Assembly (NCBI GenBank): GCA_964016885.1
Contig: OZ024743.1
Location: 260,524,001-260,588,000, forward strand
Reading direction: 5' to 3'
Length of the DNA stretch: 64,000 nt
Origin: Eledone cirrhosa
Lineage: Eukaryota
In this document: positions 1 through 64,000 of the stretch, in pieces
How positions within the stretch are numbered: position 1 is the stretch's first letter
How the letters are laid out: every line of letters starts with the position of its first letter
Notes under the pieces: generated by a model
Told to the model about the DNA's origin: nothing
Databases searched by the model: none
The model's input: only the letters and a program-made list of their open reading frames with translations
Made by a program: the position numbers and the translations under genes

Positions 1-57
<57 letters not shown>

Positions 58-544
58 TATATGGATATGTTGTACATGTGTGCTTATAAATGACTGTGAA
101 TATTTCGATTATATATATTTTTTTAATGGCTCATTTCTGACTGACAGAAATTTCCATGTGGACATTGTTTTAGTCAGTTGTTTTTGATTAATAGTTAGTT
201 ATGAATATTTATGATATAGTCTATTTCCTAGACGGAGAAAGGTTGTATAAGTGTATTGCTGACATAATAGATTTTTTTATTTTAAATATTTATTTTAAAA
301 TAACTATTTATTGATACTTCGTTTTTGTATTTGTTTTACAACATTCTTAATGTGAAATCGTGTATTCAAACAGGTATTGATATACTTCATTACTAAAATA
401 ATCGCTTAATGGATGAATTACTCAAATAATAATAAACGGAAAGGAAACTTACGTGGTGGGCGTTTATTTATTGGCAGTACGACTCTCCCATAATATAACA
501 ATATTTATTGATATTTTTTTTAAAGTCACATATAATAGTACTGA

Positions 545-897
545 GGTGATGGTGCGTGGGTTTGTGCTTAGGGTGCTCAGCTCATGATCATAACGTCATA
601 AATTCGAATGCCGGCAGCGCGTTGTGTCCTTGAGCAAGATACTTTATTTCCCATTGCTCCGGTTTTCTTGACTGACCAAAAGGAGTTGCGCCTCTAATTC
701 AAAGGGGCAGCTTTGTCATACACTGTGCCACACTGAATCTCCCTGGGAATTATTTTACGGTTTACACCTGTTTGTGGAATGCTCAGCCACTTGTATGTTA
801 ATTTCACGAGCAAGCTTTTCTGCTGGTCGTATAAACTGGAACACGCAATGTTGTAACCGTTGTAACCGACGGAAGTCCAACACACACATACACACAC
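545..897 (+). mobile_element. tRNA-derived CORE-type SINE (degenerate)
   Basis: tRNA-like head followed by TTGTGTCCTTGAGCAAGATACTT, matching the CORE-SINE motif TGTGTCCTTGGGCAAGTCACTT; a related copy lies at ~3555-3840; (CA)n tail. Confidence 0.6.
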
Positions 898-1011
898 AGT
901 TTCAATGTCACTAGATCTAAGCAGTATCGGCCTCGGCCTTTCCCTTTGACATCACATATAGTGTGTATATAATGTATGTATTATGTATAGTGTATATATA
1001 TAGTATATGTG

Positions 1012-1096
<85 letters not shown>

Positions 1097-1349
1097 TAAA
1101 TGAGAAAAACTCTAATTCTGGGAGTATAAACAAGTTGGACGAAAATCATTTTCTATCTAACTTCGCGTATATATAGGTTTCCCTACCATGGTTTCGTGTT
1201 TTATTATTTCGTGTATTATTATTTTATTATCTTGAATTATTATTGGAACCACCAATAATTCAAGAATCCGCCATACTCTTCAAGTCTAAGAGAAATGGAA
1301 CAATATATAATATATACTGTTTCCAAAGCCGAGGGAGTGTGGTGAAATA

Positions 1350-1562
1350 ATGGTTTCTCATATAGGCACAAAGCCAGTGATTTGGGCAGGGAGTCGATTA
1401 AATCGACCCCAGTGCGTGACTGGCACTTTATTTTATCGATACCATAAGGATAAAAGGCAGAGTTAACCTCGGTGAGATTTGAATTCACATCATAAAGGGT
1501 CGTAACTCTATGCTGCAAAGCATGGCGATCACCCTCTACCGATACTGCCAACCCACCGCCCT
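1350..1562 (-). mobile_element. SINE family A (tRNA head + conserved central domain), near full length
   Basis: Minus strand has A-box-like TGGCAGTATCGGTAG, B-box-like GAATTCAAATCTCACC and a diverged copy of the GCCTTTCATCCTTACGGGGTCGATAAAATAAAGTACCAGT core; more than 15 copies in the window. Confidence 0.85.
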
Positions 1563-1712
1563 CAGTATGGTGAAATAATAACACGAGTAGTGTTACGTTC
1601 TCAAATCTCTTAAGGATATTACGACTACTTGACATGCTTATAATGTCACTAGAAATAGCAGTCTAAAGACCGTCTGGTACAGCTCGACAGATTTCGTTTA
1701 ATATTAATAACA

Positions 1713-1840
1713 GGTTAATTAGTCTCTAATACTGAAACATCTCTATGAAAGAAATCTCAGAAAAAGCAATATTATATAGTAAATGCTTGTCTGAGAGATT
1801 TCTTTCATTGAGATGTTTGGGTATTAGAGACTAAATAACC
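1713..1840. repeat. imperfect fold-back hairpin (~60-bp arms) next to (TA)n
   Basis: GGTTAATTAGTCTCTAATAC... pairs with ...GTATTAGAGACTAAATAACC. Confidence 0.8.
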
Positions 1841-2899
1841 TTTGATATATATATATATATATTAAATCGGTTGCAACGTTTTTCGAAATATTTACTTCTG
1901 CGTTCACAGATTGATTTTTTTAGTTTCAGAAGATCCCGTTAAGGGTGAAATCACCGATTCTTTGCTTAAACTTTAATCTGTTATTTTAAGATATATATAT
2001 ATATATATATATATATGGAAAAGAATGACTTCATCTGTAGCTCTAAACAATTTAATTTAATTTTATAATATTATGATTTCGCAATTTGGTTTTGTAGATC
2101 TAGTTAGTCCTTTGTTAACTTCGGTGGGGAGATATTTAAAGATTCCTGGTTAACGTTCCTAGAGAACTTTCTCACATTCGTCGGTGGCGATTGTCATATA
2201 TATATATATGTGTGTGTGTGTGTGTTTGTATATATAAATTACAGAATAATCAAAACTATGTTCAAAACATGTTATTGCTGATAATCGTTTCTTCCAAACT
2301 TTCGTTTGGAATCATCGGAGCACTAGCAAAGTTTAGACATATAATTAACCTCCTATTCCACAGAACAATTGTAAAGATACGTAGATGTTAGTGTTGTCAT
2401 TAACAGTGTCATATTTAAAGAGTGAAGATGGCGTGGACAGTATCAGTGGATGCGACAAAGATTAGAAAAGAATAATACAACAATTATAGAGGAATTAAAG
2501 AAGAAAGTTACTCGCAAAATGAGGACATTAGCGGTACATTAGGTATTAGGCATGTACTCACAACACATGCACATCTGAACATTACCGGAAGAATTATCAC
2601 ATAGCATCCACCATAAACTTCATACAAACTGCTTTTCATACCCACGCATCTCTGTCTGCTTAATATGCTTTTATACCTGTATTGTATTATGTGATACCTT
2701 TGCCATACTGTGATATATATGCTTAGTACCATTGCTTGTTTCTTACCTGGTTATTCTGTACATACCTAATACCTATGCACTCTTTCTATACGTTTGCATA
2801 TGTGCCTAAATTAGAAACTATTATTCAAGATTAGCAGAAGCGTTAAAGCGGTATTTAATTCGTATCTTTATTTCTCAGTTAAAATCCTGCTGTGGTAAA

Positions 2900-3083
2900 C
2901 TGGGGAAGGGGAAAGTCGATTATATCTACCCTAGTACTTCGTTGGTACTTTATTTCATGGATCTCGGATAGTGAAAGGCAAAAATGACTTCAGCAGGATT
3001 TGAACTCAGGGCGTAGAATGTTGTGACTAAATACTGCAAAGCATCTTTCCGACGCGTTACCGATACTGCCAATCCATTGCCCT
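2900..3083 (-). mobile_element. SINE family A, diverged copy
   Basis: TTGGTACTTTATTT...GAAAGGCAAA...GGATTTGAACTCAG...CCGATACTGCCAATCC; a further decayed copy lies at ~3275-3430. Confidence 0.75.
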
Positions 3084-3554
3084 CACCACCTGGAATAATA
3101 TGTACGTATGGACCCGTAACTCTTGATGAAGTCGGAGGGGCGCCATATTGACAAACGGCGTTATTTGGGCATTTTCAAACCTAGCGAAGCCTATCACCCC
3201 TGAGATCAGAACGCAGAAGGATTTCTTCCAGAAAATGATAGAGAGTGAGAGAAAGGATGTAAGAAAGATTTAGAGGAAGAATCGACCCAGTATTGGACTA
3301 GTACCCTTTTATCAACCTCGAAAGGATGAAAATTAAAGTTGACTTCGGCTTTGAACTCAGAAAGCAGGTAACTAGAAGGAATACCACAAAGCATTCTATC
3401 CGACGTTCTAATGAATTTGCCAACCCGCTACATGGAATAATGATATAATATTGGTTTATTGTAACTATATATTAGACAAATTGTGTAGTAGAAAGGCTAC
3501 GATTAATTGAATTGGTTATATATAATTAATACATATTTTATAGAGCAAGAGTGA

Positions 3555-3840
3555 AGATGCCTGACATAGTGGTTAGGTAAAATCGTGAGCTCGATTCATG
3601 GTAGTGCGTTGTGTCCTTAAGCAAAACGGTATGTCACTTTCCTACACTTAACTCAGCTGAAAAACTAAGGTGTACCTGTAATTCAAATGACCAGCCCTGT
3701 CATACAATGTTTCGCTGAATCACTTTGAGATTAAAGGTACACGTGCCTGTGGAATGCTAAGACTCTTACATGGAAAATCCCCAAGTTTGCTGTTCTATTC
3801 ATCAATCAACTGGAACAGTCATCGTCATAACCGATGTAGG
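3555..3840 (+). mobile_element. CORE-type SINE, diverged copy
   Basis: GCGTTGTGTCCTTAAGCAA and downstream blocks (AATTCAAA, CTGAATC, TGTGGAATGCT) shared with 545-897. Confidence 0.55.
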
Positions 3841-3883
3841 TCCAACAATAGCAACGAGGGATGTGGTCATTATTAGAACTGAA

Positions 3884-4045
3884 GGGCGCCATGTTTTGCA
3901 GCACAAAGTTACGGCATTTTACGGTCTGAGTTCAAATCCCGCTGAGGTTAACTTTGCCTTTCATCCTTACGGGGTCGATAAAATAAAGTACCAGTAATGT
4001 ACTGGGATAATTGCTGGCCTTGTGCCAAAAGTAGAAACAATTATT
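3884..4045 (+). mobile_element. SINE family A, 5'-truncated, with 15-bp target-site duplication
   Basis: ATTATTAGAACTGAA at 3869-3883 and 4040-4054 flanks the element. Confidence 0.9.
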
Positions 4046-4901
4046 AGAACTGAACGAGAGCCTTCCACAACTCTTTAGTGATAGCTATCTGATTGTTAAG
4101 AAGGATATTATTTAACAAAGTGGAAAGGTTCACACATTTTTACGTATTGAAAGCCAAGAGGGAAGCAAGCTATTCAATTATAAATGACGCAAAATATGAA
4201 ATAACTTCAACCAGATATCGAAACATGGTCACCGGGATTCAATTCTACCAGGAAGCAACCTTTTGTTTTACTGTACTCTCTGTGGGTGGCAAAATATTTC
4301 AGTGAAATTCAATTTTCGCTGTGTATTAATGGCAAACAAGCGGAAATGAAGTGTAAGTTAACATGGTGCAATTGGCAACAATGAAAATAATTAAAAAAAA
4401 TAAAAGATAAACAAGTAAAAGAAAGTAAACAAAACAAATAGTGTGAAATGCTCTTGAAGGTTTGTGTATGATGCATAATTGCCAGTAATTTATTCATGCA
4501 ACACTATTAAATTTAAACATATGCGCTTGAGGAGACCACCATGGCAAATGGTATGCTTTTGCAAATGGAAGCTTTTTTTATAATCACAGAAACCAATGAG
4601 ACACTCGCGGCAGTGACTCTCTTGTTTCTCTTCCCCATCTCTCTATCTCTAAAGACAATGACTGGTTTTACCTCGTACTATCACCTCTTCTAAGCACCAT
4701 CATTACCATCGCCATCATTATTTTACTACAGTAACGCCATTGCCATCACAACTATGATCGTCTGTAATGTCTCACGTTCATCACTATCATCAGCACGACT
4801 ATCAACTTCTGTACTATCACAAGAGAATTATCATGTCAGTTAACACAACCACCTCTAAGACCGCAACCACTACAGAAATATCAACGTCTGTCTGCTTTAT
4901 G

Positions 4902-4932
<31 letters not shown>

Positions 4933-4996
4933 CTTCTTCTTCTTCTTCTTCTTCTTCTTCTTCTTCTTCTTCTTCTTCTTCTTCTTCTTCTTCTGT

Positions 4997-5050
<54 letters not shown>
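4902..5050. repeat. (CTT)n followed by (ACT)n microsatellites
   Basis: Read directly from the sequence. Confidence 0.97.
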
Positions 5051-5119
5051 CACTCTACTAAAATCTGCGGTTTTTCACTTTCACAACCAAAACGTACCAG
5101 CTAAACCAGCATTTTGCTC

Positions 5120-8100
5120 AACAATAACACTGCCACCACTACCACCACTACCACCAATACCACTGTCACCACTACCACCGATAACACTGTTACCACTAAC
5201 TCCAATAACAATGTGTCAACACTACCTCAAATAACACTGCCACCGCTACCTCAAATAACACGGTCAACACTAACACCAATAACACTCTCCCCACCACCTC
5301 CAATAATACTGTGTACCAATACCTAGAATAACACTGTCACCACTAACTCCAATAACACTGTCACCAATACCTAGAATAACACTGTCACCACTAACTCCAA
5401 TAACACTGTCACCACTACCACCAATAACACTGTCACCACTCCCTCAAATAACACTGTCACCACTACCTCGAATAACACTGTCACCACTAACTCCAATAAC
5501 ACTGTCACCACTACCACCAATAACACTGTCACCACTCCCTCAAATAACACTGTCACCACTACCTAAAAAAACACTGTCAACAATACCTCCAATAACACTG
5601 TCATCACTACCACCAATAAAACTGTCACTACTACCACCAATAAAACTGTCACTTCTACCGCCAATAACACTGTCATCACTACCTCCAATAACACTGTCAT
5701 CACTACCTCCAATAACACTGTCATCACTACCTCCAATAACACTGTCAACACTACCTCCAATAACACTGTCATCACTACCTCCAATAACAGTCACCACTAC
5801 CTCCAATAACACTGTCACCACTACCTCAAATAACACTGTCACCACTACCTCCAATAACACTGTCATCACTACCTCCAATAACACTGTCATCACTACCTCC
5901 AATAACACTGTCAACACTACCTCCAATAACACTGTCATCACTACCTCCAATAACAGTCACCACTACCTCCAATAACACTGTCATCACTACCTCCAATAAC
6001 ACTGTCAACACTACCTCCAATAACAGCCACCACTACCTCCAATAACACTGTCACCACTACCTCCAATAACAGTCACCACTACCTCCAATAACAGTCACCA
6101 CTACCTCCAATAACACTGTCACCACTACCTCCAATAACACTGTCATCACTACCTCCAATAACAGTCACCTCTACCTCCAATAACACTGTCACCACTACCT
6201 CCAATAACAGTCACCACTACCTCCAATAACACTGTCATCACTACCTCCAATAACACTGTCACCAATACCTCCAATAACACTGTCATCACTACCTCCAATA
6301 ACAGTCACCACTACCTCCAATAACACTGTCATCACTACCTCCAATAACACTGTCAACACTACCTCCAATAACAGTCACCACTACCTCCAATAACAGTCAC
6401 CACTACCTCCAATAACAGTCACCACTACCTCCAATAACACTGTCATCACTACCTCCAATAACAGTCACCACAACCACCAATAACACTGTCACCACTACCT
6501 CCAATAACACTGTCATCACTACCTCCAATAACACTGTCACCACTACCTCCAATAACACTGTCACCACTACCTCCAATAACACTGTCATCACTACCTCTAA
6601 TAACACTATCACCACTACCTCCAATAATACTGTCACCACTACCTCCAATAACACTGTCACCACTACCTCCAATAACACTGTCATCACTACCTCCAATAAC
6701 ACTGTCATCACTACCTCTAATAACACTGTCACCACTACCTCTAATAACACTGTCATCACTACCTCCAATAACACTGTCATCACTACCTCCAATAACAGTC
6801 ACCACTACCTCCAATAACAGTCACCACTACCTCCAATAACAGTCACCACTACCTCCAATAACAGTCACCACTACCTCCAATAACACTGTCACCACTACCT
6901 CCAACAACACTGTCACCACTACCACCAATAACACCGTCACCACTCCCTCAAATAACACTGTCACCACTACCTAAAAAAACACTGTCAACAATACCTCCAA
7001 TAACACTGTCATCACTACCACCAATAACACTGTCACTACTACCACCAATAAAACTGTCACTTCTACCGCCAATAACACTGTCATCACTACCTCCAATAAC
7101 ACTGTCATCACTACCTCCAATAACACTGTCATCACTACCTCCAATAACACTGTCAACACTACCTCCAATAACACTGTCATCACTACCTCCAATAACAGTC
7201 ACCACTACCTCCAATAACACTGTCACCACTACCTCAAATAACACTGTCACCACTACCTCCAATAACACTGTCATCACTACCTCCAATAACACTGTCATCA
7301 CTACCTCCAATAACACTGTCAACACTACCTCCAATAACACTGTCATCACTACCTCCAATAACAGTCACCACTACCTCCAATAACACTGTCATCACTACCT
7401 CCAATAACACTGTCAACACTACCTCCAATAACAGCCACCACTACCTCCAATAACACTGTCACCACTACCTCCAATAACAGTCACCACTACCTCCAATAAC
7501 AGTCACCACTACCTCCAATAACACTGTCACCACTACCTCCAATAACACTGTCATCACTACCTCCAATAACAGTCACCTCTACCTCCAATAACACTGTCAC
7601 CACTACCTCCAATAACAGTCACCACTACCTCCAATAACACTGTCATCACTACCTCCAATAACACTGTCACCAATACCTCCAATAACACTGTCATCACCAC
7701 CTCCAATAACAGTCACCACTACCTCCAATAACACTGTCATCACTACCTCCAATAACACTGTCAACACTACCTCCAATAACAGTCACCACTACCTCCAATA
7801 ACAGTCACCACTACCTCCAATAACAGTCACCACTACCTCCAATAACACTGTCATCACTACCTCCAATAACAGTCACCACAACCACCAATAACACTGTCAC
7901 CACTACCTCCAATAACACTGTCATCACTACCTCCAATAACACTGTCACCACTACCTCCAATAACACTGTCACCACTACCTCCAATAACACTGTCATCACT
8001 ACCTCTAATAACACTATCACCACTACCTCCAATAATACTGTCACCACTACCTCCAATAACACTGTCACCACTACCTCCAATAACACTGTCGTCACTACCT

Positions 8101-11100
8101 CCAACAACACTGTCACCACTACCTCCAATAACACTGTCATCACTACCTCCAATAACACTGTCATCACTACCTCTAATAACACTGTCACCACTACCTCTAA
8201 TAACACTGTCATCACTACCTCCAATAACACTGTCATCACTACCTCCAATAACAGTCACCACTACCTCCAATAACAGTCACCACTACCTCCAATAACAGTC
8301 ACCACTACCTCCAATAACAGTCACCACTACCTCCAATAACACTGTCACCACTACCTCCAACAACACTGTCACCACTACCTCCAATAACACTGTCACCACT
8401 ACCTCCAATAACAGTCACCACTACCTCCAATAACACTGTCACCACTACCTCCAATAACACTGTCAACACTACCTCCAATAACACTGTCATCACTACCTCC
8501 AATAACAGTCACCACTACCTCTAGTAACACTGTCATCACTACCTCCAATAACAGTCACCACTACCTCCAATAACACTGTCACCACTACCTCCAATAACAG
8601 TCACCACTACCTCCAATAACACTGCCATCACTACCTCCAATAACACTGTCACCACTACCTCCAATAACACTGTCATCACTACCTCCAATAACACTGTCAC
8701 CACTACTTCTAATAAAACTGTCATCACTAACTCCAATAACACTGTCATCACTACCTCCAATAACACTGTCACCACTACCTCCAATAACACTGTCACCACT
8801 ACCTCCAATAACAGTCACCACTACCTCTAATAACACTGTCACCACTACCTCCAATAACACTGTCACCACTACCTCCAATAACACTGGCACCACTACCTCC
8901 AATAACACTGTCGTCACTACCTCCAACAACACTGTCACCACTACCTCCAATAACACTGTCGTCACTACCTCCAACAACACTGTCACCACTACCTCCAATA
9001 ACACTGTCACCACTACCTCTAATAACACTGTCACCACTACCTCCAATAACAGTCACCACTACCTCCAATAACAGTCACCACTACCTCCAATAACAGTCAC
9101 CACTACCTCCAATAACACTGTCCCCACTACCTCCAATAACACTGTCATCACTACCTCCAATAACAGTCACCAATACCTCCAATAACACTGTCAACACTAC
9201 CTCCAATAACACTGTCAACACTACCTCCAATAACACTGTCAACACTACCTCCAATAACACTGTCAACACTACCTCCAATAACAGTCACCACTACCTCCAA
9301 TAACACTGTCACCACTACCTCCAATAACACTGTCATCACTACCTCCAATAACAGTCACCACTACCTCCAATAACACTGTCAACACTACCTCCAATAACAC
9401 TGTCATCACTACCTCCAATAACACTGTCATCACTACCTCCAATAACAGTCACCACTACCTCCAATAACACTGTCATCACTACCACCAATAACTGTCACCA
9501 CTACCTCCAATAACACTGTCACCACTACCTCCAATAACAGTCACCACTACCTCCAATAGCACTGTCACTACTATCTCCAATAACACTGTCACCACTACCT
9601 TCAATAACACTGCCACCACTAACTCCAATAACACTGTCACCACTACCACCAATAACTGTCACCACTACCTCCAATAACACTGTCATCACTACCTCCAATA
9701 ACAGTCACCACTACCTCCAATAACACTGTCACCACTACCTCCAATAACACTGTCATCACTACCTCCAATAACACTGTCATCACTACCTCCAATAACAGTC
9801 ACCACTACCTCCAATAACACTGTCACTACTATCTCCAATAACACTGTCACCACTACCTCCAATAACACTGTCACCACTACCTCCAATAACACTGTCACCA
9901 CTACCTTCAATAACACTGCCTCACTAACTCCAATAACACTGTCACCACTACCACCAATAACTGTCACCACTACCTCCAATAACACTGTCAACACTACCTC
10001 CAATAACACTGTCACCACTACCACCAATAACTGTCACCACTACCTCCAATAACACTGTCATCACTACCTCCAATAACACTGTCATCACTACCTCCAATAA
10101 CAGTCACCACTACCTCCAATAACACTGTCATCACTACCACCAATAACTGTCACCACTACCTCCAATAACACTGTCACCACTACCTCCAATAACAGGCACC
10201 ACTACCTCCAATAACACTGTCACTACTATCTCCAATAACACTGTCACCACTACCTTCAATAACACTGCCACCACTAACTCCAATAACACTGTCACCACTA
10301 CCACCAATAACTGTCACCACTACCTCCAATAACACTGTCATCACTACCTCCAATAACACTGTCATCACTACCTCCAATAACAGTCACCACTACCTCCAAT
10401 AACACTGTCACTACTATCTCCAATAACACTGTCACCACTACCTCCAATAACACTGTCACCACTACCTCCAATAACACTGTCACCACTACCTTCAATAACA
10501 CTGCCACCACTAACTCCAATAACACTGTCACCACTACCACCAATAACTGTCACCACTACCTCCAATAACACTGTCAACACTACCTCCAATAACACTGTCA
10601 CCACTACCACCAATAACTGTCACCACTACCTCCAATAACACTGTCATCACTACCTCCAATAACACTGTCATCACTACCTCCAATAACAGTCACCACTACC
10701 TCCAATAACACTGTCATCACTACCACCAATAACTGTCACCACTACCTCCAATAACACTGTCACCACTACCTCCAATAACAGTCACCACTACCTCCAATAA
10801 CACTGTCACTACTATCTCCAATAACACTGTCACCACTACCTTCAATAACACTGCCACCACTAACTCCAATAACACTGTCACCACTACCACCAATAACTGT
10901 CACCACTACCTCCAATAACACTGTCATCACTACCTCCAATAACAGTCACCACTACCTCCAATAACACTGTCACCACTACCTCCAATAACACTGTCATCAC
11001 TACCTCCAATAACACTGTCATCACTACCTCCAATAACAGTCACCACTACCTCCAATAACACTGTCACTACTATCTCCAATAACACTGTCACCACTACCTC

Positions 11101-14100
11101 CAATAACACTGTCACCACTACCTCCAATAACACTGTCACCACTACCTTCAATAACACTGCCACCACTAACTCCAATAACACTGTCACCACTACCACCAAT
11201 AACTGTCACCACTACCTCCAATAACACTATCAACACTACCTCCAATAACACTGTCACCACTACCACCAATAACTGTCACCACTACCTCCAATAACACTGT
11301 CATCACTACCTCCAATAAGTCACCACTACCTCCAACAACAGTCACCACTACCTACAATAACACTGTCACCACTACCTCCAATAACACTGTCATCACTACC
11401 TCCAATAACACTGGCATCACTACCTCCAATAACACTGTCACCACTACCTCTAATAACACTGTCAACACTACCTCCAATAACAGTCACCACTACCTCCAAT
11501 AACAGTCACCACTACCTCCAACAACACTGTCATCACTACCACCAATAACTGTCACCACTACCTCCAATAACACTGTCACCACTACCTCCAGTAACAGTCA
11601 CCACTACCTCCAATAACACTGTCACTACTATCTCCAATAACACTGTCACCACTACCTCCAATAACACTGTCACCACTACCTCCAATAACACTGTCACCAC
11701 TACCTTCAATAACACTGCCACCACTAACTCCAATAACACTGTCACCACTACCTCCAATAACACTGTCATCACTACCACCAATAACTGTCACCACTACCTG
11801 CAATAACACTGTCATCACTACCTCCAATAACAGTCACCACTACCTCCAATAACACTGTCACCACTACCTCAAATAACAGTCACCACTACCACCAATAACA
11901 CTGTCACCACTACCTCCAATAACACTGTCACCACTACCTCCAATAACACTGTCACCACTACCTCCAATAACACTGTCACAACTACCTCCAATAACACTGT
12001 CATCACTACCACCAATAACAGTCACCACTACCTCCAATAACACTGTCACCACTACCTCCAATAACAGTCACCACTACCACCAATAACACTGTCACCACTA
12101 CCTCCAATAACACTGTCACCACTACCTCCAATAACACTGTCACCACTACCTCCAATAACACTGTCACCACTACCTCCAACAACACTGTCACCACTACCTC
12201 CAATAACACTGTCACCACTACCTCCATAACACTGTCAACACTACCTCAAATAACACAGTCACCACTACCTCCAATAATACTGTCACCACTACCTCCAATA
12301 ACACTGTCACCACTACCTCCAATAACACTGTCATCACTACCTACAATAACACTGTCACCACTACCTCCAATAACACTGTCAACACTACCTCCAATAACAC
12401 TGTCACCACTACCTCCAATAACACTGTCATCACTACCTCCAATAACAGTCACCACTACCTCCAATAACACTGTCACCACTACCTCCAACAACACTGTCAC
12501 CACTATCTCCAATAACACTGTCACCACTACCTCCATAACACTGTCAACACTACCTCAAATAACACAGTCACCACTACCTCCAATAATACTGTCACCACTA
12601 CCTCCAATAACACTGTCACCACTACCTCCAATAACACTGTCATCACTACCTACAATAACACTGTCACCACTACCTCCAATAACACTGTCAACACTACCTC
12701 CAATAACACTGTCACCACTACCTCCAATAACACTGTCATCACTACCTCCAATAACAGTCACCACTACCTCCAATAACACTGTCACCACTACCTCCAATAA
12801 CACTGTCACCACTATCTCCAATAACACTGTCACCACTACCTCCAATAACACTGTCATCACTACCTCCAATAACACTGTCATCACTACCTCCAATAACTGT
12901 CGTCACTACCTCCAATAACACTGTCAACACTACCTCCAATAACACTGTCAACACTACCTCCAATAACACTGTCATCACTACCTCCAATAACAGTCACCAC
13001 TACCTCCAATAACACTGTCAACACTACCTCCAATAACACTGTCAACACTACCTCCAATAACACTGTCATCACTACCTCCAATAACAGTCACCACTACCTC
13101 CAATAACACTGTCATCACTACCTCCAATAACACTGTCACCACTACCTCCAATAACACTGTCGTCACTACCTCCAATAACACTGCCACCACTACCTCCAAT
13201 AACACTGTCATCACTACCACCAATAACAGTCACCACTACCTCCAATAACACTGTCACCACTACCTCCAATAACACTGTCATCACTACCTCCAATAACACT
13301 GTCACCACTACCTCCAATAACACTGTCGTCACTACCTCCAATAACACTGTCACCACTACCTCCAATAACACTGTCACCACTACCTCCAATAACACTGTCA
13401 TCACTACCTCCAATAACAGTCACCACTACCTCCAATAACACTGTCATCACTACCTCCAATAACACTGTCACCACTACCTCCAATAACACTGTCGTCACTA
13501 CCTCCAATAACACTGTCACCACTACCTCCAATAACACTGTCGTCACTACCTCCAATAACACTGTCAACACTACCTCCAATAACACTGTCATCACCACCTC
13601 CAATAACACTGTCACCACTACCTCCAATAACACTGTCGTCACTACCTCCAATAACACTGTCAGCACTACCTCCAATAACACTGTCACCACTACCTCCAAT
13701 AACACTGCCATCACTACCTCCAATAACACTGTCACCACTACCTCCAATAACACTGTCACCACTACCTCCAATAACACTGTCACCACTACCTCCAATAACA
13801 CTGCCGTCACTACCTCCAATAACACTGCCATCACTACCTCCAATAACACTGTCACCACTACCTCCAATAACACTGTCGTCACTACCTCCAATAACACTGT
13901 CAACACTACCTCCAATAACACTGTCACCACTACCTCCAATAACACTGTCACCACTACCTCCAATAACACTGTCAACACTACCTCCAATAACACTGTCACC
14001 ACTACCTCCAATAACACTGTCACCACTACCTCCAATAACACTGTCACCACTACCTCCAATAACACTGTCATCACTACCTCCAATAACACTGTCACCACTA

Positions 14101-14416
14101 CCTCCAATAACACTGTCAACACTACCTCCAATAACACTGTCATCACTACCTCCAATAACACTGTCAACACTACCTCCAATAACACTGTCACCACTACCTC
14201 CAATAACACTGTCACCACTACCTCCAATAACACTGTCACCACTACCTCCAATAACACTGTCACCACTACCTCTAATAACACTGTCACCACTACCACCAAT
14301 AACTGTCACCACTACCTCAAATAACACTGTCGTCACTACCTCTAATAACACTGTCATCACTACCTCCAATAACACTGTCGTCACTACCTCCAATAACACT
14401 GTCAACACTACCTCCA
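5120..14416. repeat. ~9.3 kb minisatellite, unit CCAATAACACTGTCACCACTACCT (24 bp) with 22-bp variant CCAATAACAGTCACCACTACCT
   Basis: Continuous tandem array; source of the VVTVLLEV / GGSGDSVI pseudo-ORFs. Confidence 0.98.
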
Positions 14417-15119
14417 GTTCTATAACCACTTATTAGTAATTCCATCATCATTAGTACTATCATCATCATCATCATCATATTCTCTACCATCATAGTTCCC
14501 TTTATAATGGTGTTCAACTCACTACAATTATTTCACGACAACACTTCAACACCCTTCGATGATCACATGTGTTATACACTAAAACAGATCTATTTATCCC
14601 TCATGATGCTACTGGTATTGGTGCTGTTCGGCATCATCTTCCTTGTCATGGCTTTCACTCCCGTCGCCTTCGTCATTGTACCCATCACTGCCGGTGATAC
14701 CATTTCACAGTCTGCTACCCCCACACCCACATGTCTTTCATATTATCGCCCCCACCATCACCATCATCATCATCATCTTCTTCTTCTTCCCCGTCTCCGT
14801 CATCACTCTCCAACAAATCCCTTTCTATACAATAGTGAAATTGAAAACCTAATTAGAAATGATGAGCTTGGATGACCGATGTAGCTGTATGGAGGGGTCT
14901 GGTGACTGTTTGGTATTGTGGAGGATTGAGGTGGGAGAATGTAGAAGTTAATCGCGATGGTAATGAAGAATATAATGATGATGAAGAAGAAAATTACATC
15001 AGCAATACCAACAACTACCATCGCCACAATTCCAACGACCTTACACATATTTTACTCACATCAACTGAGGGGAGACCATCCACCAAATAAACTAACCACT
15101 TAAGTAACCAATCTCCTAC

Positions 15120-15121
<2 letters not shown>

Positions 15122-15205
<84 letters not shown>

Positions 15206-16849
15206 CTAGCTAATAGCTAAACCTACCAACCAACCAACCAGCCAGTCTACTAACATCTCCAACCAGTCTGCTATTTGTATACCTAGCAAACCTACCTACT
15301 AACCACCCAACTACATATACATCTGCGGACAACGAACCATTCTCTAGCCCTTTTCTATTATGTTCAACCTAACCAACCAGCTAGCCAGCCATGCCATCCT
15401 GCCAACCAAACGACCCAGCCTTGCCAGCTAACTAGCCAACCAGCCAAACCAGCCAACCATCCTCGTCAGCCAACCAAACCAACCAGCCACACTATCGAGC
15501 CAAACCAACCAGGCACAGCATCCAGCCAACTAACCATCCAACCAACAATCCAACCATCCAACCAGCCAACGAGTAAGCGTGTAAAATTCCCTAGCCAAAA
15601 GAGTCGGTGTCAAGCGGGTTGTAACAGTATTAACGCTATTGCTTAAGATTCCGACAGCAGACTCTGACAGCTAATCAATCGAGAGACTAGCTTGAGCTAC
15701 ACACGCTCATCTGGCCGCCGGCAATTCTCATTTAAAAGTATAGAAATATCTAGGGCCCCTCCTACTGTGTTTATTGAACTCATTGCGAATGAGTGAGAGA
15801 GTGAGAAATTCGGGGGTGAGACCGGTGAGATTGGTAGAATTTTAACAAAGTGGCTGTGCTAAGGCAACTTTACAAGGCTGTTTCTACATGGGCATGGTTC
15901 TACTGAGGTCATAGACGAAACACTGTGTTAATCAGTTTCAACTATCTTACGCCATTTCCCGCCGGCTGCAATCACATATGAATATGACACATCCTCTTTA
16001 TAAAAGGTGCTTAAATTAATCTCGTAAAAACACCATCATCTTCTTCTTCTTCTTCTTCTTCTTCTTCTTCTTCTTCTTCTTCTTCGTCTTCTTCTTCTTC
16101 TTCTTCTTCGTCTTCTTCGTCTTCTTCTTGTATAATATTATACATAAATACATATATTTTATTCTTCATAAAATAGTAGTAGTTGAACTGATAATAAAAA
16201 TAATAATAATTATTATTATTATCTATATTATTGATATTATTATTTCTTTAACTCTAGAATCAAATTCTTTCTTGTTTTTTTTCTATTTTTCTAGTTTTTT
16301 TTTACATTCGGAATCGTTCTGCTTATTTTGCAATTTTTGTTGTTTTTTTTTTTGTTTTGCTTTGTTTTTTGTTGTTATATTTTTCCGTTGGTGTTAATGT
16401 TGGTGATTCTGGTGTATTGGGTGGGCGGTGTGTTGGCGGTGTGTTGGTGGTGATGTGGTTCATGCTAGAGTGTTGGTTGGTAGGGGCGTTGTTATTATTT
16501 CCTTTTCAATTTTTCTTTTCTGCTTCTCTTCCTCTCAATGCCCCTCTCTCTCTCTCCCTCTCTCTCTCTCTCAATATCTTCATATTCTCCTTCACTACCT
16601 CCGTTTCCCATCCCCCTCTTTCTCCCTCTCTTATCCTCTCCTCACTCTCTCTCTATATATATATATGTATGTGTTTGTGTGTGTGTGTATATATTTGCTT
16701 ATATATATATATATATGTGTGTGTCTATGTTACCTCCCTCTCTCTCTATGTCACATATACCACATTCTATCACACGTTTTCTTTGTCATTTGCTCTTTCC
16801 CCTTCGTCCATACCAGCTTCAATATATATATATATATATACGTGTGTAT

Positions 16850-16886
<37 letters not shown>

Positions 16887-16903
16887 TGTGTGTGTGTGTG
16901 TGT

Positions 16904-16934
<31 letters not shown>

Positions 16935-17307
16935 AGTGTGTGTGTGTGTGTGTGTGAGTGTGTGAGTGTGTGTGTGTGTGTGTGTGAGTGTGTGTGTGTG
17001 TGTGAGTGTGTGAGTGTGTGTGTGTGTGTGTGTGAGTGTGTATGTGTGTGTGAGTGTGAGTGTGTGTGTGTGTGTGTGTATTTACTATTAACATTTCACT
17101 CACACGCAGTACCAATAAAATTAATATTGATAATAATGAGAATGTCAACCTGGTTAATGACAATACTGGTAATACTTGTCTGCTACTCTTGTTGTTGTTG
17201 TTGTGGGTGGTGGTGGTGGTGTTGTTGCTGTTGTTGTTGGTGGTGGTGGTGGTGGTGGTGGTACTGGTGGTGGTAGTGGTGGTGGTAGTGGTGGTGGTGG
17301 TGTTTTG

Positions 17308-17339
<32 letters not shown>

Positions 17340-17434
17340 GGTGGTGGTGGTGGTGGTGGTGGTGGTGTTGTTGTTGTTGTTGTTGGTGGTGGTGGTGTTG
17401 TTGGTGGTGGTAGTGGTGGTGGTGGTGGTGGTGA

Positions 17435-17465
<31 letters not shown>

Positions 17466-17541
17466 GGTGGTGGTAGTGGTGGTGGTGGTGGTGGTGTTGT
17501 TGTTGGTGGTGGTGGGGTGGTGTTGTTGGTGTTGTTGTTGG

Positions 17542-17572
<31 letters not shown>

Positions 17573-19211
17573 GGTGGTGGTGGTGGTGGTGGTGGTGGTG
17601 TTGTTGTTGTTGGTGGTGGTTGTGGTGGTGGTGTTGTTGTTGTTGGTGTTGTTCCTGTTGTTGTTGTTGTTGTTGGTGGTGTTGTTGTTGTTGTTGGTGT
17701 TGTTGGTGATGGTGGTGGTGTGAGGGGTGGTGACGGTGGTGGGGGATGGTGGTGGGGGATGGTGGTGGTGTGAGGGGTGGTGACGATGGTGCGAGATGGT
17801 GGTGATGGGGGTGTAGTAATGGTGGTGGTGATGATGGTAGTGGTGGCGGTGTTGGTGGTGGTGGTGGTAGTAGTGGTAGTTGTGGTGATGGTGGTGGTAG
17901 TGGTGGCGATGGAGGTGGAGGTAGTAGTGGAAGTTGTCGTCATGGTTGTGGTGGTGGTAGTAGTAGTAGTTGTGGTGGTCGTGGTGGTGGTGGTAGTGGT
18001 GGCGATATTGTGTGGAGGTAATAGTGGAAGTTGTGGTGATGGTTGTGGTGGTAGTGGTGGTAGTTATGGTGATGGTTGTGGTGGTGGTGGTAGTGGTGAT
18101 AGTTGTGGTGATGAAGGTGGTGGTGGTGGTAGTGGTGGTGATGGTTGTGGTGGAGGTAGTAGTGGTAGTTGTGGTGGTGGTTGTGGTGGTGGTAGTAGTG
18201 GTAGTTGTGGTGATAATTGTGGTGGTGGTGGTAGTAGTGGTAGTTGTGGTGATGGTTGTGGTGGTGGTAGTTGTGGTGATGGAGGTGGTGGTGGTGGTAG
18301 TGGTGGCGATGGTTGTGGTGGAGGTAGTAGTGGCAGTTGTGGTGATGGTGGGGTGGTGGTAGTGGTGGTAGTTGTGGTGATGGAGGTGGTGGTGGTGGTA
18401 GTGATAGTTGTGGTGATGGTTGAGGTGGTGGTGGTAGTGTTAGTGGTGGTGGTGGTTTGTGGTGGTGGCGGCGGCGATGGTGATGACAGTGCAGTGGTGT
18501 TAGAAACTACTGCTCATATAATTGTTTCTACTTTAGGCACAAGGCCAGCAAATTACCCAGTGAATTACTGGTACTTTATTTTATCGACCCCGTCAGGATG
18601 AAAGGCAAAGTTAACCTTGGCGGGATTTGAACTCAGAATGGCAAGGGCCGTAACTCTATGCGTCAAAGTATGGCGACCGACCCTCTACCGATACTGCCAA
18701 TCCAATAATGTTAACGGCATCAACAATATCAACAACCCACAGGCCCATAATGATGATGATAACGACGATGATGATGATGATGATGACGATGGTTATGATG
18801 ATGACGATAGCGACGACAACGTCGATGGTAATGGCAATGATGACGATAGCGACGATGGTAATGGCAATGACGACGTCGATGATGATGATGATGACGTCGA
18901 TGATGATGATGATGACGATAGCGACGATGGTAATGGCAATGACGACGTCGATGATGATGATGATGACGTCGATGATGATGATGATGATGACGATAGCGAC
19001 GATGGTAATGGCAATGACGACGATAGCGACGATGGTAATGGCAATGACGACGACGATGATGATGCTGGGAAAGAACTGTTGGTGATAGACTAAGGTCAGT
19101 TGTGATAATTATATTGGCTGATTATACAGATATTTATGACAGGAAATATTACTGTGTTGTTATATTTATAGTGGTGGTGGTGGTGGTGGTGGTGGGGAAA
19201 GGGTGGGGGTG

Positions 19212-19243
<32 letters not shown>

Positions 19244-19269
19244 GGTGGTTGTGGCGGGGAGGGGTGTTG

Positions 19270-19301
<32 letters not shown>

Positions 19302-19315
19302 GGTAGTGGTGGTGG

Positions 19316-19346
<31 letters not shown>

Positions 19347-19516
19347 TGTGGTGTTAGTGGTGGTGTTGGTGGTGTTGGTGGTTGTGGTGGCGGTGGTGCT
19401 CGTGTATATATTGTTATTGTAGTTGTTTCTGATGTTGCTGTTGTTTTTGTTATTGCTGGTGGTGGTGGTGGTGATGGTGCTCGTGTATATAATTTTGCTG
19501 TAGTTGTACTTGTTGG

Positions 19517-19552
<36 letters not shown>

Positions 19553-19650
19553 AGGCGTGGTGGTGGTGCTGGAGTATATATATCGTAATCTGTGGTAGTA
19601 ATGATGGTGTTTATATTGATCTTGTAGTAGTTGCTGTTTGTGATTGTAGT
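15122..19650. repeat. compound microsatellite/low-complexity tract: (TG)n, CCAA-rich, (CTT)n, (GGT/GTT)n, (GAT/GAC)n
   Basis: Read directly; produces the poly-V/C/W/D pseudo-ORFs. Confidence 0.93.
18520..18703 (-). mobile_element. SINE family A, young copy
   Basis: Closely matches the copies at 31436 and 43230. Confidence 0.9.
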
Positions 19651-19758
19651 GGTATATATATATATAACGAAGGAAATGTGGTAAGGAACCAGATGGACCA
19701 TAACGCACTAATACAAATGTTTGACCAATCCTTGTGACAATTACTATCTTCCCTAATA

Positions 19759-19874
19759 AGGAATTACCCCCTGAGAAGTTCGGCTATTTATTTACCAGAC
19801 TAAAAATTCTTATTTAGTCCAGAATTAGCCGTCGAAACGGCTTGAGCTCTGCTGTCGGGGTCATACTTGTTCCT
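19759..19874 (+). ncRNA. type I hammerhead ribozyme motif (C3/A8 variant core) in a small element between (TA)n tracts
   Basis: ACCCC-CTGAGAA-G(TT)CGGCTA...TAGCCG(T)C-GAAA-CGGC...GCT-GTC/GGGGT: helices I, II and III all pair; predicted cleavage after 19856. Confidence 0.75.
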
Positions 19875-19875
19875 A

Positions 19876-19909
<34 letters not shown>

Positions 19910-19991
19910 TTTGTGGTAGTGGTGATTTGGTGATGGTAGTGGCAGTGGTGGTGGTGGTGTATATATTATTGCTGGCGATGTTGTTGAGGTA

Positions 19992-20128
19992 ATAATTGCT
20001 TCTACTTTTGGCACAAGGCCAGCAATTATTCCAGTACATTACTGGTACTTTATTTTACCGATCCCGTATGGATGAAAGGCAAAGTTAACCTCGGCGGGAT
20101 TTGAACTCAGATCATAAAGGGCCGTAAC
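19992..20128 (-). mobile_element. SINE family A, 5'-truncated, ~17-bp TSD
   Basis: GTTGTTGAGGTAATAAT (19980-19996) versus GTTGTCGAGGTAATAAT (20129-20145). Confidence 0.88.
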
Positions 20129-20849
20129 GTTGTCGAGGTAATAATGTTGTCTAAAGATGGATAGTTTTGAAAATCTTAACTATAATAAAGAAAGGAGTGC
20201 GGGACTCCATCCAGAATATATTTTTTTACTCCGTTTGTAAAATAAGTTGGATTACTTTGAATAAATAATGAATGAATATTACATAATTTATCTACTAAAT
20301 TTCGTTGCTGTTGATTAAATATATTTTATAGCTTATTTGAAGATTCACTTCTTTAAAATTGTCAAATGTCAACATTTCCGGTTAGCGGCCGTTATATTCT
20401 AACGCGTATAATCGCATATATTTCCGTCGCTAATTTTCTCCTAATGCAAATTATATATAATATCGTCTTTTTTTTAAATGTATCATGGATTACGTTACTG
20501 ATTACATAAGACAGTGTAACATAGACTTCGTTCAATTTCTGTGTATATTGTCAATTACGATTTTATTTACATGCATATATATATTTGTGTATAATATCAA
20601 TATACACACAACACATGCTAGCAGAAAACCATCCGAAGGGTGGTTTTCGGTAGTACTAATAATGGATAATTGTAATTTTTACCTGTAAATAATGTTGGAC
20701 ATTTTTAACCATGAGTAGGATGATGATTACAATGATGCTTCGAATGATGACGACGACGACTACAATGATGATGATGATGATGAGAAGGATCAGGAGGAGG
20801 AGGAGGGGGCTTCCTTGTTTGCTTGAGTAATAAGATATGTATGGCTGTG

Positions 20850-21206
20850 GTGAGCTTTTGACACCAAATACCTACAGAAGATCTTTGGCATCAGGTGGGA
20901 TGACTTTCATAACCAATAAAGAAGTCTGTCAACACCCGTCCCCCAACAACAAGTGTCGACTTGGTTAGTTGGGACACGTCATACAACTCCCAAATGAGAG
21001 ATATGCTAACCAGGTCCTGTATTGGTAACCCTATAGAAAGAGGCGACGAGGATAACCCAAAATGAACTGGCGGCAGACAATCGACAGAGACTTGAAACCC
21101 GTTAACAAAAGTAGAAACGATGTATTGCTAGATGCAATTGACCGTGGTTATTAGAGCACTTCGGCTGACTCATGCGTCTCAAGCCATGAGAGCTTCTAAG
21201 TCTAAA
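20850..21206 (+). mobile_element. RTE-clade LINE 3' fragment (decayed)
   Basis: Across stops and frameshifts translates to AFDTKYLQKIFGIRWDDF..TNKEV..LGHVIQLPNERYANQVLYW..RRRG.PKMNWRQTIDRDL, the typical RTE C-terminus; short CTAAGT tandem tail. Confidence 0.7.
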
Positions 21207-22129
21207 GTGAGCGCCGTATAATAACAGAGTTTACTGGCCAGATCGTTCTGCATGCAAATAACTTCCATTCGTTCTTCTAATTGGAAACAATCAGTGTAAC
21301 TTAGACTACGTGATTGATCCTTCGACGCCCTCTGTGATGAACGTTCAGTTATTTGATAAACTGGGCATTACATTCAATAAATCAATGTGTAGGTGACTAA
21401 GTATTCTACAAACACGTCTCCCATTAACAATCTTCAGGTCAGCTTTGCCTTACAGATCGATAACTAAATTATTAGTCCAGTACTGTGTTCTATTCTCTCT
21501 CTCTCTCTTTCTCTCTGAAAGATATTGGCTGAGTTCCAACCTGGAGAGGGATCGGCTCTGCCAGGTTTAAAATATCCCTACGACATTGGGGAATCGAACA
21601 CTCGCTCTTCCGATCGTGAGCCGAAAACACAACCCACTAAGCCATGTACCTTCATTTACGGGACATATTACGGATATAACCTATATTAATGTAAAATGAC
21701 TGACGTGGCCAAGTGTTTCAACTCGACGAAGATTTTCTATCTACACAATGCTTTTTTTTTTCTTTTTCAAAATGGTGAATGTTATCATTATTGATTTATT
21801 TTAAATAGAAACGACATTTTGTATTCAAAATGTTATGCATTATAATGATTTCACCTTATCGAATTACCTAAAGCATTAGAATCTACTCCTCCACACCTCC
21901 ATTGGCACGCACACACATTCCTGCCTCTTGTTTTCTGCATTTCCTTAAATGGCTCACGTGACACCACTGTTGGACCAGTATGTTCCTAATTTATTCACTG
22001 AATACTTCGACTCTCAATTCATATTAAAAACAGGGCAAACAGCAAAACGAATAATAATTGTTTCTACTTTTGGCACAAGACCAGCAATTTGAAGGGAAAG
22101 GGAAAATCGATTAAATCGGCCCCTATCAG

Positions 22130-23110
22130 TTGTGCAAAGAGCTGCTGAAAAACTGCGCACGTCTGCTTGGAATCAAGCAACACGCGCCCATTTTTGTCCG
22201 TCAAAGACCGAATTGTGTGTTCTATTTAGGTCGACCAAGCAGATCAGAAATTTGTTGTCTGAATAAGCGACCGTTAGACGACCACCAGTCTAAAATTACC
22301 ACCTTCGCTATTGTTCACAACCAACTTACATTACGCATACAGGAAGATCGTCCGTACCCCAAGATCCAGTTCTTTTCTAAACAACCCTTTCACCACGCTC
22401 CCATTCCAAGTCGACGAAGAAAAGTATAGATCTTAAAGTCGTCAAAAGTGGTGGCTAGTGAGTGCGTGACGGAAATCTTGGTTTCGCTCACGGATGTTAC
22501 ATCTATAGCTAATGACCTGAGGTCGTTGAGCAAGTGACTTTGCTTCCAGGACGACTCCAGGTCACATACATCTATACAATGAACTCTTAAAATCGCGATG
22601 CTGGCCGGAAAAAGTTAACAGAAATAAAAAGGGTACTTAACCTCCCGGTGCTGTAAGAGATCGGTGGGTTCGACTCCCATAACTGCTATTTAAATTACTA
22701 ATGGTGGCTTTTATATTAGAGGTTCCCATGATGTTGTGGAAACTCTCCCTGGTAATTTTTATGTCCCAAGAGACATGCGAATGAGGTGTGGGATCTTGTG
22801 GATGTTATCTGGTTTGATGTGGAGAAGCACCTCCACACTGATCCCATACTAGTTTTCCTTCCAGATTCGTTTCACTTCGAGGAACATGCTGCTTCCTTCT
22901 AGGACGACGCAGGCCAATATACACCAGATATTCACCTCTGGGGGCATTCCCGGAAATCTTGACTCTTACCGTCCTTCTTCCTAAATATAATGGGTAGAGA
23001 ACATATTTGTCTTTCCGACAGCGTACCACAGAGTGTTTGACGGCCAAAGCTTGATTCTTAAAGAACACTGAAATGCCCGTAAACTGCCTGATCCGGCGCT
23101 GCGATATATA
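22130..23110 (-). mobile_element. decayed, internally deleted L1/Tx1 copy related to the 35-41 kb element
   Basis: LESSWKQSHLLNDLRSLAIDV matches ORF2 N-terminus LGSSWKQGHLLNDLRSLNIDV; YVLYPLYLGRRTVRVKI matches ORF1 FTLVPSYCGQRLVKIRV. A SINE 3' end lies at ~22052-22123. Confidence 0.75.
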
Positions 23111-23119
23111 TCAAGCATT

Positions 23120-23255
23120 ATCTCTTATCTACTGGCTCCCACACCAATATCAGTGATTTTGGTGGGAGGAATTGGTATTCTACTGGCTCCCATATCAATA
23201 TCAATGTTTTTGGTGGGAGAATGTATAGTCTAAAGGCTCTCATATCAATATCAGC
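23120..23255. repeat. ~51-bp tandem repeat, ~2.6 copies
   Basis: TCTACTGGCTCCCA...CAATATCA...TTTTGGTGGGAG recurs. Confidence 0.75.
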
Positions 23256-23339
23256 GGGTTTTCGTGAGAATTTCAAAATCAAGTTAAGGATGTTTTCCAG
23301 CAATTCAATGTCACAAGCACCACATGGTCATTATGATGA

Positions 23340-23454
23340 GATCGAATCCCGCCGAGGTTAACTTTGCCTTTCATCCTTACAGGGGTCGATAAAATAAAGT
23401 ACCAGTAATGCACTGGGTAATTGCTGGCCTTGTGCCAAAAAGTAGAAACAATTA
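23340..23454 (+). mobile_element. SINE family A, 3' portion
   Basis: AATCCCGCCGAGGTTAACTTTGCCTTTCATCC...GTAGAAACAATTAT. Confidence 0.88.
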
Positions 23455-23611
23455 TGATATATATATTTCTACACTCATAACAACTAACTATATTCATACA
23501 TTCCACTATCATACTAAAGAAACAAATATTTTATTTCTATGCTCTCTTCATTCCAGTCATAATAATCACAAAATCAATATTATTTATGTATAATCTCATC
23601 ATTATAATTCA

Positions 23612-23830
23612 TAGACGCAAGCATAGCCCTGTCGTTAAGAAGTAGTCCTGTGTTCAAAACCCTTGTACGGAACCCCAGGCAAGTGCCTTCTACTATAGCC
23701 TCTGGTTAACCAATGCTTTGTGGAAGACGAAATCTGCTTGCGCAACACACATACATATATGCATATGTATAAACATTAAACTTGCACACAGCTTCCATCT
23801 ACGATATTAGCTTGAGGCTACAGAACTTGT
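23612..23830 (+). mobile_element. second CORE-like SINE family (decayed)
   Basis: tRNA-like head then GGCAAGTGCCTTCTACTATAGCC, CORE-like. Confidence 0.5.
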
Positions 23831-24416
23831 ATCGTGTTGGTAGATTTCCATGGTTATTATTTCGATTAATAACATTTATTCTGAGCTTAGATATATTTCT
23901 TGTAAGTTGACGGTTAAAAACGATAATTACATTGACTCTAATTTGATTGAATAGTTATAAATACAAAGTTTAATTATCAAAACAGATTTACGTCTACTCA
24001 ACAGGTGTCCATCTACTCTTGTATAACAGACAGTATATTATGTATAAAAAATATATATATATATATTTCGTTTCTGAATTTGTTTAGCAAGATTCTTTAT
24101 CTGAAAATCTGTGTTGAAACCGATATTGTTATACTTTGAGAGGGTCATGTTGCTAATAAGAAACATACGCACCAGTTGCTTTCACTCCAATTTATTATAA
24201 ATTAAATTATAAATTTTAAAAAATTTATAAATTTCCGGTTGGTTGGTTGGTTGGTTCCACAACCGGACGGTTGTTCATATATTGTCAAAGTTCTTTCGTC
24301 AAACATTCTGTGACCTCATCAGTGACTGGGGATTCTTTTCTTTGTTTTGTGCCTCTCCTTTTTTCTGTCCTACACCATCTTTTTTTTGTGTGTGTGTTGT
24401 GTGCTTAGTTTGCGCA

Positions 24417-24480
24417 TATATACATCCGGGTGTCTGTGTGTGTTTTTATGTAAAACACACACAGACACCCGGATGTATAT
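24417..24480. repeat. near-perfect hairpin abutting (TA)n
   Basis: TATACATCCGGGTGTCTGTGTGTGTTTT / AAAACACACACAGACACCCGGATGTATA. Confidence 0.9.
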
Positions 24481-24483
24481 ATG

Positions 24484-24550
<67 letters not shown>

Positions 24551-24756
24551 TGTGTGTGTGTGTGTGTGTGCGTACGTGTGTGTGTGTGCGTGTGTGTGAT
24601 TAGGTTTTCCGGTGTAAAGCAATGCTATTCCCTTTCATGATGTCAAGTACGATACCTTACCCTTTTGATAATGATCGTTAAATTAAGTACCATGCTGAGT
24701 TAAGGACAGGAATTGATATAATCAACTAAGATAATTAATAGAGTAAACACGCAATT

Positions 24757-25759
24757 ACACATACATACATACATACATACATACATACATACATACATAC
24801 ATACATACATACATACATACATACATACATACATACATGATGACTGCAAACTCTGCTAAGAGTATTGTAATCGCTTGTCAGATTATAGAGTTTGGTACAC
24901 TTTTAGGCTACGGCCAACCACACGAACCTGTAACATATCCTGAACAAGCAAACCTGTGCTTTGAAGGTGTTTTAAGTGGGGAAAGGCCTAGCACTCGACT
25001 AATCTCACTCTCTGAGCACATCGAAAACACTACCCGAAAAGGAGAACTGGTCATCATCGGATGCTTCCGAAGCCGCAGGTTCTTTTTCAGAGTTTCCCTC
25101 TCCTAGAAAGGTTTTGTGACAACAACTGGGGGCCTTTCACTCCCAGGTGAAAAAAAAATACTATTTAGATGGCCGTTTACCCTGCTGAGTTCCTCCGCCC
25201 TTTGTTGGGTCTTACATTTCATCCCGCAGGATGTCCAAATATCACCCTCCTTACCAAGCTAGCTTGGTGGGGTTGCGGGTTTAATCACCGATTGTACTGG
25301 TTTACATGTTACCAGTAACACTCGAGAGCAACATACATACACACATACATACATACATACATACATACATACATACATACATACATACATACATACATAC
25401 ATACATACATACACACATACATACATACATACATGGTGGCTGCCAACTCGTTTTCGAGTACGGCCACTACTTTATATCCATGTAGGAGAACCCCTACTGA
25501 TGCGCTGAACGAGTGTGACCTTTTAGTCCAGCCAGCGACTTGAAAACTCTGGTACAAACACTACACTTGTGACAATTATTGACACATAGTGCTGGGCCCA
25601 TGGTACCTTGTGACGACAAGTGCAGAGAGATCTCCAGTTATAAAGCAATGCCTGTGCCGTGAAGCTTTTATAGTGAGCAAAGGCACTGCACAAAGCCAGT
25701 CCCACTCTCTTAACATACATACATACATACATACATACATACATACATACATACATACA

Positions 25760-25790
<31 letters not shown>
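24757..25790. repeat. three (CATA)n tracts interleaved with unidentified, probably retroelement-derived fragments
   Basis: (TACA)n at ~24757-24836, 25331-25433 and 25714-25788; the intervening sequence is more GC-rich and unassigned. Confidence 0.7.
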
Positions 25791-25792
<2 letters not shown>

Positions 25793-27957
25793 GTATATTT
25801 TCCATGTGCAAGAGTATTTACTCATCCCATGAAGCCCACGAGACACTCGTGGGCTTCACATCACTTCAGTAATTTAAATCATTAAATTATGCCTGTCTTG
25901 AAACTATCCAATCTCTATGTGGCTCCTTCATCTGTTGTAAATAACAGCTAAAGAACCCTCAAACAACACCACTGTTATTTAAAGAAAGAACGAATACAAT
26001 GTATAAGTATAATCAAGTCCGGAACGTAGTATATTGAAGAAGGAGTGGTAACGGCTCGAAAACCTTTTATAGCTGTATCTGCTCTATCAGGACAGTCTTT
26101 GGAATAAACAATTACATGAACAACAACGACCTCTTTTGCTATTCTTTTATCTCGAGAGAATCCAGAGGGTATTTTGTGTATGTTTGTACGTCATCAAACC
26201 CAGCAAGCTGTCACTCTTGCTATCACTCCAACACTCCTGTCTTTTACAGAATATTCACGTAACAAGAGCCTTGGTTAAAATACATTCGGAGGTATACGGG
26301 TTGTTATTCGATAAATATTTACGAATTAACATTTATGAATACGTTTTAAGGAGTGCAACATGTGTTTGGGTTCTGAGAGCAGACAGCTGTGGAATGAAAA
26401 TATCAGCACGACAGCGAGTCGAAAGATTAGTATTAAGGAGGAAATCGTTAATGTAAATTAAAATATATTGATAGGCGGCAGTTTAGAGAAGGAAGCATTT
26501 ATTGAAATTGCCATATATCATGCTAACAATGATGAATCTAGATAAATGGTAAATGGATTTGAAGTTAGCAATTGAATATCAAATTATTATCAAGATAAGA
26601 GGTTATCAATTCTATGTTATATAAGTAATTGGCTATCAACATAACAACTTGATATGGATTTGGCTACGGGGCATGCATTTTGGCAACTTGATATAAAGAT
26701 GTTAGCTGCAGGGAATGAATGTAACAACTGGAAATTGAGTTATTTACTGGATAAAAGCTATCAAACCGGACATATTATTAGCTGTGATGCATTAAAAAGA
26801 TATAGCCTGTTAAAAGTAGACTGCTCATTTCTTGTCTCAAATGTTTGCTCTATCTCCTAACAACCACTCGTAGCCTTCAGGGGTCCACTCCACTTAATTG
26901 TAAATTAGTATCATATCGAATTTTAGTTCAGCGCAGTAGCCAGCGGGATCTTTAAATACTTAACGGGTGTTTTGTTTTCCGGTGCTTGAAAAGGCAACAG
27001 GAGACCTCTTCAATAAATTACTACATTCTGATGACGTTGTTACTGCTGTCACAATACTCCTTGTATTTATGGGAAATCATTTAAGATATCGACTTAATAA
27101 ACGGATGTTTATCTTACAACTGGAATAAAACAAAGTAGCTTACGGTGAATATGGAAATATTAAGAATATGTTAAACTGGTTCAGTCAGTGTTTACATATT
27201 CACTGTAATGTGTATTAAAAATATAACTAGAAATTTAGTGATTCATCGAATTTTTACTGCAGTAAAATAGTCTAAATAATAGGGCATAAAAGCTGTTTAG
27301 CGGGAAAATTGACATTAACATCTGCGGGATTCAAACCCACACCTTCATACTTGCCGGACAGGGTGCTGATGTCCATTTTCTCCATTATATGCCCTGTTAT
27401 TTAAAACATTCAATGAAGCTTCTAAGTTTCTCATAAAACTAACTAGAAATCCCTATATGGTTATGAAAATACAATATCACCCAATAGTAAATATTGTTTT
27501 GATAACACGAGAAAGTACGGGATAAAACTGTGATCATGTTTCAGTCTTATTTGACATCTACAGTAATTTCTGAAGTAGGAACAAGTGTCAATGTAAGAAT
27601 GTCAATATAATCTGAGTCATTCTGGACAGTTCTCACACTTACCAAGTGGCTTGTCTTGCCTTCTCTCGCCCAGATTTCCCTGGGTCAGGGAAAAGGCAAA
27701 GTCAGTACCTGTGGAAGTATTACTGAAATAATCAACATTGATGGAGAAGCGTTTCTTTTGTGTCCATCCACAATTTTAAGCATGTATTACTGAAACTAGT
27801 AATGAGTGGATCATTAAGCCGGTGTGTAATATTAAACTTGAAAAAAATAACCTATTTAAAAACAATAAATGACTGACGATAATTACTGGGTGACGCCATC
27901 TGCCTAAAAGAATAATAGTTAAATTAGTGCTGCTAACATTTTAATGTAGTTGACATT

Positions 27958-28152
27958 AGAGGGTCAGACACTATGCTTTGCAGCAGAGAGTTATGGCCCT
28001 TTACGTTCTGAGTTAAATCCCGCCTAGGTTAGTTTTGCCTTTCATCCTTACGGGTTCGATAAAATAAAGCACCAGTAATACACTGGGGTTGGTTTAATCG
28101 ATTTTCCCCTCTCCTTCAAATTACTGGCCTTATGCCTAAAGTAGAAACAATT
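27958..28152 (+). mobile_element. SINE family A
   Basis: Core GCCTTTCATCCTTACGGGTTCGATAAAATAAAGCACCAGT and GTAGAAACAATT tail. Confidence 0.85.
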
Positions 28153-28468
28153 AAATTAACTATTCTTTTTTTATGCGGAGAGCACTTCATCTAAGTGGTT
28201 TACTATTTTAAATATTCAAATTAAATATTCCAGCATCTGGAAAGGATTCAACAACCAAATTCAAACAGTTTAGTTAAGTCAGTATTATTTCATTTATTCA
28301 TTTACTGATTTCATTCATTAGACTCCGGCCATGTTGGGGCACTGTCATCATATTGTCCTCGGTATTTTTTTTTTTTTTTCAAGCTTGGTACTTATTTGAT
28401 CGACTTCTTTTTTAGTGATCTTCTAGGTTACTAAACATAAACAAACAATAAAGACACACACACACACA

Positions 28469-28564
<96 letters not shown>

Positions 28565-28634
28565 TTCTGTATATATATATCTGTCTCTCTCTATCTATCT
28601 ATCTATCTTTCTATCTATCTCTCTCTATATATAT

Positions 28635-28708
<74 letters not shown>

Positions 28709-28759
28709 AAAAACTCACTCACACACGCACACACATATATAAACATATTTTATTTTATA

Positions 28760-28865
28760 TAAAAATGACTTCTACGGGACTAGAATTGTTTCATTCGTAT
28801 GATATCATCATTACTGATGATTTCATATAAATGAAACAGTTCTAGTCCTGTAGAAGTCATTTTTA
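28760..28865. repeat. fold-back hairpin containing a hammerhead-like core
   Basis: ~52-bp arms; CTGATGA (28814-28820), GAAA (28833-28836) and GTC (28845-28847) in the right arm. Confidence 0.8.
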
Positions 28866-28940
28866 GATGAAATTTAAAAAAATGCCTATGCTCTAGTTAT
28901 GTATTGAGTACCTTTTATTTAACTGCGGTTACCCTTCGAC

Positions 28941-29002
<62 letters not shown>

Positions 29003-29039
29003 ATAAGTAAGTATGTTTTGAAACAGCGAGCAAGTTTTG

Positions 29040-29245
29040 AAATTAAAAAATAGAAGCTTTCACCGTATTCTTTTTACTAAAGAAATTTTAGCCTGATAGT
29101 AGGGTTTAGAACCCTCAGAGAAATCGAAAAAGATGAGTATTGACGTCAATATTCATCTTTTTCGATTTCTCTGAGGGTTCTAAACCCTACTATCAGGCTA
29201 AAATTTCTTTAGTAAAAAAAATACGGTGAAAGCTTCTATTTTCTA

Positions 29246-29250
<5 letters not shown>
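29040..29250. repeat. spacer-less palindrome with ~105-bp arms between (TA)n tracts
   Basis: Centred on GACGTC at ~29142-29147; the arms differ at only a few positions. Confidence 0.93.
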
Positions 29251-29321
<71 letters not shown>

Positions 29322-29322
29322 T

Positions 29323-29775
29323 AACAGAGCTCTGTCAGCTTTATCTCCCCTTGTTTGCTGAAAATTTAAAGTAAGTGAGACTGTCACTACTCTAAAACAA
29401 TAGCGTAAGGTCTTCGAAATACTTTTAATTAAGCATACAGTGTATTGCAAAATACACTATATATACATTCATATATATATAGCTATTTCAGTGCACCAAT
29501 TCTAATTTTCCATTTCTGCTTGACCGGCAACCGCTCTGTGTAATCAGTTCCTGATTATTACTAGAATTCTATAAGAATTAAACATTCATGATTTTCAGCA
29601 AACAGGTGGAGTACTTAGCTTTGATAAGTACCAAAAAGTACGAAACAGAGCTCTGTCAGCTTTATCTCCCCTTGTTTGCTTAAAATTTAAAGTAAGTGAG
29701 ACTGTCACTTCTCTAAAACAATAGCGTAAGGTCTTCGAAATGCTTTTAATTAAGCATACAGTGTATTGCAAAATA

Positions 29776-29780
<5 letters not shown>
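29323..29780 (+). mobile_element. small non-coding partial-tandem element (321-bp period), retrozyme/pseudo-LTR-like
   Basis: 29323-29460 is repeated at 29644-29781; the repeat begins at hammerhead helix III; flanked by (TA)n. Confidence 0.75.
29598..29679 (+). ncRNA. type I hammerhead ribozyme (U3-A8 covariant core)
   Basis: AGCT-TTGATAA-GTAC CAAAAA GTAC-GAA-ACAGAGCTCTGT-C/AGCT; distal helix I AGCAAACAGGTGGAG / CTCCCCTTGTTTGCT; predicted cleavage after 29657. Confidence 0.88.
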
Positions 29781-29818
<38 letters not shown>

Positions 29819-30899
29819 GGACTTCAGTACGCTGTCAGGGGAGTTCATAATATAAGAAACTATCAAATTATCTATTTATAAGTACAACAACTGACTCCAT
29901 ACGAAGAGACAAGGCTGAAGGCAGAAAAGTGAATCCGATAAAGAGAAGAGTTGTGAGTGCCAAACAATAAACAAAATGAAGTGACTCGCAGGCAATAAAT
30001 AAACAAACTAGAATTAGTTTAAGAGGGGACTAAAAATTATCTCCTATCAATAACTTAAGCCTGTAACATAGCATAAAGGTGTTTGCATATAATATAATAT
30101 TAGTAATCAATAATTTACATATATTGTATTCCGCGGGACATCATCAGCTGTCGGCTAGGAGTTTGTCACAGCTGACAGTATTATTGTCTCCCATATGTCA
30201 CAGACCATATATTGGTATGGACTTCAACAATCTGGCAGATATGAAGATTTCATTATTTCATTATATTTCAGCAAGCCATGCAAAGATTTCATGATGCGGT
30301 GAACAAATTGGCGAATACGTTACTCGGACGAATGACGAGAGGGTTGTGTTAAAAGAGAGCCATTTCATCTCGGAGCGCTCATTCTTAAGGATGTCTGTTT
30401 TTATCCCGATGAAATTGAGTGGGGGATCTTTCAAGGACCCAGGAAGCCGAATGCTTCTATTGTTATAGGTCTGAAAAAAACTATTGGAGAGCAGCCGGTA
30501 TTTTGTCATATTGCGATCTTCGACCGCTACAGATTTTCAGTAGTCGTTTTCGGACACCAGCCATGCCCTGTCATCTCAGTGCCGATTGTTTGGTTAGGCC
30601 GATGGGACGCAAAATACCAGGCAGCATCTTCTCGTTCCGAATCAGCGCGTCTTAAATCAAGTTTGCGGCCTGCAACAGTACATACTCCAGCCGAAAGCTG
30701 ATTTACATTGGTTTCAGTAACATATGAAAGAAAACTATTAAATTATGATAATACACCCCCTCCTACCGCTGTCTCATTTGCCCATTAAATCAGGGGTTTC
30801 GAACACGTGATCTACAAACTACATTTCTATGGCTCGGAACAGAACATTTGAAACGGAAAATATTTTCCCTTATATTTTTTACTAATTCATATTGATGAA

Positions 30900-31345
30900 A
30901 AAAATAATAGCAGTATTGCAGATTAGCATTTTAACTGGTGGAAAACCGCACCTTAATTTTGGCCACCTGTGTCTCTTCCTCGGGATGTAATGGCTCTTTT
31001 GAATCCTTGAAATTGTGTCACCTGCATTATTTAATCATTGGTTTCTTTTATAGAACGGATCTGGTAGTTATCTTTTGATTTAGTAGACATGAATTGGCCT
31101 CTCCGCATCCCTCGTGCACAATTCTTCAGATAGTGTGCCTTGAGATGTTCAGCTCCTTACAAATGGCACTAATTCACTTTCTGGGGATATTATCAATAAG
31201 TTTCTGCACATTTCGTACACTTAGCAGGCGTTATACGTTTGGTTACTGCTGTAGAATTCACATCAGCAGCTTCAAGCTCATTACAAACTTTAATATCAAA
31301 CGACCGAGAAATTTGATGAGATAGCTTCATATCTGTCATCATTTA
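30900..31345 (-). pseudogene. Tc1/mariner-type transposase remnant (N-terminal HTH region)
   Basis: Minus strand gives RSFDIKVCNELEAADVNSTAVTKR..VQKLIDNIPRK*ISAICKELNISRHTI*RIVHE..MRRGQFMS, resembling Tc1/mariner DNA-binding regions; contains stops and deletions. Confidence 0.6.
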
Positions 31346-31435
31346 TCTGAAAAGAAAGGATAATCAGAACAAGTTATGAAAGCGTTAACGTTATTAAATG
31401 GCGTGTCCTGTTTACTTGTAAACAAACCGAACAAT

Positions 31436-31625
31436 AATAATTGTTTCTACTTTTCGCACTAGGCCAGAAATTACCCAGTGCATTACTGGTATTTTGTTTT
31501 ATCGACCCCGTAAGGATGAAAGGCAAAGTTAACCTCGGCGGGATTTGAACTCAGAATGGCAAGGGCCGTAACTCTATGCGTCAAAGCATGGTGTCCAACC
31601 CTCTACTGATAATGCCAATCCACCA
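31436..31625 (-). mobile_element. SINE family A, young copy with TSD ACAATAATAAT
   Basis: Near full length; ACAATAATAAT on both sides. Confidence 0.9.
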
Positions 31626-31670
31626 CAATAATAATGTTGAAACAATTATTATAATATTATTATTATTCAC

Positions 31671-31872
<202 letters not shown>

Positions 31873-32014
31873 TCATTAGTTAAGCAAAACAAGACCACAA
31901 ATTTCACAAGGAAGACATTATTAAAAGATTGTCAACATATTTTAGTTTGATGTAAGGAATGTAGAGAATAATAATAATAATATTAATAATAATAATTTTC
32001 GTTTACAATTGTTT

Positions 32015-33942
32015 ATAGAGAACCCATCTATTAGACTTATAAGCCCAACCACATCTGACATGAGTCGTATCAGTAAGAACATCCTTGATAGGATAATCCC
32101 TGGGCTACGGGATGATATCACCTACAAGTTGTGGTCCAACCCCGGCCAAGTCAGTAGATGGTTCTCCGATCTAAGGTCCAAGCATTCTATGAGGTTCATC
32201 CAATTTGACATCGACAGCTATTACGCTTCAATAACTCCGGAACTGCTCAACAAAGCATTAACCCTAGCCAGCACCAACTCGGACATAACTAATAATGAGA
32301 TTAACATCATACTTATGGCTAGGCAGACTATCATTGAATTCAACGGACCACTCTGGACTAGAAAAGATAGAACAGACAACTTTGACATCACGATGGGCTC
32401 AAGTGACTCTGCGCAAATCACCGATTTAGTTGGAATTTACCTATTACATAACATCAGAGCCGAAAACCAACCCTTGCAAGGCGGAATATACAGGGACGAC
32501 GCCCTATTTGCAGTCCACAATTGCACTAATCGGGGCATTGATTTGCTAAAAAAACAATTACATAGATTCTTTAAAAATAACGGTCTCCCTGTCACCATCG
32601 AGCCGAACCATAAAGTAATAAACTTCCTAGACGTCACCCTGGATCTCAACAATAACCTATATTACCAGGTGAAATACTCACATATATTAGCCCACACTCT
32701 AACCACCCACCGGCAGTCATCAGATCAGTAATCAAATCTATCTCGTATAGGATCTCCATGCTATCAGCAAATGAGGAGATATTTATAAACCATGCACAAT
32801 ATTATAATAAGGCTCTTTCTAAATCTGGTTATGAACAATCCATTTACTACATACCTAAATGCCATAACACAGCAATTCACCATAATAAACTTAACACGAG
32901 AACTAGAAATACCTTAGCATATAGCCAGATTCGCTGGAATTTTTGCAGTAACAGCACCTATACAGGGAAGTTTAATGGTGGCAGCAGCCTGCTTCCCACT
33001 CCAAGTAGCAAACTAAAAATCAACCCTAGAATAGGAATGAGAAATGGGATGACAAATAACAAATCCGCAGGTAATAATAATCCTAGGAAGGCCCCTACCA
33101 ACTCCACTAGAACCCCTAGAAGGAATAGACCTAGAAATATCACCTGGCTTAACCCCCCATTCTCATCTAATCTAGCCAATAATATCCCTAAACACTTCTT
33201 CTCTATCTTATTTAAACAGCCCCCCACCCCCCACCCCCACCCCCAACGATAGATATTACAAACACTTTAATAAAAATAACATTAAAATCTCATTCTCCAC
33301 AACACCTAACCTAGCTAGCCACATCGCATTCAGTAACCATCATAAACTAAGACAGTATAACTCCCACACCGCGGTACCACCACCCCTATCAAATACACCA
33401 CGCCACTACACCAATAATTACTCTAGTAGCACACCTCCCCATCTAATCCTTCTAGCACTGACCACCAGCTTAGGTTAAACTACCCTACTCTCACTAACCG
33501 CAGAAGCAACTGCAACTGCCGTTACCCTAATGCATGCCCATTAAATGGACACTGCCTGACACCCAACATAGTCTATAGGTGCACTGTTAAAACTGCTTCG
33601 AATACCACTTCTTATATCGGGTCTACCTCTAACCCTTTTAAGGTACGCTATAACGCGCACTCTTTTTCCTTCCGAGACCCTAGCTACAGATGTTCGACAT
33701 CTCTAGCTAGGCTCATTAAAAACCTTAAATTAAGCAACATTGAACACTCACTAAAATGGGATATCGTAGCTAGGGCCCAACCGTTCAATGGACGAAGAAA
33801 ATCTTGTGATCTCTGTATTACCGAAGCATATTACATAACTCTATCACGACCTCTACCGATTAACGATAGAACGGAGGTAACTATTAGCTGTCAACATCGA
33901 AGGGCTAATTCCTTCGCCAATAGAATATTTGACCCAACATAG
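32015..33942 (+). pseudogene. Penelope-like RT + C-terminal GIY-YIG endonuclease, frameshifted
   Basis: FDIDSYYASI, MGSSDSAQ, IYRDD and NFLDVTLDL RT motifs; CNCRYPNACPLNGHCL..IVYRC..SYIGSTS..RYNAH..CDLC..CQH; frameshifts near 32660 and 33250. Confidence 0.9.
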
Positions 33943-34320
33943 TCATCTAGCCCCATTTTTACTTGTACCTAATAAGTTAAATAGCTATAACTAACTTAGA
34001 TAATTATAAGTTACCTCCCCCACATTGTCTCTCAATTAAAAGATTTTTAAATTAGCACTTAACTATAAACTACCCACAATTTCTAATCTCTCGAGGAGTT
34101 ACTTCCCCTGAAACCACCCTCTAATTAGTAAGGTAAATAAGTCATTTGGCGGCCATCTTGTTACCCATAGGCAGATCTCACACAATGCAGTTTCGACAGA
34201 TGAATACTGCTTGATTATGGCTGACAATTGATACAACCAGGACACCATAGTGAAATACCAATATATGGAACATTACATTATGTAACATTCTCTTCTTATT
34301 TTAATTTATATTCCTTTGAA

Positions 34321-34443
34321 GTTCCGATGAGCTGCTCTGTTTTTAAATATGTTAATTATTTTCAACTGAACCAGATCAATAATGATATATATTCATCTGA
34401 TCCAGAAATATTATATGGAGTAGCGAAACAATTGTAAACGGAC
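34321..34443 (+). ncRNA. hammerhead motif with long helix II in the PLE 3' pseudo-LTR
   Basis: GTT-CCGATGA-GCTGCTC..(80 nt)..GAGTAGC-GAA-ACAATTGT-A/AAC; palindromic helix III; U4C deviation. Confidence 0.75.
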
Positions 34444-35032
34444 ATTATTATTATTAATATTATTATTATTATTATCTACATTCCTTACATCAAACTAAAA
34501 TATGCTGACAATCTTTTAATAATGTCTTCCTTGTGAAATTTGTGGTCTTGTTTTGCTTAACTAATGAATATTTCCAGCTCTGCGCGCCTAACTTCTGCAT
34601 GAACCCAGCCACCTAGCTGCTTTCTACTGCATATTGCACATCAAGCACATGCCTTTACGCTTTGGCTTCTAACTAATTCACCAATCTCTCCTCTCCTATC
34701 TCCTCTCCTATCTCCAGCTCTCTCTTTAAAATCGGTTACTCGGATGGTTATATATATATATATATAACCATCCGTGTGGATCGAATCGATAGATTTGGCA
34801 GAACAGAATTGGCTTCAACAGCATTAAGTGCTTTATCCTAATAGTGCTATTCTGGTAACATACTAATTACGTACGAGTGACTCGCCATCAAGATCTGCGA
34901 ACAAAGCTAAGTTCAGATTCCCTAGAAATAGAAAAAATATTATTTGAAAAATAAGAAGAATTAAGAAAAATATCAAATAACTAAAATACTACCAACATCA
35001 ACGCATCCATCCGACTGCTACTGCATTGCTCG

Positions 35033-35061
35033 AATAATAATAATAATAATAATAATAATAA

Positions 35062-35101
<40 letters not shown>
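35033..35101. repeat. (TAA)n at the 3' end of the Tx1-like LINE
   Basis: Read directly from the sequence. Confidence 0.95.
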
Positions 35102-35102
<1 letters not shown>

Positions 35103-35344
35103 TTTTCTTTATTAACCACAAGGGTTCACATAAAGTAGACATTAAGGACAGTACAGGACAATACAGGACGGTACAAATGGGCATTTCTGCGTGTAAAAAA
35201 ACAGAGGTTGAAATAAAATAACAAAGAAAAATTCCCCAATAGGGGGGAGACTTCCAAGGGACATTTGTGGAGAAAGCCCATTAAAAGACCACAGTGGCCC
35301 TGACCACCAGGGCAAGTGCCCTCTCCCAGTTTTCCACCTTTAAT

Positions 35345-38300
35345 TTACAGACACATATTCAGAGAAGGCCCATTCATTCGGGCCATACTTGCTTCTCTTA
35401 CCCATCTTTCAACAAAATGCTGGGAAGAGAGCACTTCCCTCTCTACCCTGATTTTCCTTTTCAAATGAAATTTGAAAAAGTTAATCAGGGCATCACCGAA
35501 GAGGTAAGTGCTCGTCTTCAGCCCTTTCAAACGTGTCCACCATACTATCTCTTTCGCCATGGCCACCAGACAGATAAAAACTGCCTGCCCTTCCAGGCTA
35601 AAGGAAGGGGGCGGGGCAATCCTCACGATGGACTCAGCTGATAGCCGGATAGTTCCTACACGTGACAGCAGGTGTTCGACATAAACCCACAAGTCAGCAA
35701 TGCTCGGACACTGGACGAGTGCGTGCAGGACGGTTTCGTCGCCCTGCGCGCATCTCGGACATGCCCGGCTGACGGCACCTCCATGCCTGTAGAGTTTATC
35801 CCGAACTGGCAAAGCTCCTCGGTAGCACTGCCAGGCCAGGGATTTCTGGAAGTTGTCCATAGGCCCCGGCCCGAAAGTCCTTCCGAAGAGATTGGCTAGT
35901 TGATTTTCGTCGACGCCTAGAGTTTCTCCAAGTACGTCGTCGCTCTTCCCCTCCACTAATCCCCTATAGAACGCCAAGGTGGAGTTTCCACCGATCACAT
36001 TGCCCGATTGGTCGAGGGCTGTGAGCGCCTGAAGACATTCCAGTCTCCAAGCGCTCCCTCTCGGTCTTCGCTTGACCCAGGACTGCAGCTCCGTCAAGGA
36101 GACGAGCTGGGGAAAAACGTGTCTTGCAAACGGCGACCACACCTGATCACCGTCGAGGAAGAGGTGGAGATGTCGTAGCCTGAGCGCGTGTCTGCGCATC
36201 ATCAGCCACGGCATGCCCAGCCCTCCACGTAGCGGGTGTTGACAGCAGATGGACCGCCTGACCATCGGAGCGCGTCCCTTCCACAAGAAGCGAAAGAGCA
36301 AACGCTCCAGCGCAGTCAGGCGGGGCTTAGGACAAGGTACGACGGTCAGGCGGTAGTAGATGACGGATGCGATGTACGCATTCGCCACCTCCGCTCGACC
36401 TTTCAGGGATAGCTTCCTCTCCGCCCATTTCTGGGTGAGAGAAGCCACCCTGCTCGTCACCTCGTCCCAGTTTTTGTCCGTCTGGAGGTCTGGACCGAAC
36501 CAGACCCCTAGCAATTTAACCGGTCCGTCCGTCCAGCGCCCGACGAGGCTGTTGGACGGCATGGACCTGCCTCTCCAGGTGCCGAGCTGCAGGCCCACTG
36601 ACTTTTCCTGGTTGATCATTGCTCCTGTCACCGCTTCGTATTCTCTTAGTGTAGTGCCGATCGCCTCGATGTGTTTGGCGTTCGACACCACTACGGTGAC
36701 ATCGTCGGCATATGCTGACACGGATCTTCCGCATCCTAGTTCGCGCGGGACCCCCCTCAACGTCTCCAGTTTGTGCAGTAATGGCTCGAGAGTCAATACG
36801 TACAATAGGGACGAGAGGGGACATCCTTGGCGGACCGAGCGCATGATGTTGAACGGTTCCGAAAGGTGACCGTTCACTCTCACTACAGAGCAGATGTCGC
36901 TGTGCATGGCAGCGATCCAGCCTCTGAAGACGGGCCCAAAGCCAGCCGCCCTCAGGACTGCCGCTAGGTAACGATGGTCGACCCTATCGAAGGCTTTCGA
37001 CTGATCTAAATTGATCAAAGACCCACCCGTGCCAGGTTCCCAAGCTACCCTCTCTACGATGTATCGCATGAGGTGGAGGTTGTCGTGGATGGATCTGTCG
37101 GGAATGGCGCATGTCTGTGCCTCTCCCACCAGACCACCAACGACAAGCGCCAACCTCTTTGCTAGCACCTTGGCCAAAATCTTGAACTCTGTGTTTAGCA
37201 GAGTTATGGGCCTAAAATTATCTATGTTATCCCCCTTGTTCGGATCCTTTCTCAGCAGCGCCACCGCTCCTCGCCTCACAGAGCTGGGAATTCTCCCGGT
37301 CTGTTGCCAGTTGCAGTAGACGTCCGCCAAGAGGCCTCCGAACAAGTTTGGCATTTGTACGTAAAGTTCATAGGGCAGACCATCCAAACCAGGCGATTTA
37401 CCCCTTGTGCAACTAGTCATTGCATCCCGTACTTCAGCGGTTGTTATCGGCTTTTCGCAACACTCCGCCTCAGTGGCCGAAAGCCGCGGCAGTCCGTCGA
37501 GGTAGACACTAAAGTCCATCCCTCGATCCGGCCCGCCACTGCCCCCGAACAGTTGAGCGAAGTGTCGCTGAAAAGCTTCACACATTTGCCCGGGATCGAG
37601 TAGCATGCGCCCGTCGTGGTCCACCAAAGACCGGATCGCCTCCGCCACTCGGGCCCATTGAACGGCTTTCGTTCCCTCGTGTCTGAGAGCACGCACCCTA
37701 GCTCTGACAACGCAGCCTTCGTGCTTTGCATTGAAGAATTGGTCAAGGGCCAATTTCGCCGCAAGTACGTCGGTCGCGATGCCTTTGCTAAGCGCCTCAT
37801 CTAATTTTCTAACTAATTCTCCCTCTGCTCTATTTTTCTCTATTGCTAAAGTCTTACTAAACCTAATGGACTCTATTCTAATTGCTCTTTTCAGAGCAAA
37901 CCACCACTTGTTGTTGACGATGGCCCCCGTCAACGCCCGCTTAACTAGTTCGCTAATCCGGTCTCTGTAGGCCTTGCGCGCTGGTAAGGACGCGTTTAGC
38001 TTCCAGTAGCCGGGTCCTCGTCTATGAAGCCTATCTAAGTCAAGCACACAGATCACGAATTTGTGGTCCGTGTAGCTGACTATCTTGAATTGTGGACAGC
38101 CTATGCTAGACCTATCTATTTCCCTACAAAATACTCTATCTAGATATGATCTGGATGACCCTATGCGATTTGTCCAAGTCCACATTGGTACATTCGGGAA
38201 ATCCATTCGGTACCTGTCAGACAGTTCAAAACGTCTGAGCAGGTTGGTGAGACTCTTGCACCCTCCTTCCCTATCCACTAATCCCACACAATCCCAGCGT

Positions 38301-38743
38301 GCATCTAAGATCCCGTTCCAGTCGCCCACTAACACTAAAGAGCGGGACGTTCCAAGAAAGGTCTCCAGACGCCGGAAGAAATCAGGCCGCCCTGCTCCTG
38401 TCGGGGCATAGACGGCCACTAACCTGAAAGCTTGCCCGTCTCCGCTGGTCACGTCCAGCACCACCAACTTACCTTCTGGGTCCAGGAAGATAGCCCGTAT
38501 GGCAAGATCCAAACCTCTCCGAAAAAGCACAGCAACTCCACCCTCCGATCCCGGACGGCTGGGAGATGCGTACACATCGTAGCCGCCGAAGATCGGTGCG
38601 AAAGCCTGTGCTTCGGAGATTCTGGTCTCGCTGATGGCCACTACATCTATGTTTAGTGACCTGAGGTCGTTGAGCAGGTGGCCCTGCTTCCATGACGACC
38701 CCAAGCCACGCGCATTTATGCTGCCTAATCTGAGTGAGGTCAT
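35345..38743 (-). CDS. ORF2: APE endonuclease + reverse transcriptase + C-terminal zinc-binding region (1132 aa)
   Basis: SINARGL, SET, VYAP, GDWN, LDR and TDH (APE); KSPGLDGL, FRPITLLN, DQSKAFDRV, RQGCPLS and YADD (RT); CPRC..ETVLHALVQC. Confidence 0.95.
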   Translation of the reverse strand: MTSLRLGSINARGLGSSWKQGHLLNDLRSLNIDVVAISETRISEAQAFAPIFGGYDVYASPSRPGSEGGVAVLFRRGLDLAIRAIFLDPEGKLVVLDVTSGDGQAFRLVAVYAPTGAGRPDFFRRLETFLGTSRSLVLVGDWNGILDARWDCVGLVDREGGCKSLTNLLRRFELSDRYRMDFPNVPMWTWTNRIGSSRSYLDRVFCREIDRSSIGCPQFKIVSYTDHKFVICVLDLDRLHRRGPGYWKLNASLPARKAYRDRISELVKRALTGAIVNNKWWFALKRAIRIESIRFSKTLAIEKNRAEGELVRKLDEALSKGIATDVLAAKLALDQFFNAKHEGCVVRARVRALRHEGTKAVQWARVAEAIRSLVDHDGRMLLDPGQMCEAFQRHFAQLFGGSGGPDRGMDFSVYLDGLPRLSATEAECCEKPITTAEVRDAMTSCTRGKSPGLDGLPYELYVQMPNLFGGLLADVYCNWQQTGRIPSSVRRGAVALLRKDPNKGDNIDNFRPITLLNTEFKILAKVLAKRLALVVGGLVGEAQTCAIPDRSIHDNLHLMRYIVERVAWEPGTGGSLINLDQSKAFDRVDHRYLAAVLRAAGFGPVFRGWIAAMHSDICSVVRVNGHLSEPFNIMRSVRQGCPLSSLLYVLTLEPLLHKLETLRGVPRELGCGRSVSAYADDVTVVVSNAKHIEAIGTTLREYEAVTGAMINQEKSVGLQLGTWRGRSMPSNSLVGRWTDGPVKLLGVWFGPDLQTDKNWDEVTSRVASLTQKWAERKLSLKGRAEVANAYIASVIYYRLTVVPCPKPRLTALERLLFRFLWKGRAPMVRRSICCQHPLRGGLGMPWLMMRRHALRLRHLHLFLDGDQVWSPFARHVFPQLVSLTELQSWVKRRPRGSAWRLECLQALTALDQSGNVIGGNSTLAFYRGLVEGKSDDVLGETLGVDENQLANLFGRTFGPGPMDNFQKSLAWQCYRGALPVRDKLYRHGGAVSRACPRCAQGDETVLHALVQCPSIADLWVYVEHLLSRVGTIRLSAESIVRIAPPPSFSLEGQAVFICLVAMAKEIVWWTRLKGLKTSTYLFGDALINFFKFHLKRKIRVEREVLSSQHFVERWVREASMARMNGPSLNMCL

Positions 38744-38777
38744 GTTGAAAAGGAGTGGAAAAGATGGGAAAGACCAC

Positions 38778-40773
38778 TTACCTTACTTCTCGTAGGGGAA
38801 GGACGGTTTTTCCATCCTTTTCACTGCTTGTGGCCTCCTCAGGAAGGATGTCCTTATAAATCCTCCTGGAGAGTGCTTGTCGGAAGTCTCCGATGTCTTT
38901 GGGGAATTTTTGTTTTAGTGTCATGTACGTTTTCTGTGTGATGCGAGTGATTTGTATGTGTGGAGGTGGTGTGAATTTTGGGGTTGTTGTGTAGTCTTTT
39001 TCTGTGATGCTGGTGTTGTGTTGGATGTAGTGTAATAATTGCTTGTTGTTCAAATTTAATGCTGTGTAGTGAGTATCGTTTTGGTTGTTTTGTTTTGTTT
39101 GCGTTTGTTGTGGGTTTGATTCTGTTTCGCATTTTGGTGACTTTTGTGGTGTAGGTGATGGTGGTGTTGGGGTTAATGATGGTGATGGAGTTGATGTTTG
39201 GGTTGATGGGGTTGGTGATGCTGGTGTGGATAGTGGCATATCTGTCCTAACTTTTTTGTTTCTTAATTTATTTGTTTCCCTCTGTATTTTGTTTTTGGAG
39301 GGGGAAGGAAGAGAATTTTTTCTTTTTTGGTTTCTTTTTTTTTTCCGGATATCGTTTCCCACTCCTCGTCGTCACAATCTGTCTCCAGTTGTGATAGGCC
39401 GGGGAGTGGAAAATCGTCCACAGCCGTTAGTTTTGGTTGTGGCGTGGTGGATGGTGTAAGCGCTGGGGCTAGTTCTGAAGCGTTGGGTGGTGGTGGTGTT
39501 GGTTTTGCTGGTGGTGGTGGTGGTGGTGGTTTTGCTACTGTTGCTGGGGTTGTTGCTGTTATAGTTGCTTCTGTTGTTGCTGCTACAGTTGTTGCTGCCA
39601 TCTCTGCTACTGGTGGTGTTGATGGTTGTGTCACTGGGGTGGGTAGGAGAGGTGGCCTCAACCTTTTAGCCTGAGGGCAGAAAGCCCTTAGGTGGGTTCC
39701 TTCACCACAAACGACACACCTAGGTCTTCTGCCCTCGACAATTACCGTGAGGTGGCTGCCGTCAGTGAGGTCTATTACCTCTGGGATCTCCTCAATGCTT
39801 TTTTGGTCCGCTTGGATCAGGAGCTCCATCCCAGATCCGGACCAGTTTTCCTGCTTTTCTTTTGCTATTGCTATTATTTTCGTGTTGGCTTCGATGCCGG
39901 CGAGGACGGCCGCTATTAGCCAGGGAATTTCGATGGCCGGTTGAACGTGGGTCACCCTGATCTTTACGAGTCTCTGGCCACAATAGCTTGGGACGAGTGT
40001 GAAGTCGTCACTTTTTAATGGGGCCATGGAGTGTTCTCTAGCCTCCTCTGGTGTTTCAAAGAACACGTCCACGGTTCCATACTTTTGCCCACGTCTGATG
40101 TGGGTTTTTCTTGCCCACACATGTCCCAAAGCTTTTTGGATTTGGGACTCGGATGCCCGTTCCACTCGGCGCGATTTTACATTTATTGTTCTATACGACA
40201 CGGTGCATAGGCGCCGATGCTCCATTTTATTAGGTGGGGGGGTGAGGCTGACCCTGTACCCATATTTCTTTACCATTTGTTTGGCATTTTCTAAATCCTC
40301 CTGAGTTACCGTAAATGCTTCGAATTGTTTTGCTACTCTGGCGAAACTGAGGGTCGGTTTTATAATGTCATTGTTGTTGTTGTTGCTATCGTTATTTGTG
40401 TTAATATTAATTTTAGTTTCAGTTGTGGTGGTGGTGACGTCAGTCGTCTTTGGTGGGGAAGAGTCCATTTTGCTTGATTTCATTTCGACATCACGAGTTA
40501 ATTTATTTTTTTCTTCTTTTGTTTCTGTTGTCGCGGTGGTGGTGGGGGTGGGGGTTGTCGCGGTGGTGGTGGTGGTGGAGGCTTTAACACCTGCAGTCAT
40601 TGGTAATGGCGGGAAATGAATGTCTGCCTGAGACAAATTTAAAATATTGCTAGTGCTTTTATTTTTTTTTTTGTGTTGGCAAACGTAGTAACATTTACAA
40701 TGGTGGTGTCGGTGTCAGGTGTTAATTTGTGAGGAAAGCTTTCAGCTGCTTCGTGCAGAGGTGAATTAGCCAT
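38778..40773 (-). CDS. ORF1 (RRM-like region + CCHC zinc knuckle), reconstructed across two 1-nt poly-A frameshifts, ~665 aa
   Basis: ATG at 40773 (MANSPL..); adding one A to each run at 40662-40672 and 39335-39344 joins three track ORFs; KYGTVDVFF RNP1-like motif and CVVCGEGTHLRAFC; ends ~35 nt before the ORF2 ATG. Confidence 0.8.
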
Positions 40774-40980
40774 TTTTTTCAAAGAAATTTTTTGATAATA
40801 ATAAAAGTTTAAATTTTGGGCACATGGCCCCAATCTTTTTGGGTGTCCTTTTCGGAAAACAATGTATGTGCGCTTATAAACAGTTAACAATAACATTTTC
40901 CATAAATGACAATTTTTAACAAACGGAAATAACAAACCTTTGCGGAGCTCACGATGATACGATTTACTATGTAGGTCGCC

Positions 40981-41025
<45 letters not shown>

Positions 41026-42730
41026 TTCTGTTCTACATGGATGACCTGAAACTATTTGCAAAAAATGATGAACAATTGCAAGGGCTATTATCCACTGTGG
41101 AGCAGTTCAGTGATGACATTAAAATGGAGTTTGGACTAGATAAATGCGCCAAAGCAACGTTCACCAGAGGAAAGCTGCTGAAGAGTTCAGACATTAATAT
41201 TGATCGGGGGAACGTGATAAGAGAACTTGATCAAGAAAAAACTTACAAATATCTAGGTGTTTGTGAAGGAGACGGAATCAAGCACTCGACAATGAGGGAA
41301 AGGATAAGGAAGGGATGTTACCGCAGAGTAAGAGCAATCTTAAGAACGGAATTGAATGCAAGGAATAGGATCGATGCCATAAACACGCTTGCCATACCAG
41401 TAGTAACCTACAGTTACAATGTCATCAACTGGTCAAGCACAGAGATCCGTAGGCTCGATACAAAAATTCGAAAATTCTTAACCATGCACAGAATGCATCA
41501 CCCTAAGGCAGATATAGATAGAATATATCTCCCTAGGAAAGAAGGAGGACGTGGGTTAATCCAGTTAGACATTGCGTTGAAAACTGCAACAATTGGATTA
41601 TCTACATGTCTAAGAGAATCACATGATTGGATGATCAAACTCGTTTTGAAACACGAAAGCATCAAAAGATCATATTCCATTACAAAAGATGCACAAAGAT
41701 ACAGTAATGGACTACAAATTTCAGAAGTCCCATTTACTGCTGAAATGGAAAACACAGAAAAAGCAAAGCAGGTAAAAGTAACTGCAAAGAAAGAACTGCT
41801 ACAGAAACTGGCTAAGAAATGGCAAGAAAAGCCTCGGTATGGAAAATACCCAGAGCGAGCTAACAATCCTGATGTTGACAAAACTTTAACCCATCAGTGG
41901 TTGGCATCCTCTGGACTGAAATCGGAGACTGAAGGACTGATTATATCAGCACAAGATCAGTGTCTGCCAACAAAAAATTACCAAGCCAACATAATAAAAA
42001 ATGGATGCAGCCCATTATGCCGTGTATGCAAAAAACAACCAGAGACCATTGACCATATAATTTCAATGTGCAGTCCTATAGCTCCAACCGAATACCTAAA
42101 CAGGCATGACAGAGCTGCACAATACATACATTGGATAATGTGTAAGCATTTTGATCTGCCCCATCAAAAGAATTGGTGGGAACATCAACCACCTCCCATA
42201 CTTGAAAAAGATCACATCTCAATCTTGTGGAACTTTAGCATCCAAACAGACCGAAAAATAGATGCAAATAGACCTGATATAATATTGAAGGACTTTAAAA
42301 AGAGGGTATGCGTGCTAATTGATATGTCTGTTCCAATAGACAAGAATGTATCTATAAAAACATTTGAAAAATTGAGCAAGTATAAGGACCTGGAGATAGA
42401 AATTGGAAAAATGTGGAAATTGAGAACTAAAACAATACCAGTGGTTGTAGGCGCTCTGGGAATGATACCTAAGGGGTCTAATGATTACTTATCGCAAATC
42501 CCAGGAAACCCGCGTATAGGAGAAATACAAAAGATAGTACTAATGGGAACTACCCATATACTAAGGAAGATTCTGTCAATATAAGTACATCACAAGTCTA
42601 AACACTAAAGATGCATGTGTGAGTATGTATGTTCTTTCTTGAACATGGCGGACCTTGTTGTCTCTTGAGGTCACTGGTTGTGACTTGGTGATAACTCGTA
42701 TGAACATAAAGCAAGATAAATGCAACTGTA
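41026..42730 (+). mobile_element. R4/Dong-type non-LTR retrotransposon, 5'-truncated, flanked by (TAA)n
   Basis: Begins just before YMDD; (AAT)n at 40981-41025 and ~42729-42749. Confidence 0.88.
41037..42584 (+). pseudogene. C-terminal half of R4/Dong ORF: RT C-terminus, CCHC, restriction-enzyme-like endonuclease (open frame but truncated)
   Basis: YMDDLKL, YKYLG, CRVC..ETIDHIISMC, RHD, RPDI, IDMSVP and KLSKYKDL. Confidence 0.88.
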
Positions 42731-43229
42731 ATAATAATAATAATAATAACTCACTGGATGCAGGTTATTTCCCTTAACATTTTCTCTTTTAGTCTGTCGA
42801 CCCAGTTTTCAAAAAGAGAAGCAAGTCTCTAGCAGTGAATTATTGCTCGATTTTAATCACCTCTCATATCATTAAGGTATTTGAGAGGGTGATGGTGTCA
42901 CGAATAATTCACTTCCTTGAAAGCAACTAACCTGGATACCTTGGTGGTAGTGATTGCCTAACGCAGCTTCTGCATCACTTTCAGAGAGGGCTCCAACGCT
43001 GATGTTATATACCTTGATTTCAGCAAGGCCTTTTACACGGTTGATCACAGCATCCTGGTGAGGAACCTATCCAACAGTAAAGTCTGTGGAAAGCTACCAC
43101 AGTAGATTAAGTGTTTCTTGAACAGAGCCCAACATGTTGTGATCGAAGGAAAACGAACAAGCTCAGCCAAAGTCATTCGTGACGTCCCACAAGGAGCTGT
43201 GTTGGACTCATTTTTGTTCATTATTTGCA

Positions 43230-43412
43230 TTGGCAGTATCGGTAGAGGGTCGGACGTCATGCTTTGCAGCAAAGAGTTACGGCCCTTTATGGTCTGAGTT
43301 CAAATCCCGCCGAGGTTAACTTTGCCTTTCATCCTTACGGGGTCGATAAAATAAAGTACCAGTAATGCACTGGGATAATTGCTGGCCTTGTGCCAAAAGT
43401 AGAAATAATTAT
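43230..43412 (+). mobile_element. SINE family A nested in the CR1-like RT, TSD ATTATTT(G/A)CAT
   Basis: Interrupts the FIIYIND motif. Confidence 0.9.
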
Positions 43413-43984
43413 TTACATCAATGACATCATAGACATCCTCAAGCATAGCAACATAAGAATCTTCGAAGCTCCAGCAGATCAGAGTGGAAGGCTGACGATG
43501 CCTTCAATCGGATCTGCTTGCTTTTATACAATGGGTTTAAACAATATGCTACTAAAGAGGTTAGATTTGAAGTAATTCACTTTAGAAAAGAGGATGAATT
43601 TAAGTTACCATTTTCCCTTCCCTTGAGTCCTTCGAGTAATCGTTAATAACAAATTAAGCTGGAATACTCATAAAGTTGATGTGACTCAAAGGATGTGCAC
43701 ATGGATTCTTAGAACGGGACAGTCGGGAGACATCCTTACCGTCATCCTTTTTTCTTTACATTTTCCCGACCCCACCTTGAATACTGTTGTCCTCTGTGGT
43801 CGCCTGTCCCGAAACAAAGCATGAAAATTGGAGCACCCCAGAGGTCAACTACAAAAATTATAGACGGCATGACAGGCCTTGACTATTGGGATTGACTATA
43901 CAAACTCAAACTCTACTCTCTCCAATACCGTCGTCAGCGCTATATCATATGTATGATGTGGAAAATATCCCATCAATATTGCCC

Positions 43985-44243
43985 AAATGATGTTGGCATC
44001 AACTTTAAAATCCACCCACCATCTGCACACTACAAAAATGATGTTGGCATCAACTTTAAAATCCCCGCACCATCTGCACACTACAAAAATGATGTTGGCA
44101 TCAACTTTAAAATTCCCGCACCATCTGCACACTACAAAAATGATGTTGGCATCAAATTTAAAATCCACCCACCATCTGCACACTACAAAAATGATGTTGG
44201 CATCAAATTTAAAATCCCCGCACCATCTGCACACTACAAAAAT
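43985..44243. repeat. 51-bp tandem repeat x5 inside the CR1-like fragment
   Basis: AAATGATGTTGGCATCAA(C/A)TTTAAAAT...CACCATCTGCACACTACAA. Confidence 0.95.
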
Positions 44244-44489
44244 CAAACTCGCATCTTATAACATCACTATGAAATAACTCACTTGAAATAACCTCACTTA
44301 TTAATATAATACCAAAATACTTATATCAAAATAGAAACAGATCATATAGAATTCAGAATGTCTCTGGACAGATTCCTCCAAGAAATTCCGGATAAATTTC
44401 TTACACCTGAATATGTTTCCGAAAACGATAACTCTTTACTAGTGTGGGACATATATATATATATCTTTGATAACTTTGATAGGTTTAGG

Positions 44490-44591
<102 letters not shown>

Positions 44592-44629
44592 CGGGGCCAT
44601 ATTCAGTTGAATCAGGTTTTTTTTAAACT

Positions 44630-44687
44630 CCGTTATTCATATTTCACTAAGGACTATCAATTATGATAGCCTGAGCTCTTCAGACGG
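44630..44687 (-). ncRNA. minimal type I hammerhead motif
   Basis: Minus strand reads CCGT-CTGAAGA-GCTCAGGCTATCA TAAT TGATAGTCCTTAGT-GAA-ATATGAAT-A/ACGG. Confidence 0.75.
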
Positions 44688-44947
44688 CAAAACATAAGAT
44701 AAACTATATCAGAAATAGATTAAAGTACTGAAGAAAATTACAAAGTAAAGAAATAGTTGCCTGTATTCCTAGGTCACAGACCAGAGTGTATAGCGTAAAT
44801 GCTGTATAGTTGTAGTTTAACTGGTTCGAAAGTTTTGGAAGCATGATAGCCGTACTCCTTGCTAGTTCCCCGTTTGATCAAGCTCTACGGATTACATCCA
44901 AATGTGCGATTCCCCGCCTCTCCTGAGATTCAAGTACTCGTTGTTGT

Positions 44948-45100
44948 CACCAGTGTTGTTGTTGTTACTACTGTTGTTGTTGTTGTTGTTGTCACTGGCA
45001 ATGAGATTGCGGCCTTCTTTTTCCCATACTGTTATTGTTGCTCTTGTTCCTGTTGAGTGTCTATTGTTTTGTTGATGTTATTGTTGGCTTTGTTGTTATT

Positions 45101-45161
<61 letters not shown>

Positions 45162-45163
45162 CT

Positions 45164-45255
<92 letters not shown>

Positions 45256-45262
45256 TGCTGTT

Positions 45263-45315
<53 letters not shown>

Positions 45316-46898
45316 TGTTGTTGTGGTGGTGGTGGTGGTGGTTACTGTAATTGTTGTAGTTGCTGTAACTTTTGTTCTTCTCCGTCATGAAGATACTGAT
45401 AATCGCCATCATCACCATCATCATCCGCCATCGCCATCATCACCGCCATCATCACCATCGTCATCCTCACCACCATTGTTATCATCACCACCATCGTCAT
45501 CATCATCAGAACCATCATCACCAATGTCACAATCATTGGACAATCCACCCCACCACCCAATACACCACAAAATCCAGCAAACCCCAAACCCACGCCGCGA
45601 ACTCCCCTGAAACTTCCTAAAACGGTTCTATGAAAACTTGTACAATATTGAATCTCACTATTGGTAATTGCCCTGTACTGTTTTTTTGTTTTTTGTTTCT
45701 GGGTAGGAGGAGATTATTTTTATTCTTATTTTTATTTTGGGGGGCTTTTTATTGGAATTCTGTTGATTTTTCTTTCGTTATTTTCTGTTTCTGTTTTGTT
45801 TTGTTTTGTTTTACTTTTTTCTTTTTCTTCTTCTTCTTCTTGTAACTTATTCCACTCCTTTTTTTCCACTCAACCTATTGCAACTGTTGGAACATATTTT
45901 AGCAGCGGAATTGGACAGCTGTGCAAGTATAATGATATATTTTCGCCCTCAAGATATAAGATCTCGTTCTATGGAGAGAAGAAGAGAAGGTGAGGTCAGT
46001 AATAACACTTTCTAACACGGAGACAAAGCCACAAATTTAAGGGGGGTGGAAAGGGTTAGTCGATTAAATCAACCCCAGTAATTGATTGGTACATTATTTT
46101 ATCAATAGAGGAAGAAATTAAAGAAAATGTTGACCCCCATTGTATTTGAAATCATTTAGTAAAGATTCAGAACTAATACGGCCCATTACCATATTGACTC
46201 TTCCAATCCCCCATATTACTAGTATTTTATGTTTTACTGACATTGTAGTGATGGATGAACTACTAAGTCAACCGCTTTCAGAATATCAACTCAGAATACC
46301 AACCCAAACGGACTTTTATGTAGTTCTTTGGACCTGAGCTAGCTTCTATGGCCCTGATCATATATGTACATATTGAGAATTAACAGAAAAACAGCTTTCA
46401 TTTACTGAACAGCAGAAAATAGCCATTTACAGCAAACTGGTTAATTGTAAATAATGATTTCTACTATAGGCACAATTTGGGGAGAGGGGAACTCGATTAA
46501 ATCGACCCCAGTACGTTACTGGTACTTTATTTTATCGACTCCATAAGGATGAAAGGCAAAGTTAACCTCGGCAGGATTTGAATTCAGAACGTAAAGGCCA
46601 TAACTCTATGTTGCAAAGTGTGGTGTCTGAGGCTCTACCGATACTGCCAATCCACCGCCATCAGAAGATTTGAAAAGCAAAACATGTTTTACAGGAAAAT
46701 TAAGATGTTTATGACAGATGCAAAAGGTCGTTACAGGGAAATTAGGACACAGACATTTCAAGTAAAGAAAGCTCCTTCAATTCATGAGGTTGAAGAATTT
46801 TGGTAAACCGTATGGAGTACATAAAACTCTCATATTGCAACTGTAGAATGGATAAATAATATGGAAGTAGAAAGGCAGACTTAGCTAGACATAACTAA
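44948..46898 (+). repeat. ~1.95 kb duplication, copy 1
   Basis: Near-identical to 50032-51979 (offset 5084 before and 5081 after the (GTA)n tract); identical track ORFs. Confidence 0.95.
46452..46659 (-). mobile_element. SINE family A (duplicated at 51533-51740)
   Basis: Core and head motifs present. Confidence 0.88.
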
Positions 46899-47060
46899 GT
46901 AATTTATATTTATATATATATATATATATATACAACGATGTTATCAATAATTAAGACTAGTATGGCTGTATTTCATCCAAGTGGTCAATACCAAAACAGA
47001 ATTATATATCTATTATATATTACTGAAACTATTTACAGTAGCAACAAATAATTTTGTCAG

Positions 47061-47140
<80 letters not shown>

Positions 47141-47732
47141 ATGTATATATGTGTGTGTGTGTATATATATGTATATATATGTATATATATGTGTGTGCGC
47201 GTGTGCATATCTTTTTTGCGTATTTGTTGTGTATATATTTAAATCAACCCTCTGCCTACATCTATGTATAAGCAGTGTCATGTCTGCGTGTATAACATTA
47301 TAACATTATACCTATGTGAAAATCTGTCAAAATTATATAATTGTGATATTATTTCCTGTCATAAATATATTCCCAGCACAAAAATACATTTGACATTTTC
47401 TTTCATTACTTTATCCACATTTTCCCCACTTTTCTTCTACATTCCGTTTCATTTTCATGTTTTGTTCATTTTTTTTTTTTTTTTGTAAATCTGTTTGTAG
47501 TTTTTTTTTTATCTTTCGTATTTTGTTTTCTTCGTTATTTTCTTCTCTGCGATTCTATAAGAGTCTGTCTATCATAGATCTCACCTTTTTCTTTCTATTA
47601 CTGTTTGCCTTTTCTTTTTTCTGGGTTTGTTTATCTTTCTATTTATCGACCTATCTGCTTAATTATCTGCCTATCTATCTACCTCTGTCTACATAGCCAT
47701 ATGTCTATTTACCTATCTATATCTGTCTTTTT

Positions 47733-47766
<34 letters not shown>

Positions 47767-48144
47767 CTATCTATCTATCTTTTCCCTTCTTCTCTATCTA
47801 TATTACCCTCTATCTTACGCCCTCTTTCTCTCACTTTCTTTCTATTTATCTTAATATTACTCAGTATTACTCACTCACTCTCTCTCTCACTCTTTCTATT
47901 TTTCTCACCTTCATATTCAGCCATATTAACCCTTTCCTTCCGTTCTAGTTTCAATCTACGTCTTGCTAGGTTTTAACAGGGAGTCTTGTAAGCAGATCAA
48001 CAGGAAGTTGATGGCTTTAGTCCTCAGGAAATTGATGAATAAAGATAAAGATGGAGAAGATATGTGGGAGAACTGCTGTCGTAGAGATGGACACCAACAC
48101 TTCACCTTTCACCATTATTATTATTACTATTATTATTGGTGCCT

Positions 48145-48596
48145 AGGGCGGAGAATTATCCGTATCGGTAGAGGGTCGGGCAATATGGTTGAGGCATATA
48201 GTTACAGTCCTTTACGTTTTGAGTTCAAATCCCACCGAGGTTGACTTTGCCTTTCATCCTTACAGAGGCAATAAAATAAAGTACCAGTAACACACTGGAG
48301 TCGATTTAATCGACTTTCCCCTCCCCCAAATTGCTGGCCTTGTGCCTAAATCAAAAACCATTATTATTATTATTATTGATGACTAGGGCGGAGGATTAGC
48401 TGTATTGGTAGGGCATCGGACAAAATGCTTTGCGGCATATAGTTACACTCCTTTAGTTACTCAGTTCAAATCCCACCGAGGTTAGCTTTGTCTTTCATCC
48501 TTATTGAGTCGATAAAATAAAGTACAAGTAAAGCACCGGAATCAATCTAATCGACTATTCCCTCCCCTTGTACCTAAAGAAGAAACAATTATTATT
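48145..48596 (+). mobile_element. two head-to-tail SINE family A copies separated by (ATT)n
   Basis: Both start TAGGGCGGAG(A/G)ATTA and carry the B box and core. Confidence 0.85.
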
Positions 48597-49423
48597 GCTG
48601 ATGCCATTAACGGTATTTTCAACGTTGCTATATAATCATCATCTTCATCATTATCATCATAAAGAACAACATTAGTAAGTAGTATTGGTGTTGTAGAACA
48701 CGTTGTTATCATCCTCATCATGAATATCATCTTTATTATGGTCGTCATTATCGTCATCATTGTCATCATGAGCATCAATATCACCATCGCCACCACCGTT
48801 ATCGTCATCATCATCATCAGCTTCATTGTCATCGCTGTGGTTGTATTGGAGGCGATTATTGTGTGTTAATGTGGAGATGAAGGCTGATCTACGTGGCTCA
48901 ACTACGAACTAAGAAGTAAGAACACATACAATATGGCCGCCATCTTGATCCTGTTCCTTACCCGGGGCAGTGACGCTCAAACACAGAACAGCTAGAGATG
49001 AGGAAAGGAGGAACGAGCTCCTGGAAGAATAGGTGAAGTGAGAGATATCAGAGGAGAAGGGGGGAGGAAGAGGAAATAAATACAGCGAAGAGGCGAAGGA
49101 ATGAATCCGGGAAGCAGAAAAGCGGATGTGGTAGTGGGAATATTAATAGAGAGTGAGGGGTCGTGGATGTGGTAGTCGTGATGGTGGTCGTGGCGGTGGT
49201 GGCGGTGGTGGTGGTGGTGGTGGTTGATGTGACAGAATCAAGGCAGGCAAGCAGACAAACAGATAGAAAGAGAAACAGACAGAGAGAGAGAGAGCTCGAA
49301 AGAGAGATTGCTAGAGGGAGAGATATAGGCAGACGACAGAGAAAGAGACAGGCAGAGAGAGAGACGCAGAAATAGTAGATAGAGAGATAGACACACAGAG
49401 AGACAGCAGAGAGAGAGAGAGAT

Positions 49424-49498
<75 letters not shown>

Positions 49499-49522
49499 TA
49501 GGAGAGAGAGAAAGAGATATAG

Positions 49523-49580
<58 letters not shown>

Positions 49581-50031
49581 TACAGACAGACAGGTGGAGT
49601 GGAGATGTATTAATTTTTGGAATCTGTTGGTTTCGCCCGTAGCAAGATGAAACTGTGTCTGTCGGCTCAACTGTGCAACTGTGCAACTGTGCCACTGTGA
49701 TGTCAATTAGACCCGCTGCTGGGAGACTGTTCTAACTTCATCACTATTGCTATTGTTGTTGTTGTTGTTGTCTTTGTCACTGCTATTGTTATTGCTACTG
49801 GTGTTGTTGTTGTCGTTGTTATTGATGTTGCTATTGGTGTTATTATTGTTGTTGTTGATGTTGGCCCTGATGTTGTTATTGTTGTTATTGTTGTTACTGT
49901 TGCCACTGTTGTTGCTGTTATTGTTGTTGTTATTGCAATTGTTGTTGCCACCTCTGTTGTTTTATTGTTGTTGTTGTTGTAACTATTTTTGTCACTGGTA
50001 TTGTTGTTATTGTTGTTGCTGTTGTTGTTGC

Positions 50032-50184
50032 CACCAGTGTTGTTGTTGTTACTACTGTTGTTGTTGTTGTTGTTGTCACTGGCAATGAGATTGCGGCCTT
50101 CTTTTTCCCATACTGTTATTGTTGCTCTTGTTCCTGTTGAGTGTCTATTGTTTTGTTGATGTTATTGTTGGCTTTGTTGTTATT

Positions 50185-50248
<64 letters not shown>

Positions 50249-50250
50249 CT

Positions 50251-50336
<86 letters not shown>

Positions 50337-50343
50337 TGCTGTT

Positions 50344-50396
<53 letters not shown>

Positions 50397-51979
50397 TGTT
50401 GTTGTGGTGGTGGTGGTGGTGGTTACTGTAATTGTTGTAGTTGCTGTAACTTTTGTTCTTCTCCGTCATGAAGATACTGATAATCGCCATCATCACCATC
50501 ATCATCCGCCATCGCCATCATCACCGCCATCATCACCATCGTCATCCTCACCACCATTGTTATCATCACCACCATCGTCATCATCATCAGAACCATCATC
50601 ACCAATGTCACAATCATTGGACAATCCACCCCACCACCCAATACACCACAAAATCCAGCAAACCCCAAACCCACGCCGCGAACTCCCCTGAAACTTCCTA
50701 AAACGGTTCTATGAAAACTTGTACAATATTGAATCTCACTATTGGTAATTGCCCTGTACTGTTTTTTTGTTTTTTGTTTCTGGGTAGGAGGAGATTATTT
50801 TTATTCTTATTTTTATTTTGGGGGGCTTTTTATTGGAATTCTGTTGATTTTTCTTTCGTTATTTTCTGTTTCTGTTTTGTTTTGTTTTGTTTTACTTTTT
50901 TCTTTTTCTTCTTCTTCTTCTTGTAACTTATTCCACTCCTTTTTTTCCACTCAACCTATTGCAACTGTTGGAACATATTTTAGCAGCGGAATTGGACAGC
51001 TGTGCAAGTATAATGATATATTTTCGCCCTCAAGATATAAGATCTCGTTCTATGGAGAGAAGAAGAGAAGGTGAGGTCAGTAATAACACTTTCTAACACG
51101 GAGACAAAGCCACAAATTTAAGGGGGGTGGAAAGGGTTAGTCGATTAAATCAACCCCAGTAATTGATTGGTACATTATTTTATCAATAGAGGAAGAAATT
51201 AAAGAAAATGTTGACCCCCATTGTATTTGAAATCATTTAGTAAAGATTCAGAACTAATACGGCCCATTACCATATTGACTCTTCCAATCCCCCATATTAC
51301 TAGTATTTTATGTTTTACTGACATTGTAGTGATGGATGAACTACTAAGTCAACCGCTTTCAGAATATCAACTCAGAATACCAACCCAAACGGACTTTTAT
51401 GTAGTTCTTTGGACCTGAGCTAGCTTCTATGGCCCTGATCATATATGTACATATTGAGAATTAACAGAAAAACAGCTTTCATTTACTGAACAGCAGAAAA
51501 TAGCCATTTACAGCAAACTGGTTAATTGTAAATAATGATTTCTACTATAGGCACAATTTGGGGAGAGGGGAACTCGATTAAATCGACCCCAGTACGTTAC
51601 TGGTACTTTATTTTATCGACTCCATAAGGATGAAAGGCAAAGTTAACCTCGGCAGGATTTGAATTCAGAACGTAAAGGCCATAACTCTATGTTGCAAAGT
51701 GTGGTGTCTGAGGCTCTACCGATACTGCCAATCCACCGCCATCAGAAGATTTGAAAAGCAAAACATGTTTTACAGGAAAATTAAGATGTTTATGACAGAT
51801 GCAAAAGGTCGTTACAGGGAAATTAGGACACAGACATTTCAAGTAAAGAAAGCTCCTTCAATTCATGAGGTTGAAGAATTTTGGTAAACCGTATGGAGTA
51901 CATAAAACTCTCATATTGCAACTGTAGAATGGATAAATAATATGGAAGTAGAAAGGCAGACTTAGCTAGACATAACTAA
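50032..51979 (+). repeat. ~1.95 kb duplication, copy 2
   Basis: See copy 1; this copy continues into the decayed Dong-like element, so it is probably the parental copy. Confidence 0.95.
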
Positions 51980-53940
51980 CTGGAGTCGGCATTAAAAAAT
52001 GAAACTCTCCTGTCATTGATAAAGTCCCAAACTTCTGGTTATCTTCCATAACTGCTACCCATGACACGTTGGTAAACTTTTATAACAAGCACAAAAGTTT
52101 GAGTATTGCTGGTATTGACCATGCAAAAGCATTTGATAGTGTTCTCCACTCATGGATTTTGAAAACTTTGAATGTTCTGAAAATTTCCCAAGTAATATCA
52201 AACTTGCTGAAATACAAAATATCTGTATGGAATACAGTGATGGAACTATTTTTCAAGGTTATTAATTTTCTCCTTTGATATTTTCATTGCACCTCTAGCA
52301 CTCAACAAAACAAAATATGGCTACAAAATAGACAACAAAACTATAAATCCTAGGTTTTATATGGATGACTTGAAACTGTATGCCAAAAATGACAGTGAAT
52401 TGGAAGGATTGTTGATGACAGCAATGATTTAGTAATGGTGTTTGAATTGGAAAATTGCACAAAAGCAACAATCAAGAAAGGTAGAATGAGAAGCACAAAC
52501 TGAATGAAAATAAATTTGAATTCAATAATTAAGGAACTAGAACAGTAACAAACCTACAGGTATCTAGGGATCAATGAAGGCCAAGGTGTTCACCACGCCA
52601 GCATTAAAGAGAGAATCAGGAAGGAATGTTACCGGAGAGTACATTCTGAATGAAAATTGAGCTCAACTCAAAGAATATATTATCTACCATAAATGCGCTT
52701 GCAATCCCAGTTGTCACTTTTAGTTTCAATATCATAAATTGGAACGTAAATGAAATAAACAAAATGGACACCAAAATCAGAAAACTTCTGACCTGATTTT
52801 GGTTTTGAACTACATCACACCAAAATAGATGTGGATCACATATCTCCTTAGACAAACCGGAGGTAGAGGAATGATCCAGCTTGAGATGTCATGCAAAATA
52901 TCAACCATCGGACTTGAACAATACCTTAAAACTACAAATGCTGAAAACGGTTGCAGATCGTGAAAGGGAGAAGAGGTTACATTCAGTCACAAAAGAAAGT
53001 AGGAAACTTGCGGAAGAATTCGGAATACAATTTGAAAATGACAGCTATTCTGCAATTAAAGTTGCGAAGAACATCAAAATGTTGGCAAAGGTCAACCGAA
53101 ACTGTGCTCTAAATGGGAGCAAAACCCACTTCATGGACAGTATGTTCTCCGTAACAAAGAACAAGATCTTGTGCAGCCAAAATGAATTCCCCACTCTCTG
53201 CTAAAAGCAGAGAGTGAGGAATTCATTTTGGCTGCACAAGACCAGTGTCTTTTAATGCACAACTTTCCAGCCAATGTGATCAGAAATGTAACTGACCCAA
53301 AGTGTCGATTCTGAGATGATTTTGAGACCATTGACCACCTGTTTTCGGGCTGCAAAGTACTAGCTCCCCAGGTATATAAAACGAGGCATTGTAGAGTAGG
53401 GCAATACTTACACTGGATAGTATACAGGTTTTATGATATAAAAACAAAGGGAAAATGTTACAACCATCACCCAGATACAGTAACATGCGAGGATAATGTG
53501 ACAATCCTCTGGAATTTTCCTGTAAACACCGACAGGACGATCAAGGCCAACAAACCTGGTATAATTATAAAGAACCATAAAAAGAAAACATATTTTAATT
53601 AACATGAGAATCCCAAGAGTTTCGAAAGTTCAGTAAATATAAAGATCTGACAATTGAAAGTGAGAAAATATGGCATCTTAAAGCCTGTTTAATGCCAGTG
53701 ATAGCCGGTACACTTGGAATGATAAATAAGGGAACTGAAAAATATTTGGACCAGATACCTGGAAATCCATCGTCTCTGCAAGACATTTCAAGTATAGAAA
53801 TCTCCTTCAATTCATGAGGTTGAAGAATTTTGGTAAACCGTATGAAGTACATAAAAATCTCATAATGCAAATGTAGAATGGATAAATAACCTGGAAGTAG
53901 AAATACAGATTTAGCTAGACATAAGTATGGAACTGGAATT
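51742..53940 (+). mobile_element. decayed R4/Dong-type LINE
   Basis: IDHAKAFDSV, FYMDDLKLYAKND, AAQDQCL and FSKYKDL with many stops; 53801-53925 re-duplicates ~51853-51978. Confidence 0.8.
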
Positions 53941-54164
53941 GGCACTAAAGAAGTGCTGACTGATAGTGTCCATGTCCTGAGAAAGGTCATTATTGATTTA
54001 GATACCTTGCAAAGACATTTACTGTTGTTTATATGCCTGTGGCATTTATATAACAATTGATTGTAAAATGTGTGTATTATCAAATTTTGCCTCAAGAGTC
54101 AGGTTGACACTTGGCATGATTTGGGATAGAAGCAGAATTTTAAATAATAATAATAATAATAATA

Positions 54165-54376
54165 AGTGTTTCTACTTTAGGCACAAGGCCCACAATTTGG
54201 GGGGCAGGAAAAATTGATTAAATTGACCCCAGTGCGTTACTGGTGCTTTATTCATCGACCCCGTAAGGATGAATGGCAAAGCTAACCTCGGCGGGATTTG
54301 TACTCAGAACGTAATGCGCCGTAATTCTATACCACGAAGCATGCTGTCCGACGCTCTACTGATACTGTCAATCCAC
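54165..54376 (-). mobile_element. SINE family A inserted in (AAT)n
   Basis: Core and head motifs; (AAT)n on both sides. Confidence 0.85.
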
Positions 54377-54899
54377 TAATAATAATAATAATAAGGACGA
54401 AGTAGAGGAAAGGACTCGAGCTACACACTGTTTGTGTCGGCGGTGAGTTTATGTTCAATTTTTGTTTTTATTTCGACGATTTCGTTTACACATTTTGTTC
54501 CATCGTTTGGATAAGGTACTTGCCTTGATGCCCGGAAAGAATTTCTTTGATGGAGCAAAGGACTTTTCAAATTAATAGTTTCTCATAAGCTGTAAGTTTT
54601 CTAAAAATGGCGAAGAGAAAGAACAAATTAACTGTACCATAAATAGTATCATCCTCCTTCTGTTAAAATAGCTTGACAAGACAGCAGCCCTGGGGACTTC
54701 AAAGGAATATGTTGCCTACCTTGACCCGGTCAAAACGAGCAGTAGTAATCAACAAACTAACATCATGAATATCATCACCCACAACAAGAATAAAACGATA
54801 AAAATACATCACCAACACTAACAGCCGCAATAGCATCTGCGCCACCACCATCAAAGTTCAAACAATAGTTGCATAGCTCTAATGTCCCTTACAATCGAA

Positions 54900-56400
54900 C
54901 TTTCGGTTATAAAATTGACAAGAAAATACGCTGATATAAGGCTGACTTAAAACTATATAGTAAAGACAATGATGAAAACTTGAAGGCCTTTGACGTACTG
55001 TGAAAGCATTCAGTGATGACAATGTGATGGAGAGAGTGGGCTTGAAAGTGTGCCAAGGCCACGTCCAAGAAAGGGAAGTTGATAAACTCAAATTCAGTCG
55101 AATTAGATGTTGAAATGGTTATAAAAGAACTTGAGCAGACACAAACCTGTAGATACCTAGGTATAAATAAAATCTCCGGCATTCAGCATGCAAGCACAAA
55201 AGAGGAGATAAGGAATGTTATATGAGAGTATGAGCTGTTCTGAAATCTGAACTAAATTCCTTAGCAGTCCTAGTGTTAACCTGAAATATCAGTGAAATAA
55301 ACGGAATTGACACAAACATTTGTAAGTTGCTAACTTGTAATAAGATGCACCAACCAAAGGTAAATGTGGATTGTCTTTGCCTTCCCAGAACTCAAGGAGG
55401 TCGAGACTTAACCCAGTTTGAACTTTCTTACAAAACCACCACAATTGGACTGCCCAAATATATTGAAACAATAAACGGCTAAATGCTGAAACTCGTTGAA
55501 AAACATGACAGAAGTAAGAAGCTTCATTCTATCTTGGAAGAGAGAAAACACTTCGCTACTGATTTCACGATTGATATGCAAGCTGGATAGACTAAGGGAA
55601 CCGTGGAAATTGTTGTTACAAAGGAAGTAAAATTAATGGCTAAGAAAAAAGGGTATGAACAATTAGCATCGAGATGGCATGAGAAACCTCTTCGTGGCAA
55701 ATATGTGACCCGCAGTAAACAAGCTGGCACACCCATCAGTGGCTGTGTAGCTCAGGACTAAAGACAGAGGATGAGGGCTTCATCTTAGCTGCTCAAGATC
55801 AAAGTTTATTAACACGGATCTATCAATCCAATATGATGAAAAATGAAATAGATCCAAAGTGCCTATTCTGTAATGAGGAGATTGAAGCAGCGGAACAGTT
55901 AATCTTTGGATGTAAAGTTTTCACACCAGTAGAGTATAAATCAAGGCATGAAAAAGTTTGCTAATATTTACACTGTTAATGACAGAATTATAAAATCAAA
56001 ACTGCTGACTGGTGGTATAAGCATCACTCTGGAGTTTTAACTGAGAGAGAAAATGTAACGATTCTTTGGGACTTTCTTGTAGCTACAGACAAAACCATCA
56101 AAGCTAGATATTATTGTAAAAGACCAAAATGATAAAGTCTGCTTATTGATTGGTATGAGCATCCTATGTAATCACAATAATGCAGCAAAAGAATTTGACA
56201 AGCTCAGAAAATATAAAAATTTGCTCATTGAAATTGCAGGAATGTGGCATCTCAATGTGGTCAAAATACCAGTGATTATAGCAGTAAAGAAGGAACAGAA
56301 AATAATTTGAGAATGATCCTTGGTTTACCATCATTGCAAAAAATGCAAGAGATTGTTTTAACTGGTACGGAACACATATTGGGTGATAATCCTCTATGTA
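54900..56400 (+). mobile_element. decayed R4/Dong-type LINE fragment
   Basis: HQWLCSSGLKTEDEGFILAAQDQSL and EFDKLRKYKNL parallel the 41-42.6 kb ORF. Confidence 0.78.
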
Positions 56401-56539
56401 ATTCTTTTTACGTAACTTTATTGGGTTATATCCCATAATTATGTAAGTTGTGAATAATCGAGCACTCTTATATGATTGATAATCATTCTGTTGTAAATAT
56501 GAAAGTAGATAATGTGCACAATAGTGGGGATAACCACCC

Positions 56540-57110
56540 AGGGGCGACTCAGGTACCCCTAAAATCCTGAACCACCGGACGCTTCGGGGACACCCGGGGA
56601 AGGGCACACCTCCTCCTCAAATTAACCCGCCTACAAGCACATGCTCAGAGTTGGCTCATTTACACGGGCCATTCTCGCCAGATTCACCCACCTTACAGCA
56701 AATGTACTGGGAACAATACTTTTCTCTCCACCCTCACCTTCCTTTCCAAGTGAAACTTGGAGAGGAAGGTGAGGGATTGGCTGAAGAGAAAAGTATGTCT
56801 TCGGTCTTTTCAACCTAGTCCACCACACAACCTTTTTCTCTATCACCCCTAGACAGAGGAAAATTGCTTATACGCACCAACAGCTGTTCCACATAACTCC
56901 ACAAATCGGTAATACAGGAAGAGTGCGTGCAGAACGGTTTCATCGCACTGCGCGAATCTCGGGAAGGACTTCCGGGCTTGTAGAGTTTATCTCGAACCGG
57001 CTGTGCCCCCCCAGGTAGCAATGCCAAGCGAGGGATATCTGGAAGTTATCCATAAACCCCGGCTCAAAAGTCCTCCGGAACAGACCGGACAGTTCGATTT
57101 CATCAAAACC
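56540..57110 (-). mobile_element. 3' fragment of L1/Tx1 ORF2
   Basis: VWWTRLK..RWVNLARMARVNEPTLSMCL versus VWWTRLK..RWVREASMARMNGPSLNMCL; PVRDKLYK. Confidence 0.85.
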
Positions 57111-57399
57111 AAACTATTAACAGAGAAAGAAAGACAGACATGATAGAGAAAAGAATTCTCCTCTCTGAACATGAATGTGAAAATTAATTTTTCTTCCCCT
57201 TTTTATTATTATTATTACTATTATTTGCATAAATATGCAACTTAATATTATGCATATCCGCGACTGACAAAGCATTTAATGCTGAAACCGATATATTAAA
57301 TGCGGAAATAGCCACTTTGTAAATAAATTATTGTTTTGATATTACCCTGAAAGAATCTCTTCAGCATTTTCTACTGAAAAAATCTTTTTCCTTTCTACT

Positions 57400-57511
<112 letters not shown>

Positions 57512-58203
57512 GAGAGAGATACAGAGAGAGAGATATACGTTCATACACACATATATATATACACATATTCATATGAATACATAATTATACATAAAAATAC
57601 AGATATTTATATATATGCACATATATGTATGTAAATCTGAGTTTTTCGAATATTAATAATAATATTCGATTCGTTTTCACTTATGCAAAGAGCCTCTTAA
57701 GCCATCTCAGTAGGACCTCGTCATTCTTGCTCTTGTGTTGGCATAAAAAAAGAAAGGCAAACACTAATGTTTCTGGGTGATTAAACTTCATCAGTACCAT
57801 ATACTGTTTACCTGCCAACTGTCAGAGCTAGTGAAAATGTACGATATTTTCTGGAATATACAGTGACTGATCGGCCTGATTTGCATATTAGCAGACTGCC
57901 TGATCAATCTGATCTGCATATTAACACACCCACTGATCAGCCAGATAGGCCAGTCAGTTTTATGTATACATATAATTAAATATACGTATATACATACATA
58001 TAAATATACAGATATATATATATATGTATATTTATGTATGAATACATTAATATAAAAATATACACATACATATATAAATACATATATGTATATATACATA
58101 TATACACATATAGACATATATACATATATATATTAATAAAAGGAATTCCAACTTTGTCTGATTTACTCGTTTTACGACTTCACCATATATATATATATAT
58201 ATG

Positions 58204-58339
<136 letters not shown>

Positions 58340-58425
58340 CATATATATATATATATGTGGTGAAGTCGTGTGGCTGATTGGTTAGAGAACTGGATTTTTC
58401 ACTTTCCCACGTATATATATATTAC

Positions 58426-58472
<47 letters not shown>

Positions 58473-58666
58473 CGTGGGAAAGTGAAAAATCGGAGAATAG
58501 ACCGTTAAAAAATGTTTATTTAAAATATCACCTACGTACGTTTCGCCCAGTTGGGCTTCTCAAGGGCATAAATAATCACAAGTGTTCCTTATATAGTTGG
58601 GAAAGAGTTTTGGGGGTTAAATCCACATCAAGATTCATTGCTCGCAAAAATATCTTGTTTGCCATT

Positions 58667-61404
58667 ATGTTGGAGAACCAACCGTTACCCATGTCTCTCA
58701 AGTGTATCCCCTTACCCAGCAGAAAAACCTACCTTAAACTGCTTATAGACGCTACTAATTCGTTTATACGGAGAGTCAGATGGAAGGCATACCACCTGGA
58801 TAAGAACACCCGTAACCTTCCTGAACCCAAAGAGAAGTATGGCTTCAAAACATACCGAAACCCACCGCACAACACCTTACTGGACTTATTTGAAGAGGAC
58901 CTGCTGAAAATGATCAAAAACGTTAAGCTCAGAAAGAAACACCAATGCAGCAATCCATTCTTAACGTCCCTTGATACATTAATAACTAAGATCAAGAATG
59001 ACCCGCACCTCTTCGTCACCTCCGACAAAACCAAAACGCTGTACAAGATGGACGCGAGTGAGTATAAAAAATTCATCTATAAGGAACTACACAAAGACTA
59101 CAAAAAGACACCCTCTAGTACCCTAAATGACATAAATAGAGTAGGGAAGGATATAGTCACCAGCTTAGAAATAGAAAAGTACACTAACCCGTACGTCCCT
59201 CTGACGCCTAAATTCTCTCTTAAGGATCACAAATATGACTTTAATGAAAGCCCCTCTATTAGACTTATATGCCCCTCTACATCAGATATAGGTAAGATTA
59301 GTAAAGTGATCCTTGACAGAGTACTACTCGAGCTTAATAGAAAGGCTAAGGTCTGCCTCTGGGGCAACACCGACAGGTCATAAATTGGTTCACCGAGTTG
59401 CCGGATAAAGCCACCCTGAAATTCATCCTGTTTGATATAGATAGCTACTACGCCTCTATCTCCGCCATACTCTTAAATAAGGCACTTATCTTAGCTAGAT
59501 CTAACACTAGCCTCACCAAAAAAGAAATAGACATAATTCTAGCGGCACGTAGAACCATTATCCAGTTTGAAGGCTCCCACTGGACCAGAACCAACCGTCC
59601 TGATAACTTCGATGTCACGGTGGGGTCCAGCGACTCAGCGCAAGCAACTGACCTGGTTGGGATATACCTCCTACATAAGCTTAGGGAAGAAATACCGGCC
59701 CTACAAGGAGGTGTATATAGGGACGACGCCCTGTTTACCGTTAGGAACCATAGCCCCCGTAGGATAGAGAACCTTAACAAACATATACACAGGTTCTTTA
59801 AGTCATACGGCCTATCCGTAACTATGGACCTCAACCACAGGGTTGTCAACTTCCTGGACGTGACCCTGGAGTTGAGTACGGGCTTATACAAGCCATACCA
59901 TAAGCCTGGAGAGTGCCTCTCTTATATTAATTATGCCTCCAACCACCCTAAGCAGACTCTCAACTCCATAGTCTATAGTATCTCACATAGAATCTCGAGG
60001 CTATCCGCCAATGAGGATATCTTCAACCAAGCGGCTGATTACTACAATAGGGCCCTGATAAGCGCCGGCTTTAACCGAGGAATTTCCTACATCCCTAACG
60101 CTAGCTCTAGAACCCCCCCCCCTCGTAAAACTAACGTTATAGTAAGCCATACATATAACCGATCACGCGGCGACCTCGTTAAAGTCGGATATAATAGAAT
60201 AGATAACCGCACCAAAGATCACGTCCCCGGCGACGGTGAATACTGTAGATTACTCAAACTATTCCCCTATTACAAAACCAACAAAGGCGACGGCCTACTA
60301 CCAACGCCTTCCAACCAACATCTTCGTGTACATAAACATGGAAGAGGTAGAAAGAGTGCACCCGAGCATAAAGTGAAAGGGGCACCGAACGGGCGACAGC
60401 GCATTAACACACATAAGAGCGATCACTTAGATGGAACCACCCGTAGCAAAAGTACAAGGACACGTAATCGCCACCGTAACGTCCTATGGTTCCCCCCCCC
60501 CCCCACCTACTCTCGAAGTGTGGCCTCCAACATACCCCGGATATTCTTCGAAGCCTTAGAGAAGAACTTCCCACCCAACCATAGGTATAGAAAAATTCTT
60601 AATAGGAACAATATAAAAATATCCTTCTCTACTACTCCTAACCTAGCAGACATCATAGGAACAACGAACCACAGTAAGATCACCAAGACACAGCACCTCG
60701 ACGCAGACGCACCTACACCTGACAATAACTGTATCGGCCTTAACAACTCCCTGACAGCATCCAATAGTGTTGGCAACGGCATCCGCAGACGCAACCTGAA
60801 TGACCGCGAAGTGACTGGGGAACATGCAGAACATGGCGTGCGGAATAACAATCGCACCATCCCGCGTGCTGTGGGTTGTAATTGTGCTAACGACAGCTGC
60901 GGTAGCGCAGCTAGCAACGTAGGCAGCAACAATGATAGCCTTATCGTGGGAAATAGACGGAACCGCGACAGAAATTGCAACTGCCGCGACAGAGGGCGTT
61001 GCCCCCTTAGAGGATACTGCTTGGCCGATAGGGTTATATATAGATGCACTATTACTAGCCACAATAGCGTTAAACATTATATAGGGGCCACCTCCGGCCC
61101 GTTCAAAATTAGGTTTCGAACACATCTCCACTCTTTCACAAATAGAAAACTAAGGCACTCCACCTCGCTCGCGGACTACATCACATCACTAAAGGACTTA
61201 AACATTAGCTTCTCCACGCACTGGGAGATTGTCGGCAGGGCTGCACCGTACAACTTCAAGAGGAAATGCGATCTTTGCCTCATGGAGCTCTACCACATCA
61301 TAACTGCACCCCACGAGCTCATCAACAGCAGAGCTGAAACAGCGATAAGTTGTACACATCGCTTAAAAATATCCTTCTTTAGATGGGTTAAGAATGAAGA
61401 GTGA
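58667..61404 (+). CDS. Penelope-like RT + GIY-YIG protein (~912 aa) with a single 1-nt frameshift at ~59373
   Basis: RRVRWKA, IRLICP, FDIDSYYASI, GSSDSAQ, VYRDD, NFLDV, CNCRDRGRCPLRGYCL, VIYRC..HYIGAT..RFRTH, CDLC and CTH; restoring GAC(C)AG gives WGNTDQVINWF. Confidence 0.85.
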
Positions 61405-61687
61405 AATAGTACACTGGATCTCCCTGCAACAAGTCTTAACACCCCCGCGGGCAGGCGCAGCAAAATAACACCCACAAAACAATCCTTGCATACCAGACCC
61501 AGCCTCAGACAAAAGGGAAAAAAAAAAAAAAAAATTATCCGGGATAGACTGCCCTAACACCGGCCAGAGTTACCTCCCTTGACCTGCTGCAAAATCAAAA
61601 CAAGATATTTTTGCGAGCAATGAATCTTGATGTGGATTTAACCCCCAAAACTCTTTCCGAACTATATAAGGAACACTTGTGATTATT

Positions 61688-61732
61688 TATGCCCTTGAGA
61701 AGCCCAACTGGGCGAAACGTACGTAGGTGATA
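61688..61732 (+). ncRNA. minimal hammerhead motif (U3-A8 variant) in the PLE pseudo-LTR; mirror copy on minus strand at ~58526-58570
   Basis: CC-TTGAGAA-GCCC AACT GGGC-GAA-ACGTACGT-A/GG; palindromic helix III. Confidence 0.8.
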
Positions 61733-62061
61733 TTTTAAATAAACATGTTTTAACGGTCTATTCTCCGATTTTTCACTTTCCCACGTGCTTACGCTCTGCT
61801 AACTCTCTAGCCCACTAAATATTAACACTTCGAATATTTAATACTGCCGGCACTAGTATCGAGCACCTTGGCATACGCTACTTGTCAAATAACTATATGT
61901 ATCACCTATCCCTCCTTTTTCTCTCTTTCTCGATACGTAAATACTATATATATATATATATATATATACATGTAAAGTTATATTTAAAATTGTTGGGTTA
62001 CAACTAGTAAATATTTATAACTGATATAAAAGCACTCGACAAATACTTGGAGTATATTTAC

Positions 62062-62531
62062 AATATTAAATAAATGGAAAACTATATTTATAAAACCATA
62101 TTTATTTCATTATATATATTTCGGGGATATCATATTAACAATATGCTATGCCTTCATCAGACAAAATACAATATAAACAGTTTTATAGATAAATATATTC
62201 GACATACCGTAATAAACATCAACTTCATTTGAAGAGGTTCACTCTAGCAGTGAAAATACAGAGAGAAAGAAAGAGAGAGAGAAAAGAGGGAAATAAGAAA
62301 GAAAGAAAGACGAAACGAAGAAAAGGAAGAAAAAGAAGAAAAAGAAGAAATGCATGGGACAAAATAGAGAGATGGAAAAATAGATAAAGCGAAGAGCTTC
62401 ATGTAAAGAGACCGAAAGAGATATATATATATATAGAGAGAGAGGAAATAGAGATAGATACATATATAAATATAGATATAGAAAAATTAGGTAGTGGGAG
62501 GTCATTTTGAGTAAGTGTATCAATGATGCAT

Positions 62532-62566
<35 letters not shown>

Positions 62567-62874
62567 GCTCAAGTATTAATGTAAGGGAGATATAGAGAGA
62601 TATAGAGAGATATAGAGAGAGAAAAATTTAAAAATAGCCAGACATATTCGAGGCGTAGAAAACCCTATGTTTTAATGTATTAGTATTTATAAAACTTACA
62701 CTATATTGTTTCATTCAGGAATACTGATATTTACAATATAGTGTAAGTTTTATAAATACTAATACATTAAACATAGGGTTTTCTACGCCTCGAATATGTC
62801 TGGCTATTTTTAAATTTTTCTCTCTCTATATCTCTCTATATCTCTCTATATCTCCCTTACATTAATACTTGAGC

Positions 62875-62909
<35 letters not shown>

Positions 62910-63371
62910 ATGCATCATTGATACACTTACTCAAAATGACCTCCCACTACCTAATTTTTCTATATCTATATTTATATATGTATCTATCTCTATTTCCTCT
63001 CTCTATATATATATATATATCTCTTTCGGTCTCTTTACATGAAGCTCTTCGCTTTATCTATTTTTCCATCTCTCTATTTTGTCCCATGCATTTCTTCTTT
63101 TTCTTCTTTTTCTTCCTTTTCTTCGTTTCGTCTTTCTTTCTTTCTTATTTCCCTCTTTTCTCTCTCTCTTTCTTTCTCTCTGTATTTTCACTGCTAGAGT
63201 GAACCTCTTCAAATGAAGTTGATGTTTATTACGGTATGTCGAATATATTTATCTATAAAACTGTTTATATTGTATTTTGTCTGATGAAGGCATAGCATAT
63301 TGTTAATATGATATCCCCGAAATATATATAATGAAATAAATATGGTTTTATAAATATAGTTTTCCATTTAT

Positions 63372-63379
<8 letters not shown>
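62062..63379. repeat. 1.3 kb palindrome (~648-bp arms, 23-bp spacer)
   Basis: Track ORFs 62239-62523(-) and 62918-63202(+) are mirror images; spacer at 62710-62732. Confidence 0.95.
63273..63338 (+). ncRNA. type I hammerhead motif in the palindrome arm; mirror on minus strand at 62103-62168
   Basis: TATTTTGT-CTGATGA-AGGCATAGCATATT GTT AATATGATATCCCC-GAA-ATATATAT-A/ATGAAATA. Confidence 0.75.
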
Positions 63380-63433
<54 letters not shown>

Positions 63434-63435
<2 letters not shown>

Positions 63436-63575
63436 CGAAGGAAAAGTTGTAAGGAACCAGGTGGACCATAACGCAGCAACGTACTCAATACTTAGGGTAG
63501 TAGAGTGGGTAATAGGAGTAAGTAGGACCCCGACGGCTGAGCTCAAGCCGTTTCGACGGCTAATTCAGTACAATA
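63434..63575 (-). mobile_element. fragment of the same small element family as 19665-19875 (3' half of hammerhead + tail) between (TA)n tracts
   Basis: Minus strand reads GAATTAGCCGTCGAAACGGCTTGAGCTCAGCCGTCGGGGTC; GAAGGAAA..GTAAGGAACCAG.TGGACCATAACGCA is shared with ~19668-19707. Confidence 0.82.

Positions 63576-64000
<425 letters not shown>

Follow-up and report, generated by a model that had tools for sequence, protein, structure and literature searches.

A putative non-LTR retrozyme of Eledone cirrhosa with PLE-like insertion ends

Between two (TA)n runs on contig OZ024743.1 of Eledone cirrhosa lie 1.45 copies of a 321-nt unit carrying a hammerhead ribozyme motif. Is this element an independent retrozyme or the solo pseudo-LTR (pLTR) of a PLE, and which enzyme copied it from which RNA? 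Who mobilises animal retrozymes, and from which template, has previously been inferred. Our analysis considered the copy in the window, i.e. the whole stretch of 64,000 nucleotides, together with its relatives in the 3.0 Gb genome. The window copy is probably a dispersed member of a non-LTR retrozyme family, copied by a PLE enzyme from a predicted RNA circle into a (TA)n target.

Layout of the window copy

The element begins with the last 14 nt of one unit, continues through a full unit and breaks off about 125 nt into the next (Table 1). Unit positions start at q1 (29337), the first base past the cut site, and run to q321 (29657). A direct repeat (29323-29486 and 29644-29807) with 95% identity and a spacing of 321 sets the period, and its two copies differ at 3 positions ahead of the TA run. 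The exact end of the partial second unit is ambiguous because it merges with the TA run. A preliminary description of this DNA had proposed the core TTGATAA, a GTAC/GTAC helix II, a 12-nt palindromic helix III with a GUC site, a long helix I with an internal loop, and a 321-nt period between GTC sites at 29336 and 29657. All of these were found where it had placed them. It had also let the upstream repeat start exactly at helix III, which is right to within a single base, the start being one base earlier, at A14 (29323). The absence of an ORF was borne out as well, the longest ATG ORF fully inside the element being 31 aa.

Table 1. Features of the window copy and position of the PLE found in the same window
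Feature	Positions	Strand	Basis
(TA)n microsatellite, left flank (target)	29251..29322	.	sequence, repeat comparison
Truncated 5' end of the insertion, with A14, the palindromic helix III and the upstream GUC site (C17 = 29336), all from the preceding unit	29323..29336	+	
321-nt monomer, cut site to cut site (q1-q321)	29337..29657	+	
8-bp hairpin (q103-122) closed by a GCAA tetraloop, immediately 5' of the proximal start site	29439..29458	+	sequence
Internal TA-rich stretch (q122-145), 3' end class A, inferred proximal reverse-transcription start	29458..29481	+	
q170-173, 3' end class B, inferred distal start	29506..29509	+	
Complete type I hammerhead ribozyme motif with long helix I	29590..29684	+	Rfam, folding, covariation
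Core U3-U4-G5-A6-U7-A8-A9, with a U3-A8 pair instead of C3-G8	29621..29627	+	
Helix II, 4 bp with 6-nt loop (GTAC 29628-31 / GTAC 29638-41)	29628..29641	+	
GAAA	29642-45	+	sequence
Palindromic helix III (palindrome 29645-29656) and downstream GUC site (C17 = 29657)	29645..29657	+	
Partial second unit (q1 to about q121-129), class A end	29658..29786	+	
(TA)n microsatellite, right flank (target)	29779..29812	.	sequence
PLE assigned to the Hydra clade by motifs (RT and GIY-YIG in two frames), with inverted 5' arm and (TA)n flanks	58471..61945	+	

The motif combines the conserved core with three helices and is open at helix I, as in type I hammerheads. Its proximal helix I comprises 4 bp (29617-20 / 29658-61), which a 5x4 internal loop separates from a long distal stem; for canonical metazoan hammerheads a proximal helix I of 6 bp is given (PMC4209133). 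By its geometry, a contact between loop 1 and loop 2 is a possibility. Folding gives helix III as a 4-bp hairpin by itself and as a 12-bp helix if paired with the upstream copy. The Rfam model Hammerhead_HH9 matches 29603-29680 over its full length (E 0.0057), although the 25 bits are sub-threshold at a gathering score of 52. The hammerhead region folds with z = -5.1, none of 200 shuffles being equally good, and the predicted 321-nt monomer is strongly self-paired (z = -5.5). The Rfam match, the fold and the covariation within the family argue that the U3-A8 hammerhead does not reflect chance. The window copy contains one complete core, and two complete tandem hammerheads are present in other loci of the family; a 2026 preprint applies at least two complete hammerheads in tandem as its criterion of an active copy (10.64898/2026.07.22.740005).

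As in retrozymes, the repeated unit is non-coding, falls within 150-450 bp, is arranged head-to-tail and carries one type I hammerhead. By size, organisation, ribozyme type and lack of an ORF, the window element is, as judged from its sequence, a metazoan non-LTR retrozyme. Rfam matches to miRNAs and snoRNAs nearby represent palindromes below the gathering scores and were rejected. A Pol III A-box motif is not in excess (7 matches as against 12 expected) and has 0 matches at the unit start.

Several further repeats occur in the window. A mirror-arm repeat at 29001-29251, located between TA runs, has 107-nt arms of 97% identity with about 37 extra nt on one arm; it is found in 5 other distinct loci and resembles a short twin insertion belonging to a different family. 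A second mirror-arm repeat (28740-28945), whose arms are unequal, recurs in about 17 other loci; its CTGATGA...GAAA motif is possibly a minimal hammerhead of the PLE type. An L1-like element on the minus strand (35345-40714) contains an intact frame of 1,145 aa that encodes endonuclease, RT and zf-RVT, and the GC-rich frames ahead of this main frame may be ORF1. Another non-LTR RT protein is represented on the plus strand (41025-42584) by its C-terminal part, which has a Cys/His motif and may end in a restriction-like endonuclease tail. From about 4000 to 20000 a long region of extreme GC skew (about -0.8, then +0.55) probably consists of simple or satellite repeats in two orientations.

The family, its core and the predicted ribozyme switch

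The genome search yielded 2,624 candidates, of which 40 were scored, and the top full units are 93-98% identical. An exact 35-mer at q87-121 had 2,681 matches in the genome and an exact 43-nt core stretch 181. The U3-A8 core together with its helix II gave 1,360 exact matches, as against 1 for the canonical core with the same helix II. Reversed control patterns had 0 matches. Full units deviate by a median of 3.3% from the majority base, and this low divergence indicates that the family is young, as far as can be read from its sequences. Copies are dispersed across many chromosomes. Most loci hold one to two units, and 86 of the 113 loci selected for a full unit or a core contain more than one.

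Arrays of 5 to 12 units were found in L119/L142 (G000:C3, about 202,685,800-202,690,200), L052 and L163, with 80-95% identity of their units to the window unit; in L119 a helix II variant with a two-sided change occurs in 9 cores. The long arrays are heterogeneous (pairwise distance 0.08-0.14), hence they are old or were extended at the DNA level. This heterogeneity would suit a satellite or a repeat mobilised at the DNA level, with the hammerhead as a passive relic. However, the copies lie on many chromosomes with strand-polar, fixed 3' ends and variable 5' ends, and the ribozyme has been kept by compensatory change over about 22% divergence, which leaves such an origin hardly any credibility.

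The compensatory changes are best seen between two families. Among 30 loci picked on whole-unit similarity, 56 out of 58 cores carry U3-A8. A sister family, about 78% identical across the whole unit and mostly C3-G8, was traced via loose ends in assembled reads (65 exact matches, 25 loci fetched). All cores found comprise 187 U-A, 20 C-G, 2 C-A and 1 U-G, the U-A number being inflated by locus selection. In the sequences compared, the 3-8 covariation is real, with C3-G8 in the sister and U3-A8 in the main family. For 26 hand-picked sequences of both families, 8 of the 20 pairs have changed on both sides, including 4 out of 4 in helix II; none of 500 shuffles reached this covariation score, and slid controls gave 1-2 pairs. 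Since these sequences are related and largely represent one two-family split, the covariation reflects few independent events. Core sites vary less (1.2%, 7/596) than positions outside the ribozyme (2.2%, 250/11174). The sister loci L184-L208 have the canonical C3-G8 core, a shorter helix III and the same two 3' end classes as the main family; L190 combines a U3-A8 core with the sister-family background.

Natural U3-A8 hammerheads have been reported, with in vitro activity cited (Perreault et al. 2011, PMC3088659), and about 1,300 U3-A8 cores were described in PLE-type minimal hammerheads of Schistosoma (Cervera and de la Pena 2014, PMC4209133), the only paper returned by a literature search for the U3-A8 wording. 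The variant itself is thus already published and less unusual than the preliminary description implied. The window unit shares the core covariation of these cases. In contrast to the minimal hammerheads of Schistosoma, its U3-A8 pair sits in a full-length hammerhead of a tandem unit, and a homologous C3-G8 sister family in the same genome distinguishes it from both published sets, as far as these describe them.

The palindromic helix III would permit a switch. The following folding figures are guides, as nearest-neighbour energies ignore core and tertiary contacts. In an isolated or circular unit, helix III is taken up by pairing with the 5' strand of helix I and with the beginning of the core; for the isolated unit the catalytic fold lies 2.9 kcal/mol above the minimum and makes up 0.4% of the ensemble. 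The sister-family hammerheads are also predicted to fold off. For 29324-29790, in contrast, the minimum-energy fold is the catalytic one, with 51% of the ensemble: the two palindromes pair over 12 bp and the single core is positioned to cut 29336. After this first cut the fold required for the 29657 cut is 7.3 kcal/mol above the minimum. The window copy is thus predicted to cut first at 29336, not at 29657, with the second cut disfavoured. Processing at both GUC sites, as initially suggested, seems plausible: the upstream site lacks its own core, but the single core could serve 29336 via the 12-bp palindrome pairing. As the 29657 cut is predicted to be disfavoured, an assay of 29590-29690 alone may under-report activity.

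Self-cleavage would accordingly depend on a second unit in these models, a dependence established for metazoan hammerheads (PMC4209133). The energies faintly hint that U3 might weaken the inhibitory pairing with helix III: a canonical 3-8 pair would stabilise the off fold by 2.7 kcal/mol here, yet the C3-G8 sisters fold off too. In Xenopus, 8 out of 9 predicted retrozyme dimers were reported without in vitro cleavage (preprint 10.64898/2026.07.22.740005).

Insertion ends and the relation to PLEs

In hammerhead sense, the 3' ends of the copies are fixed and internal to the unit. They fall into class A (q120-146, within the TA-like stretch) and class B (q164-175), two sites about 26 nt apart of which neither is the cut site. 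Three samples gave 157/184, 61/67 and 60/63 ends of class A or B, the last one having been picked only on q87-121. A (TA)n run comes after 63 of the 70 B ends and 55 of the 87 A ends, as against 2 of 27 other ends. The 5' ends are scattered. Both strands are present in 75 out of 113 loci, and in such twins one arm usually ends at A and the other at B: with both outer ends classed, A+B combinations account for 47/50 twins in a first and 21/22 in a second set (pooled 68/72, p = 2e-16 against 50%); further twins with at least one unclassed end number 21 and 5, respectively. The sister family has A+B in 6 of 6 twins. The (TA)n flanks hide any target-site duplications.

For PLE copies, inverted 5' copies, one-sided tails of 30-40 bp and (TA)n targets have been described (PMC8557442), and a PLE RT was found to start at two internal sites and to extend both strands (PMC11167929). 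The partial tandems, inverted 5'-truncated copies, one-sided tail and microsatellite target found here are those of a PLE-type insertion, and the stretch from A to B is the PLE-type tail. The end pattern of the retrozyme corresponds to the arrangement described for PLEs and matches the two internal start sites of the lizard PLE. With the Poseidon PLE of Anolis, PAc (Frangieh et al. 2024, PMC11167929), the unit shares two internal RT starts downstream of the hammerhead cut, an inter-site tail, extension of both target strands and AT-rich targets. PAc is autonomous and its ribozyme dispensable in vitro, whereas the window unit is non-coding. A further difference from PAc as described is that the start sites of the unit adjoin TA-like sequence; at site A the target could thus prime by base pairing. 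Hydra-clade PLEs (Craig et al. 2021, PMC8557442) likewise share (TA)n targets, an inverted 5' copy and a tail at one end.

A PLE helper for retrozymes was hypothesised by Cervera and de la Pena (2020, PMC7229834), whose main text presents no insertion-end analysis. In the literature searched (main texts; supplements may bear on this point) no insertion-end evidence was found for any retrozyme, and the insertion ends are the new information provided by this family.

The same anatomy raises the question of whether the unit is just the pseudo-LTR of an unsampled autonomous PLE, its copies being 5'-truncated PLE insertions. The insertions are wholly PLE-like, and U3-A8 cores are known from PLE pLTRs (PMC4209133) and also from the Hydra-type PLE of this genome, where all 22 cores among those listed carry U3-A8. 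Furthermore, 24 out of 57 Xenopus retrozyme families were reported to match known elements, nearly all of them PLE ends (10.64898/2026.07.22.740005). However, none of 153 main-family and 25 sister loci (0/178, 95% upper bound about 1.7%) is joined to a homologous parent ORF, no two of their 5' flanks share a recurrent parent-type extension at the junction, and arms extending upstream of the ribozyme carry on within the unit itself and in no case reach the end of an ORF. A set of 61 further loci, overlapping the earlier ones in part, added no homologous parent, and in none of the inspected loci does the repeat flank an ORF with RT and GIY-YIG. These numbers refer to a few percent of all copies and to a search with one Hydra-type protein query in flanks of 1.5-2 kb, by which distant clades could be missed. 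On balance, a mere pseudo-LTR is very improbable. The head-to-tail 321-nt copies and the lack of a homologous parent agree with the initial proposal of an independent retrozyme, and the homologue search proposed with it led to an array of about 12 units, to no parental ORF and to one chimera with an unrelated PLE. The unit may still descend from an ancient pLTR, which would not change its present behaviour.

The chimera (L041/L141, G000:C1, about 174,383,000-174,386,100) involves a PLE unrelated to the unit. Its first part comprises (TA)n and an inverted PLE arm ending at the distal end of the PLE; in its second part the PLE body leads into the middle of its own hammerhead, followed by q74-321, q1-145 and (TA)n. 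This arrangement could stem from a single event using both RNAs, or from a later insertion that deleted about 80 nt. Among 55 flanks no further convincing chimeric 5' flank with a PLE hammerhead was detected. Other PLE ORF fragments near retrozyme loci, L165 being one of the loci inspected for them, were rejected because they were in the wrong orientation, past the TA run or split off by unrelated sequence.

The window contains a PLE of its own, 29 kb from the retrozyme and unlinked to it. Its ORF is split over two frames near 59350-59383 and, although Pfam did not recognise its ORFs, the motifs RWK, DKT and CxCx5C, among those named in PMC8557442, would place it in the Hydra clade. Its hammerhead, at about 61690-61740, has a U3-A8 core and a short helix I. 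The PLE family, a candidate helper, is young and high-copy (2,605 candidates, the best at 96-98%), and in 5 out of 5 loci, selected for the distal end, each of its own two ends is found on one arm. The two ends in the window (61786 and 61945) are 159 nt apart, far beyond the published tails of 30-40 nt. Past the TA runs, the retrozyme unit has no sequence similarity to this PLE or its pLTR; this and the end spacing of 159 instead of 26 nt count against it as the helper.

Template and proposed life cycle

Cut-site read-through provides information on the template. As the 110 out of 113 loci that cross the cut site had been chosen for a core or full unit, they were set aside, and the q87-121 sample, which was not selected on the ribozyme, was used instead. 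From its 79 motif matches, 63 terminal arms were kept and 16 internal ones left out. Reverse transcription stopped before the cut site in 13 arms, at the cut site in 2 and past it in 48, corresponding to read-through in 48 of the 50 arms that reach it. The stop rate at the cut site is 0.006 per nt, compared to 0.003-0.006 elsewhere. A cut linear monomer would halt the RT at q1, and thus read-through argues against such a template. Variants are shared by 27% between tandem units of one locus and by 32% between opposite arms, as against 6% for random pairs between loci, a pattern indicating a single template molecule or a single source locus. The junction bases are as intact as their neighbours (C17 in 55/58, the next base in 57/58).

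A circle accounts for read-through, variant sharing and a conserved ribozyme together. In the alternative of a linear template, an uncut multimer or RT jumps between cut monomers, the element would be the same PLE-dependent, non-autonomous one and the ribozyme would merely free its RNA from host transcripts. The existing arrays of 5 to 12 units are in line with this, and unprocessed RNA is the main substrate of PAc in vitro, for which its own ribozyme is dispensable (PMC11167929). Read-through and shared variants equally fit a multimer from one source locus, and DNA alone has no power to separate it from a circle. On the other hand, only 11 out of 113 loci have at least two units on one strand, yet 22 of the 63 terminal arms extend at least 150 nt upstream of the cut site. 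The intact junction bases also speak against a linear template, variant sharing disfavours jumps between different molecules, and multimers would tend to be cut, given the conserved ribozyme in each of their units. Overall, we consider a linear template rather unlikely.

For the circular template we tentatively propose, with somewhat less than an even chance of being right, that a PLE enzyme, possibly of the Hydra clade, performs twin priming at two fixed sites on one circle, with the palindromic helix III on in precursors and off in the circle. In transcripts longer than one unit neighbouring palindromes would pair and self-cleavage would occur after GUC. Ligation would then close the monomers into circles, where folding predicts the ribozyme to be off. 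The RT/GIY-YIG complex of the PLE would nick both strands of a (TA)n target, and priming at q122-145 and at q170-173 would generate two inverted arms differing by a tail of about 26 nt. Reverse transcription would continue past the ligated cut site and stop at variable points. The window copy would be a single class A arm in which synthesis, having passed the downstream cut site, completed a full turn and ended 14 nt later.

Metazoan non-LTR retrozymes as described (PMC7229834) share with this family the type I hammerhead, a low-GC, non-coding tandem unit of 170-400 nt, thousands of copies, absence of LTR features, coexisting PLEs and a highly self-paired monomer, the latter being predicted here. 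The window unit differs from them in its U3-A8 core and the 12-bp inter-unit helix III. Moreover, its circle is predicted to block the ribozyme by self-pairing, whereas most metazoan circles are described to leave it free. The view of retrozymes as non-autonomous PLE derivatives is shared by Li, Clavereau and Pollet in their 2026 preprint (10.64898/2026.07.22.740005), whose Xenopus retrozymes also form mostly monomers or short arrays with units near 320 nt. Their conclusion is based on co-occurrence and pLTR homology in Xenopus; ours is based on the insertion footprint and one chimera, with no homologous pLTR found.

Retrozymes, U3-A8 cores and PLE tails are each known, and this family adds a measurable link among them. 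The C3-G8 and U3-A8 sister families form a natural pair for measuring the effect of a core swap on the cleavage rate. With two start sites, one site per arm and cut-site read-through, the question of mobilisation can be put to the test using a 321-nt RNA together with a PLE protein of this genome. If the twin-priming reading is true, the unit would be a 321-nt minimal substrate for PLE twin priming, and the family would be a genomic record of a retrozyme life cycle that has so far merely been proposed.
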